From assembly GCA_035506175.1 (NCBI GenBank), contig DATJPZ010000078.1, positions 12,283 through 76,282 of the forward strand: 64,000 nt of DNA, given 5' to 3'. Positions 1 through 64,000 of this stretch are shown piece by piece. Origin of the DNA: Thermoanaerobaculia bacterium (GTDB taxonomy: Bacteria > Acidobacteriota > Thermoanaerobaculia > UBA5066 > Gp7-AA6). A program made the position numbers and the translations under genes. A model generated the notes under the pieces. The model ran no database searches. It was not told where the DNA came from and worked only from the letters and a program-made list of their open reading frames with translations. Numbering within the stretch: the stretch's first letter is position 1; each line of letters opens with the position of its first letter.

Positions 1-184
1 CGTAGCAGTCCTCCGTCCACGTGACGATCCGCGTCCCGGGCGCGACGTGCCTGACCGGCGCGACGCCGCCGAAAGTGTAGGCGAGCTCCTCGTGTCCGGG
101 AACGTAGCGAAGCACCGGCGGGTCGGCGGCGTAGAGTCCGATCGCGGCGCCGAAGACGACCGCGGCCCCGAGCGTTCTCCTCAT
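1..184 (-). CDS. N-terminal 61 codons of a secreted protein whose body lies left of the window (acetamidase/formamidase-like is only a guess)
   Basis: Hand translation of the reverse strand from ATG at 184..182: MRRTLGAAVVFGAAIGLYAADPPVLRYVPGHEELAYTFGGVAPVRHVAPGTRIVTWTEDCY. Hydrophobic signal-like start. Truncated by the window edge, so absent from the ORF track. Confidence 0.45.
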   Translation of the reverse strand, partial: MRRTLGAAVVFGAAIGLYAADPPVLRYVPGHEELAYTFGGVAPVRHVAPGTRIVTWTEDCY

Positions 185-270
185 GCGAGCCTCCTCGAGA
201 AAGCGGCATTATTTCGCGGACCCGAGCGAAGCGGGCCTGCTAATCTACCGGCCCAGGTCACGGGAGAACG

Positions 271-3039
271 ATGCGTCTGATGCTCCACGCCACGGCCGTC
301 CTTGCCGTCTGCGTCCTCCTGCCGGCGCGTCCGGCCGCCGCCGCCTCGCCGAGCCCGTACCAGGAGACGGGCGCCTCGATCGAGGCGCGCCAGAAAGCGG
401 CCGACGCGGTCCAGGGACCGCGCCTGGCGCCGCCGCGGCTGCTGGCCCCCGGCCGCGCCTCGCGGCGGACTAACGAATCCCCGCGCGGCTCGGCCTGGGT
501 CGAGCGCCCGACGGCGAAGCCGCGGCCCGGCGCGCCCCAGACGCTCGGCGTCGGCTTTCTCGGCGCGCACCTGGCGGACTCGAACGCCTTCCCGCCCGAC
601 ACCTCGGGCGCCGTCGGCCCGACGCAGTTCCTCGTCGGCGTCAACGGCCGGCTGCGCAGCTTCGACAAGACGACCGGCGCGAGCGACGGCGGCCTGAACG
701 CCGACACCGACACCTTCTTCGCCAGCGTCCGCAACGGCCAGCCGACCTTCTCGCCGCGCGTCCGGTACGACCGGACCTCCGGGCGCTGGATCGTCACGGC
801 GCTCAGCTTCGCTCCGTCGCTCGCGAGCAACCGCGTGCTGCTCGCGGTCTCCGGCAGCGGCCTGATCTCGAGCGGCAGCATCTGGACGTTTTTCTATTTC
901 GAGCACGACCTCGACTTCCCGGCCGGCGACACCGGCGACTTCTTCGACGTCGGCTCCCTCGGAGTGGACGCGAACGCCGTCGTCATCGGTGGCAACGTCT
1001 TCGACCAGACCACCGCGTTCGTGGGCACGAGCGTCCACGCCGTGCGCAAGAGCACGCTCCTGACGGGGGCGGGCGGCGACCTGTCGCCGGCCGGCGACGC
1101 GGTCGCGTTCCGCAACCTCACGGGAACTCCGGACGGCGTGGGCCCGTACACGCCGCAGGGCGTCGACAACCTCGCCGAGGCGGCGCCGACGTCGTCGTGG
1201 ATCATCGGCGTCAACAACGTCCTGCCCGTCACGAGCCAGCTCGTCCTGCGCGAACTCACCTACGGCGCGCCGGGCGCGTGGCCGCCGACCGCGCTCTCTG
1301 GAAACAAGATGCTCGACGTCCCGACGACCGCGCTGCCGTTGACGGTGCCGCACCTCGGCAACACGGGCGGCACCGACGGCGAGCTCGATGCCCTCGACGA
1401 CCGGCTCTTCGACGCCAAGTCCCGCGGCGGCCACGTCTGGACCGCGCACAACATCGCCGTGGACGCGACCGGAGCCGGCACCGACGCCGGCGACCGCGAC
1501 GGCGTCCGGTGGTACGAGATCGACGTCACCGGCGTCTCCCCGACGCTCGTCCAGTCGGGGACCCTCTTCGACGACGCGGCCTCGAACCCCCGCTTCTACT
1601 GGATGCCCTCGATCATGGTTTCGGGCCAGGGACACGCGGCGGTCGGCTCGAGCGCCGCCGGAGCGGCCGAGCGCGCCAACGCCGTCGCGGCCGGCCGCCT
1701 CGCCTCGGATCCGCCGGGCACGCTCGCCGCGCCGCTGCTCTTCACCGCGTCGAACACCGCCTACAATCCCGCCGCCGATCCCGGGCCGCCGCGCCGCTGG
1801 GGCGACTACTCGTTCACGAGCCTCGACCCGGACGACATGACGTTCTGGACGATCCAGGAGTACTGCGACGCGACCGACTCCTGGGGCGTGCGCGTCGCGC
1901 AGCTGCTCGCGCCGCCGCCCGCGACCCCGGTCAGCGCCGCGCCCTCGACCGTCGCGTCGGGGCAGGCCTCCGTCTCCGTCGTCGTCAGCGGCGTCTCCAC
2001 GGCCGGCGCCGGCTTCTACGACCCGGGGCCGGGGTACGCGAACCGTCTCACGGCGTCGCTCCCGAACGGCGTCACCGTCAACGGCGTCACGTTCACCGAC
2101 CCGACGACCGTCACGCTCGACCTGAACACCGTCGGCGCGCCGTTCGGCGGCCGGACCGTCACGCTCGTCAACCCCGACGGCCAGTCGCGCACGAGCGCGG
2201 CGCCGATCCTAACCCTGGCGGCCGCCGGCCCCGGCCCGACCGTCACCGCGATCGCCCCCGACTCGGGAGACGCCGCCACGAGTCACGCCGCCGTCCTCAC
2301 GGGCACCGCCTTCGTCGCCGGCGCGTCGGTCAGCGTGGGCGGAATTCCCGCGACGGGCGTGGACGTGACCGACGCGACCTCCGCCCACGTCACGACGCCC
2401 GCCCTCACGCCCGGGACGCTCAACGACGTCACGCTCGTCAACCCGGACACCCAGGGCGCGACCCTCTATGCCGCCTGGTTCGCCGACTTTCTCGACGTGC
2501 CCGACGGCGACCCGTTCCACGACTACGTCGAGCAGATCTTCCGCAACGGGATCACCGCGGGGTGCTCGGGCGGCAACTATTGCCGCAACGACTCCGTCAC
2601 GCGCGCGCAGATGGCCGTGTTCCTGCTGAAGTCCCGCTACGGCTCGACGCACGTACCACCCCCGTGCGCCAGCGTCTTCGACGACGTCGCCTGCCCGTCG
2701 CTCTTCGCCGACTGGATCGAGGAGCTGTACGCCCAGGGCGTGACCGGCGGCTGCAGCGCGAGCCCGCTCCTCTACTGCCCGGACCAGGCCGTGACCCGGG
2801 CGCAGATGGCCGTCTTCCTGCTCAAGGGCTCGCTCGGCTCGAGCTACGCGCCTCCCAACTGCACCGGGCTCGTCTTCGCCGACGTTCCGTGCACGGGCGG
2901 ACCGTTCGATCCGTGGATCGAGGATCTGGCCGACCGAGGAATCACCGGCGGGTGCGGCGGCGGCGACTACTGCCCCGCCTCGCCCGTCACGCGCGGCCAG
3001 ATGGCGGTGTTCCTGACGAAAGCGTTCGGCCTGCCTTAA
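271..3039 (+). CDS. Large secreted surface protein: signal peptide, N-terminal propeller-like region, IPT/TIG-like Ig segments, three C-terminal Cys-rich SLH-like repeats
   Basis: ORF track, 922 aa. N-terminus MRLMLHATAVLAVCVLLPARPAAAA is signal-like, with gggaga upstream of the ATG. RWGDYSFTSLDPDDMTFWTIQEY resembles sialidase-fold propeller proteins (tentative). PTVTAIAPDSG...VTLVNPD looks IPT/TIG-like. The C-terminus has 3 x [GITGGCxxxxYCPxxPVTRxQMAVFL]. Confidence 0.85.
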   Translation: MRLMLHATAVLAVCVLLPARPAAAASPSPYQETGASIEARQKAADAVQGPRLAPPRLLAPGRASRRTNESPRGSAWVERPTAKPRPGAPQTLGVGFLGAHLADSNAFPPDTSGAVGPTQFLVGVNGRLRSFDKTTGASDGGLNADTDTFFASVRNGQPTFSPRVRYDRTSGRWIVTALSFAPSLASNRVLLAVSGSGLISSGSIWTFFYFEHDLDFPAGDTGDFFDVGSLGVDANAVVIGGNVFDQTTAFVGTSVHAVRKSTLLTGAGGDLSPAGDAVAFRNLTGTPDGVGPYTPQGVDNLAEAAPTSSWIIGVNNVLPVTSQLVLRELTYGAPGAWPPTALSGNKMLDVPTTALPLTVPHLGNTGGTDGELDALDDRLFDAKSRGGHVWTAHNIAVDATGAGTDAGDRDGVRWYEIDVTGVSPTLVQSGTLFDDAASNPRFYWMPSIMVSGQGHAAVGSSAAGAAERANAVAAGRLASDPPGTLAAPLLFTASNTAYNPAADPGPPRRWGDYSFTSLDPDDMTFWTIQEYCDATDSWGVRVAQLLAPPPATPVSAAPSTVASGQASVSVVVSGVSTAGAGFYDPGPGYANRLTASLPNGVTVNGVTFTDPTTVTLDLNTVGAPFGGRTVTLVNPDGQSRTSAAPILTLAAAGPGPTVTAIAPDSGDAATSHAAVLTGTAFVAGASVSVGGIPATGVDVTDATSAHVTTPALTPGTLNDVTLVNPDTQGATLYAAWFADFLDVPDGDPFHDYVEQIFRNGITAGCSGGNYCRNDSVTRAQMAVFLLKSRYGSTHVPPPCASVFDDVACPSLFADWIEELYAQGVTGGCSASPLLYCPDQAVTRAQMAVFLLKGSLGSSYAPPNCTGLVFADVPCTGGPFDPWIEDLADRGITGGCGGGDYCPASPVTRGQMAVFLTKAFGLP
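2479..3036 (+). other. Protein-level module: three tandem ~60-aa Cys-rich SLH-like repeats (C-terminus of 271..3039)
   Basis: FADFLDVPDGDPFHDYVEQIFRNGITAGCSGGNYCRNDSVTRAQMAVFLLK / VFDDVACPSLFADWIEELYAQGVTGGCSASPLLYCPDQAVTRAQMAVFLLK / VFADVPCTGGPFDPWIEDLADRGITGGCGGGDYCPASPVTRGQMAVFLTK. 10 conserved Cys. Confidence 0.7.
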
Positions 3040-3046
3040 AGAATTT

Positions 3047-3087
3047 CTCCCGCTCCCCCATCAGGGAGAGAGGGCGGGGTGAGGGGG
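3047..3087. repeat. GC-rich ~40-nt intergenic element, family 1, copy 1 (inverted relative to 7927..7968)
   Basis: ctcccgctcccccatcagggagagagggcggggtgagggg. Its reverse complement aligns with ccccctcaccccgaccctctccccccttcggggggcgaggag at 7927..7968 (about 33 of 40 positions by eye). Lies between convergent genes. Confidence 0.6.
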
Positions 3088-3102
3088 ACTCAGTCCCGAC
3101 GC

Positions 3103-3759
3103 TCAGTATCCCTGGAGCAGCGTCGTCCCCGGCCGCTTGTATTCGCGGCTGGTGCCGTTGCGGCTCTGGATGACGAGGCGCCCGTCCTCGAAGCGGAACG
3201 GGTACTCGCCCGACGGTTGATCCTGCATCGTGACCGTGAGCCTGTCGCCCGCGACCGAGTACCGGCCGCGCAGCGTCACGACGGGGAGACGGTTGTACAT
3301 CTTGTCGTTGGTGAACTCCCGGTAGGACGTCAGCGTCTCGAGAAAGAGGAAGCACCACCGCCCGACGATCGGCGATCCCTCCCGCGGCGCGGCGCCGATG
3401 CGCTCGGACCACGTGTCGCCGCTGTCGTCGTCCGACTTCTCCAGGAATCGCGCGTTTCCCTCGAACTCGACGTGCGTCTCGACCTCCGAGACCTTGCCGG
3501 TCGCCGGGTCCTTCCACGTCGTGATCAGCCGGTCGTCCACGATGCGGTAGTCCGCCTCCGCCATCGAGGCCGAGATCTGAGTGACGCGGCCATCGGGATG
3601 GAACTCCAGGATATTGCCCACGCCCTCGGGCGTGCGCGCGACCGATTCCCACTGGCCGAGGAGCGCGACCGAAGGCGAGGGCGCCGGCGTCGGCGCGGGC
3701 GGCGCGCCGAGCAGCAGGGTAAACGCCGACACGACAAACATCGGAGCCATTCCTTTCAC
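3103..3759 (-). CDS. Secreted/periplasmic hypothetical protein
   Basis: ORF track, 218 aa. N-terminus MKGMAPMFVVSAFTLLLGAPPAPTPAPSP is signal-like. Non-repetitive, normal amino-acid composition. No family recognised. Confidence 0.7.
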   Translation of the reverse strand: MKGMAPMFVVSAFTLLLGAPPAPTPAPSPSVALLGQWESVARTPEGVGNILEFHPDGRVTQISASMAEADYRIVDDRLITTWKDPATGKVSEVETHVEFEGNARFLEKSDDDSGDTWSERIGAAPREGSPIVGRWCFLFLETLTSYREFTNDKMYNRLPVVTLRGRYSVAGDRLTVTMQDQPSGEYPFRFEDGRLVIQSRNGTSREYKRPGTTLLQGY

Positions 3760-3802
3760 CCGAGATTCAGGAGGCGCGAAGATACTCCGACCCGTCCCGG
3801 AA

Positions 3803-3847
3803 TGTCACCGCGAGCGCCGCGGCCCTGACACGCCGTGTCCGGTGACA
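3803..3847. promoter_or_regulatory. Nested inverted repeats in the divergent promoter region between 3759 and 3960
   Basis: tgtcaccg (3803..3810) pairs with cggtgaca (3840..3847). Inner palindrome gacacgccgtgtc at 3827..3839. Function unknown. Confidence 0.25.
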
Positions 3848-3959
3848 GGCGTCACGCCCGCGAAGCCGTTGAGCCTCCTATCCTTCGTCGAGGCCTTCCG
3901 GTGGCCCCGTCCTTGCGAAGAAGTCGGGTCATCGGGAGCCCTGTCTCGATCAGGAGGCC

Positions 3960-5822
3960 ATGATGATCCGGACCATGCGACGCACCGTCCTCTTCGGGTT
4001 CGCGGCCCTGGCCGCCGCCTTCGCGGCGACCGCGGCGACGATCCCGAGCCGAAGCCCCTACCACCCCGCGGCCGCGCCCTCGACCGCGGCGCGCCTCGCG
4101 GCTCCCGGCCAGGAGGGCCTCGACTTCGACGCCACCCTCCTTCCGGCGCTTCGCGACCACGCGACGCGCGTCCTCGAAATGGACGGATTCCCCGTCGCGC
4201 CGGGCGCGACCGGAAAGGTCCGCCTCCATCGGTTCGAAATCGCGACCCCGGGCGCTCAGATGACGATCGAGGGACCCGACGGCGTGACCTCCCGTCCTCT
4301 GCCGGAGATCTCGCATTTCGCCGGCGTCGTCGAAGGCGAGCCCGACTCCTCGGTCTACCTCGCGGCCACGAAGGACGGCGTGGTCGCCTGGGTCCACTCC
4401 CGGCTCGGCCACGCTTACGTTGGTCCGGACGAGTCCGGCCGGTCCTTCGTCGTCCGCGACGGGGACTCCCCGCTGAACGCGGCCGCGAGCACGCAGCCGT
4501 GGGTCTGCCAGGCCGAGAACCTGCCCGCGGCGTTGTCCACGCCGGCGCCGTCGAGCATTCCGGCCCCGCAGCTGCCCGACGTCACGTTCAAGCAGGCGTC
4601 CGTCCGTGTCGAGACCGACTACCAGCTCTACCAGCACTTCGGCGGCGACGCCGACGCGATGTCGACCTACGTGATGACTCTCTTCGGCGCGGTCAACGTG
4701 ATCTACACGCGCGATCTCTCCCTCTATCTCGCCGTCTCGGAGATCCACGTCTGGAGCACGCCGGATCCGTACACGGGCGGTGACACGCTCACGCAGCTCT
4801 ACCAGCTCGGCACCTGGTGGCACGCCAACAAGCCGATCGCCTCGAACCCTCGGACTTACGTCCACTACCTCAGCGGTCACCCGGTCGCGGGCGGCATCGC
4901 GTGGGTCGACGTGCTCTGCTCCGGCGACTTCCAGGCCACCGCCACGCAGTGGGGCGGCGGCTACGGCCTGACTCAGGTCTTCGGCACATATCCGCTCCAG
5001 CTCTGGGACCAGGACGCCTCCGCACACGAGATGGGACACAACGTCGGCTCCGTGCACACGCACTGCTACGCGCCGCCGATCGACCACTGCTACAGCGGAG
5101 AGCAGGGCTGCTACTCCGGCCCGGTCGAGAACCCGGGTCTCGGCAACGGCACGATCATGAGCTACTGCCATCTCCTCGGCTGGCAGTACATGTCGCTCGT
5201 CTTTCACCCCCGCTGCATCTCCGAGCAGATGATGCCCGGCATCAACGGCGCTTCGTGCCTGACCACGCCCGGCATCTTCGCGGACGTCCTGCCCTCGGAC
5301 CCGTTCCTCTCCTACATCGACACCGTCTACAACGACGGCATCACGGGCGGCTGCGGCACCGATCCCCTCATCTACTGCCCGACCTCTCCCGTCACGCGGG
5401 CCCAGATGGCCGTGTTTCTCCTGAAGGCGATTCACGGCTCGTCCTACGCGCCGCCGGCCTGCGCCGGACTCTTCACCGACGTGCCGTGCTCGAACGGGTT
5501 CGCCCCGTGGATCGAGGAGCTCGCCGCGGAGGGCGTCACGGCCGGGTGCGGCACCGGCACCTACTGCCCGAACGACCCCGTGACGCGCCAGCAGATGGCG
5601 GCCTTCCTCCTGAAGGCCGAGCACGGCTCGTCCTACACGCCGCCGGCCTGCGCGGCCAACCCCTTCGCGGACGTCGCGTGCCCCGGTACTTTCACGAACT
5701 GGATCCAGCAGCTCGTCGCCGAGGCCGTCACGGGCGGCTGCGGCGGCGGCGACTACTGCCCCACGAGCCCGGTCACGCGGGGCCAGATGGCCGTGTTTCT
5801 CGTCAAGACGTTCGGGCTGTAA
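3960..5822 (+). CDS. Secreted metzincin-type zinc metalloprotease (reprolysin-like) with three C-terminal Cys-rich SLH-like repeats
   Basis: ORF track, 620 aa. aggagg RBS directly upstream. Signal peptide MMIRTMRRTVLFGFAALAAAFAATAA. HEMGHNVGSVH (HExxHxxGxxH) followed by GTIMSYC (Met-turn-like). The C-terminal triple repeat is homologous to that of 271..3039. Confidence 0.85.
   Translation: MMIRTMRRTVLFGFAALAAAFAATAATIPSRSPYHPAAAPSTAARLAAPGQEGLDFDATLLPALRDHATRVLEMDGFPVAPGATGKVRLHRFEIATPGAQMTIEGPDGVTSRPLPEISHFAGVVEGEPDSSVYLAATKDGVVAWVHSRLGHAYVGPDESGRSFVVRDGDSPLNAAASTQPWVCQAENLPAALSTPAPSSIPAPQLPDVTFKQASVRVETDYQLYQHFGGDADAMSTYVMTLFGAVNVIYTRDLSLYLAVSEIHVWSTPDPYTGGDTLTQLYQLGTWWHANKPIASNPRTYVHYLSGHPVAGGIAWVDVLCSGDFQATATQWGGGYGLTQVFGTYPLQLWDQDASAHEMGHNVGSVHTHCYAPPIDHCYSGEQGCYSGPVENPGLGNGTIMSYCHLLGWQYMSLVFHPRCISEQMMPGINGASCLTTPGIFADVLPSDPFLSYIDTVYNDGITGGCGTDPLIYCPTSPVTRAQMAVFLLKAIHGSSYAPPACAGLFTDVPCSNGFAPWIEELAAEGVTAGCGTGTYCPNDPVTRQQMAAFLLKAEHGSSYTPPACAANPFADVACPGTFTNWIQQLVAEAVTGGCGGGDYCPTSPVTRGQMAVFLVKTFGL
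5277..5819 (+). other. Protein-level module: three tandem Cys-rich SLH-like repeats (C-terminus of 3960..5822)
   Basis: FADVLPSDPFLSYIDTVYNDGITGGCGTDPLIYCPTSPVTRAQMAVFLLK / LFTDVPCSNGFAPWIEELAAEGVTAGCGTGTYCPNDPVTRQQMAAFLLK / PFADVACPGTFTNWIQQLVAEAVTGGCGGGDYCPTSPVTRGQMAVFLVK. Confidence 0.7.
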
Positions 5823-5841
5823 GGGGTAAATTAGCCCGCGC

Positions 5842-6507
5842 ATGCGGGCTCTGGTTCTCGAGGACGACGACCGGCTGCGGTCGCTCGTCGTCCGCACGCT
5901 CGGCCGCGGCGGCCTCGCCTGCGACGAGTCGAGAAAGATCGAGGAGGCCGAGGAGCTGCTCGAGCTCCACGAGTACGACCTGCTCGTCCTCGACCGCCGG
6001 CTCCCGGACGGCGACGGCCTCGACGTCTGCCGCCGCGCGCGGGCGCGGGGCTTTCGCCGCTCGATCCTGATGCTGACCGCGATGGACCAGGCCGAGGACG
6101 AGATCGAGGGCCTCTCGCAGGGCGCCGACGACTATCTCGGCAAGCCCTTCGACCTCGAGGTGCTCGCCGCCCGGGCGCGCGCCCTTTTGCGGCGCAACGA
6201 AACGCGGGCGCCGAAAGAGCTGGTCCTCGGCGACCTGAGGCTCGATCCGGGACGCCGGGCGGCGTGGCGCGGCGCCGAGCCGCTCAAGCTGACCTCCCGC
6301 GAGTTCACGATCCTCGAGCTCCTGATGCAGACGCCGGGCGCCGTCGTCTCGCGCGAGGAGATCCTCGAGCAGGCGTGGGGCGAGCGCGAGGAGCCGATGT
6401 CGAACACGATCGACGTTCTCGTCGGCCGCCTGCGCCGCAAGCTCGACCGGCCGAAGCAGCCCTCGCGCATCGAGACGGTCCGCGGCAGCGGCTACCGGTT
6501 GAAGTGA
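5842..6507 (+). CDS. OmpR-family response regulator (receiver + winged-helix DNA-binding domain)
   Basis: ORF track, 221 aa. Receiver motifs: MRALVLEDDDRL...DLLVLDRRLPDGDGL...LMLTA...DDYLGKPF. C-terminal LTSREFTILELL...VRGSGYRL. Confidence 0.93.
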   Translation: MRALVLEDDDRLRSLVVRTLGRGGLACDESRKIEEAEELLELHEYDLLVLDRRLPDGDGLDVCRRARARGFRRSILMLTAMDQAEDEIEGLSQGADDYLGKPFDLEVLAARARALLRRNETRAPKELVLGDLRLDPGRRAAWRGAEPLKLTSREFTILELLMQTPGAVVSREEILEQAWGEREEPMSNTIDVLVGRLRRKLDRPKQPSRIETVRGSGYRLK

Positions 6508-7913
6508 AGTTCCTCTCGCTCGAGCGCGCCCGCACCCGCCTGGCGCTGGCCGGGGCGCTCGTGACCGTTCTCTTCCTCGCCGCGCTCGCCGTCGGCGCGC
6601 GCACGTTGATCCGCAAGCTCGCCTTCGAGGAAATCGACGGCGAGCTCGACACGCTCGCGATCGCCATCGGCTCCGACTACGAGCTCGTCGGCCTGTCCGA
6701 GGAGGAACGCCAGGCGCTGAAAGCCGGCCTCGAGGCGAACATGTTCGAGTTCCGTCTCGCCAACCACTCGGCGATCCTCTTCAACGGGGACGTGCCGGTG
6801 GCCCTGACCGGCGACCTGCTGCGGACGCACGAGCGCGTCGTCCTCGACCCGTACCGCGACCGCCCGGAGATTCCGTACACGGCGATCGAGCCCTACAGCG
6901 GCCAGCACCGGACCTGCCGCTTTCTGGTGACACACCTCCAGGGCAAGGCCAAGGGCGCCACGCTCGTCGTCTTCCGGTGGATCGGTCCGACGATGCGCTC
7001 GTTGTCCCGCGTGGACACCGCGCTTTCGGGGATGGTCGTCTTCGGCTTCCTCGGGACGGCCGTCATCCTCGCCCTCGTCGTGCGCCGCGCGATCCGCCCG
7101 GTCGAGGAAGTCACGCGCCTGGCCGAGGAGGCCGAGGCGACGGACCTCTCGCGCCGCGTCCAGATCTCCGGCGGCGAAGAATTCCGGCGCCTGGCGGCCG
7201 TCATCAACTCCCTCTTCGACCGTCTCGAGAGGGCTTTCCGCGCGCAGCGGCGCCTCGTCGCCGATGCCGCCCACGAGCTGAAGACGCCGACGGCCGTGCT
7301 CGTCGGCGAGGCGCAGGACGCGCTCCGCCCGGACGCGACGGACGCCGAGCGCCGCCGCTCGCTCCAGACGATCGCCGACGCGTCGAAGGGGCTCGCCCGC
7401 GAGGTGGACGGCCTGCTGCTCCTCGCCCGCGGCGACGCGGCTCCGCCGCGCCGCATCGAGGACCTCGACCTCTACGAGATCGCCGAAGACGCGGTCTCCA
7501 CCGCCGCCGCCCTCGGCGCCCGGCGGCGCGTCGTCTGCGCGCTTTCGAAGAGCGGCGACACGCGCCTGCGCGGCGAGCGGGGAGGGCTCATGCGCCTCGT
7601 GTCGAACCTCGTCTCGAACGCCGTGATCTACACCGGGGCGGACACGATGGTCGAAGTGCGCGTGGCCGGCGAAAAGGACCGCGTGTTCATCGACGTCGCC
7701 GACCGCGGGCCGGGCGTGGCGCGCGAGGACCGGGAGCGGATCTTCGAGCGGTTCGTGCGCCTGGACGAGACCCGCGCGAAGAACCCGCAGGGTTCGGGCC
7801 TGGGCCTGGCGATCGTCGACCAGGTCGTCGCCGCCCACGGCGGTTCCGTCGAGGTCCGCGAGCACGACGGCGGCGGCGCCGTTTTTCGCGTGTCGCTGCC
7901 GAGGACTGCCTGA
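6504..7913 (+). CDS. Sensor histidine kinase (two TM segments, HAMP, HisKA, HATPase_c)
   Basis: In-frame GTG at 6504 overlaps the regulator stop (GTGA). VKFLSLERARTRLALAGALVTVLFLAA is TM1. H-box ADAAHELKTPTA. N/G boxes SNLVSNAVIYT, DRGPGV, GSGLGLAIV. The ORF-track start at 6264 is rejected because it overlaps the regulator. Confidence 0.88.
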   Translation: MKFLSLERARTRLALAGALVTVLFLAALAVGARTLIRKLAFEEIDGELDTLAIAIGSDYELVGLSEEERQALKAGLEANMFEFRLANHSAILFNGDVPVALTGDLLRTHERVVLDPYRDRPEIPYTAIEPYSGQHRTCRFLVTHLQGKAKGATLVVFRWIGPTMRSLSRVDTALSGMVVFGFLGTAVILALVVRRAIRPVEEVTRLAEEAEATDLSRRVQISGGEEFRRLAAVINSLFDRLERAFRAQRRLVADAAHELKTPTAVLVGEAQDALRPDATDAERRRSLQTIADASKGLAREVDGLLLLARGDAAPPRRIEDLDLYEIAEDAVSTAAALGARRRVVCALSKSGDTRLRGERGGLMRLVSNLVSNAVIYTGADTMVEVRVAGEKDRVFIDVADRGPGVAREDRERIFERFVRLDETRAKNPQGSGLGLAIVDQVVAAHGGSVEVREHDGGGAVFRVSLPRTA

Positions 7914-7926
7914 GGCGGGAGAGAGC

Positions 7927-7968
7927 CCCCCTCACCCCGACCCTCTCCCCCCTTCGGGGGGCGAGGAG
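7927..7968. repeat. GC-rich ~40-nt intergenic element, family 1, copy 2
   Basis: ccccctcaccccgaccctctccccccttcggggggcgaggag, with a short CCCCCC-ttc-GGGGGG hairpin. Lies between the convergent kinase gene and the sulfatase-fold gene. Confidence 0.6.
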
Positions 7969-8101
7969 GCATGCCTGTCGTCGCGCCTTGCTCGTTCCGT
8001 GGTTCGCGGCACGCGGAGTCTCCCGAAGGAACCGGGGGAGGAGCCGCGCGCCGGTGCGTGCCGCGTTGGCACGCAGCCCCCCGAGCGAGCGGAGGCGACG
8101 G

Positions 8102-9562
8102 TTAGTGCAGATACCCGAGCGCCCGGAGCTCCTTGACCACGTCGCTCTGCTCGCCGAGGCCGTAGTGGCCCATGACCTGCTTCATCCACGTCTCGTAGGT
8201 CGGGGCGTGGTCCGGCCCCGGCGCGAGCCAGCCCGACGGGCCGCCGAGGTGTTTCATCAGCGTGTGGTAGAGCGTGCGGACGCGGTCCGGGTCATTCCCG
8301 GCGAGGTTTGATGTCTCGCCCGGGTCCTTCGCGAGATCGTAGAGCATCCGTTCCTGCGGCGTGACGAGGATGAACTTGCGGTCGCCCTCGACCACGCTCC
8401 CGATCCAGAACGTCCAGGCGCCCTCGCTGTAAGCGGGGCGTGGCGGTTCGGACGCGGCTTCGGGAAGGCCGAGCACCGCCGGCGCGAGGCTCCGGCCGCT
8501 CCAGGCCCGCGGGCGCTCGACGCCGACGAGATCGAGCAGTGTCGGCGCCACGTCGAGGTTCTGCACGAGTTGGGACTCGGCTCGCCCGGGCCTGCCGAGG
8601 CCAGGCGCGGCGATCACGAGCGGCGTGCGGACGACGCCGTCGAAGTAGGTCTGTCCGTGGCTGATCACGCCGTGCTCGTCGAACTCCTCGCCGTGATCGG
8701 CGTTGAAGACCACGATCGTCCTCTGCGCCAGCCCCGTCCGGTCGAGGTACGCGAAGAGCGGCTCGAGATCCTGGTCGGCCCAGTACAGCCCCTCGTCGTA
8801 CATCGCCATCGCGTTGGCGACGTCGTCCGGCGTCGGGTGGAGCGAGCCCGCGCGGACGCGCTCGATCGCGTCCAGCGTGAACTCGAAGGAGCTCGCGAAT
8901 TTTCCGAAGCGGTTCGTCCGCTCGTGGGCGTGGAGGAACGGGTAGTGCGTGTCGGTCGCGTAGAGGAACACGAAGAAACGGCCGCTCCGGTTCTTCTCGA
9001 TCCAGTCGAGGACGTGCGGCATCTTCTGGGACAGCGACTCCTGCGCGTGGCGGAAGAGGTCCCAGCCCTGGTCGAACCCGAAGGGCCCGGAGATCCAGCT
9101 CTGCACGAAGGCGGCGGTCTTGTAGCCGGCGCCGCGCAGCGCCTCCGAGACGAGTTCGTCCTGCGGCGAGGGTCCCGGCGCGATGCCGAGGATCTTCGAG
9201 GCGTCCTTCTCGTCGCGCTGCTCGTGGACGGCGAGCTCGGCCACGTAGCGCGAGGTCAACATCGACGCGTAAGACGGCAGGGTGTACGGCGCCTGCGCGA
9301 CGGAGCGCGGGAAGCGGACGCCGCGCGCGGCCAGCGCATCGAGGTGAGGCGTCGTCTTTCGCGCGTAGCCGTCGAAGGAGCAGTGGTCGGCGCGCACGGA
9401 GTCGAACGAGATCCAGATCACGTTCATGCCGCGACAGGCGTCGGCGGGATCCCTGCGGCACGCGGCCGACAGGAGACCCGCGAGCCCGAGGGCGGCGGCC
9501 GCGGCCGCGCGGGCGAGGCGGCGCGCGGCGGGAGCAGCTGCGGTTTTCGGTCTCGCGGGCAT
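8102..9562 (-). CDS. Sulfatase-fold (alkaline-phosphatase superfamily) lipoprotein with Thr at the nucleophile position
   Basis: Last 486 codons of the 8102..13435 ORF, starting at ATG 9562. MPARPKTAAAPAARRLARAAAAAALGLAGLLSAAC is lipobox-like. NVIWISFDSVRADH is the metal site. QAPYTLPSYASMLTSRY stands where sulfatases have C/S-x-P-x-R. ADHGEEFDEHG lies near the C-terminal half. Confidence 0.85.
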   Translation of the reverse strand: MPARPKTAAAPAARRLARAAAAAALGLAGLLSAACRRDPADACRGMNVIWISFDSVRADHCSFDGYARKTTPHLDALAARGVRFPRSVAQAPYTLPSYASMLTSRYVAELAVHEQRDEKDASKILGIAPGPSPQDELVSEALRGAGYKTAAFVQSWISGPFGFDQGWDLFRHAQESLSQKMPHVLDWIEKNRSGRFFVFLYATDTHYPFLHAHERTNRFGKFASSFEFTLDAIERVRAGSLHPTPDDVANAMAMYDEGLYWADQDLEPLFAYLDRTGLAQRTIVVFNADHGEEFDEHGVISHGQTYFDGVVRTPLVIAAPGLGRPGRAESQLVQNLDVAPTLLDLVGVERPRAWSGRSLAPAVLGLPEAASEPPRPAYSEGAWTFWIGSVVEGDRKFILVTPQERMLYDLAKDPGETSNLAGNDPDRVRTLYHTLMKHLGGPSGWLAPGPDHAPTYETWMKQVMGHYGLGEQSDVVKELRALGYLH

Positions 9563-9637
9563 CGCGTCCGAAGCATACCCGCGGGCCGCGGCGGCGCGGG
9601 TTGTCCCCCGGCCGCCCCTCTGAGAGACTGGCCGGCG

Positions 9638-12600
9638 ATGGAGCGCGCGGTTTTCGTCACCGGCTACTACGGTTTCGGCAACACCGGCGACGAGGCGATC
9701 CTCTCCGCGCTCGCCGCGGGCCTGCGCGCTCGCGACGCCTCGATCCGCATCCTCGCGACCTCGGGAGATCCGGGCCTGACTCGCCAGAAGCACGGGGTCG
9801 AAGCGGTCCCCTGGCGCGACCCGCTGTCGCTCGCGGAGGCGGTCAAGCGCGTCGACCTCGTCGTCATCGGCGGCGGCGGTCTCTTCCAGGACTACGGCGG
9901 CCTCGAGCCCGGGACGCTGCTGACCCCGAAGCACGGCGGCGTCACGTTCTACGCCGGGCCGGCCGTGCTCGCCGCCGCCGCCCGCAAGCCCGTCGCTCTC
10001 CATGCCCTCGGGCTCGGCCCGCTCGCCTCGCCGGAGGCGCGCCGCATCGTGCGCGCCGTCGCGGCCGACGCGGTTCGCGTCTCGCTGCGCGACGCCGGCT
10101 CGCGCGCGCTCCTCCGGGAGATCGGGGCCCCCGCCGAGAACGCCGCCGTCACGGCCGATCCCGCGTTCCTGCTCTCCTCCGGGCACGTCCGGCCCGAGGA
10201 CGTCCTGATCGGCATGGGCCTGGAGCCGCGGTCGCCGATCGTGGGCGTCGCGTTGCGGCCGTGGGCGCGCGGCGCGGACCCGGCGCGGTGGGAGGCCGCG
10301 GTCGCCGCGGCCCTCGACCGGATCGTCGAGCGCACCGGCGGCACCCTGCTCTTCGTTCCCTTCGAGCGCAGTCCGTGGTCCGACGACGACGACTTCGCCG
10401 TGGCCACCCGCGTGCGCCGCCGCCTCGCGCACGGCGACCGCGCCGCGATCCTCTCGGGGCTCCTCGCGCCGCAGGACACGGCGTCGCTTCTCGGCGGCTG
10501 CGACCTGGTTCTCGCGATGCGCTTCCACGCCGCCGTCTTCGCGCTCGCCGCGGCGGTACCGCCCGTGGCCCTCGCGTACGACCCCAAGGTGGACGCCCTT
10601 CTGGCCGGCACCGGTTTCGCCGATCTCGTCCTGCCGCTCTCCGGTCTCGATGCCGGCGACCTCGCGGCGCGGCTCGAGCGGGCTTACGCCGACCGCGAGC
10701 GGCTCTCGAAGAAAATCGCGGGCGCCGCCGCCGAGCAGCGCCGTCTTGCCGCCGGGGATCTCGACGCGCTCGCGGCGCTCGCCGCCGACCCGCCGGAGGC
10801 GCCGCCGGTTTCGCCCGAGATGCTGGCGCTTCTCGACGAAGGGCTTGCCGCGAACCTCCAGCGCACGCACGAGCTGTCGGCCGAAGTCGACATGCTCCGC
10901 GCGGACAAGATCGCGCAGGATCTGCGCGTCGGCGACCTCGAGGCGCGGTTGGCAGCGGCCGAAGGCGCCGAGGCTCCCCTGCGCGCGAGCCACGATGCCC
11001 TGCTGACCCGCTTCGAGGAAGCGGTCCAGGCGCACCGCCGCGAAATCGAGCTCCTCGAAGGTCAGCGCGTCGAAGCCCGCGAGGAGCTCTATCGCATCCA
11101 GACGTCGCGGCTGTGGCGCACCGTGAACCTCTACTGGCGGGCGCGGCGCGCGGCCGCGCGGCTGACCCGGCCGGCGAGGCGCCGCATCCAGGGCGTTCTC
11201 GGATCGCCGCCGGCCGACTGGGTCGGACCGGACACGGCGCGTGCCGAAGCCGCGGCGGCGCGGCGGCCGGAGGCCGACAACCGCTGCGAGATCGTTTTGC
11301 TCCCCTTCTCCGCCGGGACGGCCGAGGAGGCCCGGCGGCTGGCGGCCGCGGGTCATCGCGTGTTCGCGGTCGACCCGAGCCTGCGGGCGAGCGGCCCGCC
11401 CTACGCGGCGCTCGAGGGCCCCCCGCGGCTGTTCACCGTGACTCTCCGCGCGCCCGATCCGGCGTCGGCCGAGACGTTCGACGCCCTCGACCGCCTGCGC
11501 CGGGAGCTCTCCCTGTGCGCGACGCTCGCCGTCGCCGACGATCCGGCGTGGAGGCCCGTCGCGGCGCGCCTGGCCACCGAGCGCGGGTGGGCCCTTACCG
11601 AGACGCTCGGCGACGAGGCCGCGATCGCCCGCGCGTTCCCGAAGCTTTCGGTCGTCGTCGTCACGTGGAACGGCCTCGACTTCAACCGGCTCTGCCTCGA
11701 CAGCCTCTCGGCGCGTACCGAGTGGCCGAACCTCGAGATCGTGGTCGTCGACAACGCCTCGACCGACGGTACACGGGAGCTCCTCCAGGAGTGCATCCGG
11801 AAGGATCCCCGGATCCGGGCGATCCTCCTGCCCGAGAACCGCGGCTTCGCGGCCGCCTGCAACGAGGGCCTGGCCGCCTCGACGGGCGACTTTCTCGTGA
11901 TCTTGAACAACGACACGGTGGTCACGCGCGGCTGGGCCTCGGCGCTGTGCCGGCACCTCGCGGCCGACCCGAAGCTCGGCCTCGTGGGACCCGTCACCAA
12001 CGCCATCGCCAACGCGGCGAAGGTCGAGGCCGGCTACGCGTCGGTCGACGCCCTCGGCGCGTGGGCCGCGGAATGGGCGCGTGCCCACGACCGCGAGGCC
12101 TTCGACATCCCGGTGCTCGCCCTCTTCTGCACCGCGCTGCCCCGCCGCGTCTGGGAGGAGATCGGGCCGCTCGACGAACGCTTCGGGATCGGCCTCTTCG
12201 AGGACGACGACTACAGCCGGCGCGTGCGCGCGAAAGGCTACGCCGTTCGCTGCGCGCGGGATGCCTTCGTCCATCACTGGCAGATGGCCTCGTTCCGGAA
12301 GCTGTCGCGCGAGGCCTACTTCGCGCTCTACGCCGAGAACAAGCGCCGCTTCGAAGAGAAGTGGAGCGCCGCGCCGGCGGCGACCGCCGCGCGGCCGAGC
12401 GCGGCTCCCCCGGCGCGCCGCTTCGCGACGCTCGACGAGCACCGCGCCCAGCTCTCGCACGTGCGCGAGCGCGCCGCCGGCAGCAAGGGGGTGGTCGTCT
12501 TCCTGCCGTCGGTCGGCTGGGGGATCCACCTCTTCCAGCGTCCGCACCACCTGGCCCGCGTCTTCGCGCGCCTGGGCCATGTCGCCATCTTCGACAGCAG

Positions 12601-13510
12601 CAACGCCGCCGACCGCGTCGACGGGTTTCGCGAGATCGAACCGAACCTCTTTCTCTTCAGCGGCTCTCCGGAGCTGCTGCACGAGATCCCGTCGCCGCTC
12701 CTGTGGACCTTCCCCTACAACTTCCACCTCGCCGACGGGTACCCGAAGCCGTCGCGGACCGTCTACGACTGGATCGACGACCTGTCCGTTTTTCCCCAGG
12801 AGCGCGCTCTCCTCGAGCGCAACCACGCGCGGGCCCTCGTCGAGGCGACGCTCGTCGCGAGCGTGGCGCGCCGCCTTCACGAGCAGGCCCGCGCCGTCCG
12901 CAAGGACGCGCTGTACCTGCCCAACGGCGTCGAATACGAACGCTTCGCCGCGCCCGCCGCGCCGCCGCGCGACGAGAAGCTGCTGTCGTTCCTGACGCCG
13001 GGTGCGCCGGTCGCCGGGTACTACGGGGCGCTCGCCGAGTGGTTCGATTACCCGCTCGTGGACGCCGTCGCCGCCGCCAAACCCGACTGGCGCTTCGTCC
13101 TCATCGGCCCGCAGTACGACAAGAGCCTGCCGGGTCAGCCGATGCTCGAACGGAAGAACGTCCTCTGGCTCGGCCCGCGCGACTACGTCACGCTGCCCGG
13201 GTACCTCGCGCTCTTCGACGTCGCGACCATTCCGTTCCGCATCAACGCGATCACGCAGGCGACCTCGCCCTTGAAGCTTTACGAGTACTTCGCCGGCGCG
13301 CGGCCGGTCGTCACGACGCCGATGTCCGAGTGCCAGGCGCACCCCGAGGTCCGGATCGCCGCGACGGCCGGCGAGTTCGCAGCGGCCCTCGACGAGGCGC
13401 GGGCGCAGGGCCGCGATCCGGACTTCCGCGCGCACCTGCGCTCGGTTGCGCGGGAAAACTCGTGGTCGGCGCGGGTGATGACGGTGCTGCGCGCCCTCGA
13501 CGGCCGCTAG
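9638..13510 (+). CDS. 1290-aa fusion enzyme: CsaB-like polysaccharide pyruvyltransferase + coiled coil + family-2 glycosyltransferase + family-1 (TuaH-like) glycosyltransferase
   Basis: In-frame ATG at 9638 inside ORF 8570..13510. MERAVFVTGYYGFGNTGDEAILSAL...VVIGGGGLFQDYGG is pyruvyltransferase-like (about 9638..10750). Heptad-rich segment about 10760..11130. LSVVVVTWNGLDF...VVVDNASTDGT...ILLPENRGFAAACNEG...LFEDDDYSRR is GT2-like (about 11640..12300). YYGALAEWFDYPL...ATSPLKLYEYFAGARPVVTTP is GT1-like (about 12480..13500). Confidence 0.85.
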   Translation: MERAVFVTGYYGFGNTGDEAILSALAAGLRARDASIRILATSGDPGLTRQKHGVEAVPWRDPLSLAEAVKRVDLVVIGGGGLFQDYGGLEPGTLLTPKHGGVTFYAGPAVLAAAARKPVALHALGLGPLASPEARRIVRAVAADAVRVSLRDAGSRALLREIGAPAENAAVTADPAFLLSSGHVRPEDVLIGMGLEPRSPIVGVALRPWARGADPARWEAAVAAALDRIVERTGGTLLFVPFERSPWSDDDDFAVATRVRRRLAHGDRAAILSGLLAPQDTASLLGGCDLVLAMRFHAAVFALAAAVPPVALAYDPKVDALLAGTGFADLVLPLSGLDAGDLAARLERAYADRERLSKKIAGAAAEQRRLAAGDLDALAALAADPPEAPPVSPEMLALLDEGLAANLQRTHELSAEVDMLRADKIAQDLRVGDLEARLAAAEGAEAPLRASHDALLTRFEEAVQAHRREIELLEGQRVEAREELYRIQTSRLWRTVNLYWRARRAAARLTRPARRRIQGVLGSPPADWVGPDTARAEAAAARRPEADNRCEIVLLPFSAGTAEEARRLAAAGHRVFAVDPSLRASGPPYAALEGPPRLFTVTLRAPDPASAETFDALDRLRRELSLCATLAVADDPAWRPVAARLATERGWALTETLGDEAAIARAFPKLSVVVVTWNGLDFNRLCLDSLSARTEWPNLEIVVVDNASTDGTRELLQECIRKDPRIRAILLPENRGFAAACNEGLAASTGDFLVILNNDTVVTRGWASALCRHLAADPKLGLVGPVTNAIANAAKVEAGYASVDALGAWAAEWARAHDREAFDIPVLALFCTALPRRVWEEIGPLDERFGIGLFEDDDYSRRVRAKGYAVRCARDAFVHHWQMASFRKLSREAYFALYAENKRRFEEKWSAAPAATAARPSAAPPARRFATLDEHRAQLSHVRERAAGSKGVVVFLPSVGWGIHLFQRPHHLARVFARLGHVAIFDSSNAADRVDGFREIEPNLFLFSGSPELLHEIPSPLLWTFPYNFHLADGYPKPSRTVYDWIDDLSVFPQERALLERNHARALVEATLVASVARRLHEQARAVRKDALYLPNGVEYERFAAPAAPPRDEKLLSFLTPGAPVAGYYGALAEWFDYPLVDAVAAAKPDWRFVLIGPQYDKSLPGQPMLERKNVLWLGPRDYVTLPGYLALFDVATIPFRINAITQATSPLKLYEYFAGARPVVTTPMSECQAHPEVRIAATAGEFAAALDEARAQGRDPDFRAHLRSVARENSWSARVMTVLRALDGR

Positions 13511-13516
13511 CGGGTC

Positions 13517-15136
13517 TCAGCGCGCCGGCGAAATCTCGACGAGCCGAATCGCCGGTGCGCCCGACCGGTCGCGAAAGACCGTTTCGCGCGCGGCCGCGGC
13601 CGGCGCCTGCGCCAGCGCGTCGCGGAAGGCGCGCACGGACGCCGACGGCGGCTGGTTGTCCCACTCGAGAAACGCGCCGCCCTCGCCGATTTCGTCGCCC
13701 CAGGTTCGGCCTCGCGCCGAGCGCTCGGCCGTCGCTCCCCAGAAGAGCTCCGTCCCGTGAATCCGGCCGCCCGAGACGACGTAGAACGGGTTCTGAAAGC
13801 CCCAGTCGAGGAGCTTCAATTTCGCCGGCGGAATTGACCGCTCTTCGAGCGCGCGCGCGGCGTCGAAGGAAGCGCTCGACCAGAATCCCCGCCCGCCGGT
13901 CTCTCGCAGGCCTCGGTCGATGCGCGCGTCCCACGAAAGCCACACGGCGGCGAGCGCGGCGCCGGCCCCGGCCGCCAGAGCGCGCGCGGCCGGGGATCGC
14001 GGCCACGCCTCGGCGGCGAGAATCGAGAGGGCCGCGAGGCCCGGAGGAAGGACCGCCGCCATGTGATGCTGCCCGACCGGCAGCCGGGAGAAAGCCAGGA
14101 TCCCGGAAAGGAGAAGCGCCGTCCACGCGAGCGCCCGGCGCACCGACACGAGGCGCGCGTCGCCGCCGCGCCCCGGGAGGAACGCCCCGGCGCACGCGGC
14201 CGCAAGAAGCGCTCCGCCGAGCGCGACCTCCCACGCGCGCGTGCCCGGCCCGCCCCAGATCGGGCGGAGCTGCCTCGAGGAGATCATCAGCTCGGCCAGC
14301 AGCGACAGGCGCGCGCGGGCCCCGACCGACGCCGCCGGGAGCCGGCCGAGCGTCTCCATCACCGTCAGCGTCCCGCCGTGCGAGGCCGCCTCGTAGACCA
14401 GCAGCGGCAGGGCGCCGAGGAGACCACCCGCGGCCGCGGCGGCAAGCTCTCGCGCCGCCGGCCGCGCGCGCCGGCCGTAGACGATCGCGGCGGCCAACGC
14501 CGCCGCCGCGAGGAGCCAGACGAAGTTCACCCGCGCCCAGACGCCGAGACCCGCGGCGACCCCCAGGAGAGACGCGGACCGCGGGGACCGCCGCCGAAGG
14601 AATCGGGCGAGGGCGAACGCGAGGAGGCCCATCGCGGCCATCCAGACCGACGTTCCGCCATGGTCGAAAACGGTCAGGTCGAGATACCCGGGCTGAATCG
14701 CCAGGGCAAGGCCGGTGACGAGAGCGGCCGCGGGGCTCGCTTCCTCTGCCAGGAGCCGAACGAATCCCGCGATCCCGAGCGCGCCGAGAAGCGCGCCGCT
14801 CGACCGGGCAACCGCGGCGCCCGTCCCGAGGGCGGCAAAGAGCGGCAACGCGACCCACGCCTTGAACGCTCCGACGTAAGGGAAAACCATGATCGGCCAG
14901 CGGCGCCCGCCGGCGGCGAGAAAAAAGGCCGGGTCGTGCGCAAACGGCGGGTCGCCGCGTCCATCCGCGAGAACGTAGACGGCCGACTCGACGTAGAGCG
15001 CCTCGTCCATCTGGTAGCCGATACCCGCCGAGATCCGGCGCGCGGCGAACAGGCCGTAGACCACGAGCGGCAGAACGACGACGGCGGCCCCGCGGGGGCC
15101 GCGCGCACGCGGTCCGGTCTTCCCGGACGCCTTCAC
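13517..15136 (-). CDS. Polytopic GT-C-type membrane glycosyltransferase-like protein (ArnT/PMT family-like) with C-terminal soluble domain
   Basis: In-frame GTG at 15136, 11 nt downstream of the stop of the preceding gene (15147). Many hydrophobic helices. GIGYQMDEALYVES in the first loop resembles the DE motif of PMT/ArnT-type enzymes. The ORF-track start at 15337 is rejected because it overlaps the upstream gene. Confidence 0.75.
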   Translation of the reverse strand: MKASGKTGPRARGPRGAAVVVLPLVVYGLFAARRISAGIGYQMDEALYVESAVYVLADGRGDPPFAHDPAFFLAAGGRRWPIMVFPYVGAFKAWVALPLFAALGTGAAVARSSGALLGALGIAGFVRLLAEEASPAAALVTGLALAIQPGYLDLTVFDHGGTSVWMAAMGLLAFALARFLRRRSPRSASLLGVAAGLGVWARVNFVWLLAAAALAAAIVYGRRARPAARELAAAAAGGLLGALPLLVYEAASHGGTLTVMETLGRLPAASVGARARLSLLAELMISSRQLRPIWGGPGTRAWEVALGGALLAAACAGAFLPGRGGDARLVSVRRALAWTALLLSGILAFSRLPVGQHHMAAVLPPGLAALSILAAEAWPRSPAARALAAGAGAALAAVWLSWDARIDRGLRETGGRGFWSSASFDAARALEERSIPPAKLKLLDWGFQNPFYVVSGGRIHGTELFWGATAERSARGRTWGDEIGEGGAFLEWDNQPPSASVRAFRDALAQAPAAAARETVFRDRSGAPAIRLVEISPAR

Positions 15137-15146
15137 GAGAGACAGT

Positions 15147-16619
15147 CTAGCGAACCGGCTGCGGCGCGGGCGCGGCGGAGCTCTCGCCAGGGGCGCTTTC
15201 GAGCCGCGCGATCCGCGCCGAAAGCGCGTCGAGACCCTCGTCGGCCGGGAAAACGAGGTCGCGGCCCTCGCCCTCCAGCTGCGCGAGCTCACGCCGCTGT
15301 CTCTGCCACTCGTTGACCAGCATCGCGGGCAGCTCATGGTAGAGCACGGCCTCCGGCTGCCCTCCGTCGTCCGCGACGACGAGATCCGGAAGAACTTCCT
15401 GCACCTCTTCGGCGATCAGGCCGTACTGCGTGCGATCGTCCGCCGGCGTCTTGTAGTGAAAGGTCACCGGGCGGAGGTTGAAGATCCCCCGGCTCGCCTC
15501 GCCCATGTCCGAGACGTCCTCCTTGAAGCGAGCCGACGAGGCGATCGTGCCGACGTGCGACGTGGAATCGACGTAAACGGGCACCGCTCCCGGCCCGCTC
15601 GGAACGACGCCGAAGACCCCCGCCAGAAAGAACTTCGTGTGGAGACCGGGGTCGCCGATCCTCATGACGCCCGACTCGCTCGCGGCGCCGACGCTTCCCA
15701 GGTAGACGTTGTTGTCGCCGGCCGTCAGGTTGAATCCGGCCTGGGCGCCGAGTGCCGTGTTGTTGGACCCCGTCGACGAAAGCAGCGCCTGGTACCCGAC
15801 GGCCGTGTTCCCGGAGCCGCCGACGTTGCCCGCGAGCGCCTGCGCGCCGACGGCGACGTTGTTCGACCCGGTCGAATTGGACGCCAGGGCGCCGGCGCCG
15901 AGGGCGCTGTTGTTGTTGCCCGTCGTGTTGTTCCGCAGGGCCGACACGCCGAGCGCGGTGTTGTCGGAACCCGCGGTGTTGTTCAACATCGCGTAAGACC
16001 CGATCGCGGTGTTGACGGTTCCGGAGGTGTTCTGCTGAAACGCGCCGTAGCCGATCCCCGTGTTGTCGACCCCCGTCATCGCCGCGTTCCCGGCGGACAC
16101 GCCGAGGAACGTGTCGCTGACGTCGACGGCCGACGGTCCGAAGTACCCGTTCGTGTCGATGATGAAGTCGGTCGCCGAAACCGCCGCGGCCACCGTGATC
16201 TGCCCGGACTGGCCGAGCGGCACGATCGCCGCATTCGCGACCGTCAGACCCGACACGAAGTTGAGCGTCGACACGCCGGGTTGCGGCTGACCGGTCGGAT
16301 ACAGGAGCACGTACCCGAGACCGGTCGCGTTGACGACAGTCACGTTCAACGACACGGCCTGGGCTCCCGCCGGGATGCCGCAGCGCCCGGTCATCGTGAA
16401 CGCGCGCGGCACGCCGGCGCCGAGCGACGGCGGTCCGTAACCGGGCGGCTGATTCGAATCGCGCGTGTCGGCCACACGGCACGGCGTGATCCCGATGAAA
16501 GGCATCGGCGAGGTGACGAGGGTGGGAGCCTCGGGCAACGCGTCCTCCGCGACGAGCGGCCCGGCGAACGCCGCGCACGCGATCACCACCACCAGGAGAA
16601 GGCGCGCTCGCGTCGTCAT
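15147..16619 (-). CDS. Secreted tail-fibre-like protein, third of three tandem paralogues: signal peptide, PCRxxDTR N-domain, Asn/Thr/Gly/Ala-rich YadA-head-like repeats, peptidase S74-like intramolecular chaperone, coiled coil
   Basis: ATG at 16619 inside ORF 15147..17951, with an ATGA overlap to the upstream paralogue. MTTRARLLLVVVIACAAFAGPLVA is the signal peptide. PMPFIGITPCRVADTRD...IDTNGYFG. Repeats NTAIGSYAM/NTALGVSAL/NSALGAGAL. SSARFKEDVSDMG...LRPVTFHYK...YGLIAEEVQEVLPDLVV. Confidence 0.88.
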   Translation of the reverse strand: MTTRARLLLVVVIACAAFAGPLVAEDALPEAPTLVTSPMPFIGITPCRVADTRDSNQPPGYGPPSLGAGVPRAFTMTGRCGIPAGAQAVSLNVTVVNATGLGYVLLYPTGQPQPGVSTLNFVSGLTVANAAIVPLGQSGQITVAAAVSATDFIIDTNGYFGPSAVDVSDTFLGVSAGNAAMTGVDNTGIGYGAFQQNTSGTVNTAIGSYAMLNNTAGSDNTALGVSALRNNTTGNNNSALGAGALASNSTGSNNVAVGAQALAGNVGGSGNTAVGYQALLSSTGSNNTALGAQAGFNLTAGDNNVYLGSVGAASESGVMRIGDPGLHTKFFLAGVFGVVPSGPGAVPVYVDSTSHVGTIASSARFKEDVSDMGEASRGIFNLRPVTFHYKTPADDRTQYGLIAEEVQEVLPDLVVADDGGQPEAVLYHELPAMLVNEWQRQRRELAQLEGEGRDLVFPADEGLDALSARIARLESAPGESSAAPAPQPVR

Positions 16620-18079
16620 GGGAGCCTCCCGTCGCGCGACTGCTCGAGCGCTCCGATCCGGCCTTCGAGCTCCCGAATCTGCGCTTCCCGCGTGTCGAGC
16701 GATCGTTCCCGACTCTCGAGCGATTCGCGTCGTTCGGCGAGCCGAGCCTGGTCGTCGGCCAGACGCCGTTTCTGCTTCTGGAGCTCGTTGAGCAACAGCG
16801 CCGGGATCTCGTCGTAGCGAACGGTCAGCGCCTCTCCCGACCCGTCGCACACGACGAGGTCCGGCAGGGCGCGCTCGACCTCCTCGGCGATCAATCCGTA
16901 GGAGGTCCGCCCGGGCTGGTCCTTGTAGTGAAAGGCGACCGGCCGCAGCCTTTGGAGCGGGCCGCTCGCATCGGCCATGTCGAAGATCGCCTCTTTGCTG
17001 CGCGCCGACGACGTCGCGACCCCGAGCTGCCCCGTGACGTCGATCTGGACGAGAAGCCCCCCGCCGAGGGTCACTCCCCGGACGCCGGCCACGAAGGTCT
17101 TCGTCTGAATGCCGCCGGCGCCGAGACGAATGACCCCGCTGTCGTCGGAGACGCCGTCGTTGGCCACGTACAGGGCCGAGCCGCCCGTCGTCAGCGAGGA
17201 ACCGGCGCCTTGCCCGAGGGCGGCGTTGTTGTTCGAGAAGCCGGAGGCTCCCTGGAGCGCGTTCTTTCCGACGGCGGTGCTGTTGGTCCCGGCCGAGGAC
17301 ACGAGGGCGCCGACGCCGATCGCCGTGTTCATTTCCCCCGACGCGTTCACCGCCAGCGCATCGACGCCGAAAGCTTCGCTGACCGCGCCGTCTTGAAGGA
17401 GGGCAAGGGTCTCGACGCCGACGGCGACGTTCGACTGGCCGGACGTCGCGTTCAGGAGGGCGTTCTCGCCGGCGGCCGTGTTGGAGTTGGCGGTCGTGTC
17501 GCTCGCGAGGGCGTGAAACCCCACTGCGGTGAGCGCGGCCGCGGTCGTCGACGCGTTGCCGGCGCCGGTCCCGAGAAAGACGTTGCCGGCGTCCCCCGCG
17601 CTGCCGCCGAAGTACCCGTTGGTGTCGATGAGGAAGTCGGTGCCCGAAACCGCCGCCGCTACCGTGATGCCGCCGCCGGCGCCGAGCGGCACGACGGCCG
17701 CGTTGGCGACCGTCTGGCCCTGAACGTAGTTGACCGTCGACACGCCGGGCTGAGAGCCGCCCTGCGGGTAGAGCAGCACGTACCCCAGTCCCTGCGGGCT
17801 GACGACCGTCACGTTCAGCGACACAGCCGCCGCCCCGGCAGGGATCCCGCACCGACCCGCGATCGTGAAGCTGCGCGGAACGCCGGCCGCCAGCGACGGC
17901 GGCCCGTAACCGGGAGGCCTCGTCGCATCGCGCGTGTCCACGATCCGGCACGGCGTGATCCCGAGGAACGGCATCGGGACGGTCACGAGGGCCGGCGCCG
18001 CCGGCAGCTCTTCGCCGGCCGCGGAAGCCGCGGCCACGCCCAATCCGAACGCCAGCACGGCCGGAAGGCGGTGGTTCAT
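16616..18079 (-). CDS. Secreted tail-fibre-like protein, second of three tandem paralogues (same architecture)
   Basis: ATG at 18079 inside ORF 16616..19819, with ATGA overlaps at both ends. MNHRLPAVLAFGLGVAAASAAG is the signal peptide. PMPFLGITPCRIVDTRD. SSARSKEAIFDMAD...LRPVAFHYK...YGLIAEEVERALPDLVV. C-terminal heptad-rich tail. Confidence 0.88.
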   Translation of the reverse strand: MNHRLPAVLAFGLGVAAASAAGEELPAAPALVTVPMPFLGITPCRIVDTRDATRPPGYGPPSLAAGVPRSFTIAGRCGIPAGAAAVSLNVTVVSPQGLGYVLLYPQGGSQPGVSTVNYVQGQTVANAAVVPLGAGGGITVAAAVSGTDFLIDTNGYFGGSAGDAGNVFLGTGAGNASTTAAALTAVGFHALASDTTANSNTAAGENALLNATSGQSNVAVGVETLALLQDGAVSEAFGVDALAVNASGEMNTAIGVGALVSSAGTNSTAVGKNALQGASGFSNNNAALGQGAGSSLTTGGSALYVANDGVSDDSGVIRLGAGGIQTKTFVAGVRGVTLGGGLLVQIDVTGQLGVATSSARSKEAIFDMADASGPLQRLRPVAFHYKDQPGRTSYGLIAEEVERALPDLVVCDGSGEALTVRYDEIPALLLNELQKQKRRLADDQARLAERRESLESRERSLDTREAQIRELEGRIGALEQSRDGRLP

Positions 18080-19539
18080 CGTCCCCCTCCTTCTTCGAGC
18101 GCCGAGAGCCTGGCCCGGAGGGCCTCGATCCGCCGGCGATCGTTCCGCTCCCGCGCCGCCGCGCGCTCGGTCCGCGCCTCGAGCGCCGAGGATTCCGCCT
18201 TCTGCGCTTCGATCTGCGCCTGCTGCTTCTGGATTTCCTGGAGGAGCAGAACCGGGAGCTCGTCGTAGCGGACCGACACCGGAGCTCCGTCCGCGCCGCG
18301 GACCACGAGATCGGGCAGCACTGCCTCGACCTCCTCGGCGATCAGGCCGTAGCGGAGCTGCCCCTCCGCCGGCGCGCGATATCGAAAGGTGACGGGCCGG
18401 AGCGACAGGACGGAATTCGAGGCCGCGTCGAGGTCGCGGACGTCCTCCTTGAATCGCCGGGAAGAAACCAGCGTTCCGAACTGGCCGGTCGGGTCGACGA
18501 ACACCGGCAGGGCGTCGGCGAGAAGCGTGGCGCCGTAGATGCCGGCGATCCACGTCTGCGAAACGCCGGACGCCTCTCCGATCCGGATCGTCGCCGATTC
18601 GGTCGCGGGAGAGGAGATGGCGCCGATGTACACGTTGTTCGAGCCCGTCGCGAGATCCTGGCCCGCCGCCCAGGGAAACGCCGCGTTGTTGTTGCCCGAC
18701 GTCAATCCCTCCAGCGCGCCCTGACCGATCGCGGTGTTGTAGGAACCGGCGGCGACGTTGGCGAGACTGAAATAACCGGCGCCGGTGTTGTTCGATCCGG
18801 TCCCGTTGGCTTGCAGCGTGACGCCGAGGGCCGTGTTGCCGCTGCCGGTCGTGTTGGCGGAGAGCGCCTGCCTCCCGGCCGCGGTGTTTTCCGAGCCCGT
18901 CGTGTTGCTCATGAGCGCTTCCCATCCGAGCGCGGTGTTGCTCGAGCCGGTCGTGTTGGACCGAAGGGCCTCGACGCCCACGCCGGTGTTGTCGTCCTCC
19001 ACCGTCGTCGCGTTTCCGGCGTCGAGGTAGGCGCTCAAATAGCTCGTCGGGGAGGCGCCGTAGTAGCCGTTGACGTCGATGAGGAAGTCGGTACCGGAAA
19101 CCGCCGCCGCCACCGTGACGCCGCCGCCCGTCCCCAGCGGGACGATCGCCGCGTTGGCGACCGTCAGCCCCTGCACGTAGTTCAGCGTCGACACGCCGGG
19201 CTGGGAGCCGCCCTGCGGATAGAGCAGCACGTACCCCAGCCCCTGCGGGCTCACCACCGTGACGTTGAGCGACACCGCCTGTGCTCCCGTCGGAATCCCG
19301 CATTGCCCCGCCAGCGTGAAGCTGCGGGGAACCCCGGCCGCCAGCGAGGGCGGCCCGTAGCCGGGAGGCCTCGTCGCGTCCCGCGTGTCCACGATCCGGC
19401 ACGGCGTGATCCCGATGAACGGCATCGGGGACGTCACCAGCGCCGGAGCCGTGGGAAGGGCTTCGTCCGCTCTCGCGCCGCCCATGGCGACCGAAAGACC
19501 GGCGAGGAACGCGAGGCCGAAGCGAACGAAACGCGCCAT
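18076..19539 (-). CDS. Secreted tail-fibre-like protein, first of three tandem paralogues (same architecture)
   Basis: ORF track, 487 aa. aaggggggg RBS upstream of ATG 19539. MARFVRFGLAFLAGLSVAMGGARA is the signal peptide. PMPFIGITPCRIVDTRD. SSRRFKEDVRDLD...LRPVTFRYR...YGLIAEEVEAVLPDLVV. C-terminal coiled coil. Confidence 0.9.
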   Translation of the reverse strand: MARFVRFGLAFLAGLSVAMGGARADEALPTAPALVTSPMPFIGITPCRIVDTRDATRPPGYGPPSLAAGVPRSFTLAGQCGIPTGAQAVSLNVTVVSPQGLGYVLLYPQGGSQPGVSTLNYVQGLTVANAAIVPLGTGGGVTVAAAVSGTDFLIDVNGYYGASPTSYLSAYLDAGNATTVEDDNTGVGVEALRSNTTGSSNTALGWEALMSNTTGSENTAAGRQALSANTTGSGNTALGVTLQANGTGSNNTGAGYFSLANVAAGSYNTAIGQGALEGLTSGNNNAAFPWAAGQDLATGSNNVYIGAISSPATESATIRIGEASGVSQTWIAGIYGATLLADALPVFVDPTGQFGTLVSSRRFKEDVRDLDAASNSVLSLRPVTFRYRAPAEGQLRYGLIAEEVEAVLPDLVVRGADGAPVSVRYDELPVLLLQEIQKQQAQIEAQKAESSALEARTERAAARERNDRRRIEALRARLSALEEGGGR

Positions 19540-19637
19540 GGTCTGTCCCCCCCTTTGTTCCAGGCCGAACCCGACGCCCGTACGACACGCGCAACACGGC
19601 CCCGCGGGGGATCACCGCCGCGGCGCCACCCCGGTGT

Positions 19638-21410
19638 CTACGGCAAGTCGCGGTGGCGGGGCAGGGCCGGAGCAGCCGCGTCCGACCGGACGAACCCGAA
19701 ACCGAAGCGCGATCCGGCGGAGCCCTCGAGCACGACTTCGAGCGGCGCGCCGGCGGCGGCCAGCGGACACCTCGCCCAGCCGCCGCCGGGAAGGGGGAAT
19801 CGCTCCGGCCGCTCGACACCGCCGGCCCGGACCGTCACTTCGAGGCCCGCCCGGTCCTCGAGGTCGAGTCCGAGCTCGACACCCGGTTGACTTTGCGGCA
19901 GCCGGCACCGGACCCGCGCGGCGGCGCTCCCGGAGTCGGGCGCGGCGACGGCCCGGTCCCCCGAAAACGCGGCGAACCGTCCCGCCTCGGCCTCGCACGC
20001 GACGAGCCCCTTGCCTCCAGCCACCGTGAGCGGCACCCGCAGGACCCGGGGCGGCGCCTCGTCCTTCCGTACGGCGAGGCGCCCGAGCGCCGGGGCCGCG
20101 CCCAGCAGACCCGCGGCCAGGACCGCGCCGAGCACGAGATACCGCCGCCGCGCGCCACGCTCTCCCGGCGCCGCGAGAGCCGCGGCAAAGAGGGAAAGCG
20201 CCAGCAGCGCGAGCGCGATGGCGGGCACCATGAGGCGCCCGAGCGGCGAGAACACGACCTGCACGAGCGTCCTGAGCAGGACGGCCGCCGCGACGACGAG
20301 AATCGCTCGATCGCGGCGGGCAAGCGCCCACGCCGTCGCGGCGAGGAAGAATCCGCTGACGAGCGCCATCTCGAGCCTCAAGAGCGGCGCGGCGGCCGAC
20401 GTCAGCGCGGCGGCGGCGGACGCGCGGAAGGCCGGCAGCGCTCCCGGCGCGCCGAGGCTCCAGAAAAGATTCTGCGCTTCGCTGTCGACCGCCATTCTCG
20501 CGGCGGAGGCCCCCGCGCGAAACGCGTGATAGCGCCAGCGGCGCCGGGCCTCCTCGGCCGCCAGACGCCACGCCGCGCGCCGCAGGGCGAGCGGATCCGT
20601 CGAAAGTCCCGGCTCGACCGCCACCGCGAAAAGCGTCGGATCGACCCAGCCGGCTGCCGCCGATCCCGGAGCCAGCGTCCCGAGCACGCTCAGGCCGCCG
20701 TGATCGGTCGTCAACGCGAAGCGGCCCGTCGCCGCACGGCGCTCGAGGGCGAGCGCCAGAAGCGGGATCGCGGCGGCCACGGCCGTCTCGAGCAGGCGCC
20801 GGGCGCGGCTCTCGCGGCGGCCCGGAAGGCCCGCCGCCGCCAATGCCGGCGGCAGCAGAACGACCAGCATTTCCTGGCGGATCGCCACCGCGGCGGCAAA
20901 GAGAACGCCGGCGAGAACGGGGTGACCCGGATCCGACGAATCGCGCAGCCGCCTGACTGCCAGGCACGCGAGAGCGACCGTCGGCGGCAGGACCCAGTTT
21001 TCCTGCGCGACGACCCCGGAAAAGAAGACCTGCCCTGGCCACAGCGCGAGCAGGGCGCCGGCAAAGAGGCGCGCGCGCAAGCCCAGGATCGGCCTCCAGA
21101 TCAGGAACGGCAACAGCGCCGTCAGCCCCGTGACGACGGCCGTCGCCTCGCGCGCCGCCGCGGCCACGCCGTGCGGAAAGAGCCGGAAGAGCGCCGACAG
21201 CAGCAGGGGCAAGCCCGCGTTGAACTGGACCCAGTGCCACCCCGGCACCGCGAGGCCCTCGTCGCGCAGGCGCAGGCCGAACACGACGAGGCCGCGAAAA
21301 TCGGACACCGGTTCGGTCGGGAAGGCCCCGACGAAACCGAGGCGAAGGCCGACGCCGGCGAGAACGAGGGCAGCCGCACCGATCGCCTCCCGCCCGGCAC
21401 GTGGAGTCAA
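19638..21410 (-). CDS. Polytopic GT-C-type membrane glycosyltransferase-like protein with C-terminal soluble domain
   Basis: ORF track, 590 aa. About 11-13 hydrophobic helices over the first ~400 aa, then a ~170-aa soluble tail. General resemblance to the family 39/83/87 membrane glycosyltransferases. The family assignment is tentative. Confidence 0.7.
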   Translation of the reverse strand: MTPRAGREAIGAAALVLAGVGLRLGFVGAFPTEPVSDFRGLVVFGLRLRDEGLAVPGWHWVQFNAGLPLLLSALFRLFPHGVAAAAREATAVVTGLTALLPFLIWRPILGLRARLFAGALLALWPGQVFFSGVVAQENWVLPPTVALACLAVRRLRDSSDPGHPVLAGVLFAAAVAIRQEMLVVLLPPALAAAGLPGRRESRARRLLETAVAAAIPLLALALERRAATGRFALTTDHGGLSVLGTLAPGSAAAGWVDPTLFAVAVEPGLSTDPLALRRAAWRLAAEEARRRWRYHAFRAGASAARMAVDSEAQNLFWSLGAPGALPAFRASAAAALTSAAAPLLRLEMALVSGFFLAATAWALARRDRAILVVAAAVLLRTLVQVVFSPLGRLMVPAIALALLALSLFAAALAAPGERGARRRYLVLGAVLAAGLLGAAPALGRLAVRKDEAPPRVLRVPLTVAGGKGLVACEAEAGRFAAFSGDRAVAAPDSGSAAARVRCRLPQSQPGVELGLDLEDRAGLEVTVRAGGVERPERFPLPGGGWARCPLAAAGAPLEVVLEGSAGSRFGFGFVRSDAAAPALPRHRDLP

Positions 21411-21462
21411 GCGCGCATTCCTGCGCCCGAAGCCTACAGGACCGCGCGGGGGCGGGCGCGTG

Positions 21463-21819
21463 TCAGCGGGTCGCGGGCGGCGGAGCCGTCGGCGTCACGG
21501 TCGCCGTGGCGACCGAGGCCGGCTCGACGCGGATCGAGGTCGCCACCTTCTTGCCGTCGCGCTCGAGGTACCGGACCGCGACGCGGTCGCCGGCTTTGAG
21601 CGCTTCGCCGTTGATCTTCGTGGCGGCGGTCCGCACGAGCGTCGTCGTCTTGCCCGCGCTGCTGCGCACGACGAGCGTCTTCGCGGCGTCGTCCACGCGA
21701 TCGACCGTCCCCGAGAGCGAGAACCCGTGCGTCTTGGTCTTCTCGGGCGTGGCGGCGCTCCCGGCGGCCGAGGCGGCCAGGACGGCGAACGCGAGCGCGG
21801 CGGTGCGGAGGCCCCTCAT
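21463..21819 (-). CDS. Small secreted protein (OB/beta-barrel-like, unknown function)
   Basis: ORF track, 118 aa. MRGLRTAALAFAVLAASAAGSAA is the signal peptide. GTVDRVDDAAKTLVVRSS...GDRVAVRYLERDGKKVATSIRV. Confidence 0.7.
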   Translation of the reverse strand: MRGLRTAALAFAVLAASAAGSAATPEKTKTHGFSLSGTVDRVDDAAKTLVVRSSAGKTTTLVRTAATKINGEALKAGDRVAVRYLERDGKKVATSIRVEPASVATATVTPTAPPPATR

Positions 21820-21881
21820 CGTCTGGAGGCTAGTCGGCGCTCCATGAACGCAGCGTGAACGAAGGCGTTAGAGTTAAGACC

Positions 21882-23564
21882 ATGAAAAAACCGTTCGTCG
21901 CCCTCACGGCCTTGCTCTGTCTGGCCGCCGCGGGTCGGGCCGCCGACGCCCCGTACGACCTTCTCATCGCCGGCGCGCGCGTCGTCGACGGCACGAGCGC
22001 GCCCTGGTTCGTGGCGGACGTCGGCGTCCGCGACGGACGCATCGCCGCGGTCGGCGCGCTGGCGGGACATGCGGCCAGGCGCACGATCGACGCCTCGGGC
22101 CTCTACCTGACGCCGGGCTTCATCGACCTGCTCGGCCAGTCCGAGTACAACGTTCTCGTCGACAGGCGCGCGGCCTCGAAGATCACGCAGGGGATCACGA
22201 CGGAGGTCACCGGCGAAGGCTCCTCGATCGCGCCGTTGAACGCCGCGATGCTCGCCGAAGGCAAGGACATCTACGCTCGCTACGGCTACACGCCCGACTT
22301 CACGACCCTCGACGGGTACTTCCGGACGTTCGAGAAGCGCGGGAGCGCGATCAACCTCGCGACCTTCGTCGGCGCCGGCACGGTGCGCGAGCTCGTCCTC
22401 GGCCAGGCCGATCGCCGCGCCACGCCCGACGAGCTGAAGACGATGTGCGACGTCGTGGACCAGGCCATGCGCGAAGGCGCGGTCGGCGTCTCGTCGTCGC
22501 TCCAGTACGTGCCGGACATGTACAACTCGACCGACGAGCTGATCGCCATGGCGAAAGTCGCGGCGCGCTACGGCGGCGCTTACTTCACGCACCAGCGATC
22601 CGAGGCCAACGCGATCGACGCCTCCCTGGACGAGGTCTTCCGCATCGCGAAGGAAGCGGGCATCCGCACCCAGATCTGGCATCTGAAGACGGCTTACAAG
22701 AAGAACTGGGGCCGCATGCCGGCCATCCTCGAGCGCCTCCGGGCGGCCCGCGCCGAGGGCATCGACGTCGCCGCGAACCAGTACCCCTACACGGCCGGCT
22801 CGAACGGTCTCGACGCGTGCCTCCCGCCCTGGATCCGCGAGGGAGGTCACGACGCTCTCCTGAAGCGTCTCGCCGACCCGGCAAAGCGCGAGCGCGCGAA
22901 GAAGGAAATGCTCGAGGACTCCGACGCGTGGTCGAACCAGTACCTCGGCTCCGGCGGCCCGGAGGGCGTGCTGGTCGCCTCGGTGGTCAACACGTCGCTC
23001 AAGAAGTACGAGGGCAAGACCATCGCGCAGATCGCGGCGGAGGAGAAAAAGGACCCGCGCGACGCCCTGATCGACCTCGTCATCGCCGACAAGGGCAACA
23101 CGGCCTGCATCATCTTCATCATGGACGAAAACGACGTGCAGACGGCCTTGAAGAGCCCGCTCGTCTCCTTCGGCACCGACTCGGGCGCCGGCGCGACCGA
23201 CGGGATCTTCTCGCAGGAGAAGTCCCATCCCCGCGGCTGGGCATCGACGGCGCGGATCCTCGGGCACTACGTCCGCGACGAGAAGCTTCTGCCGCTCGAG
23301 GAGGCCGTGCGCAAGATGACGTCGTTCCCCGCCGAGGCCGCGGGCCTGAAGGAACGCGGTCTCATCAAGGAGGGCTTTGCGGCCGACCTCGTCCTGCTCG
23401 ACCTCGCGAAGGTCAAGGACCTCGCGTCCTACGAAGAGCCGCGCCGCTACAGCGCCGGTTTCCCGTACGTCGCGGTCAACGGAGTCCTCGTCGTCGACGA
23501 CGGGCGCCTCACGGGCGCAGCGCCCGGCAGGGCGCTGCGGGGGCCGGGCTACCGGGCGCCCTGA
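21882..23564 (+). CDS. Secreted amidohydrolase, N-acyl-D-amino-acid deacylase (D-aminoacylase) family
   Basis: ATG at 21882 gives the signal peptide MKKPFVALTALLCLAAAGRA. DLLIAGARVVDGTSAPWFVADVGVRDGRIAAVG...LTPGFIDLLGQSEY...ITQGITTEVTGEG is family-typical. However, the usual HxH is replaced by LxG. Confidence 0.85.
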   Translation: MKKPFVALTALLCLAAAGRAADAPYDLLIAGARVVDGTSAPWFVADVGVRDGRIAAVGALAGHAARRTIDASGLYLTPGFIDLLGQSEYNVLVDRRAASKITQGITTEVTGEGSSIAPLNAAMLAEGKDIYARYGYTPDFTTLDGYFRTFEKRGSAINLATFVGAGTVRELVLGQADRRATPDELKTMCDVVDQAMREGAVGVSSSLQYVPDMYNSTDELIAMAKVAARYGGAYFTHQRSEANAIDASLDEVFRIAKEAGIRTQIWHLKTAYKKNWGRMPAILERLRAARAEGIDVAANQYPYTAGSNGLDACLPPWIREGGHDALLKRLADPAKRERAKKEMLEDSDAWSNQYLGSGGPEGVLVASVVNTSLKKYEGKTIAQIAAEEKKDPRDALIDLVIADKGNTACIIFIMDENDVQTALKSPLVSFGTDSGAGATDGIFSQEKSHPRGWASTARILGHYVRDEKLLPLEEAVRKMTSFPAEAAGLKERGLIKEGFAADLVLLDLAKVKDLASYEEPRRYSAGFPYVAVNGVLVVDDGRLTGAAPGRALRGPGYRAP

Positions 23565-23568
23565 TTTC

Positions 23569-24048
23569 TCAGGGCTCGGCCGGTTCGTCGCCGGCCGCGG
23601 CCGCAGGCGTCGCCGGGTCCAGCCAGGGCGCGTCGACACACCCGAGAAACCGCGCCTGCTGGTCGGGCCTCAGGATCGCGAGGACCTGGTTCAGGACGGC
23701 CTCGCGCCCGGTGCGGAGCGTCTGGCGCGCGGCTTCGAGCGCCAGCGCGTCCGCCCCGATCGCGCAGGCATCCGGCGGCGTCGCTCCGAGGGCGGTCTCG
23801 AGCGTCTGACGGGCGGCCTGGACGGCGGCGACGGCGGCGTCGAGCGTCGGCCTGGCCGCGTCGAGCGCCGCCTGAACGTCCGACCTTTCCTGGTCGGTCA
23901 GGTCGAGGATCGACAGGCACTCGCGCAGGCGGTGGCGAAGAAAAGAATGGCGAACGGGCGTGGCCGGCTCGGCGGTCTGGGCCGCCGAAAAACCGGCGAG
24001 CGAGACACCGAGGACGACCGATACGGCGCCGCGGTTGAGCCGACCCAT
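23569..24048 (-). CDS. Periplasmic Spy/CpxP-like (LTxxQ-type) helical protein
   Basis: Second ATG (24048) is preferred because gaaggggg lies 6 nt upstream. MGRLNRGAVSVVLGVSLAGFSAAQTA is the signal peptide. Helical repeats with DLTDQERSDVQAAL and LRPDQQARF. Confidence 0.6.
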   Translation of the reverse strand: MGRLNRGAVSVVLGVSLAGFSAAQTAEPATPVRHSFLRHRLRECLSILDLTDQERSDVQAALDAARPTLDAAVAAVQAARQTLETALGATPPDACAIGADALALEAARQTLRTGREAVLNQVLAILRPDQQARFLGCVDAPWLDPATPAAAAGDEPAEP

Positions 24049-24125
24049 GGGAGCCCCCTTCGCCCGCAATGCCGCGAGCTCTGGGGCTTGGACGAGGCAG
24101 ACGCGGACCGGTTTACTCCCGGTCC

Positions 24126-24200
24126 GTCATCCCGAGCGAAGCGAGCGATTCCGTTGGAAGCCCCGGGATCCGGGAAATCGATTCACGGCCTCGGGATGAC
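24126..24200. repeat. Long-loop hairpin / REP-like element downstream of the usp gene
   Basis: gtcatcccgag (24126..24136) pairs perfectly with ctcgggatgac (24190..24200). The gtcatcccgagcgaagcgag motif resembles a widespread intergenic repeat class. Confidence 0.5.
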
Positions 24201-24218
24201 CGGCGTGCCAGCCGCCGG

Positions 24219-24632
24219 TCACTTGACCAGGAGCACCGGGCACCGCGACAGGATCCCGACCTTGTGGCTGATCGTGCCCCAGTGCTCGCCGGGATGGCGA
24301 AGCGCGAGGCGGTGCGAGCTCATCACGATCAGATCGACCTCGTGCTCGGCGGCGTAGCGGAGGATCTCGTTGACGCGGTTGCCGTAGAGGATCTCGCCCG
24401 ACGCCGCCGCGGGGCGGGCCTGCCGGACGAGGGCGGAAAGCTGCCGGCGGGCCGCGGCCTCGAGCTTGCGGTAGAACCCGGCCAGGCCGCCCGGATCGCC
24501 CGCATCGACGCGCTCGATGACGTGGAGCAGGGTCAGCGACGCCTTCCGGTCCGAGGCGACGCGGGCCGCCATCTTCACCGCGCGGAGATTCTTCTTCGTG
24601 AAATCGACCGGCACCAGGATTCGGCGAAACAT
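24219..24632 (-). CDS. Universal stress protein (UspA family)
   Basis: ORF track, 137 aa. MFRRILVPVDFTKKN...LLHVIE...DLIVMSSH...GTISHKVGILSRCPVLLVK. Confidence 0.9.
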   Translation of the reverse strand: MFRRILVPVDFTKKNLRAVKMAARVASDRKASLTLLHVIERVDAGDPGGLAGFYRKLEAAARRQLSALVRQARPAAASGEILYGNRVNEILRYAAEHEVDLIVMSSHRLALRHPGEHWGTISHKVGILSRCPVLLVK

Positions 24633-24705
24633 CCGGCACCTCCCTTTCCGACGTTACCGAAGCCTCCGAACCCGGGCCTGATGCGCTCGCATCAGGCCGC
24701 CCGCG

Positions 24706-25473
24706 TCACTCGCCGAGGAGCAGCGACTTCTTCGGCGGCCTGTCGAGACCGAAGGACCGCACCGCGTGCTTCTCGATGTGGTCCATCGCTTCCTCGACCG
24801 AATCGGTCAGGAGGAGGAGGTCGAGATCGGTGTCGGAGATCGTGCCCGCCGCGACCATCTTCGCGAGAAACCCCATCAGCGGCCTGTAGAACTCCGAGCT
24901 CATGAGGACGACGGGGAAGTTCAGGATCTTCTGGGTCTGGATGAGCGTGAGCGCCTCGAAGAGCTCGTCCATCGTGCCGAGGCCGCCCGGCATGACGACG
25001 AACGCGTACGAATACTTGACGAGCATCACCTTCCGGACGAAAAAATGCTCGAAAGACACGGCGCGGTCGACGTAAGGATTCAACCGTTGCTCCTCGGGGA
25101 GCACGATGTTGCAGCCGACCGTGAAGCCGCCCGCCTCCTTCGCGCCGCGTGAAGCCGCTTCCATCACGCCGGGGCCGCCGCCGGTCATGACCGTGAACCC
25201 GAGCTTCGCCAGGCCCGCGCCGACCTTCTCAGCCAGGCCGTAGTACGGGTGGTTCTGCTTGAATCGCGCGGATCCGAAAACGGTCACGCAGGGGCCGACG
25301 AAGTGCAGCGTCCGAAACCCGCGGAGAAACTCCCCCATGATCTGGAAGATCGAGAGGAGCTCCCGGGTGCGCGAGCGCGGGCCGGAGAGAAACAGGCGCT
25401 CGGTGTGCTCGGGCGCTTCGGGCGGAACCACCTCGCCCGGCTTTTCGACGTTCACGGCGCCATTGTGGCGCAT
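24706..25473 (-). CDS. LOG-family (TIGR00730-type) nucleotide 5'-monophosphate nucleosidase / lysine-decarboxylase-like protein
   Basis: ORF track, 255 aa. VTVFGSARF...MTGGGPGVMEAASRGAKEAGG...MPGGLGTMDELFEALTLIQT. Confidence 0.9.
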   Translation of the reverse strand: MRHNGAVNVEKPGEVVPPEAPEHTERLFLSGPRSRTRELLSIFQIMGEFLRGFRTLHFVGPCVTVFGSARFKQNHPYYGLAEKVGAGLAKLGFTVMTGGGPGVMEAASRGAKEAGGFTVGCNIVLPEEQRLNPYVDRAVSFEHFFVRKVMLVKYSYAFVVMPGGLGTMDELFEALTLIQTQKILNFPVVLMSSEFYRPLMGFLAKMVAAGTISDTDLDLLLLTDSVEEAMDHIEKHAVRSFGLDRPPKKSLLLGE

Positions 25474-25528
25474 TCCCGGGCGCCGGCGGCGGGGCGCGCG
25501 TGCCGGAGCGAAACGGGAGAGACCGTTC

Positions 25529-25927
25529 CTAGCTCGGCCGGCGCGCCACGGCCAGGCGCGCCTGCGCGAGCTCGAGCCGGGTCCGAACCGCGTCGAGCGT
25601 GTCGGCGCCGGCGCTCTTCATCTCCTCCTCGGCCTTCGCGCGTTCGCGCTCGGCCGCCGCGGCGTCGATTTCCCCCGAGCCCTCGGCGGAGTCGGCGAGC
25701 ACCGACACGCGGTCATGCGACACTTCGGCAAGGCCGCTCGAAACGGCGAGAGCCGTGGAGCTGCCGCCCTTCCGGCACGTCAGCACGCCCGTGCCGAGCA
25801 GCGTGATGAGCGGGGCGTGCCCCGGCAGGATGCCGACGTAGCCCTGCGAACCGGGCAGCTCGACCTCGTCGGCCTCCGCCTCGAGAACGCGCCGCTCCGG
25901 GGTGACGACGAGAAGCTGGAGGGCCAA
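25529..25927 (-). CDS. atpC: F1 ATP synthase epsilon subunit
   Basis: 132 aa, TTG start at 25927 abutting the atpD stop. LQLLVVTPERRVLEAEADEVELPGSQGYVGILPGHAPLIT. Confidence 0.93.
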   Translation of the reverse strand: MALQLLVVTPERRVLEAEADEVELPGSQGYVGILPGHAPLITLLGTGVLTCRKGGSSTALAVSSGLAEVSHDRVSVLADSAEGSGEIDAAAAERERAKAEEEMKSAGADTLDAVRTRLELAQARLAVARRPS

Positions 25928-28283
<2,356 letters not shown>

Positions 28284-28286
28284 CGT

Positions 28287-29870
<1,584 letters not shown>

Positions 29871-29872
29871 GT

Positions 29873-30421
29873 TCAGGCTCCCGTCCTCTCCTTCACCTGG
29901 CTCTGAAACCGCCGGAGGGCGGCGGCCACCGTCGCGTCGAACACGCGGGACCCTGCCCGGGCGATGAAGCCCCCGAGCAGCGTGGGATCGATCTCGACCT
30001 GGGACCGCACGGTCTTGCCCGTGCGCGCGGCGATCGCGGCCTCGACCGACTGACGCTCGGCATCCGAGAGCGCCGCCGGCACGGTCAGCTGCACGCGCAG
30101 CACGTTCTGCTTCGCGTCGTAGAGATCGCGCAGCGTCTTGAACACCTCGGCCGCCTCGAGGAGGCGATGGTTCTTGAGCATCACCTGCAGGAAGCGCGCG
30201 CCGTATTCGTCGAGGCCAGCCTTCGCCGAGAGCGCCGCGATCGTCTTGCTCTTGGCGTCGCGCGGCACGTTCGGCGCGAGCAGGAACGCGCGCAGCGGCG
30301 GGTTTGCCGCGAACGTGTCCGCCATCGTCTGGCCGGCCTTCAGGAACGCGCCCACGTCGTAGCCCGACGGCGCGGCCTCGAGAAAAGCCCGGGCGTACGG
30401 GTGCGCGAACGATCCGCTCAT
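29873..30421 (-). CDS. atpH: F1 ATP synthase delta (OSCP) subunit
   Basis: In-frame ATG at 30421 (ATGA overlap with the atpF stop). [17 protein letters not shown]...[22 protein letters not shown]. Confidence 0.9.
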
Positions 30422-30966
30422 CGGGCGTCCTTCAGCCGTTCGACGCCGTCGGCGAGGAGGCGCTCGCGGTCGGCGGGCGTGATCTCCCGGGACAGGATCT
30501 GGCCCGCCGCGTGGGTGGTCAGCTCGGCGGCCTGCTCTCGCAGTTGCGCCCGCGCCGCCGCGAACCGGCGCTCGACTTCCTCGACGGCCTGCTCGCGGAT
30601 GCGCTCGGCCTCGGCCAGCGCACGCTCCCCGAGCGCCCGACGCGCCTCTTCGCCGTCGGCCCTGCCCTGCTTGCGGATCTCTTCGATCTCGCGCTCGATC
30701 TTCGACGCCCGTTCCCGGATGTCCGCGGCGAGCCGGTCGACGGACTCGCGCCGCTTCTCGGCCTCGAGACGCCGCCGCTCGATGTCTTCCTGGCGCTGGC
30801 GAAACGAGGCCGCGAGCGGCTTGGCGATGAAGTAAAGCAGAACTCCGAGGAAGAGCCCGAGGTTGAGGAGCTGCCAGACCCAGATCGGCAGTCCCCAGAG
30901 CTTCGCGGCCTCCTCTGCCTCCTCGGAAAGCAGAAGCCACACCGTCGAGGCGGCCGGCAGCGTCAC
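30418..30966 (-). CDS. atpF: Fo ATP synthase b subunit
   Basis: 182 aa. One N-terminal TM helix ([24 protein letters not shown]) followed by a long charged helix. Confidence 0.85.
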
Positions 30967-31397
30967 GCGGCGAGCTTTCGACCGAGGATTCGCTCGGCGA
31001 GGCTGCGCGCCAGATCGCGAGCCCGTTCGGGAAGCTCCCGCGCCGACGTCTCCGCCTGCCGTTCGATGTCGCGGGCGCCGCTGTCGACGGACGCCTGCGC
31101 GGCCGTCTGCGCCTCGGCGATCTTCTTCTCGAGGAGCGCCGTTCCTTCGGCGCGGAGCGCCTCGCGCGTCTTCAACGCCTCACGCCGCGCCTCGGCCAGC
31201 TGCTCTTCGCCGGCGGCGACCGCCCGGTCGAGCTCGGCGAGGCTCGCGGTGTACGCCTGCTCCGCCTCCCTCTCGCCGCGCTCGCGCGCGTCGAGAATCG
31301 CCGACAGCGGCGCAAAGAGATACTTCTTCAGGATCCAGTAGCAGATCCCGAAGGCAAGAAACACATAGAGACTCGAGACGTTGGGTAACTCGATCAT
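30963..31397 (-). CDS. Fo ATP synthase b' subunit (second b-type paralogue)
   Basis: The internal ATG at 31397 is preferred (MIELPNVSSLYVFLAFGICYWILKKYLFAPL...). The ORF-track start at 31439 is possible. ATGA-type overlap with atpF. Confidence 0.75.
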   Translation of the reverse strand: MIELPNVSSLYVFLAFGICYWILKKYLFAPLSAILDARERGEREAEQAYTASLAELDRAVAAGEEQLAEARREALKTREALRAEGTALLEKKIAEAQTAAQASVDSGARDIERQAETSARELPERARDLARSLAERILGRKLAA

Positions 31398-31504
31398 TGA
31401 AGACTTTCTTCGGGCGACGAAACCGCGGATCAATAGCACAGACGGGAGCGCCGAGTCGAGGATCGCTGAAGGGCGCGTGAAGCCCGAACGGCGCCAACCG
31501 TTAA

Positions 31505-31906
31505 CTAGTTGGAGTTCAATTCTTTACGAGACTCCGCCGCCGTGACGTCGACGAGCTTCGGTGCGCCGTCGCCGGTCATCGCACAGGAACCCTGGAAGAA
31601 GGCGCCTTCTTCGATCGAGAGCACCGGCGTGTGAATCTCCGCCGTGACGCGCCCCCGCGGGTGGATTTCGACGCGCTCGCTCGCGTGGATCGTGCCCTTG
31701 AAGGCGCCGTTGATCGACACGCGCTCGACGCGGATTTCCGCGTCCACCTCGGCCGAATCGCCCAGAATCAGCTCGCTGCCCGACGGGATCTTCCCCTCGA
31801 ACCGGCCGTCGATGCGGAAGGTCTCCTCGAACTCGAGCTCGCCCTTCAAGTGGCTTCCCTTGTCGAGAAAGCCGTTCAACGTCGCGCCTTCGCCCCGCGT
31901 TTTCAT
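31505..31906 (-). CDS. Bactofilin (DUF583) cytoskeletal protein
   Basis: 133 aa. ggaggag RBS. LNGFLDKGSHLKGELEFEETFRIDGRFEGKI...ELILGDSAEVDAEIRVERVSINGAFKGTIHASERVEIHPRGRVTAEIHTPVLSIEEGAFFQGSC is a typical bactofilin beta-helix repeat. Confidence 0.9.
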   Translation of the reverse strand: MKTRGEGATLNGFLDKGSHLKGELEFEETFRIDGRFEGKIPSGSELILGDSAEVDAEIRVERVSINGAFKGTIHASERVEIHPRGRVTAEIHTPVLSIEEGAFFQGSCAMTGDGAPKLVDVTAAESRKELNSN

Positions 31907-31935
31907 GGAAACTCCTCCGGAATTGGTTCGGCCGC

Positions 31936-32784
31936 CTAACTCTTTTCCGCCAGCTTCTCGAAAAGCCCGATCAGCTCGTCTTCCGATCCGAAAGCGATTT
32001 CGATTTTTCCACCCCGACGCTTCCGGACGATGCGAACCTTCGTCTGGAGCCTGCGCGAGAGCTTCTCCTCGGCGTCGCGGGTAAAGGGATCGCGGCGCTT
32101 CTCGACCACGACACGATCTCCCTGGGCTAGGCGCGCGACCCGCTTCTCGGTCTGGCGCACCGAGAGCGCGCGGCGCACGATCTCTTCGGCGAGCTGTTCC
32201 TGGTCATCGGTGGACGCGAGCGCGACGAGCGCCCTGGCGTGTCCGGCCGAGAGCTCCCCCGACCGGATCCGATCGCGCACAGGTGACGATAACTTCAATA
32301 TTCTCAATGTGTTAGCTACTGTAGCGCGGTCTTTTCCTACGCGTTCAGCGATCTTTTCCTGAGTGAGCTGAAACTCCTCGCGCAGCCTCGCATACGCCTC
32401 GGCGGCCTCGAGCACGTTCAGGTCCTCGCGCTGCAGGTTCTCGACGAGCGCGGCTTCGAGCAGGTCGCGGTCGGAGCTCTTCTCGCGAACCGTGATCGGC
32501 ACGCGCTCGAGTCCGGCGATCGCGGCCGCTCGCCAGCGGCGCTCTCCAGCCACGATCTCGAACTTCTCGCCCCGGGCCACCACTACGATCGGTTGAACGA
32601 TCCCCTGCTCCCGGATGGACCGGGCGAGGTCCGCCAGAGCCGCCTCCGAGAAATCCCTCCGGGGCTGGAACCTCGAGGGAACGAGCCTTCCGATTTCGGC
32701 CTCCCGAGGCTGTGTTCCACGTGGAACATCGTCCCTGCCCGGGAGCAGGGCGGACAATCCACGGCCGAGCACGGGTTTGGTCAT
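31936..32784 (-). CDS. parB: Chromosome partitioning protein ParB
   Basis: 282 aa. GRGLSALL...VPSRFQPRRDF...GIVQPIVV...EIVAGERRWRAA...LTQEKIAERVGKDRATVANTLRILKL. Confidence 0.97.
   Translation of the reverse strand: MTKPVLGRGLSALLPGRDDVPRGTQPREAEIGRLVPSRFQPRRDFSEAALADLARSIREQGIVQPIVVVARGEKFEIVAGERRWRAAAIAGLERVPITVREKSSDRDLLEAALVENLQREDLNVLEAAEAYARLREEFQLTQEKIAERVGKDRATVANTLRILKLSSPVRDRIRSGELSAGHARALVALASTDDQEQLAEEIVRRALSVRQTEKRVARLAQGDRVVVEKRRDPFTRDAEEKLSRRLQTKVRIVRKRRGGKIEIAFGSEDELIGLFEKLAEKS
32713..32728. promoter_or_regulatory. parS site (perfect 16-bp palindrome) inside the 5' part of parB
   Basis: tgttccacgtggaaca matches the TGTTNCACGTGAAACA-type parS consensus. Confidence 0.85.
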
Positions 32785-33548
32785 TTCGCCCTCCGTCGCT
32801 TCAGGAACTCACGCGCGAGCGCCAGGTAAGCCTCGGCGCCCTTCGACTTGATGTCGTAGGCGAGGACCGGCTTGCCGAACGACGGGGCCTCTCCCAGGCG
32901 GACGTTTCTCGGTATGACCGTCTGGAAAACCTTGTCGCCGAAGTGCTGGCGAATGTCGTCCACGACCTGCCGGGCGAGGTTGGTCCGCTCATCGAACATC
33001 GTCAGAACGATGCCCTCCATCGAGAGGAGCGGGTTGAAGGTATCCCGCACTCGCTCGATCGTCTCGAGCAGCTCGGTCAGTCCTTCCAGGGCGAAATACT
33101 CGGTCTGGATCGGCACCAGGACCGAATCAGCGGCGGTGAGCGCGTTCACCGTCAGAAGCGACAGCGAAGGCGGGCAGTCGATCAGCACGAAGTGGTAGCT
33201 GCCTCGAACGGCGCCCAGGGCGAACCGGAGACGCGTCTCCCGGTCGGGGTTGTTGACGAGCTCGACCTCGGCGCCGACCAGATCCCGGCCCGACGGCACG
33301 ATGTGCAGATTCGGAAATGCCGTTTGTCGAATGACCGGCGAAACTTCTCCCGACAGGAGCGCCGCGTAGATGGTACCCGTCTCTTCCCGTTTGGAGAAGC
33401 CGAGCCCGGAGGTCGCATTGGCCTGCGGATCGAGGTCGATCAGGAGCACCTTCTGGTCGTAGGCAGCCAGCCCCGCGGCGAGATTGATCGCGGTAGTGGT
33501 CTTGCCAACGCCGCCTTTCTGGTTGGCGATTGCGATGATGCGGGCCAT
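32781..33548 (-). CDS. parA: Chromosome partitioning ATPase ParA/Soj
   Basis: In-frame ATG at 33548. MARIIAIANQKGGVGKTTTAINLAAGLA (deviant Walker A). 4-nt overlap with parB. Confidence 0.96.
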   Translation of the reverse strand: MARIIAIANQKGGVGKTTTAINLAAGLAAYDQKVLLIDLDPQANATSGLGFSKREETGTIYAALLSGEVSPVIRQTAFPNLHIVPSGRDLVGAEVELVNNPDRETRLRFALGAVRGSYHFVLIDCPPSLSLLTVNALTAADSVLVPIQTEYFALEGLTELLETIERVRDTFNPLLSMEGIVLTMFDERTNLARQVVDDIRQHFGDKVFQTVIPRNVRLGEAPSFGKPVLAYDIKSKGAEAYLALAREFLKRRRAK

Positions 33549-33608
33549 GAGGGTGGACCCGATTATGGTCGGGTTCGAACGCAGGGCAAGGGAAATCGGC
33601 CCGCCGGA

Positions 33609-33624
33609 TGTTCCACGTGGAACA
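33609..33624. promoter_or_regulatory. Second parS site, between the rsmG stop and the parA start
   Basis: Identical tgttccacgtggaaca palindrome. Confidence 0.85.
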
Positions 33625-33627
33625 TCT

Positions 33628-34269
33628 TCAGCGGCGCAGCTTGAACGCCGCCACCGAGCGACGTTCCGACCCGGGAAGAGGCGTGATACCGGCTGCCTCG
33701 AATCGCGGCCCGATCCCCGAAGCAACTGCGCCGGGGTCCGTCGTCCACGCCAGGAACAGCCCTCCGTCCTCGAGAAACGCAGCTTCTCCGATCCAGGACG
33801 GGAACCCGCCGACCGCTCGCGTCGTCGCGACATCGAAAGTCTGCCCGCCGACTTCCTCTATCCGCCGTTGGACAACCTCAACGTTTGCAAGCCCTAACGC
33901 CCGCACGACATGTCTCAGAAACGCCGCCCGGCGCTCCCGCGGCTCGATGAGCGTGGCCGAAATGTCCGGTCGTGCGATCGCGATCGGCAGCCCGGGCAAC
34001 CCGGCGCCGGACCCGATGTCCACGAGCTTCGAGCCATTGGCGATCAAGCCGAGCGGCGCCAGCGATTCGAGAACGTGCTCGGCGAGCTCCTCGGCGGTCA
34101 GATTTCCGGTCAGGTTGACCCGCCGACGCCAGCGATCGAGCTCCGAGAGGTAGCGGGAGAGCCCCCTGGAAGCGGCCGCTTCGAGGCGGATTCGAAGCTT
34201 CGGCCCAGCGCCCTCCAGAATCTCTTCGAACCGCTCAGGCGGAAGGGGATCCGCCTTCTCGCGCGACAT
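33628..34269 (-). CDS. rsmG: 16S rRNA (guanine527-N7)-methyltransferase RsmG (GidB)
   Basis: 213 aa. [24 protein letters not shown] motif. Conserved position after mnmG. Confidence 0.93.
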
Positions 34270-36106
34270 GAGCCGAGATTATCGCGACGGCAGCCGGGGT
34301 CACTCCCGGGATCCGGCCCGCCTCGCCGATCGTTCGCGGGCGGCGCCTCGTGCACTGTTCGACAACCTCGACTGACAGGCCCGGAACGCCCGAGTACTGG
34401 AAGCCAGGGGGAATCGGCCGAGCCTCGAAGGGCTTGAGCCGCTCGAGCCTTTCGCGCTCACGCAGGATGTAGCCCTCATACCGCACGCGTGTCTCGAGAA
34501 TGGCTCGCTCCTCGCAGCCCAGGCAATCGAGCAGCGAGGGGTCGAGCGAATCGAGCAGACTGCATGATAAGTCATTTCTTTGCAATAGTTTAAAGGCTGT
34601 AACGGGCGCCTCGAAGTCGAAGCCGAGCTTCTCCCTGAACTCCTCGCGGGTTGCGGCATTGGGCGTGAAGGTCCTCTGCCTCAGCGCCTGTTCCGCGCTC
34701 TTCAGACGCTCCTCGCTCTTCATGGCTTCGTCGTGCTCGTTCTGATTGATCAGGCCGAGCCTGCGGCCATGGGGGATCAGGCGCGGGAGAACGGTATCGA
34801 CGCCGAGGAGCAGCCGATACTCCGCGCGCGAGGTGAAGAGGCGATACGGCTCTTCGAGGCCTTTTTTCGTCAGGTCGTCGACGAGAACCGCGGCGTATGC
34901 CTCGGACCGGTCGAGCACGAACCCCTCTTCGCCGCGCGTCGAAAGGGCCGCGTTGATGCCGGCGAGCAGCCCCTGAGCGGCCGCCTCCTCGTATCCCGAA
35001 GTGCCGTTGATCTGCCCGGCGAGAAACAGGCCGGGAACCGCGAGCGCCTCGAGCGTCAGCGCGAGCTGATCGGGGAAAACGAAGTCGTATTCGACGGCGT
35101 ACCCGGGCCGGATCATCCGCGCGTTCTCCAGACCCGGGATCGCCGCGAGAATCCCGCGCTGGACGTCTTGCGGCAGCGACGTCGACAGCCCGTTGACGTA
35201 GACCTCTTCGGATTCGCGGCCGTCGGGCTCGAGAAACAGCGTGTGGTGATCCTTGTCGGCAAAGCGCACGACCTTGTCCTCGACGGACGGGCAGTAACGG
35301 GGGCCGATGCCGTGGATCTGCCCGGAGTACATCGGGCTTCGATGCAGATTCTCGCGGATGAGCGCGTGGACTTGCTCGTTCGTGGCGGTCAGCCAGCAGC
35401 GGATCTGCGCCGAGGACAGCCGCCCGGTCCGGAAAGAGAACGGCACGGGAGGATCGTCGCCCTCCTGCGGGACGCACGCGGCGTAGTCGATCGAGTCCCG
35501 GTGGAGGCGCGGCGGCGTCCCCGTCTTGAAGCGTCCGAGGCGCAGCCCCGCGGCTGCCAGGGCCGCCGAGAGGCCGCGCGCCGGCGCTTCGCCGACGCGT
35601 CCGCCCGCGGTGCGCGTCTCCCCCGTGTGCATCAGGCCGTTCAAGAAAGTGCCCGCCGTGACGACGACGGCGCGCGCGGCGAGGCGCTGTCCGCCGCCCG
35701 TCACGGCGCCCGCGACGCGGCCTCCTTCCTCGACGAGCGCCTCGGCCATGCCCTCGACGAGCGTCAGGTTCTCGGTGCGCTCCAGGCGCTCGCGCGCCAG
35801 CCGCGCATACAGCGCGCGGTCGCACTGCGCCCGCGGCCCCCACACCGCCGGGCCGCGCGAGCGGTTGAGGATTCGGAACTGGATGCCCGCGCCGTCGGCG
35901 AGCTCGCCCATGACGCCGCCGAGCGCATCGATCTCGCGCACGAGCTGGCCCTTGGCGAGGCCGCCGATGGCGGGGTTGCACGACATCCGCCCGATCGAGG
36001 CCCGGTCCGCAGTCAGCAGCGCGGTCCGCCGGCCCATCGTCGCCGCGGCGTGCGCGGCTTCGATTCCGGCATGCCCGCCGCCGATCACGAGAACGTCGTA
36101 GGTCAT
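34235..36106 (-). CDS. mnmG: tRNA uridine 5-carboxymethylaminomethyl modification enzyme MnmG (GidA)
   Basis: 623 aa. [21 protein letters not shown] motif. Full-length GidA-like sequence. Confidence 0.98.
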
Positions 36107-36116
36107 GGCGCCGCGC

Positions 36117-37478
36117 TCACTTTCCGACGCAGAACGTGGAGAACAACCGCTCCAGCACGTCCTCGGAAGTCGTCTCGCCGACGAGGTCCGCGAGCGCGTC
36201 GAGCGCGGCGTGGCAGTGCGTGACGGCGTACTCGAGCGGCGTGCCGCCTTCGAGCGCCGCGAGCGCGTCGGCCGACGCCGTCCGCGCGCGCGCGACGAGG
36301 TCGGCCTGCCGCAGGTTTCCGAGGACCTCCGCCGAGGCCTCGGTGTCGACGCCGCCGGCGATCGTCTCGGAAAGCCGCCGCGCCAGGACCGGACCCGCGT
36401 CGGGAGAGAGCCCGCAGACGAGCACGGCGCCTTCGCGCAGGCCGGCGGCGCCCTCCGCGAGCCGATCGGCTTTGTTGGCGACGAGGAGGACCGGCCGGTC
36501 CGCGGCGAGGGCGAGCGATTCCGCGTCCTCGGCCAGGAACCCCTCCGCCGCGTCGAAGACGTAAAGGACGGCGTCGGCCCGCGCGGCCTCGGCGCGCGCG
36601 CGCTCGACGCCGATCGCCTCGACGCGCTCGGCGGTCGCCCGCAGACCCGCCGTGTCGACGAGCGTCACCGGGATGCCGCCGAGGTCGATCTCCGCCTCGA
36701 GCGCGTCCCGCGTCGTTCCCGGAATCTCCGTCACGATCGCCTTTTCTTCGCCGACGAGCGCGTTATAGAGGGTCGATTTTCCGGCGTTCGGGCGGCCCAG
36801 GATCGCGACGCGGCACCCGCTCGAAAGGAGTCGCCCGGCTTTCGCGGTCGCGGCGAGACCCTCGAGCTCCGCCACCGCCTCGCGCAGCGGCCCGGCCGCG
36901 GCCGCGTCGAGCGCGCCGCCGACGTCGTCGGAGAAATCAATGGCGGCGGCGAGCCGAGCCGAAACGTCGAGCAGATCCCGGCGGATCCGCTGGAGTCGAT
37001 CGGACAACGCGCCCGTGAGGCGGCGCGCGGAGGCCTCCGCCGCCGCGCCGGTCCGCGCCTCGATCAGGTCGCGCACGGCCTCGGCCCGCACGAGGTCCAT
37101 CCGGCCGGCGCGGAAGGCGCGTTCCGTGAACTCGCCCGGTCTTGCCGGACGCGCTCCGGATTCCCGTGCCGCCTCGAGCAGCCGAGCGACGGCGACGGGA
37201 CTGCCGTGCAGCGAGAGCTCGACCACGTCTTCACCCGTCGGGGACGATCCCGCCGGGAAAAACGTCACGACGGCGTCGTCGATCGGCGTCCCGCCGCGGT
37301 CGACGAGCGTCGCGCGCCGAGGGCGGCGCTCGGGCGGCGGCGCCGACAGGCCCGGCGCGAGCGCGGCGAGGATGCGCGAAGACTCGGGCCCGGAGAGACG
37401 GACGAGCGCCAGGGCCGAGCGGCCCGCCGGCGTGGCCGGAGCCGCGATCGTGTCGAGGAAAGAGTCGGTCGGGCGCAT
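36117..37478 (-). CDS. mnmE: tRNA modification GTPase MnmE (TrmE)
   Basis: 453 aa. [37 protein letters not shown]1 motif. DTAGLR. C-terminal FCVGK. Confidence 0.97.
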
Positions 37479-37553
37479 CGGGCGAGCCGAAAGCCTTTGC
37501 GAAAACCGCCAGCGCGGCGGTGGAGGCTGCCGGCGGACGGCTCGCGGCGACGG

Positions 37554-38258
37554 CTAGCGTCTAAACCGCACTTCCACGCGTTTCAGGAACCCGTCGCCTT
37601 CGCTCTCGGTCTCGAGCTCCGGGTCTTCGGACAGCGCCAGGTGGACGAGGCGCCGCTCCCACGGGGCGAGCGGCGGCAGGAGCTGCGGGCGCTTCGTGCG
37701 GCGGACCTCGTCGGCCGACGTGCGGGCGAGCTCCTGGAGGGCTTCCTGGCGATGGGCCCGGAACCCCTCGGCGTCGAGCCGCGCGTGCACCGGGCGTCCG
37801 ACGCGCTTGGAAGCGATGCGGCCGACGAGCACCTCGAGGCCCGTCAGGCCTTCGCCCTTGTTGGCGAGCAGCGGCTCGACGTCGTCGCCGAAGAGCTCGA
37901 AGAGGAGCTCGTCGCCGGTCGACGCGCGGCGCTTGGTCTCGACGAGAAGCCCCGCGGCCGAGAGCAGCTCCGTCAGCGTGGCTTCGACGACGGCGTCGAC
38001 GTCGGCCTCGACGACCGGCGCCGGAGCCGGCGCGGCGGCGGGCGTGCTCACCGCGGCAGGTTCAGGCCGCGGCTCGACCTCCGCCTCCCGCTTCCTGCCC
38101 CCCGCCTCCTGATCCTCCACCTCGATCTCCACGACGCGGCCTCCCCAGAACGCCTTCTCGTCGCGGATGACCGTGTACTTCAGCTCCGCCGCGGACTTGC
38201 CGAGGGCTCTGGCGGCGCCCTCGACGGCTTCCTGCTCGGTCCTGGCCTCGTATCTCAT
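37554..38258 (-). CDS. jag: Jag/KhpB-type RNA-binding protein (Jag_N, KH, R3H domains)
   Basis: 234 aa. Conserved position after yidC. C-terminal LPPLAPWERRLVHLALSEDPELETESEGDGFLKRVEV is R3H-like. Confidence 0.85.
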   Translation of the reverse strand: MRYEARTEQEAVEGAARALGKSAAELKYTVIRDEKAFWGGRVVEIEVEDQEAGGRKREAEVEPRPEPAAVSTPAAAPAPAPVVEADVDAVVEATLTELLSAAGLLVETKRRASTGDELLFELFGDDVEPLLANKGEGLTGLEVLVGRIASKRVGRPVHARLDAEGFRAHRQEALQELARTSADEVRRTKRPQLLPPLAPWERRLVHLALSEDPELETESEGDGFLKRVEVRFRR

Positions 38259-38276
38259 CGGCGATTTTTCTCGACC

Positions 38277-39914
38277 CTACGCGCGCGCCTGCTTCAGGGC
38301 CTTGGCGCCCTTGCGGGGCGGCGCGGGGTCGTCCTCCTTCACGATTCGATTCATCACGAGCTGCTGCACGATCGTCAGCAGATTGGAAAACAGCCAGTAC
38401 AGGACGAGTCCCGACGGCATGTCCTTCAGGAAGAAACCCCACAGCACCGGCATGAACAGGAAGACCTTCTTCTGCGCCGGGTCCATCGTGGACGGCGTCA
38501 TGGCCTGCTGCACGTACATCGAGACGATCATGAGGATGACCAGCACGTAGGTGGAGTCGATCGCCGACAGGTCCTTGATCCACAGCAGGAACGGCGCGTG
38601 GCGCAGTTCGATCGAGCGCGACAGCACGTTGTAGAAGGCGACGAGGATCGGCAGCTGCAGCACGATCGGGAGGCAGCCGCTCATCGGGTTGTAGCCCTCG
38701 GCCTGGTAGAGGGCCATCAGCTCCATGTTCATCTTCTGGCGTTGCTGCGAGTCCGTCTTCGACTTCTTGTACTTGTCGCGGATCGCGTTCATCTTCGGCG
38801 CCAGCTTCTGCATCTTCTTCATCGAGACGTAGCTCTTGGCCGTCAGCGGGAAGAGGAGCAGGCGGATCAGGAACGTCACGAGCAGAATCGCCAGGCCCCA
38901 GTTGCCGACGACGGCGTAGCTCTTCTTCAAGAGCCACAGCAGCGGCCGCGCGAGGATGCCGTACCACCCGAAGTCGACGGTGCGCTCGAGACCGAGGTTG
39001 TAGCTCTCGAGAATCGAAACGTCCTTGGGACCGAAGTACGCGGAGGCCTCGAAGGTCCCCTGCGGCGGCGCGGAGACGTCGGTCGCGATCTCCTGGACCG
39101 GCTTGCCCTCGGGCTTGGGCAGCGCCAGCGTGAGAACGCGCGCCGTCGCCGGCGCACGCGGCAGCAGCACCTCGAGGAAGTAGTTGTCCTCGATGCCCGC
39201 GAAGGCGCGGGCCGGGACCGACCAGACGTCCTTGTCGGTGACCTTCTCGGCGCGCACGAGCTTGAGGCCGTCGGCGGCCGCGACGACGGCCGAGGCCGGC
39301 ATCACGTAGCGCGAGCCGCGCTCGGCCTCGGTCGGATTGCGCAGGCCGGGTCCCACGACGACGCTGTAGGCCGGCCCGGAGACCTGCACGCGGACGTCGA
39401 AGACGTAACCCTTGGCGATCCGGATTTCCTTGACGACCGAGATCTTGTCGTCGGCGTACCGGAAGCGGACGGCCTCGTCCGACTCGCGCTCGACGGCGAA
39501 CAACGCCGAGGCCACTTTCCTGGTCGCCGCCGCGTCGGCGCCGAAATCGAGGCCGAGCGGCTTCGGGAAATCCGCCGGCAGCGCGCGGACGAGCTCGAGC
39601 GGGCGCTGCTGCTCGTCGAAGTGTCCCGTCAGCACGAAAGACGTCAGCGCGGCTCCCCTGTTGGAGAAGGTCGCCTTGAAAACGCCGTTCGAGAGCGTCG
39701 TCGACTCCTCGCGATCGGCGCTGATCGCGGCCGCCGGCGGGGCAGGGGCGACGGACGCAGGCTCGGAGGCCGCCGCGGCCGTCGGCGCCACCGCCGCCGC
39801 GGCGGGCGTCGGGACCGCAACGGGCCTGGGCCGGACGGGCTTGGGCCCGATCCACTCCCAGAGAAGCAGCACGCTGAGCGAGAGCGCGGCCGCGAGAAGA
39901 AGCCGTTTTTCCAT
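38277..39914 (-). CDS. yidC: Membrane protein insertase YidC (long, Gram-negative type with periplasmic domain)
   Basis: In-frame ATG at 39914 (ATGA overlap with the yidD stop). [49 protein letters not shown] and GCLPIVLQLPILVAFY are core motifs. Confidence 0.95.
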   Translation of the reverse strand: MEKRLLLAAALSLSVLLLWEWIGPKPVRPRPVAVPTPAAAAVAPTAAAASEPASVAPAPPAAAISADREESTTLSNGVFKATFSNRGAALTSFVLTGHFDEQQRPLELVRALPADFPKPLGLDFGADAAATRKVASALFAVERESDEAVRFRYADDKISVVKEIRIAKGYVFDVRVQVSGPAYSVVVGPGLRNPTEAERGSRYVMPASAVVAAADGLKLVRAEKVTDKDVWSVPARAFAGIEDNYFLEVLLPRAPATARVLTLALPKPEGKPVQEIATDVSAPPQGTFEASAYFGPKDVSILESYNLGLERTVDFGWYGILARPLLWLLKKSYAVVGNWGLAILLVTFLIRLLLFPLTAKSYVSMKKMQKLAPKMNAIRDKYKKSKTDSQQRQKMNMELMALYQAEGYNPMSGCLPIVLQLPILVAFYNVLSRSIELRHAPFLLWIKDLSAIDSTYVLVILMIVSMYVQQAMTPSTMDPAQKKVFLFMPVLWGFFLKDMPSGLVLYWLFSNLLTIVQQLVMNRIVKEDDPAPPRKGAKALKQARA

Positions 39915-40132
39915 CAGGGTACCGGGTCCAGGCCGCCGCGGTGGAACGGGTGGCAGCGCGCGAGGCGCCTGACCGCGAGGATGGCTCCGCGGCCGAAGCC
40001 GTGCCGCGCGATCGCTTCCCGCGCATAGACCGAGCACGTCGGTTCGAAGCGGCAGGCGCGGGGCAGCAGCGGCGAGAGAAACCGCTTGTAGGCGTCGAGC
40101 AGCGCGATCGCCAGGCGCGCGCCGGCCGTCAC
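39914..40132 (-). CDS. yidD: Membrane protein insertion efficiency factor YidD
   Basis: GTG at 40132 overlaps the rnpA stop (GTGA). ...[58 protein letters not shown]. Confidence 0.88.
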
Positions 40133-40512
40133 GGACGCTTCAGACGCGGCAGCGCTCGGGCGACCGCCGACGCGTAGTCCTCCGTCAACTCGCGAAAGGG
40201 CGCCTGCGCGGCCGAGGGCCGAGCATTGACCACGACCGAGACGGTCGCCGCTCCAAAGAGCGGCCGATTGCGGCGGAAGATCTCGCGCAGGCGCCGACGC
40301 ACGCGGTTCCGCGCGACGGCGTGCCCCACGCGGCGAGGCACCGAGACGCCGAGGCGCGTTCGCGCCGCGGGACCCTTGACCGCGAGCAGGAAGACCTGCA
40401 GGTGTCGTCCGGAAACGCGCACCCCGGAGGCGTAGCACTCTTCGAATTCCCTGCGTTTACGGAGGCGGTCGTCCCGGGAGAAACCCTCGGAAACGGCCGG
40501 GCCCGAGTTCAC
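40129..40512 (-). CDS. rnpA: Ribonuclease P protein component
   Basis: 127 aa. GTG start overlaps the rpmH stop. [15 protein letters not shown]...[28 protein letters not shown]. Confidence 0.93.
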
Positions 40513-40643
40513 ACCGTGAGTTTCTTACGCCCCTTGCGGCGGCGAGCCGACAGAACAGCCCGGCCCGACCGCGTCCGCATCCGGACGAGGAAGCCGTGCG
40601 TGCGCTTGCGGCGCCGGTTGTTGGGCTGATAGGTGCGCTTCAT
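40509..40643 (-). CDS. rpmH: 50S ribosomal protein L34
   Basis: Not in the ORF track (44 aa). Hand translation: [44 protein letters not shown]. Confidence 0.97.
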
Positions 40644-40825
40644 AAAGAGCGGGAATGCTAGGTGCGGGGGGTCCAGAAGTCAAGAAAAGATGCGCGCTTC
40701 GGGCGCAGGACGCGGGACCAACGAGCCTCGTCTCGGATCGCTCATCCGGGATCTCGTCTACGGCAATTCGCATCCCGCATCGCGTTCCAAAGGGCATATA
40801 CTCCCGCTCCCCGGTAAGCCGCAGG

Positions 40826-40856
40826 CCTTCCACACCTGTGGAAATCTTGTGGAAAT
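40826..40856. promoter_or_regulatory. Cluster of three DnaA-box-like 9-mers just upstream of dnaA
   Basis: ccttccaca (40826..40834), tgtggaaat (40837..40845), tgtggaaat (40848..40856; reverse complement atttccaca). Compare consensus TTATCCACA. Confidence 0.6.
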
Positions 40857-40868
40857 CCGGACTTCGCG

Positions 40869-42191
40869 ATGACCGAGATCTGGGGCTCCATCCTCAAGCA
40901 GCTCGAAGGCAAGCTCGACGCGAAAGAGCTGAAGACGTGGTTCGGCCCGACGCGCCAGCTGGGCTTTGACCCGGCATCCGGGGCCGGGATGCTCACCGTT
41001 TCGGTTCCATCGCGCGTCTTCGCCGAATGGATCGAGTCGCGGCACGGCGGCCTGCTCGCCCGCGAAGCGGCAGGCGCCGGGTTCCCGGGAATCGCGATCC
41101 GCTTCGAGTCCTCCGGTGTCGACGGGGTCGAAGCCGGCCCGGTGGCGGCGGCGGTCGCACCGTCGGCCGAGCGAACCGCGGCGAGCAATCCGCGCTTCAC
41201 GTTCGAGAATTTCGTCGTCGGATCTTCCAACCAGTTCGCGCACGCCGCCGCGCGCGCGGTGGCCGAGTCGCCATCGCGCTCGTACAACCCGCTTTTTCTG
41301 TACGGCGGCGTCGGCCTCGGGAAGACGCACCTGATGCACGCGATCGCACAGGAAGTCCTGCAGCGCAATCCCGACGCACGCGTGCTGTACCTCTCGGCCG
41401 AGCGCTTCCTGAACGATCTGATCAATGCCCTGCGCTTCGAGCGCATGCACGAGTTCAAGCGCCGTTACCGGGAGCTCGACGTGCTCCTGATGGACGACGT
41501 GCAGTTCATCGCCGGAAAGGACTCGACGCAGGAGGAGTTTTTCCACACGTTCAACGCCCTCCACGACGCCCAGAAACAGATCGTCGTCACCTCCGACGCG
41601 CTGCCCAAGGAGATCCCGACGCTCGAGGAGCGGCTGCGGTCGCGGTTCGAGTGGGGGTTGATCGCCGACATCCAGCCGCCCGACCTCGAGATGAAGGTCG
41701 CCATCATCCGCAAAAAGGCGGCGGCCGAGAAGGTGGACGTTCCCAACGACGTCGCCCTGTTCATCGCCGGGACGGTCAAGTCCAACGTCCGGGAGCTCGA
41801 AGGCCGCCTGAACCGGGTCATTGCCTTCTCCTCCCTGACCGGGAAGCCCCTGTCGGTCGAACTTGCCCGCGAGACCCTCCGCGACATCGTCGGCACCGAG
41901 GAGCACAAAGCCGTCCCCTCCGAGATCCTCAAGGCCGTGGCCTCCCACTACGGCCTCCGGGTCTCGGACATGAAGGCCAAATCCAACGCCAAACCGGTCG
42001 CCTTTCCGCGCCAGGTCGCCATGTATCTCTGCCGGAAGCTGACCAACCTGTCGTACCCGGAGATCGGCCGCCTGTTCAACGACAAGCACCACTCGACGGT
42101 GATGCACTCGGTCGAAAAGATCGGGCGCATGATCGAAGACGACCAGGATTTCCGCAGGGTCGTCGACGGTTTCCTGCAGCCCTACCGTTAG
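40869..42191 (+). CDS. dnaA: Chromosomal replication initiator protein DnaA
   Basis: 440 aa. FENFVVGSSNQFAHAAA...NPLFLYGGVGLGKTHLMHAI...RSNVRELEGRLNRV...HSTVMHSVEKI. Confidence 0.98.
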   Translation: MTEIWGSILKQLEGKLDAKELKTWFGPTRQLGFDPASGAGMLTVSVPSRVFAEWIESRHGGLLAREAAGAGFPGIAIRFESSGVDGVEAGPVAAAVAPSAERTAASNPRFTFENFVVGSSNQFAHAAARAVAESPSRSYNPLFLYGGVGLGKTHLMHAIAQEVLQRNPDARVLYLSAERFLNDLINALRFERMHEFKRRYRELDVLLMDDVQFIAGKDSTQEEFFHTFNALHDAQKQIVVTSDALPKEIPTLEERLRSRFEWGLIADIQPPDLEMKVAIIRKKAAAEKVDVPNDVALFIAGTVKSNVRELEGRLNRVIAFSSLTGKPLSVELARETLRDIVGTEEHKAVPSEILKAVASHYGLRVSDMKAKSNAKPVAFPRQVAMYLCRKLTNLSYPEIGRLFNDKHHSTVMHSVEKIGRMIEDDQDFRRVVDGFLQPYR

Positions 42192-42418
42192 CGCGATCGC
42201 GGCTGCCGGATTTTTTCCACCGGGGCTTTTTCCGCACGCGCACGCAGCCGCGAGATCCTCGCGCTTCTGCGGATCTTCATGCCGGAGATCCACAGACACG
42301 ATATGCGTTTCAGGCCCGTTTTTATTGGCTTTTTTCGCTGTCTTCGATTTTTGATCGAGCCTACGATTGCGGTTAAATGTGATAGACTTTTTTCTCTGTC
42401 CGGAGGTGGGAAACTCGC
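42192..42418. other. Candidate oriC segment: DnaA-box-like sites plus AT-rich unwinding region in the dnaA-dnaN spacer
   Basis: ttttccacc (42213..42221), ttttccgca (42228..42236), agatccaca (42286..42294). 42301..42400 is about 40% G+C by my count against ~70% background (gtttttattggcttttttcgctgtcttcgatttttgatcg). Confidence 0.6.
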
Positions 42419-43531
42419 ATGGAATTGACCGTCAAGCGGGGAGACTTCTTGAATGAGCTCACGCTCATGCAAGGGGTCGTCGAGAGGAAGAACACGATTC
42501 CGATCCTCTCGAACATCCTCCTGCGAGCCGCCGACGGACATCTGAGTCTAACCTCGACCGACCTCGATCTGACCCTCCTCTCCCAGGCTGAGGCGAAGGT
42601 CTCGAGACCGGGCAGCGTGACGGTTCCGGCCCGAAAACTGTTCGACCTGATCCGGAACCTCCCGGAGGCGGACGTCGCCTTGAAGCTCATGGAGAACCAT
42701 TACCTGGGAGTGACCTGCCAGAGGTCCAGCTTTCGGCTCGTCGCCCAGCCCGCGGAGGACTTTCCGACGGTACCCAAGGTCGAGGCCAAGAAGGGGGTTT
42801 CCTTCCCTCTTGACTTATGGAAAAGATTGACCCGTAAGGTTTTATATGCAGTTTCGGCCGAGGAGACACGTTTCCAGCTCATGGGGGCCCTGCTCAAGGA
42901 CAAGGGAAAGGAGTTCGAGCTGGTGGCGACGGATGGGCACCGCCTCGCCCTGATCGACTTTCCGAAGGAGGACGCCAAGGCGACCCTCCCGAACGTCCTG
43001 ATCCCGAAGAAGGCCCTGGCCGAAATCCTGAAGATCGACGGCGGCGCGGATACCCGGCTCGAGATCCGCCACTCCGAGAATCACCTCCTCTTCACCGTCG
43101 GCAACCGCCAGTTGATCGCGCGGCTGCTCGACGTGAACTTTCCCGACTACGAAAAAATCCTCTCGAAGTCCAACGATCGCGTCGCCACCGTGGACACGGC
43201 GGCCTGCCAGGCCGCGATCCGCCGAGTCGCCCTGTTTTCCTCCGAGCGTTCGCGCGGCGTGAAGCTCTCTCTCGAGGAGGGCGTTCTGACCGTCGCCTCG
43301 GCAAGCCAGGAGCTCGGCGAAGGCACCGAGACGCTCGACGTCGCTTTCGAGGGCGACCCGCTCTCGATCGGCCTGAACGCCCAGTACCTCCTCGAGTTTC
43401 TCGAGGAGGCCGAGTCGGCGAAGGTCCGTCTGGAGCTGAAGGACGAGAACACGCAGTGCCTGTGTCAGCCGGAGGGCGGCATCGAGGGCGCGTCCCGCTA
43501 CACGTACGTCGTCATGCCGATGCGCCTCTGA
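42419..43531 (+). CDS. dnaN: DNA polymerase III beta sliding clamp
   Basis: 370 aa. ggaggtggg RBS. MELTVKRGDFLNELTLMQGVVERKNTIPILSNILLRA... Confidence 0.97.
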   Translation: MELTVKRGDFLNELTLMQGVVERKNTIPILSNILLRAADGHLSLTSTDLDLTLLSQAEAKVSRPGSVTVPARKLFDLIRNLPEADVALKLMENHYLGVTCQRSSFRLVAQPAEDFPTVPKVEAKKGVSFPLDLWKRLTRKVLYAVSAEETRFQLMGALLKDKGKEFELVATDGHRLALIDFPKEDAKATLPNVLIPKKALAEILKIDGGADTRLEIRHSENHLLFTVGNRQLIARLLDVNFPDYEKILSKSNDRVATVDTAACQAAIRRVALFSSERSRGVKLSLEEGVLTVASASQELGEGTETLDVAFEGDPLSIGLNAQYLLEFLEEAESAKVRLELKDENTQCLCQPEGGIEGASRYTYVVMPMRL

Positions 43532-43545
43532 GGCAAAGGAACCGA

Positions 43546-47083
<3,538 letters not shown>

Positions 47084-47089
47084 AACGGC

Positions 47090-47140
47090 GTAGGGGCGGG
47101 GCTTGCCCCGCCCGCGGGCGGCCGCCAGGGCCGCCCCTAC
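47090..47140. repeat. GC-rich palindromic intergenic element, family 2, copy 1 (gyrB-gyrA spacer)
   Basis: gtaggggcggggcttgccccgcccgcgggcggccgccagggccgcccctac. Outer arms gtaggggcgg / ccgcccctac plus two internal hairpins. Confidence 0.65.
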
Positions 47141-47155
47141 GGCGCACGAGAGACG

Positions 47156-49807
47156 ATGGCCAACCTGCTGACGCCCGAAGAAAAAATCCCGGTCACGATC
47201 GAGGACGAGGTCCGTCGGTCGTACCTCGACTACGCGATGTCCGTCATCATCGGACGGGCGCTGCCGGACGTCCGCGACGGGTTGAAGCCCGTCCACCGCC
47301 GCTGCCTCTACGGCATGTGGGAGCAGGGCAACCTCCACAACAAGCCGTACCGCAAGTCGGCGCGCATCGTCGGCGACGTCCTCGGCAAGTACCACCCGCA
47401 CGGCGAGAGCGCCGTGTACGACTCGGTGGTGCGCATGGCGCAGGACTTCTCGCTGCGCTACCCGCTCGTCGACGGCCAGGGCAACTTCGGCTCGATCGAC
47501 GGGGACAACGCCGCGGCGATGCGCTACACCGAGGTCCGCCTGACGCGGCTGTCGGCCGAGCTCCTCGGCGAGGACATCGACAAGGAGACGGTGGACTGGA
47601 CGCCCAACTACGACGGCTCGCTCGTCGAGCCGATGGTCCTGCCCGCCAGGTTCCCGAACCTTCTCGTCAACGGGTCGACGGGCATCGCGGTCGGCATGGC
47701 CACGAACATCCCGCCGCACAACCTCGGCGAGGTCGTCGACGCGACGATCGAGCTCATCAAGCACCCGGACGCGACCCTCGGCCAGCTCATGAAGAAGCTG
47801 CCGGGGCCCGACTTCCCCACCGCCGGGTTCATCCACGGCGCCCAGGGGATCAAGGACGCCTACAAGACCGGCCGCGGGACGGTCCAGGTGCGCGCCCGCG
47901 CGCTCGTCGAGAAGGCCGCGCGGGGGGACAAGGAGTCGATCGTCGTCACGGAGATCCCCTATCAGGTCAACAAGGCGAAGTTGATCGAGCGCATCGCCGA
48001 GCTCGTCAACGACAAGAAGCTCGACGGAATCGCCGACCTCCGCGACGAGTCCAACCGCGAGGGCATGCGCATCGTCGTCGAGTTGAAGCGCGGAGAGAAC
48101 GCCCAGGTCGTCCTGAACAAGCTCTACGCGCTGACGCCGATGCAGAGCTCGTTCGGGATCATCTTCCTCGCGATCGTCGAGAACCAGCCCCGCGTCCTGC
48201 CGCTGCACGACCTGCTGCGGCATTTCGTCGACCATCGGAAGACCGTCGTCATCCGCCGGACCCAGTTCGACCTGAAGAAGGCCGAGGAGCGCGCGCACCT
48301 GCTGCGCGGCCTGGCCCTGGCGCTGGCCAACCTCGACCTCGTCATCAAGATCATCCGCTCCTCCAAGGACCCGCAGGAGGCCAAGAAACGCCTCATGGCC
48401 GAGGTCTCGATGACCCGGGCAGCGCTCGAGAAGTTCATTGGCAGCGACCTCGCCGACGAGGCCGGGAAGGGCAAGGGCAGCCAGGTCCTGAAGCTCGACG
48501 ACATCCAGGCCCAGGCGATCCTGGACATGCGCCTGCACCGCCTCACGGGCCTCGAGCGCGAGAAGATCGTGGCGGAGTTCAAGGAAGTCCTGGCCCTGAT
48601 CGCGAAGCTGCGGGAGATCCTCGGCTCCGAGAAGCTCGTGCTCGACATCATCGTCGAGGAGCTGACGGCCATCAAGAAGGCCTTCGGCGACGAGCGGCGC
48701 ACCGAGATCGTGGCCGAGGCCTCGGAGATCGACATCGAAGACCTCATCGTCGAAGAGGACATGGTGATCACCGTGTCCCGCGGCGGCTACATCAAGCGCT
48801 CTCCCCTGTCGCTCTACCGCGCCCAGCGCCGCGGCGGCAAGGGCCGCATCGGCGCGACGACGAAGGAAGAGGACCTCGTCGAGCACCTGTTCGTGGCCTC
48901 GACGCACGCGTACGTCCTCGCGTTCACCTCGCGCGGCCGCATGCACTGGATCAAGGTCTACGACCTGCCGCAGCTCGGGCCCGCCACGCGCGGCAAGGCG
49001 ATCGTCAACCTGCTCTCGCTCGGGCCGAACGAGCGGATGGTGGCGATGGCAGCAACCAAGGACTTCCCGGAGGACCGCTACCTCATCTTCGCGACGAAGA
49101 ACGGCGTCGTGAAGAAGACGTCGCTGTCGATGTACTCGAACGTGCGCTCGGGCGGCATCATCGCGATCAACCTCGAGGAAGGGGACTCGCTGCTCTCGGT
49201 GCGGATCACCGGGGGCGACGACCAGATCTTCATCGGCACGCGCCAGGGCATGGGGATCCGCTTCTCCGAGAAGGACGTCCGCCCGATGGGCCGCGACACG
49301 ACCGGCGTCATCGGCGTCACGCTCAGGAAGGACAACGACGAGGTCGTCGAAATGGACGTCGTCGACGAAAAGGCACAGCTGCTCTCCGTCACGGAATACG
49401 GCTACGGCAAGCGCTCGGGTGTGGAGGAGTACCGCTTCCAGGGCCGCGGCGGCTCCGGCGTCATCAACGTCAAGGTCACCGAGAAGAACGGCCCCGTCGC
49501 CGGCATCAAGTCGGTCACCGACGCCGACCAGCTGCTGCTGATCACCCAGCGCGGACAGCTGATTCGCATCAAGGTCAAGGACATCCGCGAGACCGGTCGG
49601 GCGGCCCAGGGCGTGCGCGTCATCCAGCTCGAGGAGGGCGATCGCGTGGTCGGCGTGGCCAAGCTGGCCGAGCCCGACGAGACCGAGGAAGAGCCGCAGG
49701 CCAGCCTCCCCTCGGCCGCGCCGCCCGAGCAGAAGGGCAAAGGCACGAAGGGCAAGAAGACGAGCGAGGACTTCCTCGACGAAGACGACGACGAGGATGA
49801 GGATTAG
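47156..49807 (+). CDS. gyrA: DNA gyrase subunit A (acidic C-terminal tail)
   Basis: 883 aa. [27 protein letters not shown]...AAMRYTE (catalytic Tyr region). Tail [12 protein letters not shown]. Confidence 0.98.
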
Positions 49808-49856
49808 GGGCGGGACTCCGCCCCTCGCGGGCGGCCGCAAGCGCCGTCCCTGCAGG
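49805..49856. repeat. GC-rich palindromic intergenic element, family 2, copy 2 (overlaps the gyrA stop; terminator-like hairpin)
   Basis: taggggcgggactccgcccctcgcgggcggccgcaagcgccgtccctgcagg aligns with 47090..47140. Hairpin aggggcgg-gact-ccgcccct. Confidence 0.6.
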
Positions 49857-49892
49857 CACTGGTTCCAGTCCCTGACATAGAATCCGCCCCCC

Positions 49893-50516
49893 ATGCGGTT
49901 TTTTCTGGACAGTGCGAGCGCCGACGAGGCGCGGCGGGTCAAGGAGCTGGGCCTGCTCGACGGCGCCTGGGTGTCCCTGGCGGTCGCCGAGGCGGCTGGA
50001 ATCGACTACCGAAAAGCGGTCCGCGAGCTCGCTTCGCTCACCGACGGTCCCGTGCTCGTCGAGACGGGCTCGGAGGACCCGAAGGGGATGTACAAGGAAG
50101 GCCGCGAGCTCGCCAAGCTCGGCAAGGACATCGTGATCCGTCTGCCGTTGAAGCCCGAAGGCATGCGCGTGGCGCGGCTGTTCGCGCAGGACCAGATAGC
50201 GACCTGCGCGGCAGGCTGCTACTCGATGGCCCAGGGGCTGATCGCGGCCAAGGCCAACGTCAGCTACGTCGCGCCGTCGGTTGGAGCGCTCGACGACGTT
50301 GGCTCGATCGGCATGGACCTGGTCGAGCAGATCATCCGCGTTTACGACAACTACGGCTTCCAGACCCAGATCCTGGTTTCCGAGGCCCGCAACCCCATTC
50401 ACGTGCTCGACGCGGCCCTGATGGGCGCCGACGTCGCGGCACTGCCGGCCCCGGTGCTCGAGCAGCTCTTCCGGCACCCGTTCTCCGAAGAGCTGCGAGG
50501 GGGGAGGCCGTCATGA
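49893..50516 (+). CDS. Transaldolase/fructose-6-phosphate-aldolase-fold protein with a substituted active site (Schiff-base Lys replaced by Arg)
   Basis: 207 aa. Aligns without gaps to short (TalC/FSA-type) transaldolases as I remember them: MRFFLDSAS..., GPVLVET, AAKANVSYVAP, NYGFQTQILVSEARNP, LFRHP. However, TTNP is replaced by WVSL, KIP by RLP, TNVTL by TCAAG, and SPFVGR by APSVGA. Confidence 0.8.
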   Translation: MRFFLDSASADEARRVKELGLLDGAWVSLAVAEAAGIDYRKAVRELASLTDGPVLVETGSEDPKGMYKEGRELAKLGKDIVIRLPLKPEGMRVARLFAQDQIATCAAGCYSMAQGLIAAKANVSYVAPSVGALDDVGSIGMDLVEQIIRVYDNYGFQTQILVSEARNPIHVLDAALMGADVAALPAPVLEQLFRHPFSEELRGGRPS

Positions 50517-50779
50517 AAGTCTCGGCCGACCGGATCCTCTACCTCTCGCGGGTGATCCTGAAGAGCCTCAAGGAGAACCGGAACCTCGAGCAGAAGTCCG
50601 ACGACGAGACGGCTCGCCGGGCCGTCGTGCGAGAGCTGACCGACAGCTACAACGAGCTCGACGCGCTCGAAGAGAAGGTTCGGGCGTCGCTGGCCCGGAG
50701 GAAGAATCTGTCGGAGACCGAGCGCGAGTTTCAGTTTACCCGGCAGCTCGACGACGAGCTCAGGAAGCACGGCGCCTAG
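50513..50779 (+). CDS. Small helical protein, DUF507-like (from memory, unverified)
   Basis: 88 aa. ATGA overlap with the upstream gene. MKVSADRILYLSRVILKSLKENRNLEQKSDDETARRAVVRELTDSYNELDALEEKVRASLARRKNLSETEREFQFTRQLDDELRKHGA. Confidence 0.7.
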   Translation: MKVSADRILYLSRVILKSLKENRNLEQKSDDETARRAVVRELTDSYNELDALEEKVRASLARRKNLSETEREFQFTRQLDDELRKHGA

Positions 50780-50780
50780 A

Positions 50781-50910
50781 TTTCGACTGTAGTTTTTCCC
50801 CAAACTATTAATTCAATTGTATTTCTATCCAATAAACTACTGACGTAGATAACCGGTCTGGCTCCAGCTTGGGGCCTGATACAATTGGATTGATGGCGGG
50901 CCAATTGGAT
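50781..50910. promoter_or_regulatory. AT-rich promoter/operator candidate upstream of and overlapping the MocR-like gene start; three CAATTG motifs
   Basis: 50781..50850 is about 30% G+C by my count. caattg at 50814..50819. caattggat at 50882..50890 and 50902..50910 (20-bp spacing). Confidence 0.35.
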
Positions 50911-52350
50911 CTGAGTCAGATCAGCCTCGACAGGAGCGGCGTCCTTCCGCTGGCTGATCAGGTTTCGTCGGCGATCGAGCGGGGGATCGAGGCCGGCATC
51001 ATCGACGAGAACTCGCGCCTCCCGACGACGCGCGAGCTCGCGGCGGCCCTCGGCATCAACCGCGGAACGGTCCAGGCCGCCTACCGGCGCCTCCAGGAGC
51101 GAGGGCTCGTGGCCGGCCGCGTCGGCAGCGGCACCGTCGTCCGCGGCCGGCCCAGCCGAACCCGCCGCGCGTTTCAGGTCGAAGACCTCTTCTCGCGCCG
51201 CTCCCTGGCCCTTCCGGACGAGGCTTCCCTGCCGGTCCGCTCCCCGGTCGTCGCCGATTTCTCGAGGCTGGCGCCCGACGAGCGCTTTTTCCCGCTCGAG
51301 GAATTCACCCGGACCGTGGCCTATGCGTGGAGCCGCCGCCGCGACCTGTGGCTCTACGCTCCCCCGCTCGGCCTCGAAGAGCTGCGCGCCGAGATCTCGC
51401 GCCGCCTGGCCGACAGCGGCATTCTCCGGAGCGCCGACGAGATCCTCGTCGTCAGCGGCGCGCAGCAGGGGCTCGACCTGCTCTTCCGGACCTTCACCGA
51501 TCCGGACGACGTGGTCGCGGTCGAGTCGCCGACGTATTCGGGCGCGCTGGCGCTCGCGCGGGTCGCAGGCGTGGCGCTCCTGCCGCTTCCGGTCGACGAG
51601 CACGGTCCCGATCCGCGGCCCCTCCGGCAGCGGTCCGCACGGCTCGTGTACGTCATGCCGGAGCGGCAGAACCCGACGGGCGTCACTTCGAGCGAAGAGC
51701 GCCGCGTGGCGCTCCTCGAGGCCGCGGTCTCGGCCGGCGCGCTCGTGATCGAGGACGGCTACGAGGAGCCCGAGCCCGGCCGCATTCCGCTCGCCGCACG
51801 CGACCCCGAGAGAACGGTGTGGCTCGGAACTCTGTCGAAGGACCTCGTGCCCGGCTTCCGGATCGGGTGGATCGCCGCGGCGCGGCCCGTCATCGAGCGG
51901 CTGGCGCGCCTGAAGAAGGCGACCGACTTCCAGACGCCCGTCCCGCTGCAGGCCGCGGTGGCGGCATTCCTCAAAGCGGGCGCCGACCGGAAGGCCCGCG
52001 CCAGCCGGGCCGAAGAAGTGCTCCAGCGCGCCGCGACGGCCGCGGCGGCGCTTTCCGCGCACCTGCCCGAAACGCGCTGGTGGGGCGGCGAAGGCTCCAA
52101 CCCGCTCTTCTGGCTCCACCTGCCGGACGGGCTGTCGGGGCGGCACGTCGCGGAGGCGGCGGCGGCCCGCGGCGTCGTCGTCTCGCCGGGGCAGGACTTC
52201 GACCCGAGGGGACAGGATCGGCCGAACGTGCGTTTGTCGGTTTCGAGGGTCGAGCGCCGGGACATCGAACCCGGTATCGCCCTGCTCGGTCAGGCGGTCA
52301 ACGAAGTGCGGTCGGCGGCGCGCGGAGCACACGCCGCGCCGGTGGTGTGA
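50893..52350 (+). CDS. MocR/GabR-family regulator (GntR wHTH + class-I aminotransferase-like domain), PdxR-like by context
   Basis: ATG at 50893 is preferred ([32 protein letters not shown]...[31 protein letters not shown]). [17 protein letters not shown] is the PLP-Lys motif. Directly upstream of pdxS-pdxT. A TTG start at 50869 is an alternative. Confidence 0.88.
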
Positions 52351-52375
52351 GGAAGCAACCAGGAGGCAGGAAGCC

Positions 52376-53260
52376 ATGCTGATGAGCGAACAGTTTCGTC
52401 TGAAAGTGGGTCTGGCCGAGATGTTGAAGGGCGGCGTCATCATGGACGTCGTCAACGCGGATCAGGCCCGGATCGCCGAAGCGGCGGGCGCCGCCGCGGT
52501 GATGGCGCTCGAGCGCGTGCCGGCCGACATCCGGCGCGACGGGGGAGTGGCGCGGATGTCGCCGGTCTCCAAGATCCGCGAGATCCAGGAGGCCGTGTCG
52601 ATTCCCGTCATGGCCAAGTGTCGGATCGGGCACCTGGCAGAGGCGCGGGTCCTCGAGGCGCTCAAGGTCGACTTCATCGACGAGTCCGAGGTCCTCACGC
52701 CGGCCGACGAAGAGAACCACGTCTCCAAGCACGAGTTCACGGTTCCGTTCGTCTGCGGCTGCCGCAACCTCGGCGAAGCGCTTCGCCGCATCGGCGAGGG
52801 TGCCGCGATGATCCGGACCAAGGGCGAGGCCGGCACGGGCGACATCGTGCACGCGGTCAGGCACCTCCGCGAGGTCCATCGCGAAATGCGGATGCTCACG
52901 CAGCTCTCGAAAGACGAGCTGATGGCGGCGGCCAAGCGCCTCCAGGCGCCGTACGAGCTCGTCGTCGAGGTGGCGGAGAAGGGCAGGCTCCCGGTGCCGA
53001 ACTTCGCGGCCGGCGGCGTCGCCACCCCCGCGGACGCGGCCCTGTGCATGCAGCTCGGCGCCGAGGCGATCTTCGTCGGCTCGGGAATCTTCAAGTCGGC
53101 CGACCCCGAGAACCGCGCCCGCGCGATCGTCAAGGCGACGACCCACTGGAAGGACGCGCAGGCGCTGCTCGAAGCCGAGGAGTCGCTCGGCTCGGGCATG
53201 AAGGGGATCGAGGCGGCGAGCCTGCCGGAAGAAGCGCAGCTCCAGACCCGCGGATGGTGA
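52376..53260 (+). CDS. pdxS: Pyridoxal 5'-phosphate synthase lyase subunit PdxS
   Basis: 294 aa. [51 protein letters not shown]. Confidence 0.98.
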
Positions 53261-53853
53261 CGGAGTCGAACGGGGGAGTCGCGGTCCTCGCGCTCCAGGG
53301 CGATTTCGAGGCGCATCGGCGGGCGCTCGACGAGATCGGAGCGAAGAGCTTCGAGGCGAGGCGTCCGCACGACCTCGACGGCGCTTCGGGGCTCGTCATC
53401 CCGGGAGGGGAGTCGACGACGCTGTGGAAATTCTTCGAGGCGGAGCCCTGGGAAGAGGCCTTTCGCGCCTTCGCGGAGAGCGGCCGGCCGATCCTCGGCA
53501 CGTGCGCCGGCGCAATCGTCCTCTCGCGCGAGGTGTCGCATCCGGCGCAGAGAGGACTCGGCCTGATCGACCTGTCGATCGAGCGCAACGCCTACGGCCG
53601 CCAGGTCGACTCCTTCATCGGCGAGGTGGACTGCCCGACCCTCGGCGATCCGATGCCGGCGGTCTTCATCCGGGCGCCGCGGATCCGCGCGAGCGGTTCG
53701 GGCGTCGAGATCCTGGGCCGCTACCGGGGCGAGCCGGTGCTCGCGCGCCAGGGCAACGTCGTCGCCGCGACGTTCCACCCGGAGCTGACGCGCGACCGGC
53801 GCCTTCACCGGCTGCTGTTTTCGGGCCAGGCCCGGGAGCGCAGAAGCGCATGA
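53254..53853 (+). CDS. pdxT: Pyridoxal 5'-phosphate synthase glutaminase subunit PdxT
   Basis: In-frame ATG at 53254, overlapping pdxS by 7 nt. [13 protein letters not shown]...[10 protein letters not shown]...GTCAGAIVL...TFHPELT. Confidence 0.93.
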
Positions 53854-54599
53854 GCCTCGTGACGACCGACGTCCGCGACGGCATCGCGGTTCTCTCGCTC
53901 GACCGCCCCAGGGCCAACGCGTTCTCGCCGGAGCTCGTCGCCGAGCTCTCGGAGGCGCTTTCGGCGCAGAGCCGCGCCCGTGCCGTGGTGCTGACTTCGG
54001 CGGTGCCGGGCATGTTCTCGGCGGGCTGGGACCTGCGCCTGCTCGTCGGCGCCGAGCGGCCGGCGATGGAAACCTTCGTCGCCGCCTACTGCGACCTCGT
54101 GCGGGAGATCTTCGCCTTCGGCCCGCCGGTCGTCGCCGCTCTGCCCGGCCATGCCGTGGCGGGGGGCCTGATCGCGGTGATGGGCGCGGACGAGCGCATC
54201 GCGGCCGAGGGCAAGGGCAAGTTCGGCCTCTCCGAGGTCATCCTCGGCGTGTCGGTGCCGCAGTGCCTGATGGAGCCGTTCCGCCACGTCGTCGGCGCGC
54301 GGCAGATGGAGCGGCTCGCGGCGACGGGGGAGAACCTCGGCGTCGAGGCGGCGCGCGCGATCGGCCTCGTGGATGCGGTCGTGCCGGCGGAGGAGCTCCT
54401 CGACCGCGCCGTCGAGCGCGCCCGCGTGCTCGCCGGTCTCTCCGGCGCGGCGTACGCCGCGATCAAGCGGCGCTCCCGCGCGGCGGCGATCGCCCGGTTC
54501 GACCAGGCGCGCGATCACGATCCCTTCCTCGACTTCTGGTTCAGTGAGGATGCGCGGTTCCGCTTGAAGGACATGGTCGCGCGCCTCTCGAGCCGCTGA
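53850..54599 (+). CDS. Enoyl-CoA hydratase/isomerase (crotonase) family protein
   Basis: ATG at 53850 (ATGA overlap with the pdxT stop). [30 protein letters not shown]...GMFSAGWDL. Confidence 0.9.
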   Translation: MSLVTTDVRDGIAVLSLDRPRANAFSPELVAELSEALSAQSRARAVVLTSAVPGMFSAGWDLRLLVGAERPAMETFVAAYCDLVREIFAFGPPVVAALPGHAVAGGLIAVMGADERIAAEGKGKFGLSEVILGVSVPQCLMEPFRHVVGARQMERLAATGENLGVEAARAIGLVDAVVPAEELLDRAVERARVLAGLSGAAYAAIKRRSRAAAIARFDQARDHDPFLDFWFSEDARFRLKDMVARLSSR

Positions 54600-54603
54600 T
54601 CCC

Positions 54604-55812
54604 TTGATCCCGGCCGACGAAATCCTCGAGGCGCTCGATCTCTCGCGCGCCCGGCCGGGCGCCGGCTTTCTCGAGGCGCTCTTTGCTCGCTTCATCGCGA
54701 AGGTCCCGTTCGAGAACGCCTCGAAAATCGTCCGGCACGCCGACGTCCCCGCGCCCGGCGAGAAGCCGCGCCGCCCCGGGATCTTCTGGAAGGACCACCT
54801 CGCCCTGGGCACGGGCGGCACCTGCTTCGCGCGCGTCGCGGCCTTCGATGCGCTCCTGACCGAGCTCGGGTTCCGCACGCGGCGCGTCCTCGGGCGGGTG
54901 CGGCGGGCAAACGGCCACGCCGCGCTCATCGTCGAGGCGCCGGGCGGCGAAACGATCGCCGACGTCGGCTATCCGCTGCCGGCTCTCGTGCCCGCGAAGG
55001 CGGGCCTCGTCGAGACGCCGACCGTCGACCTGCGGGTCGAAGCAGGGGACTCGTGGTTCGAGGTCTTCTTCGACGAGGGCGTTCCCGAGGGAAACCGCTC
55101 GATCGGCATCGGCGCGGCGACGGCGGAGCCCGAGGCGTTCGAGGCCGCGTGGCGCGACTCGTTTCGTGACGGAGCCCTCTTCCTGCAGGAGGTGTCGCTG
55201 CGCCGTGACCTCGGCAACCGCGTGCTGTCCTTCGCCCGCGGCCAGGCCCGGGTCGACGACCGCTGCTCGCGGCTGACGGTGCCGCTGCCGGCCCCGCGGG
55301 CGGCGGCGCTGTCGCCGCTCTTCGACGTGGACGAGGCGCTCCTGGCGCGCGCGTTCGCGCTCGCGGGCGACCCCGGACCCGCCGAGACCGACGCGGTGCT
55401 GACGGCCTACCTCGAGACGGACGCTGCGCTCGAGCGCGCCTACGCCGCGGTCGGCTCGCGCGAGGGATACGCGAAACTCCTCTCCGGGGTCGCCGAGGTC
55501 CGCGACCTCGGGCCGACCGAGCGCGGCTTCCGGCTGTCGCTTTCCGCCGCCGCGGACGCGCCGGCGGACGCCGCGCTCGAAGAGGACGTGTCGCTCGACG
55601 ACGCCGCGCGCCGCGTCGCGGTGCGCCGGCGCGCCGGGACGGTCGAGCAGCGGTCGGCTTACCGCGTTCTCGAGCGGGACGGCCGCCGCTTTCTCGTGCG
55701 CGAGGCGACGCTTTCGGGCGCGCGCGAGGACCTGCTCCGCAACGACTCGCTCCGCGGCCGCTTCGCCGCGAACCTCGCGGTCGACCTGCTCGCCTGGGCG
55801 CGGATGCTCTGA
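54604..55812 (+). CDS. Arylamine N-acetyltransferase-like (Cys-His-Asp fold) protein with an extra ~200-aa C-terminal domain
   Basis: 402 aa, TTG start. FLEALFARFIAKVPFENASKIV...GTGGTCFARVAAFDALL...NGHAALIVE. The C-terminal half is unassigned. Confidence 0.6.
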   Translation: MIPADEILEALDLSRARPGAGFLEALFARFIAKVPFENASKIVRHADVPAPGEKPRRPGIFWKDHLALGTGGTCFARVAAFDALLTELGFRTRRVLGRVRRANGHAALIVEAPGGETIADVGYPLPALVPAKAGLVETPTVDLRVEAGDSWFEVFFDEGVPEGNRSIGIGAATAEPEAFEAAWRDSFRDGALFLQEVSLRRDLGNRVLSFARGQARVDDRCSRLTVPLPAPRAAALSPLFDVDEALLARAFALAGDPGPAETDAVLTAYLETDAALERAYAAVGSREGYAKLLSGVAEVRDLGPTERGFRLSLSAAADAPADAALEEDVSLDDAARRVAVRRRAGTVEQRSAYRVLERDGRRFLVREATLSGAREDLLRNDSLRGRFAANLAVDLLAWARML

Positions 55813-55831
55813 CGAACCGCGAAACGCGGGG

Positions 55832-56539
55832 TCAGAAGCGGAAGGACTTCTCGGAGTCGAGCAGGCGCAGGCGCGGCTGCCGGAGCGCGAGCACCTCGCG
55901 GCGGATGCGGGACAGCGACGGCGGCTTCATGTGGTACAGGTAGACGGGCACGCCGGCGGGCGCTTTGGCGAGCTCGGCCGGCAGCAGGCGCGGTGTGAGG
56001 TGGCACGACGCGCGCGCGACCGCGGCCTGCGCGTCCGAGAACGAGACCTCGAGGAAGATTGCCTTCAGGTCGCGTGCCCGCCGCGCCCAGCTCCAGATCC
56101 CCTCGGTCGGCATCGTGTCGCCGGAGAAGAGGACCGAGCGGCCCGGCTTCCCGACGAAGTAGCCGTAAGCCGGCACGAGGTGGTCGACGGGCAGCGGCAC
56201 GAGCGTCATGCCGCCGGCGCGGAACGGCCGCCCGGGCGCGACGGGGCGATACGCGAGCGTCGGCTTCGCGCGCGAGGGCAGCTTCGTGAAGTCCGGCCAC
56301 GCGACGTCGTTGAAGAGGTGGCGCTTCAGCGCAGCGAGGACCTGCGGCGGCGCGACGACCTCGAGCGGCGCCGACCGGCCGTACAGGTTCTCGATCAGAA
56401 ACGGCAGCGACGCGACGTGATCGAGGTGCGCGTGCGTCAGGACCACGCGGCGAATGCGCCGCTGCGCGGCGATCGGGAGGGCCTCGGTCAGTGAGCCGGC
56501 GTCGAGCGCGGTCTCGCCGTCGAGCAGGAAGCACGTCAT
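55832..56539 (-). CDS. Metallo-beta-lactamase-fold hydrolase (class II cyclic-nucleotide phosphodiesterase-like)
   Basis: 235 aa. LLDGETALDAGSL...VVLTHAHLDHVASLPFL. Confidence 0.8.
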   Translation of the reverse strand: MTCFLLDGETALDAGSLTEALPIAAQRRIRRVVLTHAHLDHVASLPFLIENLYGRSAPLEVVAPPQVLAALKRHLFNDVAWPDFTKLPSRAKPTLAYRPVAPGRPFRAGGMTLVPLPVDHLVPAYGYFVGKPGRSVLFSGDTMPTEGIWSWARRARDLKAIFLEVSFSDAQAAVARASCHLTPRLLPAELAKAPAGVPVYLYHMKPPSLSRIRREVLALRQPRLRLLDSEKSFRF

Positions 56540-56618
56540 CCGATAGCCGGGCGCGGAACCTCCGTACGGGCCGAGCGCTCGGACGGAAAGCGACTTGCGA
56601 GACGGCAGAGAGGACTTC

Positions 56619-59600
56619 CTAGAAGTCGGGCCCGATGTAGAAGATGAACTTGAAGTTGCCGCAGTTGGTGTCGAGGCCGAGGGCGGCGCACTGGGCTGGC
56701 GGCAGCGGCTGCTTGAAGTTCCACTGGCGCGCGAAGTCGAAGTGGAGCGGCAGCCCCAGGAAGTTCAGCGACAGGCCGAAGCCGTAGTCCGAGAGGCCCC
56801 CGCTCGAGCCGTTGCAGCCCGGGACGCCGCCGCCGCCGCAGAGCGTGTAGTCCGACCAGAAACGCCACGGCTGGTTCTTCAGGGCGGCGCCGCCGATGTC
56901 GATGAAGCCCTTGCCGCGGATCTCCTGGATGCCGAGGATCGGCGTGGCGAGGAAGTCGATCAGCGGAATCCGGAGCTCGAGGTTCAGGAACGCCGCCGAG
57001 TTGCCGACGAGGCCGTAGTACGGGAACGCGCGCAGCGTGTCGAGGCCGCCGAAGGCGAGCACGTCGGGAAGGTTGCCGGAGGCGCGGAAGCCGTAGAGGC
57101 GCGCGGCCAGCAACGATCGTTCCGTGATCTTGAAGTAGTGGCGCAGGTCCGCCGTCATGTCGAAGGAGAGCGTCGGGCCGCTCGAGCCGGGCAGCTCCGT
57201 GCCGCCGGTGAAGGGCGCGTAGGCGAGGCCGAACGACATCGCGCGTCCGGAGCTCGGGCCGAAGCTCTGGTACTGGACGGTGTCGCCGACGAGCTTCGCG
57301 CCGAAGAGCGGGAAGTTGTTCTCGCTGTTGAGCGAGACGATGCCGCCGTTGCCGCCGCCGGCGTCGACCCAGACCGGGTAGGCGTCGTACTTTCGCGACA
57401 CGAAGCCGACGCTGCCCTCGACCCGGTAGTAGCGGTTCAGGGGGTAAGCGCCGAAGGCGCTGCCGCCGATGAACCGGAACGGGTTGTTCACGCGCTGGAT
57501 CGTGCCGTTGGTCTCGTTGAAGACCGTGTAGTAGTAGCTCTGGTAGTAGGCCTGCACGCCCTTCTGGAGCCGCTGCGACAGGTCGACGTACGCCGCCTCG
57601 TAGTCGATGAACGACGACACGGACTGCAGCGAAAAGATCAGGCGGCGGTCGCCCAGGTTGTCGCCGAACGTCAGGATCGTGTTCGACAGGAACACCTGGT
57701 CGGCCGAGAGGCCGACGTTGATCGAGGCGTCCTCGAGCATGAGCTTGCGGCTCGCCTTCTTGTCGATCTTCTCCGGGTCGATCGAGACCTCGATCGGCGG
57801 CTGATACGGCGGGATCGTCGTCGGGCCGGCGGGCGAGGGCGCCGGGTTCAACTCGGCGAGCTGGTGGTACGGCTTCTTCGCGTCGGTGACGTAGAGCATG
57901 AACCGGCGCTTGTAGTACGCCGAGAACACGAGGCGCTCGGTGCCGTCGCGGCCGGTCAGGACGATCGGCGAGAAGCACCCGCCGACGACGTTGGTGTAAA
58001 GGCTCGTCTGCCCGTTGTCGAGGTTGATGGCGTAGACGTTGTAGATGCCGTTGAGCCGGTCCGACGAGTAGTAGAGCGTCTTGCCGTCCGGCGAGATCGA
58101 AGCATCCTCGTCGTTCCAGTCGCCGTACGTGATCTGCTCGCGCGAGCCCGAAACGCCGGGCTTGATGCGGAAGATCTTGGCCTTCGTTCCCTGGACCGAC
58201 GAATAGTAGAGCCACTGCCCGTCCGGCGCGTAGGCGGGGGCGAAGTCGTAGGCGTCGTCGTTGGTCAGGTTCGCCGTCTGCCTGGAGTCGAGGTTGTAGG
58301 CGAAGATGTCCGACTTGCCGTTCTGGATCGCGCGGAAGGCGACCGTCCGTCCGTCGGGCGAGAAGGCCGGGTTCAACTGCTGGTCGAGCCCGGGCATCGG
58401 GATCATCTGCTGGATGCGCCCATCGAGGGCGTTCAGGAGCATCAGCTCGCGCCCGCGCTCGCGCCGGACGAAGACGGCGATCGAGTTCCCGTCGGGCGAG
58501 ACGGCGAGATCGACGCCGCCGACCGGGCCCGTCGTCAGCCACTGGGCGACGATGTACTCGTAGTCGGTCTTGTAGCCCTTGGTCAGGTTCTTGAAGAGCT
58601 TGCGGTCGCGCGCGGATACGACGACGACGTTGGCGTCGTTGCCGAGCGTCGAGATCGCGGCGCCGAGGTCCCCCGACGGGAACGCGCGAACCGAGAGCTC
58701 GACCGAACCGCCCTCGTCGGTCAGCCGCACGCGGTCGCCGAAGTCGATCGGCTCGCCGGTGTCGGTCAGGATCTTGATGTAGCGCTTGCGGAGATACCGC
58801 CGGAAGCGAACGTCGAACTCCTCGGCCGAGATGCCGAAGGTGCGCTGCAGGACGCGGTTCAGGTTCGGACCGAGCTGCCCCCGGTAGTCGAAGACGAAGT
58901 CGCGCACGCCGTCGGGCCCCCATTCGGACGCGATGAAGTCGAAGACGGCGTGGCCGAAGCGATACGCGAAGAAACCGTAGATCTGTCGCTCGGCGATCTC
59001 GGGGATCTGGTCGTTCAGGACCGCGTCGCGCAGGACCATCTGGTCCTTGCTGTCCTCGTCGTTGCCGAAGTAGGAGGCCATGCCCTCCGTGAGCCACTGC
59101 GGCGTGTTCGACGAGTAGGCGCGGAGGAAGTTGCCGCCGAAGAGAATCTCGAACTGAAAGACGTGCGTCAGCTCGTGGGCGATGAGCTTCTCGAGCTTCT
59201 CGTCGGGCAGATCGACCGGGAGCACCATGCGGTTGCGCGTCGGCAGCGCGAAGGCGCCGATGCCTTCGGGGATGAAGCTGTCGAGCGTGTTGGTCTGCTC
59301 GAACTCCGAGTGGGTCGAGTAATAGATGATGTTGATCGGCTTCGGGATCTGGAAGTTGAGCGAGCGCGAGATTTCGTCGTACGCGCTCTCGGCGTAGGAG
59401 GCGACTTTCTGGAGCGAGACCTCGTCGCGGTCGTAGAAGTAGATCGCGAAGTGAGTCGAGTGGTAGATCTTCCAGTTGAACTTGTCGTAGACGATCTTGT
59501 TCTTGCCGAAATAGTCGTAGTACGGGCTGATGACGGGCGTCTGCGCCGAGGCGGCGGCGGCGCCGAGAGCGACGAGGAGGGCGAGGAAGAGCTTCTTCAT
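56619..59600 (-). CDS. 993-aa outer-membrane fusion protein: peptidase-MA-like HExxH domain + TolB-like beta-propeller repeats + C-terminal Omp85 (Bac_surface_Ag) beta-barrel
   Basis: MKKLFLALLVALGAAAASAQ signal peptide. IAHELTHVF...WLTEGMASYF. Repeated SPDG motifs (VSPDGNSIAVF, FSPDGRTVAF, YAPDGQWLYYSS, ISPDGKTLYYSS). FGGLDTLRAFPYYGLVGNSAAFLNLELRIPL and GKGFIDIGGA are Omp85 motifs. Terminal ...FIFYIGPDF. Confidence 0.85.
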   Translation of the reverse strand: MKKLFLALLVALGAAAASAQTPVISPYYDYFGKNKIVYDKFNWKIYHSTHFAIYFYDRDEVSLQKVASYAESAYDEISRSLNFQIPKPINIIYYSTHSEFEQTNTLDSFIPEGIGAFALPTRNRMVLPVDLPDEKLEKLIAHELTHVFQFEILFGGNFLRAYSSNTPQWLTEGMASYFGNDEDSKDQMVLRDAVLNDQIPEIAERQIYGFFAYRFGHAVFDFIASEWGPDGVRDFVFDYRGQLGPNLNRVLQRTFGISAEEFDVRFRRYLRKRYIKILTDTGEPIDFGDRVRLTDEGGSVELSVRAFPSGDLGAAISTLGNDANVVVVSARDRKLFKNLTKGYKTDYEYIVAQWLTTGPVGGVDLAVSPDGNSIAVFVRRERGRELMLLNALDGRIQQMIPMPGLDQQLNPAFSPDGRTVAFRAIQNGKSDIFAYNLDSRQTANLTNDDAYDFAPAYAPDGQWLYYSSVQGTKAKIFRIKPGVSGSREQITYGDWNDEDASISPDGKTLYYSSDRLNGIYNVYAINLDNGQTSLYTNVVGGCFSPIVLTGRDGTERLVFSAYYKRRFMLYVTDAKKPYHQLAELNPAPSPAGPTTIPPYQPPIEVSIDPEKIDKKASRKLMLEDASINVGLSADQVFLSNTILTFGDNLGDRRLIFSLQSVSSFIDYEAAYVDLSQRLQKGVQAYYQSYYYTVFNETNGTIQRVNNPFRFIGGSAFGAYPLNRYYRVEGSVGFVSRKYDAYPVWVDAGGGNGGIVSLNSENNFPLFGAKLVGDTVQYQSFGPSSGRAMSFGLAYAPFTGGTELPGSSGPTLSFDMTADLRHYFKITERSLLAARLYGFRASGNLPDVLAFGGLDTLRAFPYYGLVGNSAAFLNLELRIPLIDFLATPILGIQEIRGKGFIDIGGAALKNQPWRFWSDYTLCGGGGVPGCNGSSGGLSDYGFGLSLNFLGLPLHFDFARQWNFKQPLPPAQCAALGLDTNCGNFKFIFYIGPDF

Positions 59601-59616
59601 GCGGTCTCGGCGGCGG

Positions 59617-60324
59617 TCAGTCGGTGAAGATGTAGCGCTCGGCCTCGCGATCGCGAGGGACGAAGGTGTTCAGGATCTGGTTTTCGAGCGAGAACAGATT
59701 TTCGAAGAGTCCCTGGAGCTCGTCGCGCTGCTTGCTGCCCGTCTGGCGGAAGTCTTTGAACTCGTCCTGGAGGAGCTTCTCGCCGGTCCGGCCGTCGAGA
59801 ACCAGGAAGACGATGTCGAAGACGAAGCCGGTCTGCTCGACGTAGACCTGGCGCGTGTATTGGCGGCCGTCGATGGGCGACGTGTACTCCTCGGACTTGT
59901 ACCCGGACCGATCCTCGACCCGGAACTCGAGGCTGCCCGAGACGATCAGCTCGGCGTTGGTCTGCGTCCCGACGGCGGCCCAGAACTCCTGGGCGCGCGC
60001 GAGGTCCCCGAGGTTCTGCGTCGGCAGCTTGACGTCGGGCGGCGTCTCGATGACGTCGAACTTCGTCTTCTTCTCGAGCTGCTTCTTCAGGAAGCGGTGA
60101 AACTCGGCCTGGACGTCGACGTTGGCGAGGCGCTTGTCCTTGGCCTTCTCCGGGTCCGTGACGAGGATGAAGGGCGCCAGCGCGATCCGCTCGTTGCCGC
60201 GCAGCGGCAGCTTGGGCTTCAACGGCAGGCGAAGCTTGACCTGGTCGACGCCGGCGAGCGCCGGCGCGGCCGCGAGCCAGAAGGCGGCGAGGAGCGCGGC
60301 GCCGCGCGAGAGCCTACGGAGCAC
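59617..60324 (-). CDS. Secreted/lipoprotein-like hypothetical protein (operon partner of the Omp85 fusion)
   Basis: 235 aa. MLRRLSRGAALLAAFWLAAAPALAG signal peptide. No family recognised. Confidence 0.7.
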   Translation of the reverse strand: MLRRLSRGAALLAAFWLAAAPALAGVDQVKLRLPLKPKLPLRGNERIALAPFILVTDPEKAKDKRLANVDVQAEFHRFLKKQLEKKTKFDVIETPPDVKLPTQNLGDLARAQEFWAAVGTQTNAELIVSGSLEFRVEDRSGYKSEEYTSPIDGRQYTRQVYVEQTGFVFDIVFLVLDGRTGEKLLQDEFKDFRQTGSKQRDELQGLFENLFSLENQILNTFVPRDREAERYIFTD

Positions 60325-60682
60325 CGGCGGCCTTTCCCGTCGTCTTCGTGTAAGCGGTGTAAAACTCGGCGAAGCGCGCGTAGTTGCGGCGGATGTAGTT
60401 GTTGTTGGGGTCGATCTCGAGCGCCTTCTTGTACTCGGTCAGGGCGCGCGCGAAGTCGCCGCTCGCTTCGAGCGCGACGGCGAGATTGTTGTGGGCGCGC
60501 GCGTTGTCGGGCGACTTCTGAACGGCCTGCTCGTAGCGGAACGCCGCCTCGCGCCAGAGTCCCTTCTTGGCGACCGCGGTGCCGAAGGCGATCTGCGTGG
60601 ACGCCTTCTCCGGGTGGGAGTAGGACGTGCAGGCTCCCGCGACAACTAGAAAGGAGATGACGACGGTGCGGTGTAGCTTCAA
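60314..60682 (-). CDS. TPR-repeat lipoprotein
   Basis: 122 aa. Lipobox VVAGAC. WREAAFRYEQAVQKSPDNARAHNNLAVALEASGDFARALTEYKKALEIDPNNNY are TPR units. Confidence 0.8.
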   Translation of the reverse strand: MKLHRTVVISFLVVAGACTSYSHPEKASTQIAFGTAVAKKGLWREAAFRYEQAVQKSPDNARAHNNLAVALEASGDFARALTEYKKALEIDPNNNYIRRNYARFAEFYTAYTKTTGKAAGAP

Positions 60683-60753
60683 ACGGCTCCTTCGCGTCGC
60701 GGCCCGCGGCCGGGTCGGTATTATAGGTTTCCTCCCGGCCGGTAACCCCCGAT

Positions 60754-61899
60754 TTGTCGCGGCCTCTTTTCCATGAGGAGTACGTTAAAGCGGTGAGCTC
60801 GGGTCTGGTCTCGCGGCGCGCCCTCCTCTCCTGGGCGCGGGGTCGCACGGTGACCCCCCAGCGCCTCTGGCCGGTGCTGCGCGAGCGCGGTGGTTTGGAG
60901 TCACTCCTGGCCTCCGACGAGGACGAGCTCGCCGCGGAATTCAAATCTCAGGATCTGGCCCGGGCGGTCCTGCGCGGCGCCGACGACGGCGAGGGGCTGC
61001 GGTGGGCCGCCGGCCTGGAACGCGGCGGCGTCCGGCTCCTGACGGCCTTCGAGGACGAGTACCCCGCGGCGCTGCGCGAGATCTCCGACCCGCCGTTCGT
61101 CCTCCATGCGCTTGGACGCGTCGAGCGATTGCGCCTGCCCGCCGTCGCGATCGTCGGCTCCCGGGACGCATCCCGCTACGGCAGGGACGTCGCCTGGAAG
61201 CTCGCCCGGGAGCTGTCGGCGGCGGGCGTGACGGTCGTTTCCGGATTCGCCCGCGGCGTCGACGCCTCGGCGCACGAGGCGGCCCTCGAGGGCCCGGGCG
61301 GCACGATCGCGGTGCTCGGCTGCGGCCTGGACGTGGACTATCCGCGGGAGCACGCGCGGCTGAAGGAGAGGATGGCTCTGGAGCACCTGCTCGTCTCGGA
61401 GTACCCGCTCGGTTCCGAGCCGCGCCCCCAGAACTTCCCGATCCGCAACCGCATCATCGCGGGGCTGTCGTCCGGCGTCGTGGTCGTCGAGGCGTCGCGG
61501 CGGTCGGGGTCGCTCATCACGGCGCGCCTGGCCAACGACTTCGGGCGCGACGTCTTCGCGGTGCCGGGATCGGTGTTCTCGCCGACTTCGGTGGGCGCGC
61601 ACGAGCTCCTGCGCGACGGCGCGATCCTCTGCCGCGGTGCCGAGGACGTGCTCGCCGAGCTCTTCCCGTCGATCGGAACGCCGCGCCCGGCGGCGGTCTC
61701 GCCGGCGGCGGTGGAGATCTCGGCCGAGGCGCGCCGTATCTTCGACGCGCTCTCGCGCGAGGAAGGCCTCTCGGCCGAAGACCTCGCGCGCGCGCTCGAC
61801 CTGCCCGCGGCGACGGTGCTCGCGAGCCTCTTCGAGCTCGAAGGCGCCGGCATCGCGGTCGCAGTCGCCGGCGGGCGATACGGGGTCATGCGGCGATGA
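60754..61899 (+). CDS. dprA: DNA processing protein DprA (Smf)
   Basis: 381 aa. VAIVGSRDASRYGRDVA...VVSGFARGVDASAHEAAL...TIAVLGCGLDVDYPREH...SRRSGSLITARLA. The start (TTG 60754 or GTG 60793) is uncertain. Confidence 0.92.
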   Translation: MSRPLFHEEYVKAVSSGLVSRRALLSWARGRTVTPQRLWPVLRERGGLESLLASDEDELAAEFKSQDLARAVLRGADDGEGLRWAAGLERGGVRLLTAFEDEYPAALREISDPPFVLHALGRVERLRLPAVAIVGSRDASRYGRDVAWKLARELSAAGVTVVSGFARGVDASAHEAALEGPGGTIAVLGCGLDVDYPREHARLKERMALEHLLVSEYPLGSEPRPQNFPIRNRIIAGLSSGVVVVEASRRSGSLITARLANDFGRDVFAVPGSVFSPTSVGAHELLRDGAILCRGAEDVLAELFPSIGTPRPAAVSPAAVEISAEARRIFDALSREEGLSAEDLARALDLPAATVLASLFELEGAGIAVAVAGGRYGVMRR

Positions 61900-61903
61900 C
61901 GAG

Positions 61904-61980
61904 ACGGGAGGCAGAAGACAGGGTACGGGAGGCAGGAAGTCGTTGTCGGCACTCGGCTAAACCGTCTTTTCCCTGCCTCC
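61904..61980. other. Repeated 12-15-nt motif (two direct copies, one inverted) in the dprA-topA spacer
   Basis: acgggaggcagaaga (61904..61918), acgggaggcaggaag (61925..61939), and the inverted partner cctgcctcc (61972..61980), which gives a 9-bp stem with a ~35-nt loop. Confidence 0.35.
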
Positions 61981-62104
61981 TGCCCCGCACCGCCGGCCTT
62001 CCCGGGAATACGGTCCTGTTGATACTCGGCGCCACGGGTCGGTTTGCTCTTTCGCGCCTGATGTGAGACCGTCCGTCGCCCTGTAAGACGCGTCCAGCAA
62101 CAAA

Positions 62105-64000
62105 ATGCCCAAATCCCTCGTCATCGTCGAGTCGCCGGCCAAGGCGAAAACCCTCGAGAAGTTCCTCGGCCGCGATTTCAAAGTGCTCGCCTCGTACGGC
62201 CACGTGCGCGACCTGCCGCGCAAGGGCCTCGGGGTGGATCGGGCCCACGGGTACGAGCCGTCGTACGAGCTCCTGACCGGCAAGGAAAAGACGATCAACG
62301 AGCTCAAGAAGGCGGCGAAGACGGCCGAGAACGTCTACCTCGCGGCCGACCCCGATCGCGAGGGCGAGGCGATCTCCTGGCACCTTCAGGAAGCGCTCAA
62401 GCCCGGCGCGGGCAAGACCATATTCCGGCGCGTCCGCTTCAACGAGATCACCAAGAAGGCCGTGCTCGCCGCGATGGAGCAGGCCGGCGAGATCGACGGC
62501 CGGCTCGTCGACGCGCAGCAAGCGCGACGCATCATCGACCGGCTCGTCGGCTACGAGGTCTCCGACCTGCTCTGGAAGAAGATCTGGCGCGGGCTCTCGG
62601 CCGGCCGCGTGCAGACGGTCGCGCTGCGGATCATCTGCGAGCGCGAGAACGAGATCGAGGCTTTCGTTCCCGTCGAGTACTGGACGGTGGACGCCCAGCT
62701 CGAGCCGGCGCCGACGCCGGCTTCGAGGACGTCGAATCCGCCGATCCCCTTCACGGCGCGCCTTTCGACCTTCGACGGCGAGAAGCTCAAGTTCGACGGC
62801 ACCGACCCCCGCCTCGGGAACGAAGCCGCCGCCTTCCGCGTCCGGGACGAGGTCTCGGGCGCGACCTGGACGGTCACCGCCGTCGAGAGTTCGGAGCGCC
62901 GCAAGAACCCGGCGCCGCCCTTCATCACCTCGCAGCTCCAGCAGGCGGCCGCGCGCCGGCTCTCCTTCGCCGTGCGCCGCACGATGCAGATTGCCCAGCG
63001 GCTCTACGAGGGCCGCGAGATCCCGGGCCGCGGCACCGTCGGCCTCATCACCTACATGCGCACGGACTCGACGCGCGTCTCCCAGGAGGCGCTGACCGCG
63101 GTGCGCGAGCACATCGGCGCGACCTACGGCGCGCCGTCGCTTCCCGAAGCGCCGCGCTACTTCAAGAGCCGGCGCGACACGCAGGACGCGCACGAGGCGA
63201 TCCGGCCGACGTACCTCGACCTTCCCCCCGAGGAAGTCGAGAAGTACGTGGCGCCCGACGAGGCGAAGCTCTACCGCCTGATCTGGCAGCGATTCGTGGC
63301 GTCGCAGATGTCGCCGGCGGTCTACGACACGACCGCGGCCGAGATCACCGCGGGCAAGGCCGTCTACCGCGCGTCCGGCTCGACGCTGAAGTTCGCCGGG
63401 TACCTTGCCGCCTACGGAATTTCCGACGAAGACGAAGACGACGCCGACAAGGACTCGCCGAAGCTGCCGCCGCTGTCCGAAGGCGAGGTGCTGAAGCTCC
63501 TCGAGGCCAAACCCGAGAAGAAGGAGACGCAGCCGCCGCCGCGCTTCAACGAGGCGTCGCTCGTGAAGTTTCTCGAGGAAAACGGCATCGGCCGCCCGTC
63601 GACCTACGCCGAGATCCTCCGCAAGATCGAAGAGCGGCGGTACGTCCACCGCAAGGACCGCCGCTTCATCCCGACGGCGCTCGGGCGCACGGTCATCGAG
63701 CTCCTGATTCCGTACTTCGACGACTTCTTCGAGACCTCCTACACGGCCCGCATGGAGCAGGCGCTCGACGAGGTCGAAGAGGGCAAGCTCCCGTGGACCA
63801 GGGCGCTCGCGGAGTTCGACAAGACCTTCACGCGCGACCGCAACCGCGCGCTCGACGACATGGTCTCGGGGAAGGCCGGGATTCCGCTCGCGCAGGCGAA
63901 GAAGTTGAAGCTCTCGGTCGTTCCCGCGATCGACGAGAAGTGTCCCCAGTGCGGCAAGAAGTTGAAGCTCCGCATGGGCAAGAACGGCCTCTTCATCGCG
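62105..64000 (+). CDS. topA: DNA topoisomerase I (5' 632 codons; continues beyond the window)
   Basis: Not in the ORF track (open at the window end). Hand translation from ATG 62105: MPKSLVIVESPAKAKTLEKFLGRDFKVLASYGHVRDLP... The last visible codons, CPQCGKKLKLRMGKNGLFIA, begin the zinc-ribbon region. Confidence 0.95.
   Translation, partial: MPKSLVIVESPAKAKTLEKFLGRDFKVLASYGHVRDLPRKGLGVDRAHGYEPSYELLTGKEKTINELKKAAKTAENVYLAADPDREGEAISWHLQEALKPGAGKTIFRRVRFNEITKKAVLAAMEQAGEIDGRLVDAQQARRIIDRLVGYEVSDLLWKKIWRGLSAGRVQTVALRIICERENEIEAFVPVEYWTVDAQLEPAPTPASRTSNPPIPFTARLSTFDGEKLKFDGTDPRLGNEAAAFRVRDEVSGATWTVTAVESSERRKNPAPPFITSQLQQAAARRLSFAVRRTMQIAQRLYEGREIPGRGTVGLITYMRTDSTRVSQEALTAVREHIGATYGAPSLPEAPRYFKSRRDTQDAHEAIRPTYLDLPPEEVEKYVAPDEAKLYRLIWQRFVASQMSPAVYDTTAAEITAGKAVYRASGSTLKFAGYLAAYGISDEDEDDADKDSPKLPPLSEGEVLKLLEAKPEKKETQPPPRFNEASLVKFLEENGIGRPSTYAEILRKIEERRYVHRKDRRFIPTALGRTVIELLIPYFDDFFETSYTARMEQALDEVEEGKLPWTRALAEFDKTFTRDRNRALDDMVSGKAGIPLAQAKKLKLSVVPAIDEKCPQCGKKLKLRMGKNGLFIA

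Follow-up and report, generated by a model that had tools for sequence, protein, structure and literature searches.

A candidate SLH and pyruvylated-glycan protein-anchoring locus in a Thermoanaerobaculia (Acidobacteriota) chromosome

We describe a locus in the chromosome of a Thermoanaerobaculia bacterium (Acidobacteriota) that, in the reading we favour with a little over even confidence, encodes an SLH/pyruvylated-glycan protein-anchoring system: a capped glycan, made by a fusion enzyme and fixed to the wall, would hold cargo proteins by their SLH domains. We read the locus as a known anchoring principle, in variant form and in an unexpected lineage. The case is built from domain identities, a predicted fold, the conservation of ligand-binding residues and a gene adjacency that is not random. 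That SLH trimers and a CsaB-type enzyme together provide anchoring in a diderm was the core of a preliminary description of this DNA, and it withstood the SLH profile search, the superposition on solved structures, the discrimination of CsaB from WcaK and the analysis of locus association. Anchoring by SLH and CsaB is considered characteristic of Terrabacteria. A broad survey of outer-membrane tethering found SLH/CsaB to be practically absent from Gracilicutes, with SLH plus CsaB in 0 of 14 acidobacterial genomes, and our literature search returned no description of such anchoring in Acidobacteriota; both agree with the earlier remark that the arrangement was not recognised as one described for such genomes.

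Results

Two exported proteins end in a Cys-rich SLH trimer

The window is the whole 64,000-nt stretch that was analysed (assembly GCA_035506175.1, contig DATJPZ010000078.1, positions 12,283-76,282, forward strand). Its host is a soil acidobacterium of the class Thermoanaerobaculia. As had been claimed, two otherwise unrelated secreted proteins each carry exactly three terminal SLH repeats that extend up to the stop codon:

271..3039, plus strand: cargo gene 1 (P0001), 922 aa, with Sec signal peptide, IPT/TIG domain and C-terminal SLH trimer (translation, Pfam)
2479..3036, plus strand: SLH trimer of cargo 1, residues 737-922, 11 Cys, reaching the stop codon (304.6 bits with our own HMM)
3960..5822, plus strand: cargo gene 2 (P0002), 620 aa, with Sec signal peptide, predicted metalloprotease domain and C-terminal SLH trimer (translation, Pfam)
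5274..5819, plus strand: SLH trimer of cargo 2, residues 439-620, 10 Cys (302.2 bits with our own HMM)

The part common to P0001 and P0002 is confined to the C-terminal ~185 residues, and the two trimers are 59% identical. The IPT/TIG domain of cargo 1 occupies residues 656-727 (Pfam TIG); the N-terminal ~620 aa of this protein match no known family and have no sequence relative in the PDB. Residues ~210-412 of cargo 2 are a predicted reprolysin/M12B-like zinc metalloprotease domain (Pfam Reprolysin_5, 2.7e-18), the HExxH motif of which is intact (HEMGHNVGSVH). In Firmicutes, SLH trimers anchor S-layer proteins and csaB adjoins S-layer genes, so the two proteins might themselves be subunits of a lattice-forming surface array and not anchored enzymes; we judge this very improbable, since one of them is a putative metalloprotease with its HExxH in place, nothing points to a lattice domain, and the same trimer is found on thousands of unrelated enzyme and adhesin architectures. 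A total of 3,381 protein clusters (50% identity) match the trimer at E<=1e-30, nearly always at the C-terminus, and the cargo elsewhere includes proteases, subtilases, TIG, PKD and beta-helix proteins, GSDH and multihaem cytochromes. None of the 150 best members of the trimer family has a beta-barrel partner.

The SLH domain (PROSITE PS51272) was recognised in both proteins by Pfam PF00395 (gathering score 20.8 bits), at 41.3 bits for P0001 (E 1.5e-10) and 44.4 bits for P0002 (E 1.7e-11). When the six repeats were taken singly, SLH was the top family for all six (13.9-28.8 bits), two of which were above gathering. The AlphaFold model of the cargo 1 trimer (pLDDT 92.9, pTM 0.87) has two helices per repeat, and its superposition on solved SLH trimers bore out the assignment: the top 15 Foldseek matches were all Sap or SpaA SLH trimers (TM 0.62-0.77 by query and 0.72-0.84 by target; 0.77/0.84 for 3PYW), several of them solved with 4,6-Pyr-ManNAc ligands. 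No other fold in the PDB was significant, the match after the SLH trimers having E>3. The C-terminus of cargo 1 is thus predicted by the model to fold as the three-pronged SLH pseudo-trimer.

The ligand triad of SpaA and Sap comprises SLH-Trp13, SLH-Gly29 (in GIIxG) and SLH-Arg43 (in TRAE) (PMC6081394). Counterparts (Y/W, G[IV]TxG and TR[AG]Q) were found in all three repeats; R50/R115/R180, G36/G99/G166 and W87/W154 of the trimer are invariant among 12-32 aligned homologues, and the TRAE Arg lines up with that of Sap in phmmer. The canonical inter-helix loop, G-x-x-D-G-x-F-x-P, is absent: its place, beside the binding groove, is taken by GC-x(3-6)-YCP, bracketed by Cys, and the further cysteines of PPxC...DVxC bring the total to 10-11 per trimer (4+4+2-3). 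This Cys loop is a variant feature and no ground for exclusion from the SLH family. It is probable that the extra cysteines are paired in disulfides, which would stabilise the domain under the oxidising conditions of the periplasm. Because the loop is remodelled next to the predicted groove, ligand specificity may differ.

One polypeptide joins a CsaB-type domain, a helical spacer and two glycosyltransferase domains

Downstream of the cargo genes lies a single large open reading frame:

9638..13510, plus strand: fusion enzyme, 1290 aa, cytoplasmic, with CsaB-type domain, helical spacer, small alpha/beta domain, GT2 and GT4-like domains
9638..10693, plus strand: CsaB-type pyruvyltransferase domain, residues 1-352 (AlphaFold pLDDT >90)
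10694..11200, plus strand: helical spacer, helices 353-383, 393-488 and 491-521 (AlphaFold model of residues 1-691)
11639..12310, plus strand: GT2 (GT-A fold) domain, residues ~668-891 (Pfam Glycos_transf_2, 5.5e-27; Glyco_tranf_2_3)
12839..13471, plus strand: GT4-like (Glyco_trans_1_4/TuaH-like) domain, residues ~1068-1278 (Pfam, 4.1e-08; NCBIfam TuaH, 5.4e-23)

We place the start of this gene at ATG 9638 (product beginning MERAVFVTGYYGFGN), which yields 1290 aa, equal to database homologues. A start at 8570 (ORF 8570-13510) was rejected: its 5' end is a high-GC artefact, and third-position GC puts 8102-9562 as coding on the minus strand.

The first domain, previously called CsaB-like, scores 121.9 bits (E 6.4e-35) against PF04230, for which the cut-off is 25.3. 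With NCBIfam TIGR03609 'CsaB' it reaches 202.0 bits, 11 below the equivalog cut-off of 213.1, covering profile positions 2-290 of 301; this is its best family, WcaK being more than 150 bits behind (44.5). In Paenibacillus alvei CsaB, PEP and acceptor are bound by Y14, F16, R148, R207, R306, H308 and K328 (PMC10435577). The counterparts are Y11, F13, R151, R207, R295, H297 and K317. We identified them from shared motifs and spacings (Y-x-F; R-x-H; H to K = 20) and not by direct alignment to the P. alvei sequence; each is invariant, or close to it, in alignments of 12 and of 40 sequences. The middle helix of the spacer is, in the AlphaFold model, a single helix of 96 residues (~14 nm if straight), flanked by two 31-residue helices. 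Both of the glycosyltransferase domains proposed earlier were recovered by Pfam and NCBIfam, as GT2 and GT1_4/TuaH-like.

SLH genes recur upstream of CsaB genes

Our HMM found just two SLH-trimer matches in the window, both upstream of the CsaB gene, at distances of 3.8 and 6.6 kb. Gene order around the locus, which is near the replication origin, is syntenic in relatives, ATP synthase and amidohydrolase included; because these neighbouring housekeeping genes are conserved too, the adjacency in the window's own clade may be inherited synteny, and local conservation by itself therefore proves little. There may then be no functional link: the CsaB fusion would make an unrelated exopolysaccharide or O-antigen, the adjacency would be inherited order, and the Cys-rich trimers would bind, for example, plain or polyamine-modified peptidoglycan. 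The SLH domain of Negativicutes OmpM does bind cadaverinated peptidoglycan and not a pyruvylated polymer, and the remodelled loop beside the groove also speaks for this alternative.

Restricting the sample to named genomes, we took the loci of the 80 CsaB homologues closest to this one, 25 syntenic and 55 non-syntenic. SLH genes lie upstream of CsaB in 22 of the 25 syntenic loci; among the 55 others, SLH-trimer genes are upstream in 25 and downstream in 2 (47 versus 2 ORF segments with the trimer, in 391 versus 400 kb). A one-sided sign test on loci, calculated by hand and ignoring kinship, puts this upstream bias at about 3e-6. The genomic co-occurrence of the repeat with CsaB that had been anticipated is, at the level of loci, non-random. 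SLH-linked CsaB loci come from a second Thermoanaerobaculia clade, Holophagales, Anaerolineae and others. In Bryobacterales/Terriglobia, SLH genes are near CsaB in just 2 of 14 loci, which counts against anchoring and in favour of there being no link. All told, we consider the absence of a link improbable: the adjacency recurs in non-syntenic arrangements, with other cargo sets and in other phyla; the Arg/Gly/aromatic triad expected to bind pyruvate is kept unchanged in each of the three repeats; and the profile scores place the domain with CsaB and not with WcaK.

The neighbours of related CsaB genes are also instructive as to chemistry and export. In the sister Thermoanaerobaculia clade, 10 of 12 loci have a UDP-GlcNAc 2-epimerase gene (PF02350, E about 1e-110) immediately upstream of CsaB. 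This is what Pyr-ManNAc chemistry would call for, and it gives indirect support to a 4,6-ketal pyruvylation of beta-D-ManNAc on a lipid-linked precursor; the 64-kb window has no such gene. ABC2_membrane and ABC_tran genes adjoin related CsaB genes in two loci (L003 and L088); the window has no transporter genes within 10 kb. We saw no csaA/tagO/tagA-type genes in the locus, no LCP-type ligase in any locus context examined and no WaaL-type ligase near the loci. The module had been described as self-contained, which it is not, because an initiating transferase, exporter and ligase are missing from the locus, as is a UDP-ManNAc epimerase. Of the diderm markers attributed to the window, two are present: a long YidC that includes a periplasmic domain, and a protein of PD40/TolB-like repeats. 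The third, an Omp85 barrel, was not found, no sizeable ORF of the 64-kb window matching the Omp85/BamA family.

Other genes at the locus

Four further genes are interspersed with those described above:

3103..3750, minus strand: exported 215-aa protein of no Pfam family, between the two cargo genes
5842..6507, plus strand: OmpR-type response regulator (Pfam Response_reg, Trans_reg_C), conserved in the syntenic clade
6504..7913, plus strand: HAMP/HisKA histidine kinase, the gene of which overlaps the stop codon of the regulator gene (Pfam, synteny)
8102..9562, minus strand: exported alkaline-phosphatase-superfamily (sulfatase-fold) enzyme (Pfam Sulfatase, PF00884, 6.9e-40)

The 215-aa protein is kept at the same site in most syntenic loci (49-80% identity), and the OmpR-type regulator may have a regulatory role at the locus. 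The identity of the fourth product as a formylglycine-dependent sulfatase was rejected: the fold matches, but the C/S-x-P-x-R nucleophile motif is replaced by T-L-P-S-Y, which 18 orthologues share without exception. Thr serves as the nucleophile in LtaS/EptA-type phosphotransferases and phosphodiesterases. Of the proposal that a sulfatase-fold enzyme belongs to the module, the fold stands and the membership is not supported: the gene is on the opposite strand, divergently transcribed from the CsaB fusion gene, and is restricted to the syntenic clade, from several members of which it is missing; none was found in the non-syntenic loci. It is an optional partner. The conservation of a neighbouring GT-C gene does not follow the module.

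Discussion

Proposed mechanism and cellular location

Most likely, the two C-terminal GT modules of the fusion build a repeat-unit glycan on a lipid carrier; the N-terminal CsaB-type domain would then add a ketal-pyruvate, probably as a terminal cap, with the helical spacer holding that domain ~14 nm off in the manner of the terminator-ruler-polymerase enzymes WbbB and WbdD. Coiled-coil terminator proteins are named as the hallmark of ABC-transporter-dependent glycan assembly (PMC11231755), and SpaA is reported to bind its polymer via the terminal residue (PMC8942822). Once exported, the polymer would be anchored in the envelope, and peptidoglycan, which serves in all SLH systems characterised to date, is its most likely attachment site. 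There, the reprolysin-like metalloprotease and the TIG-domain protein would be kept non-covalently via their C-terminal SLH pseudo-trimers, the pyruvylated sugar being bound in all three grooves by the Arg of TR[AG]Q, the Gly of G[IV]TxG and a Trp or Tyr, all of them conserved.

The same chemistry may operate in another place: the pyruvate-capped glycan would be an outer-membrane surface polymer (O-antigen-like or capsular, and ABC-transporter-dependent), on which SLH proteins would be displayed after crossing the membrane by, for example, type II secretion. This can be likened to Caulobacter, the S-layer proteins of which bind LPS, but with SLH. The combination of terminator, coiled coil and two GTs is known from LPS O-antigen synthesis, and the Klebsiella O1 antigen carries a terminal pyruvate (PMC11231755); moreover, the cargo domains (metalloprotease, subtilases, TIG, PKD, beta-helix) are typical of extracellular proteins, protease/TIG cargo fits display at least as well as periplasmic retention, and no LCP-type ligase turned up in the locus contexts examined. 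We nonetheless think surface display unlikely, if worth serious consideration. Every characterised SLH ligand, as reported, is a peptidoglycan-linked polymer or modified peptidoglycan, and the SLH domain lies in the periplasm of those diderms that have been characterised (preprint 10.1101/2021.05.31.446380). The cargo has a Sec signal only, and no signal for sorting to the outer membrane could be recognised in it; GSDH and multihaem cytochromes, typically periplasmic enzymes, also belong to the cargo family; and no WaaL-type ligase was seen near the loci either.

Significance

An SLH/CsaB system is present, expanded and clustered across an acidobacterial class, and thousands of cargo architectures match. 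We would tentatively extend wall anchoring, at somewhat less than even confidence, to the proposal that Thermoanaerobaculia, and probably other Acidobacteriota, rely on SLH/pyruvyl-glycan binding as a general means to retain dozens of exported enzymes on an SCWP-like, peptidoglycan-linked polymer, made, pyruvate-capped and length-set by the CsaB-ruler-polymerase, and share the system with Chloroflexota by horizontal transfer. If true, the reported Terrabacteria/Gracilicutes divide in SLH/CsaB use is not strict, and an SCWP-like polymer is linked to peptidoglycan within a Gram-negative periplasm. These matters bear on protein placement in the diderm envelope, on wall-linked secondary polymers in Gracilicutes and on inheritance versus transfer. 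The two structural novelties, an SLH trimer of predicted disulfide type and a CsaB that shares one polypeptide with a ruler-like spacer and a putative polymerase, may also be of practical use: the former as a compact, predictable sorting tag for annotating the secretomes of soil bacteria that are abundant but uncultured, the latter as an enzyme that might by itself synthesise defined glycans with a pyruvate cap.

Comparison with known systems

The closest parallels are the SLH/CsaB systems of Firmicutes (Bacillus anthracis Sap/EA1 with csaAB; Paenibacillus alvei SpaA/SlhA with csaB), which share the three-repeat pseudo-trimer with its conserved Trp/Gly/Arg triad, a gene beside the cargo genes for a CsaB-type pyruvyltransferase, predicted here to be PEP-dependent, and, in the sister Thermoanaerobaculia clade, the linkage of UDP-GlcNAc 2-epimerase to csaB. 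In contrast to those systems, this one belongs to a diderm host from the Gracilicutes (phylum Acidobacteriota), its trimer occupies the C-terminus and has 10-11 Cys (GC...YCP per repeat plus PPxC...DVxC) with no DG-F-P loop, and CsaB, a stand-alone protein of ~370 aa in Firmicutes, here forms one chain with a helical spacer and two glycosyltransferase domains.

The OmpM/SlpA tethers of Negativicutes, Deinococcus-Thermus and Cyanobacteria likewise place SLH in a diderm, with a CsaB-dependent pyruvylated wall polymer. In them, a single N-terminal SLH domain is followed by a coiled coil and, at the C-terminus, a porin barrel, and they tether the outer membrane; a tether of this type was rejected here, as the triple SLH is C-terminal on soluble enzyme domains and no barrel was seen among the 150 best family members.

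Chloroflexota (Anaerolineae) are generally regarded as monoderm. Their SLH trimers have the GC-x(4-7)-[YF]CP loop pair (6 Cys per trimer) and are encoded upstream of a related CsaB, whereas the Thermoanaerobaculia trimer has a second Cys pair between repeats. For the fusion enzyme, the parallel is with WbbB (Klebsiella pneumoniae O12) and WbdD/WbdA, in which an N-terminal terminating module, a helical spacer and two C-terminal GTs likewise form one polypeptide. The fusion would work like WbbB without being a member of its family: its modules are PS_pyruv_trans, GT2 and GT4-like, not GT99/GT102/GT103, and the terminating group would be a ketal-pyruvate.

Layout of the locus

Because the window (64 kb) has a G+C content of ~70%, long spurious ORFs abound in it, and true frames were chosen by third-position GC.

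Genes of the locus and of the origin neighbourhood (basis of assignment in brackets)
271-3039, plus strand: P0001, cargo protein of 922 aa (translation)
3103-3750, minus strand: 215-aa protein without known family (Pfam)
3960-5822, plus strand: P0002, cargo protein of 620 aa (translation)
5842-6507, plus strand: OmpR-type regulator (Pfam)
6504-7913, plus strand: histidine kinase (Pfam)
8102-9562, minus strand: sulfatase-fold protein (Pfam)
9638-13510, plus strand: pyruvyltransferase-glycosyltransferase fusion, 1290 aa (translation, third-position GC)
13517-15337, minus strand: GT-C-like membrane protein (Pfam)
28287-49807: ATP synthase operon, bactofilin, parB, parA, rsmG, mnmG, mnmE, R3H-domain gene, yidC, dnaA, dnaN, gyrB, gyrA

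Starting at MERAVFVTGYYGFGN, the fusion gene encodes 1290 aa, equal to the length of database homologues. The preliminary description had given this ORF as 8570-13510, which over-extends its 5' end: 8570-9637 (plus strand) merely mirrors, in antisense, the sulfatase-fold gene on the minus strand. Such artefacts are typical of high-GC DNA and would mislead ORF-based annotation. The replication-origin region (last line of the list) makes up what is left of the window, and the position of the SLH/CsaB locus ~27-40 kb from dnaA helps to account for its strong synteny. Beyond the fusion gene, three tandem paralogous secreted proteins of ~487-490 aa (15147-19539, minus strand) carry a C-terminal, tail-fibre-like Peptidase_S74 intramolecular-chaperone domain, and are flanked by PMT_2/GT-C membrane glycosyltransferase-like genes (13517-15337 and 19638-21494, both minus strand).

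NCBI labels the proteins most similar to the fusion enzyme (≤89% identity) as Thermoanaerobaculia or Acidobacteriota, and loci that share the window's housekeeping neighbours come from MAGs of these same groups. OmpA, Pal and LolA are present in the Acidobacteria covered by a published phylum-wide survey. Window genes include, as had been noticed earlier, those for a PD40-repeat (TolB-like) protein and for a YidC that has a periplasmic domain, a content consistent with a diderm host; an Omp85 barrel had also been reported, and no Omp85 family member was found in any window ORF scanned. That call may have come from the 993-aa protein at 56619-59600 (minus strand), in which PD40/TolB-like repeats occupy the centre, Peptidase_MA_2 matches weakly at the N-terminus, and the C-terminal ~427 aa match no Pfam family.

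Cargo proteins end in genuine SLH trimers

Both cargo proteins exceed the Pfam SLH gathering score, and SLH is the top Pfam family for each of the six single repeats. A PDB sequence search with the trimer returned Sap SLH domains as top matches, with the TRAE arginine aligned; an AlphaFold model built from 32 homologues (pLDDT 92.9) has significant PDB structure matches to only 15 entries, all SLH trimers of Sap or SpaA, several of which were solved with 4,6-pyruvyl-ManNAc ligands. Profile and superposition on these solved structures thus establish as a true SLH trimer what had been described as a triple SLH-like repeat. In characterized SLH domains the ligand is contacted by SLH-Trp13, Gly29 of GIIxG and Arg43 of TRAE (Blackler et al., PMC6081394); all three positions have a counterpart in each repeat of the cargo trimers (Y/W; G[IV]TxG; TR[AG]Q), and they are invariant among homologues.

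Unlike canonical SLH domains, these trimers have a GC-x(3-6)-YCP loop and a second Cys pair (PPxC...DVxC) that connects repeats, so that each trimer contains 10-11 Cys. Trimers of Anaerolineae, Holophagales and Bryobacterales share just the loop pair (6 Cys), the extra pair is the mark of the Thermoanaerobaculia form, and Acidimicrobiia SLH is cysteine-free. The family is large, with >7,600 clusters at 90% identity within one length band, and 3,381 of 1.84 billion 50%-identity representatives matching at E≤1e-30. In nearly all members the trimer lies 0-8 residues from the stop codon, and its partners include metalloproteases, subtilases, beta-helix, TIG, Ig and PKD domains, GSDH and multihaem cytochromes. 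The N-terminal 620 residues of P0001 have no relative in Pfam, NCBIfam or the PDB.

A CsaB-type fusion enzyme

Residues 1-352 of the fusion enzyme match PF04230 and score 202 bits against the NCBIfam CsaB equivalog (cut-off 213.1). An exopolysaccharide-type (WcaK/EpsO) identity was rejected, since WcaK models reach 38-44 bits versus 202 for CsaB; the original CsaB-like call therefore stands. A PDB sequence search with this domain gave no match; with a profile of 12 sequences, the sole match was marginal (yeast Pvg1p, 5AX7, E 0.91). With no usable relative in the PDB, catalytic residues were mapped by motif and spacing only: those spaced like the experimentally critical residues of P. alvei CsaB (PMC10435577) are invariant. 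The AlphaFold model of residues 1-691 (pLDDT 85.8) shows a GT-B-like CsaB domain; a Foldseek search with these 691 residues returned generic GT-B enzymes (such as UDP-GlcNAc 2-epimerases and GT4s) that are informative on fold only. Spacer helices are predicted to follow at 353-383, 393-488 (96 residues unbroken) and 491-521, then a confidently predicted small alpha/beta domain (551-655), and C-terminal to this a GT2 and a TuaH-like GT4 module. The enzyme has neither signal peptide nor membrane segment, and is therefore cytoplasmic.

Of the neighbouring genes, the one for the exported sulfatase-fold protein had been considered phosphotransferase-like. Here and in 18 of 18 orthologues T-L-P-S-Y replaces the C/S-x-P-x-R formylglycine motif, so we predict a Thr-nucleophile phosphotransferase- or phosphodiesterase-like enzyme, in agreement with that guess; the protein may also be a lipoprotein, judging from its LLSAAC motif. 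Its gene is confined to the syntenic clade and missing from some members, and we have downgraded it from core to optional, patchy component. The two-component pair and the 215-aa protein are likewise clade-specific. The GT-C gene at 13517-15337 was ruled out as a component, homologues being detected in 2 of 25 syntenic loci. Initiation, export and ligation functions are not encoded at the window locus, so the module, which had looked self-contained in the preliminary description, is not.

SLH genes often lie upstream of CsaB

A CsaB-domain profile was used to retrieve the best 80 loci among ~185,000 species genomes, and SLH association was measured per locus by running a purpose-built trimer HMM over six frames.

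Distribution of the best 80 CsaB loci
Thermoanaerobaculia / unclassified Acidobacteriota: 42
Bryobacterales / Terriglobia: 14
Anaerolineae: 14
Acidimicrobiia: 7
Holophagales: 2
Pirellulales: 1

The HMM has just two matches in the window, the two cargo genes. It places SLH genes upstream of CsaB in 22 of 25 syntenic loci. Among the 55 non-syntenic loci, SLH lies upstream in 25 and downstream in 2 (47 versus 2 ORF segments, in near-equal amounts of sequence); the downstream flank serves here as internal background, and the significance of the bias is inflated by relatedness of the loci. The upstream pattern is common to CsaB clades that stand apart in the tree, with differing cargo sets and orientations. 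Bryobacterales are the exception, with SLH nearby in 2 of 14 loci. That the SLH proteins and the CsaB fusion are functionally unconnected strikes us as very improbable.

Several individual loci deserve mention. In an Anaerolineales-labelled bin (L057, 1009-8961), the Thermoanaerobaculia trimer model gives three SLH-cargo genes 223-245 bits, against 83-116 for other Anaerolineae, yet their trimers have the 6 loop cysteines only; recent transfer or mis-binning is suggested. A Pirellulales (Planctomycetota) contig (L044, 1-816) has an SLH-like ORF immediately upstream of a related CsaB gene, possibly another Gracilicutes/PVC case of SLH with CsaB. On a long-read metagenome contig (L001, 1876-5883), orthologous cargo and two-component genes are broken across several frames, probably by assembly indel errors rather than decay.

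The tree contains two Thermoanaerobaculia CsaB lineages: the fusion clade to which the window belongs (26 rows, support 100/100), with Holophagales as its sister, and a ~900-aa CsaB-GT4 form placed together with sequences from Anaerolineae and Acidimicrobiia. Among the best 80 loci no isolate has both, so the two may be alternatives, within the bounds of best-80 sampling and MAG incompleteness. In the CsaB-GT4 clade, 10 of 12 loci have, directly upstream of the CsaB gene, one for UDP-GlcNAc 2-epimerase, which supplies ManNAc, the sugar pyruvylated by CsaB in Firmicutes. This second locus type (L004/L073, 10001-12835 and 19830-22652; L059, L080, L086, L087) runs mnaA, CsaB-GT4 (~900-940 aa), GT4, and has 2-4 SLH-cargo genes arrayed upstream. 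Genes for a DegT aminotransferase, GNAT and NTP_transf_5 also accompany it, and on one contig two CsaB-GT4 copies lie 7 kb apart.

A proposed model for cargo retention

Automated annotation of these MAGs already uses 'S-layer homology domain-containing' and 'CsaB'. The literature searched yielded no description of either in Acidobacteria or Thermoanaerobaculia, in line with the initial remark that the module was not recognised as one described for such genomes. The phylum-wide survey records SLH/CsaB as practically absent from Gracilicutes (0 of 14 Acidobacteria, in a sample without Thermoanaerobaculia), and according to a pyruvyltransferase review it is chiefly Firmicutes and Cyanobacteria that have CsaB-like enzymes.

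We consider it highly probable that the fusion enzyme makes a pyruvylated glycan, to which the SLH trimers on exported cargo would bind. As to where this happens, the fusion enzyme has the same order as WbbB: a modifying module, a long helix (here a predicted one) and two polymerising GTs. A coiled coil has been described as diagnostic of glycan assembly that depends on an ABC transporter and is controlled by a terminator (PMC11231755); related CsaB genes in two retrieved loci (L003 and L088) are adjoined by ABC2_membrane and ABC_tran genes, neighbours that the window locus lacks. WbbB-like architecture is familiar from O-antigen synthesis and the cargo is largely extracellular-looking, both of which would suit an outer-surface glycan with cargo displayed at the surface, an arrangement that we judge rather unlikely. 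Our best explanation, held with moderate confidence, is a wall-linked glycan with periplasmic cargo retention; it is favoured by cargo with Sec signals only, by periplasm-type cargo among family members, and by known systems, in which SLH ligands are all wall-linked and diderm SLH domains are all periplasmic (10.1101/2021.05.31.446380).

Follow-up and report, generated by a model that had tools for sequence, protein, structure and literature searches.

A probably composite acidobacterial locus: S74-terminated fibre genes and a GT-C gene beside a resident GT-C glycosyltransferase gene

The window, a 64,000-nt stretch of a Thermoanaerobaculia contig, contains five co-directional genes on the minus strand. 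Gene A (19638..21410, TTG start) encodes a 590-aa polytopic GT-C protein (PMT_2, 'GT39 family'). It is followed by three fibre paralogues, B1 (18076..19539), B2 (16616..18079) and B3 (15147..16619), with products of 487, 487 and 490 aa, and then by gene C (13517..15136, GTG start at 15136), which encodes a 539-aa GT-C-fold glycosyltransferase. These reading frames, called in a first-pass annotation of the bare sequence, were confirmed from ORF calls and translations, as was the ATGA chaining of the three paralogues: the start of B2 overlaps the stop of B1 and the start of B3 overlaps the stop of B2, each overlap having a GGAGG-like motif on its 5′ side. The TAG stop codon of B3 lies 10 nt from the start of C, and the 98 nt between A and B1 contain a GC-rich hairpin. 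A second gene caller and the assemblies ENA ERZ27256510 and Logan SRR8879131 gave the identical five genes; because independent assemblies reproduce them, the locus is not a misassembly. Convergent with the cassette is a plus-strand gene (9638..13510) for a 1290-aa fusion with Pfam PS_pyruv_trans, Glycos_transf_2 and Glyco_trans_1_4 domains, and upstream of A are genes for a DUF5666 protein and an amidohydrolase. The earlier description of the neighbours as glycan-synthesis genes thus holds on the downstream side and fails on the upstream side.

Comparison with relatives sets A apart from the other four genes. In L087 and L088, blastn alignments run from window position 27139 to 19642 and then skip to 13523, continuing to 9622. 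Collinearity with the closest relatives defines a 6.1 kb indel (13524..19641, no strand assigned) that comprises B1, B2, B3 and C. Junction alignment places its borders at the last sense codon of A and at the ancestral TGA plus a 6-nt spacer, which now ends C. No direct or inverted repeats flanking the indel, att-like repeats or mobility genes were found at the junctions. The junction is variable, with a REP-like array at the insertion site in L089. In the closest relative (87–91% nucleotide identity), A abuts the pyruvyltransferase/GT2/GT1 gene; orthologues of A at 81, 60 and 58% identity are directly convergent with it and have no fibre genes, and it directly adjoins A in four relatives (L087–L090) without B1–B3 and C. 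Since relatives keep A and the pyruvyltransferase gene without the 6.1 kb segment, A is resident in the conserved glycan locus next door and lies outside the fibre unit. By parsimony over the four relatives, the indel probably represents a gain in this lineage.

The two GT-C genes also differ as families. A exceeds the Pfam PMT_2 gathering score (32.7 bits against 26.1, E=1e-7) and belongs to a family of 216 clusters; its candidate acidic residue, D37, was picked by eye. C falls just under the same threshold, at 24.7 bits, and A and C share no sequence relationship and are not paralogues. Family HMMs for A and C found no matches in 86 fibre loci and none in 78 viral loci, and neither protein had a match in a PHROG search. 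A conserved cassette of GT-C, three fibres and GT-C was considered and rejected, as A never accompanies fibres in relatives and C does so sometimes. A would instead be the resident GT-C of a conserved Thermoanaerobaculia block whose proposed order is ATP synthase, LOG, amidohydrolase, DUF5666, A, CsaB-like pyruvyltransferase/GT2/GT1, sulfatase and two-component system, and most likely serves the envelope-glycan pathway of that block. The segment with B1–B3 and a second, distinct GT-C gene appears to have gone in precisely at the stop codon of A in this lineage.

The claim that the three paralogues are Sec-signal, S74-terminated proteins resembling tail fibres was borne out. Each begins with a signal peptide that has a positively charged n-region, a hydrophobic core and an AxA-like site, followed by an N-domain, a shaft and a Peptidase_S74 domain (PF13884) with a C-terminal coiled coil. 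The S74 matches of B1, B2 and B3 score 50.9, 34.0 and 49.5 bits, where the cutoff is 22 (E=2e-13 for B1). The S74 intramolecular-chaperone core of B1 (18304..18465, minus strand) spans residues 359–412 in the Pfam match and opens with the motif SSRRFK, in which Ser359 and Lys364 form a dyad at the predicted autocleavage site. None of S359, R362 and K364 varies among 35 homologues, and the Ser/Lys spacing is that of the SDxxxK motif of MAT and phage S74 domains (PMC10769870). A catalytic Ser/Lys in S74 is likewise a feature of phage tail fibres and tailspikes with a C-terminal intramolecular chaperone, such as K1F endosialidase, T5 pb1 and S16 gp37. PDB profile matches of B1 include the chaperone region of phage S16 gp37 (6F45) and the MYRF ICA domain. 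The B1 shaft is built of 17-residue NTAxG repeats, visible as a 51-nt periodicity in the DNA, and PHROG tail fibre and tailspike matches span only residues ~120–460, that is, the shaft and S74. Paralogue identity is 77–88% in the N-domain and 40–44%, including indels, in the shafts, which are rich in Ser/Thr and in NxS/T. No Pfam match to a YadA-type (type Vc) C-terminal beta-barrel anchor was found in B1–B3, whose C-terminus is S74 plus the coiled coil. We rejected assignment as trimeric autotransporter adhesins; one JGI homologue is so named, owing to its repeats alone.

Tandem fibre genes recur in relatives. The array in L001 consists of 1:1 orthologues of B1, B2 and B3 in the same order, encoding proteins of 497, 494 and 491 aa, in an unrelated genomic context and with no C; its second gene is 68% identical to B2 and its third 71% identical to B3. 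B1-B2-B3 is thus, as far as orthology indicates, a unit older than this insertion. L001 additionally carries an N-domain fibre without S74. Further arrays occur in L002, L003, L013, L022 and L091. Array size in relatives ranges from two to five genes and is exactly three in L001–L003, and the arrays sit among housekeeping genes.

The N-domain of B1 (19045..19458, minus strand; residues 28–165) contains the motifs PCRxxDTR and IDxNGY and has two invariant cysteines. No Pfam or NCBIfam model matches it. Its AF2 model is an eight-strand beta-sandwich of the C1q/TNF-like type (pLDDT 89.6), and the best Foldseek matches are the Bd2133 fibre tip (8OK3/8OND), the BC2L-C N-terminal lectin, and phage fibre and C1q-like domains. 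The domain is carried by 31,231 clusters, Streptomyces included, and is absent from the 78 viral loci. All 149 top-scoring non-fibre proteins examined contain it in 3, 6 or 9 contiguous tandem copies and in no other number, and in these proteins the triplets are mostly the terminal block of otherwise unrelated secreted enzymes. This copy rule points to a trimeric C1q/TNF-like module. In the fibres, with one copy per chain, the N-domain would form such a trimer proximally and hold the fibre on the envelope. From the S74 domain and the 3/6/9 rule we infer that the shaft is likewise trimeric, and a surface location would follow the same design. The C-terminal S74 chaperone would drive trimerisation and then cleave itself at Ser359/Lys364, and the variable beta-helical shaft of 17-residue repeats may confer binding specificity. 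If so, this very large unnamed family (~31,000 clusters) would be an obligately trimeric and likely glycan-binding or anchoring unit.

The statement that no described system has this architecture overlooks the mosaic adhesive trimer (MAT) fibres of Bdellovibrio bacteriovorus, specifically their S74 subgroup (Caulton et al. 2024, PMC10769870). MATs share with B1–B3 a chromosomal, non-phage setting; a signal peptide followed by a beta-rich domain that is conserved and measures ~130–140 aa; a long repeat or beta-helical shaft related to phage fibres; a C-terminal S74 domain with Ser-x4-Lys; and membership of a multi-paralogue family at nearby loci, with some members lacking S74. The best PDB match of the B1 N-domain is itself a MAT domain, the Bd2133 tip. 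B1–B3 would thus be Sec-exported, chromosomal fibres designed like the MAT-S74 fibres. The present host, however, belongs to the Acidobacteriota (Thermoanaerobaculia) and is not known to live as a predator; at ~490 aa against ~1000 aa, its fibres are half as long, and their genes are tightly packed in threes with coupled translation. No GT-C partner of MATs is reported in the passages of PMC10769870 consulted here. That paper reports no PDB homologue of the MAT N-domain; because the B1 N-domain resembles the Bd2133 tip, the two N-domains may have different folds and perhaps share no homology. The comparison would carry the range of MAT-like surface fibres with an S74 chaperone beyond the predator Bdellovibrio into the Acidobacteriota (Thermoanaerobaculia, Bryobacterales and others), bacteria abundant in soil, in which the fibre genes form conserved, translationally coupled arrays.

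Both polytopic proteins are GT-C enzymes, as first proposed, A by its PMT_2 score and C by its fold. The AF2 model of C (pLDDT 92.3, pTM 0.92) matches ALG12, ArnT, STT3/PglB, AftB and Pmt4 in Foldseek (E 6e-7 to 6e-4), and in the QMDEALY motif of its first external loop, likened earlier to ArnT/PMT-type enzymes, D44-E45, just after TM1, is invariant in 50 homologues. C thus resembles the ArnT/PMT/ALG-type enzymes in fold and in this Asp-Glu pair; it differs in that its family profile finds no PDB relative by sequence and in that the family, a Thermoanaerobaculia one, is tiny, with 58 clusters.

C directly adjoins fibre arrays in six loci besides the window (L091, L092, L108, L137, L222 and L220/221), in three arrangements: divergent (L091, L092 and L222, with 106 nt between C and fibres in L222), C then fibres (L108, L137), and fibres then C (the window). 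In 393 kb of flanks around C loci, all four fibre arrays start within ~430 nt of C (chance product 1.6e-4). Fibres are absent from 18 of the 21 C-family loci with at least 1 kb of flank on both sides, and C is missing from each of the 35 N-domain fibre loci that lie outside the C-selected set. The link between C and fibres is recurrent but facultative, since most C loci and most fibre arrays have no partner; each therefore works without the other next to it. Fibre-linked C genes are scattered across the close clade of the C tree. Co-occurrence of GT-C and fibre genes in relatives is seen for C, in some loci, and for no A gene. C would be a transferase that faces the periplasm, depends on polyprenyl-phosphate sugars and, in a minority of lineages, goes with fibre arrays. 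A glycosylation link with the fibres is plausible, and the substrate of C is probably either the exported fibres or an envelope glycan epitope beneath them. GT-C genes beside the fibre that they modify are known from Pseudomonas aeruginosa, where TfpW is encoded beside pilA, and from phages, where GtrC is encoded beside tailspike genes. C may be analogous, as a polytopic GT-C whose catalytic loop would lie in the periplasm, encoded directly beside a structural gene for a surface fibre, although its pairing is facultative.

How the five genes belong together can be read in several ways. The first-pass annotation took the five as a module of their own, with the two GT-Cs possibly glycosylating all three fibres from the periplasmic side, and the co-directional, tight packing, the GT-C nature of both flanking proteins and the Ser/Thr- and NxS/T-rich shafts fit that account. 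It is nevertheless very improbable. Four relatives hold A against the pyruvyltransferase-GT gene with neither fibres nor C, the A family is found in 0/86 fibre loci, the 98-nt gap and its hairpin separate A from B1, and A and C have no sequence kinship. Nor are both GT-Cs tied to the fibres, as the closest orthologous array, in L001, is adjoined by a GT-C of neither family. The tempting new five-gene system is thereby removed, one of its glycosyltransferases being a mere neighbour of the insertion site. In phage P22 the tailspike gene adjoins gtrABC, and the cassette might by that token be a prophage or tailocin tail-fibre remnant whose GT-C is a serotype-conversion gene like phage gtr. Shaft and S74 do match tail fibre PHROGs, and relatives of the fibres are encoded in 523 viral stretches. 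We find a phage origin of this kind scarcely credible, though: genes for phage structural proteins, integrase or lysis are missing from the indel and its flanks, a search for att-like repeats came up empty, and C has no PHROG match. The fibres themselves start with a Sec signal peptide and an N-domain of cellular type (0/78 viral loci) in place of a virion-attachment N-terminus, and they lie outside any phage context, here between flanks that are syntenic in relatives and elsewhere among housekeeping genes. On this the earlier remark that no phage genes accompany the fibres was sound.

A further question is whether B1, B2 and B3 co-assemble as one heterotrimer instead of three homotrimers. Their translational coupling through ATGA, near-equal lengths both here (487/487/490 aa) and in L001 (497/494/491 aa), conserved order with 1:1 orthology, and the exact three genes of L001–L003 would suit a heterotrimer, as would the existence elsewhere of three non-identical tandem N-domain copies as a unit. 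We consider it improbable, given that other arrays have two, four or five genes or unequal lengths (569/483/614 aa in L002), that the shafts are just 40–44% identical, with indels, and that known S74-chaperoned fibres are homotrimers (PMC10769870). A rather unlikely alternative, and one that deserves more weight, is that the adjacency of C and fibres has no functional meaning: both would be frequent passengers of variable surface-gene islands, and C would act on a lipid or glycan of the envelope that has nothing to do with the fibres. Most C loci are indeed fibre-free, C-family genes are missing from every fibre locus that was not selected through C, the closest orthologous array lacks C, the junction used by the insertion is variable and holds a REP-like array in L089, and among the best structural matches of C are enzymes with lipid or glycan acceptors (ArnT, ALG12). 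Mere cargo would hardly explain, however, why fibres in C flanks are always the immediate neighbour, in three arrangements and at least four lineages, at a chance level of 1.6e-4. We therefore favour, as a probable reading, a composite locus in which A is resident and B1–B3 and C are inserted, the fibres being MAT-like, trimeric and held on the envelope, and C modifying either the fibre or an envelope glycan.

Triplicated modules are a known means of envelope anchoring: three SLH or three CWB2 domains form pseudo-trimeric wall-binding units. The N-domain may be compared with these, occurring only as contiguous triplets (3/6/9) in the 149 top-scoring non-fibre proteins examined, but it has no sequence or fold relation to them, and in the fibres the trimer would come from three chains and not from three repeats. 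A more speculative and improbable extension of the composite reading is that the N-domain is the recognition unit of an undescribed surface-display system, in which a trimer, made of three tandem repeats ending thousands of secreted enzymes or of three fibre chains, docks on a specific envelope glycan and C installs or tailors that glycan or glycosylates the fibre. Such a system would be functionally like SLH domains with their pyruvylated wall polymer, on an unrelated fold. The pairing of fibre arrays with the small C family offers an entry point on glycosylation of the fibres or of their docking site.

The five genes between the two ends of the cassette were recovered on the minus strand where the first-pass annotation had placed them. 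The arrangement is real, since a separate, independent gene caller predicts the same five genes and two further, independently made assemblies contain them. Gene A (19638-21410; TTG start, 590 aa) matches Pfam PMT_2 above the gathering score, and gene C (13517-15136; GTG start, 539 aa) falls just under it. Between them stand the fibre paralogues B1, B2 and B3 (487/487/490 aa), all three of which pass the Peptidase_S74 threshold, with the match at residues ~357-414. B1 overlaps B2 by ATGA, as does B2 with B3, each time with a GGAGG-like motif ahead of the overlap, and the B3 stop is followed after 10 nt by the C start. The window has a GC content of ~70%, and a promoter and terminator scan found nothing beyond the shuffled expectation in such DNA. 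The assignment of A and C as GT-C-type genes and of B1-B3 as S74 fibres stands, but the proposal that all five form a single unit does not, as A is kept beside a PS_pyruv_trans/GT2/GT1 gene in relatives that have neither fibres nor C.

Orthologues of A, at 81%, 60% and 58% identity, all lie in one conserved block, composed of ATP synthase, LOG, amidohydrolase, DUF5666, A, a convergent 1286-aa PS_pyruv_trans/GT2/GT1 fusion, a sulfatase and a two-component system, in that order, and in these relatives the block is free of fibre genes and of C. The closest relative at the DNA level, L087 (GCA_035500755.1, Thermoanaerobaculia; 87-91% identity), is collinear with the window from 27139 to 19642 and then resumes from 13523 to 9622. 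This makes the stretch 13524-19641, with its four genes B1, B2, B3 and C, a 6.1 kb indel, bounded on one side by the final sense codon of A and on the other by the TGA with its 6-nt spacer, which ends A in L087 and ends C in the window. The segment is missing in four relatives, of which two are more distant, and its gain in the lineage of the window is the parsimonious reading. A mobile-element signature was rejected, because the junctions showed no target-site duplication, terminal inverted repeats, flanking repeats, integrase or transposase; the sole feature noted there is a weak 9-nt similarity, TAGACACCG versus TGAGACCCG.

On the far side of the indel, 9638-13510 encodes the window's own fusion of 1290 aa, comprising a CsaB-like polysaccharide pyruvyl transferase, GT2 and GT1. 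Within a few kb are two SLH-domain proteins (244-3039 and 3873-5822), a TIG+SLH protein and a reprolysin-type metalloprotease+SLH protein. The proximity of the SLH proteins to the CsaB-like fusion suggests SLH anchoring to pyruvylated glycan in this acidobacterium, and A is probably part of that pathway.

The fibre array has a history of its own. At L001, a locus on a 1.26 Mb contig with a wholly different neighbourhood, B1, B2 and B3 correspond one to one to orthologues with unchanged gene order (71/68/71% identity between counterparts, 52-58% between the other pairs), and family HMMs detected no A-family or C-family gene around these orthologues. On these comparisons the fibre array is an older, relocatable unit. 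Tandem arrays of two to five fibre genes also occur at L002, L003, L013, L022, L091 and L092. The family is large: over 6,400 scored candidates match it, and its genome matches extend across Acidobacteriota, Verrucomicrobiota, Planctomycetota, Methylomirabilota and Proteobacteria. Identity among B1-B3 is 77-88% over residues 28-165, 40-44% in the shaft, which is built of 17-residue repeats (51-nt periodicity), and 51-56% around S74, where the invariant S359 and K364 have the spacing of the SDxxxK motif. Giant tandem relatives of 1,600-4,000 aa in uncultured bacteria (MFD MAGs; L025, L032, L040 and L080) have the shaft and S74 regions in common with these fibres, but not the N-domain. The signal peptide of B3 (15147-16619) contains V-I-A-C, which fits the lipobox pattern; the match is probably coincidental, since B1 and B2 have no Cys at that position.

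The conserved N-domain, a PCRxxDTR...IDxNGY β-sandwich, spans approximately 19045-19458, 17585-17998 and 16125-16538 in B1, B2 and B3, respectively. No Pfam or NCBIfam model covers it. Its AF2 model is a confident β-sandwich (pLDDT 89.6). Among PDB structures the closest is the tip domain at the C-terminus of Bd2133, a Bdellovibrio fibre (8OK3/8OND; E 6e-5, TM 0.54/0.64); the BC2L-C lectin, which is TNF-like, comes after it, together with several carbohydrate-binding modules. Matches in a viral library are to domains of phage tail fibres and to C1q/collagen-headed proteins, and the shaft and S74 parts likewise resemble phage fibres. A prophage or tailocin origin was rejected on genomic context and because the N-domain is missing from viral contigs (0 of 78 viral loci). 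The fibre arrays lie among housekeeping genes, not phage genes, which bears out the chromosomal, non-phage reading of the first-pass annotation.

With the N-domain profile, a search across 1.84 billion representatives returned 31,231 proteins (clusters) at E<=1e-3. Of 161 bacterial fibre ORFs, 62 have the domain, and nearly all of these come from Acidobacteriota. Elsewhere it is joined to unrelated secreted modules such as Vgb_lyase, PKD, RCC1 and CAP; its carriers also include plasmid proteins of Streptomyces whose annotation says no more than hypothetical or PKD-containing. Among the 149 best-scoring non-fibre proteins (P0299-P0447), multi-copy proteins carry the N-domain in multiples of three, with three copies in 143 proteins, six in five and nine in one; the ranking, being by summed bit score, is biased towards proteins with several copies, and single-copy non-fibre proteins could exist outside these 149. 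The copies are always contiguous, and the block reaches the C-terminus exactly in 142 of the 149. One copy per fibre chain, set against three per chain elsewhere, argues for a trimer as the working unit. By analogy with triplicated wall-binding modules, we infer that the N-domain may form the conserved proximal, anchoring end of the fibre, with the variable shaft and tip providing specificity.

The mosaic adhesive trimer (MAT) fibres of Bdellovibrio have the same design. According to PMC10769870, members of this family have a signal peptide, a conserved ~130-aa β-rich N-domain and a trimeric β-helix, 13 of 21 carry an S74 domain with SDxxxK, and members have been shown to lie on the cell surface and to bind glycans. 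The window fibres differ from these in being shorter, arrayed and sometimes accompanied by a GT-C. By architecture they are best regarded as an acidobacterial, MAT-like variant, whose N-domain may or may not be homologous to that of MAT. A 600-aa protein at L001 (15673-17610, minus strand), 1.2 kb from the three-gene array, has the same N-domain and shaft without S74 and is a counterpart of the 'non-S74' MAT subgroup. Trimeric autotransporters were ruled out because the window fibres lack a barrel anchor.

The AF2 model of C (pLDDT 92, pTM 0.92) has only GT-C enzymes as its best PDB matches: ALG12, ArnT, STT3/PglB, ALG9, AftB, Pmt4 and DPY19. D44-E45 of its QMDEALY motif are invariant. Since some of these enzymes act on proteins and others on lipids or glycans, the fold does not reveal the acceptor of C. 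Searching PDB sequences with the C-family profile gave spurious antibody matches only. Sequence comparison found no similarity between A and C. The C profile was also run in hhalign against gene A, a 593-aa protein of L001 and a 542-aa protein of L003; even for A the probability was <1%, so this comparison with single polytopic sequences had little discriminating power and leaves the L001 and L003 proteins unclassified.

The C family is small (58 clusters, all with Thermoanaerobaculia-type names). We scanned 51 C-family loci besides the window with HMMs from the A, B and C families. Fibres lie directly beside C, divergently, at L091 (four) and L092 (two), and follow C as immediate neighbours at L108 and L137; the rest of the 393 kb of C-locus flanks contained no fibre gene. 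Under random placement in these flanks, the chance of all four arrays starting within 500 nt of C is ~1.6e-4. A separate look-up found L222, where a divergent fibre gene lies directly beside C, 106 nt away. The fibre-linked C genes are dispersed over the close clade of the C tree, and none of 14 distant-clade loci has a fibre. The link is recurrent and non-random but facultative, since most C loci are without fibres (18 of the 21 whose flanks reach 1 kb or more on each side) and 86 independently retrieved fibre loci are without C. The pairing of GT-C genes with fibres suggested by the first-pass annotation thus survives for C, though not as an obligate one, and fails for A, whose family is likewise absent from those 86 loci by HMM. 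Polytopic neighbours at 35 N-domain fibre loci were mostly transporters, with three unclassified and one YfhO (L016), a GT-C-type family; no general GT-C rule was found among these loci.

We consider it probable that a set of three MAT-like fibres with an accessory GT-C was inserted next to a GT-C already resident in a pyruvylated-glycan locus. A would be the resident enzyme, a neighbour by chance of insertion, and the inserted unit would consist of B1-B3 together with C as the accessory. Given such a composite locus, a functional link between C and the fibres, with either the fibre or its docking glycan as acceptor, is possible at somewhat under even chances.

Other differences among relatives were observed near A. 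L087 (11458-13305) and L088 (7084-8847) have a further A-type GT-C, with 54% identity to A, in the interval from the large GT gene to the sulfatase; the window has only ~160 nt there (9460-9622) and lacks the gene. A REP-like, GC-rich palindrome of ~53 nt, GTAGGGGCGG...CCGCCCCTAC, is located between two genes at 47089-47141. In another relative, L089, the same palindrome forms a tandem array (11780-12400, ~117-nt period) exactly at the A/glycosyltransferase junction, where the window has its fibre insertion, which marks this junction as a variable site.

Follow-up and report, generated by a model that had tools for sequence, protein, structure and literature searches.

Three tandem genes near an Acidobacteriota replication origin encode predicted exported fibre proteins with a phage-type S74 chaperone domain

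Three paralogous genes (A, B and C) lie in tandem on the minus strand, at 15147-19539 of the window, by which we mean the whole 64-kb stretch of DNA analyzed here. The genes probably encode chromosomal, Sec-exported fibre proteins, most likely homotrimers, in which a cellular N-terminal domain is joined to a phage-type fibre module. We computed the gene structure, domain identities, residue conservation and leader features of the trio, the viral affinity of the stalk and S74 domain, and the non-phage genomic context. As usually taught, the S74 chaperone belongs to phages and does its work inside the cytoplasm of the host; Acidobacteriota are a dominant, poorly studied phylum of soils. The Acidobacteriota genes add thousands of chromosomal, predicted-exported S74 examples, and they extend a 2024 result from Bdellovibrio to organisms without a known predatory lifestyle.

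In the proposed pathway, the unfolded chain would pass the inner membrane and signal peptidase I would cut off the leader. The 134-aa beta-sandwich would then fold and form its disulfide (C47-C80 in A), while the S74 domain would gather three chains and act as the template on which the stalk of 17-aa repeats folds, starting at the C-terminal end. An S74 chaperone requires no ATP and is therefore able to work outside the cytoplasm. Once a correct trimer has formed, the Ser/Lys pair would cut the bond on the N-terminal side of Ser361 in A, Ser357 in B or Ser359 in C, which would free a 14-15 kDa fragment and leave an acidic mature chain of ~33 kDa, or ~100 kDa per trimer. The conserved N-domains would hold the fibre on a component of the cell envelope, and the divergent stalk ends could serve as three different binding tips. 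Should folding and cleavage indeed take place outside the cytoplasm, these proteins would offer ~490-aa test cases for ATP-independent periplasmic trimer assembly, and proteins of this type could be used as scaffolds for surface display.

Organization of the gene trio

The genes are transcribed in the order C-B-A (Table 1), and neighboring genes are joined by ATGA stop/start overlaps. Each start codon is preceded by a Shine-Dalgarno-like sequence, and each gene shows a strong periodicity of G+C at the third codon position (GC3) in its own frame. The preliminary description had placed the features at 15150-18465, a span that holds for A and B and takes in only the S74 part of C, which extends to 19539. 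Long ORFs in other frames and on the other strand (e.g., 8102-13435 and 9601-14718) were rejected as by-products of the high G+C content. All three proteins share one layout: a signal peptide is followed by a 134-aa beta-sandwich, a stalk of 17-aa repeats, and an S74 domain with a long helix.

Table 1. Positions of the trio, its predicted functional regions and the adjoining genes in the window
Feature	Position	Strand	Description
Downstream neighbor	13517..15136	-	11 nt past A; membrane glycosyltransferase, GT-C fold, weak PMT_2 match
Gene A	15147..16619	-	490 aa; ORF with start codon, GC3 frame signal, PF13884, AF2 model
Gene A regions			Signal peptide, residues 1-19/24; beta-sandwich, 32-165; stalk, 166-355; S74 and helix, 356-490
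A Ser361...Lys366 codons (SSARFK)	15522..15539	-	Predicted catalytic pair; predicted cut just before Ser361
A stalk	15555..16124	-	~8 repeats of 17 aa (NTAxGxxALxxNTxGxx); phage-fibre-like
A N-terminal domain	16125..16526	-	Eight-strand beta-sandwich; invariant Cys47/Cys80; PCRxxDTR...DxNGYF motifs
Gene B	16616..18079	-	487 aa; architecture as A; its ATG overlaps the stop of C (ATGA)
B Ser357...Lys362 codons (SSARSK)	16994..17011	-	Predicted catalytic pair
Gene C	18076..19539	-	487 aa; architecture as A; first of the trio
C Ser359...Lys364 codons (SSRRFK)	18448..18465	-	Predicted catalytic pair
Upstream neighbor	19638..21410	-	98 nt before C; membrane glycosyltransferase, GT-C fold, PMT_2; PF13231 32.7 bits

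S74 domain and predicted catalytic pair

The S74 (chaperone-of-endosialidase) domain that had been proposed for all three proteins was recovered with Pfam PF13884 (Peptidase_S74) at 49.5 bits in A (residues 361-414), 34.0 bits in B (357-409) and 50.9 bits in C (359-412). These matches lie above the gathering score of 22 bits and cover positions 1-57 of the 58-position profile, whose position 1 coincides with the first Ser of the motif in each protein. The proposed Lys five residues downstream of this Ser is likewise in place (S361/K366 in A, S357/K362 in B, S359/K364 in C). Both residues are invariant in an alignment of 46 homologues (A1), as are R383-P384-V385 and G400/A403/E404, and the S-x4-K...LRPV motif is retained in 117 of 120 homologues. 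The motif takes the form SS[AR]R[FS]K, with Ser at position 2 where the SDxxxK consensus has Asp. The wider pattern given in the preliminary description is present, but in each of the three proteins 14 residues, rather than 15-20, separate KE from LRPV, and the EEVExx element does not extend to A, which reads EEVQEV. The predicted C-terminal fragment has 129-131 aa and a computed mass of 14.3-14.8 kDa, instead of the ~13 kDa first expected.

In each protein the domain is C-terminal, preceded by the repeat stalk and followed by a helix. This trailing helical region, also part of the preliminary description, spans residues 427-475 (49 residues) in the AF2 monomer model of A. Profiles of the family match solved S74 domains in a T5-type L-shaped fibre (8hqz), the fibre of phage S16 (6f45) and MYRF (7dc3), and the alignment to the S16 and MYRF chains extends through the helix. 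These structures were reached with family profiles alone; a PDB search with a single sequence returned no match, and NCBIfam has no family for A, B or C. Trimer formation and autocleavage of the three proteins are both predicted from sequence.

The S74 domain might instead be kept as a permanent C-terminal trimerization module or coiled coil, or be cut off only upon a late trigger, in which case it would remain part of the functional fibre. The helix could have a role of its own, as it is long and differs among A, B and C, at 32-45% identity and with 13 residues missing from A, and cleavage of the Bdellovibrio protein Bd3182 appears to be delayed to 120-180 min into predation (PMC10769870). 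We nevertheless regard retention as improbable. A Ser and a Lys that never vary among 46 homologues and are kept by nearly all of 120 are hard to account for without catalysis, and every S74 domain tested to date has cleaved (PMC10769870).

Leader and export

By heuristic criteria, the N-termini of A, B and C each show the basic n-region and hydrophobic core of a signal peptide together with a site of the AxA type (AFA↓G in A, ASA↓A in B and ARA↓D in C), and a Sec-like N-terminus is found in 110 of 120 homologues. None of the three proteins has a twin-arginine motif. These leader features agree with the original proposal that all three carry Sec signal peptides, and we infer that the proteins are exported via Sec. 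Tat export would permit cytoplasmic folding, but we rejected it for A, B and C, given the missing twin-arginine motif and only 4 loosely Tat-like proteins among 120 relatives. A lipoprotein reading of A ('VIAC', residues 12-15) was discarded as well, since a Cys at that site is lacking in B, C and most homologues.

Taken together, the S74 profile match, the conservation of Ser and Lys, the Sec-like leaders and the Cys pair of the N-domain make it a sound inference that A, B and C would trimerize and cleave after export. The finished fibres would reside in the periplasm, on the cell surface or in the medium.

A phage-like stalk

The stalk of A has a self-identity of 0.38 at a lag of 17 residues. 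Stalk and S74 domain together match PHROG families of tail fibres and spikes, as well as 335 phage records at ~33% identity. Structural matches among predicted viral structures (BFVD) are S74 proteins of giant viruses and phages. In the AF2 monomer model of A, the stalk and its junction with the S74 domain are of low confidence (pLDDT 45-70).

N-terminal beta-sandwich

The 134-aa N-domain of A is predicted with an AF2 pLDDT of 87.9 and a pTM of 0.81. Its two Cys residues co-vary: both are present in 458 of 480 domain copies and both are absent in 14, a pattern that fits an oxidizing compartment. No Pfam model matches the domain, and tblastn found no match to it in 50,697 phage genomes. The domain family is very large, with 36,025 cluster representatives. 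Its members are usually found on secreted enzymes, three copies in tandem, and the carrier proteins are multidomain and include glycoside hydrolases. The best structural match in the PDB (Foldseek) is the tip region of Bd2133, one of the Bdellovibrio MAT structures (8OND, E 3e-4).

By analogy, the N-domain may anchor the fibre to the cell envelope. Its occurrence on glycoside hydrolases means that it could instead be a substrate-binding module. We also speculate, with the odds somewhat against it, that the N-domain is a beta-sandwich not described before, bonded by a disulfide, which functions only within a unit of three lobes and has an envelope glycan or another surface polymer as its ligand. 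If so, the enzymes would build the unit from three tandem copies and the fibres from one copy per chain, and S74-driven trimerization outside the cytoplasm would assemble stalk and anchor together. The Acidobacteriota family would then be a general system for cell-surface display, parallel to the triple SLH domain, and not a mere copy of the Bdellovibrio predation fibres. The N-domain is the freshest lead from this locus: a huge family without a database model, it merits a description of its own.

Paralogue divergence and family spread

Pairwise comparison of A, B and C gives identities of 77-88% for the N-domain, against 41-45% for the stalk and 32-56% for the S74 region. Judged by sequence, this gradient corresponds to the 'conserved base, varied tip' arrangement known from MAT fibres. 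A search with gene C found at least 6,425 homologues, mostly from Acidobacteriota.

The order and overlaps of the genes raise the question of whether A, B and C combine 1:1:1 in a single heterotrimeric fibre, rather than three homotrimers. In the related locus L001, the C-B-A order and the stop/start overlaps are kept even though the orthologues are only 67-71% identical, and within the trio the chain lengths and the Ser positions (361/357/359) almost coincide. Such a heterotrimer is very unlikely in our estimation. The related genomes of L002 and L003 each carry a single family gene, and one 16.8-kb contig encodes paralogues of 644, 530, 503 and 506 aa, so one chain type suffices. The stalks of A, B and C furthermore differ by small insertions and deletions, and the helix of A is 13 residues shorter. 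To our knowledge, all S74 fibres characterized so far are homotrimers, which also counts against a fibre of mixed chains.

Genomic context

The window is an oriC neighborhood that carries dnaA, dnaN, gyrB, gyrA, yidC and the ATP synthase operon, and the trio lies ~21 kb from dnaA. Other neighbors of the trio are genes for glycosyltransferases, a sulfatase and an amidohydrolase. No phage, tailocin or injection-system genes were found in the 64-kb window or in the related loci, where the neighbors are housekeeping genes.

This setting bears on the idea that the trio is a remnant or part of a prophage, tailocin or contractile injection system and that the hydrophobic N-termini are not signal peptides. 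Stalk and S74 domain are homologous to virion fibres, relatives are named 'tail fiber domain-containing protein' by NCBI, and extracellular contractile injection systems can carry S74 fibres as well (PMC12923769). We consider this origin extremely improbable: the locus and its relatives have no such genes beside the fibres, the character of a leader is preserved in the N-termini of 110 of 120 homologues, and the N-domain is absent from phage genomes and otherwise sits on multidomain proteins. The preferred reading remains that of exported cellular fibres.

The trio is flanked on both sides by same-strand genes for PMT_2-like glycosyltransferases (Table 1). As an addition to the exported-fibre model, and not exclusive of it, these GT-C enzymes may glycosylate the three fibres outside the cytoplasm. 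Ser, Thr and Asn are abundant in the stalks, which carry 10, 5 and 7 N-x-S/T sequons, about twice the 4.2, 2.8 and 3.6 expected from composition, and no terminator-like site was seen on the strand of the trio, in a promoter/terminator scan that is uninformative at 70% G+C. The sequon excess, however, stems from the NT-rich repeat itself, and the downstream enzyme scores only 24.7 bits against PF13231, under the cut-off of 26.1 bits. In none of the 13 related loci (L001-L013), the closest orthologous trio included, do such glycosyltransferases adjoin the family genes, and we therefore view their involvement as unlikely. The 13 loci likewise have no partner gene in common, be it a secretion system, an anchor or the flanking glycosyltransferases, and no route across the outer membrane was found in them.

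Relation to known systems

Phage S74 fibre proteins lack signal peptides, reach their fold in the cytoplasm of the host and attach to the virion via phage-specific N-termini. We compared A, B and C with the C-terminal chaperones of the K1F endosialidase, the T5 L-shaped fibre pb1, the long tail fibre of Salmonella phage S16 and the tailspike gp2.52 of Bacillus phage SPO1. They have in common the Pfam family, the Ser/Lys spacing, the C-terminal position, the helix that follows and the repeat fibre that precedes. Unlike the phage fibres, the trio proteins bear an N-domain that is predicted to be exported, is cellular and is absent from phage genomes, and they are not part of a phage cluster. Another non-viral use of the module is the ICA domain of MYRF (7dc3), which aligns with the family profile over the helix as well (E 1.2e-5). 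In this eukaryotic transcription factor, which is membrane-bound, cleavage frees the DNA-binding part; MYRF has no fibre function.

The closest parallel in design is found in the mosaic adhesive trimer (MAT) fibres of Bdellovibrio bacteriovorus (Caulton et al. 2024, Nat Microbiol; PMC10769870). The S74 subgroup of MAT proteins consists of a signal peptide, a beta-rich N-domain of ~130 aa, a fibre and an S74 domain with SDxxxK; Bd3182 cleaves itself at S782, a cleavage that S782A blocks, and family members were localized to the predator surface (PMC10769870). Like the trio, MAT proteins are cellular and chromosomal and occur as several paralogues with a conserved N-terminal end and a varied distal part. 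A, B and C also share with the S74 subgroup the signal peptide (here by heuristic criteria) and the C-terminal S74 domain in which Ser and Lys are kept. The preliminary description had implied that an exported S74 design is new, and this does not stand, as the MAT fibres already have the same layout (PMC10769870). Folding after export is plausible and not new, because the architecture has been published for MAT and Bd3182 is self-cleaving. The exported S74 fibre design is already known from Bdellovibrio, and the Acidobacteriota trio adds a further case and no surprise. The MAT paper was the only report on exported bacterial S74 proteins found in our literature search.

The two families also differ. 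MAT proteins have ~1,000 aa and A, B and C ~490 aa, half that length or less, and the motif reads SSxRxK in the trio and SDxxxK in MAT. Acidobacteriota are absent from the list of phyla with MAT-like proteins (PMC10769870). The beta-sandwich of the trio occupies the position of the beta-rich MAT domain, and the PDB entries for MAT cover C-terminal parts only; none of the MAT chains deposited there matched the S74 family profile. Three tandem copies of the N-domain on secreted enzymes occur in the family described here and are not reported for MAT. Finally, MAT fibres belong to a predator, whereas the family of A, B and C has no known link to predation.

YadA-like trimeric autotransporter adhesins (type Vc) resemble the trio in being exported and adhesin-like, with both export and the trimer predicted here, and in their head-type repeats rich in Asn, Thr, Ala and Gly. 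In place of a C-terminal beta-barrel anchor, A, B and C have the S74 domain and helix, and neither such an anchor nor Pfam YadA or Hep_Hag gave a hit at E<=1. The structural matches include a phage protein that has a 'YadA-like head domain', and JGI names one homologue of the family 'trimeric autotransporter adhesin'.

A trio of paralogous fibre genes

Three paralogous genes on the reverse strand (A, B and C) encode fibre proteins with a predicted signal peptide, an N-terminal domain (N-domain), a stalk and a C-terminal chaperone-of-endosialidase (S74) domain with a long trailing helix. Each open reading frame has a start codon that follows a Shine-Dalgarno-like sequence and overlaps the stop of the preceding gene (ATGA). 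The G+C content around the trio is ~70%, which generates many long ORFs in other frames. A, B and C each carry a strong third-position G+C signal in their own frame and are thus real coding regions. The preliminary description had placed the proteins at 15150-18465, an interval that takes in A and B and only the last part of C. At 8102-14858, overlapping very long ORFs (1,777, 1,705, 1,646 and 515 aa) in several frames and strands were attributed to the 70-75% G+C and rejected as artefacts, genes being accepted solely where third-position G+C was high.

The closest related locus, L001 from an Acidobacteriota metagenome-assembled genome, retains the C-B-A trio (10001-14470) in the same order and with the same ATGA stop/start overlaps. 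Since its orthologues share only 67-71% protein identity each with those of the window, the triplication is old and has been maintained. Judging from this arrangement, the trio is an old and translationally coupled unit.

Features of the fibre locus and its surroundings (positions in the window)
Feature	Position	Strand	Remarks
SLH-domain proteins (two)	271-3039; 3873-5822	+	one with TIG, one with Reprolysin-like metalloprotease
Pyruvyl transferase (CsaB-like)/GT2/GT1 fusion	9638-13510	+	1,290 aa; polysaccharide pyruvyl transferase
GT-C fold glycosyltransferase	13517-15136	-	multi-pass membrane protein, PMT_2 match; 11 nt from trio
Gene A	15147-16619	-	490 aa
Stalk of A	15555-16124	-	~eight 17-residue repeats; equivalents in B and C
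N-domain of A	16125-16526	-	N-domain also in related loci L010, L011, L012 and proteins P0241-P0390
Gene B	16616-18079	-	487 aa
N-domain of B	17579-18001	-
Gene C	18076-19539	-	487 aa
N-domain of C	19030-19452	-
GT-C fold glycosyltransferase	19638-21410	-	multi-pass membrane protein, PMT_2 match; 98 nt from trio
DUF5666 protein	21463-21819	-	118 aa
F1Fo ATP synthase operon	25928-31523
mnmG, jag (R3H), yidC	within 34235-49807	-
dnaN, gyrB, gyrA	within 34235-49807	+
dnaA	40818-42191	+

A phage-type stalk and chaperone

All three proteins score above the curated cut-off of 22 for Pfam Peptidase_S74 (PF13884), with bit scores of 49.5 (A), 34.0 (B) and 50.9 (C); the S74-type chaperone domain proposed from the sequence was observed and interpreted correctly. 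Within SS[AR]R[FS]K, the leading Ser aligns with profile position 1, and the predicted catalytic Lys lies five residues downstream (S361/K366 in A, S357/K362 in B, S359/K364 in C). Ser, Lys, RPV and G400/A403/E404 are invariant in a 46-member family alignment, and S-x4-K followed by LRPV is kept in 117 of the 120 best homologues. The family profile matches the solved S74 domains of a T5-type L-shaped fibre (8hqz), the phage S16 long tail fibre (6f45) and mouse MYRF (7dc3), and the alignment continues through the trailing helix, which the AlphaFold2 model places at residues 427-475. Details of the preliminary description require adjustment: LRPV is preceded by a 14-residue spacer rather than one of 15-20, the YGLIAEEVExx motif reads EEVQEV in A, and the released C-terminal fragment is predicted at 129-131 aa and 14.3-14.8 kDa rather than ~13 kDa.

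The stalk repeat, NTAxGxxALxxNTxGxx, has a self-identity of 0.38 at lag 17. Stalk and S74 domain together match phage tail fibre and spike families as well as 335 phage records at ~33% identity (SPO1 tailspike among them), and their predicted structure matches S74 proteins from giant viruses and tailed phages. The module is thus viral in character. No counterpart of the N-domain turned up among 50,697 phage genomes, and the 64-kb window contains no phage, tailocin or injection-system genes; that the trio is a phage or tailocin remnant is highly improbable. The proteins are chimeras in which a cellular exported domain is joined to a phage-type fibre module.

At E<=1e-5, gene C matches 6,425 or more clusters formed at 90% identity, and PF13884 is present in all 120 homologues listed. 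The S74 assignment is already in public annotation: where a source names these homologues, it does so as 'tail fiber domain-containing protein' [Thermoanaerobaculia], 'Chaperone of endosialidase' and 'endosialidase-like protein'.

Leader and N-terminal domain

The Sec signal peptides first proposed for these proteins are likewise predicted here by heuristics on the N-termini: A, B and C each open with a basic stretch, followed by a core of strong hydrophobicity and an AxA-type site. The same type of N-terminus occurs in 110 of 120 homologues, the remainder being mostly truncated. There is no twin-arginine in the N-termini of A, B and C, and only four of the 120 homologues are loosely Tat-like. 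The A orthologue in L001, unlike A in the window, has a twin-arginine within its leader (MTRRQLMAAT...).

The N-domain directly follows the leader. It comprises 134 aa, is predicted to form an eight-strand beta-sandwich (pLDDT 87.9, pTM 0.81) and bears the motifs PCRxxDTR, NxT, STLN, ANAA and DxNGYF. Two Cys are invariant (C47 and C80 in A). Of 480 N-domain copies in distant proteins, 458 have the pair and 14 lack both residues, the pattern expected of a disulfide, which fits a location outside the cytoplasm.

We consider the N-domain the most promising lead from the trio. No Pfam model covers its family, to which searches at E<=1e-3 and E<=1e-30 assign 36,025 and 10,704 cluster representatives, respectively. 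Among the 150 best-scoring, 144 carry exactly three tandem copies, four carry four and two carry six, in a ranking by summed score that favours multi-copy proteins and under-represents single-copy ones; many short single-copy proteins exist. The fusion partners of multi-copy N-domains are GH44, GH113, Vgb-lyase/PKD, FG-GAP or PPC modules. That three copies are preferred, and that a presumed trimer would contribute one from each chain, suggests a three-lobed functional unit. Its best structural match in the PDB is the tip region of Bd2133 (8OND, E 3e-4, query-normalised TM-score 0.49), a mosaic adhesive trimer (MAT) fibre of Bdellovibrio, followed by generic jelly-roll folds (carbohydrate-binding modules, TNF/C1q-like heads and viral coat proteins).

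Comparison with MAT fibres and proposed assembly

That S74 chaperones operate on exported cellular proteins was demonstrated experimentally in 2024. Bdellovibrio encodes 21 MAT fibres, members of which were shown on the predator surface; one, Bd3182, self-cleaves at S782, and S782A prevents cleavage (Caulton et al. 2024, PMC10769870). In the authors' proposal, the N-terminal domain is invariant and keeps the fibre attached to the cell, with variation confined to the tips; MAT-like proteins from several further phyla appear in their supplement, Acidobacteriota not among them (PMC10769870). A, B and C have a MAT-like plan and the same gradient of conservation, with paralogue identities of 77-88% in the N-domain, 41-45% in the stalk and 32-56% in the S74 region; the likeness is one of plan and gradient.

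Most likely, Sec would export each chain and the leader would be removed, after which the N-domain would fold and form its disulfide. The C-terminal chaperone would nucleate a trimer, template stalk folding and then release itself by a cut immediately ahead of the catalytic Ser. The product would be an acidic trimer of ~100 kDa whose conserved N-domains bind an envelope component, leaving three different distal ends. The S74 domain is unlikely to stay on the fibre or to be cleaved late. A single heterotrimer of A, B and C is less likely still, given the single-gene loci, the unequal paralogue lengths elsewhere and the indels between A, B and C.

Genomic neighbourhood

The window is core chromosome and spans the neighbourhood of the origin, with dnaA, dnaN, gyrB and gyrA at 40.8-49.8 kb and a cumulative GC skew minimum near 44-52 kb. 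The trio sits between two GT-C glycosyltransferases encoded on its own strand. As an addition to the assembly by export and self-cleavage, these may glycosylate the fibres, whose stalks are rich in Ser, Thr and Asn and could be modified outside the cytoplasm. N-x-S/T sequons number 10/5/7 against 4.2/2.8/3.6 expected from composition, a roughly twofold excess. However, the glycosyltransferase adjacency, like the rest of the trio's neighbours, is not conserved beside family members in the 13 related loci, and we regard such modification as possible but rather doubtful.

A sulfatase also lies near the trio. The CsaB-like fusion and the SLH proteins look like an SLH/pyruvylated-glycan system for surface anchoring in an Acidobacteriota genome. 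An SLH/TIG homologue occurs at 7899-9737 in L001, directly upstream of its fibre trio. The DUF5666 protein just upstream of the glycosyltransferase/fibre cluster has a signal-like N-terminus.
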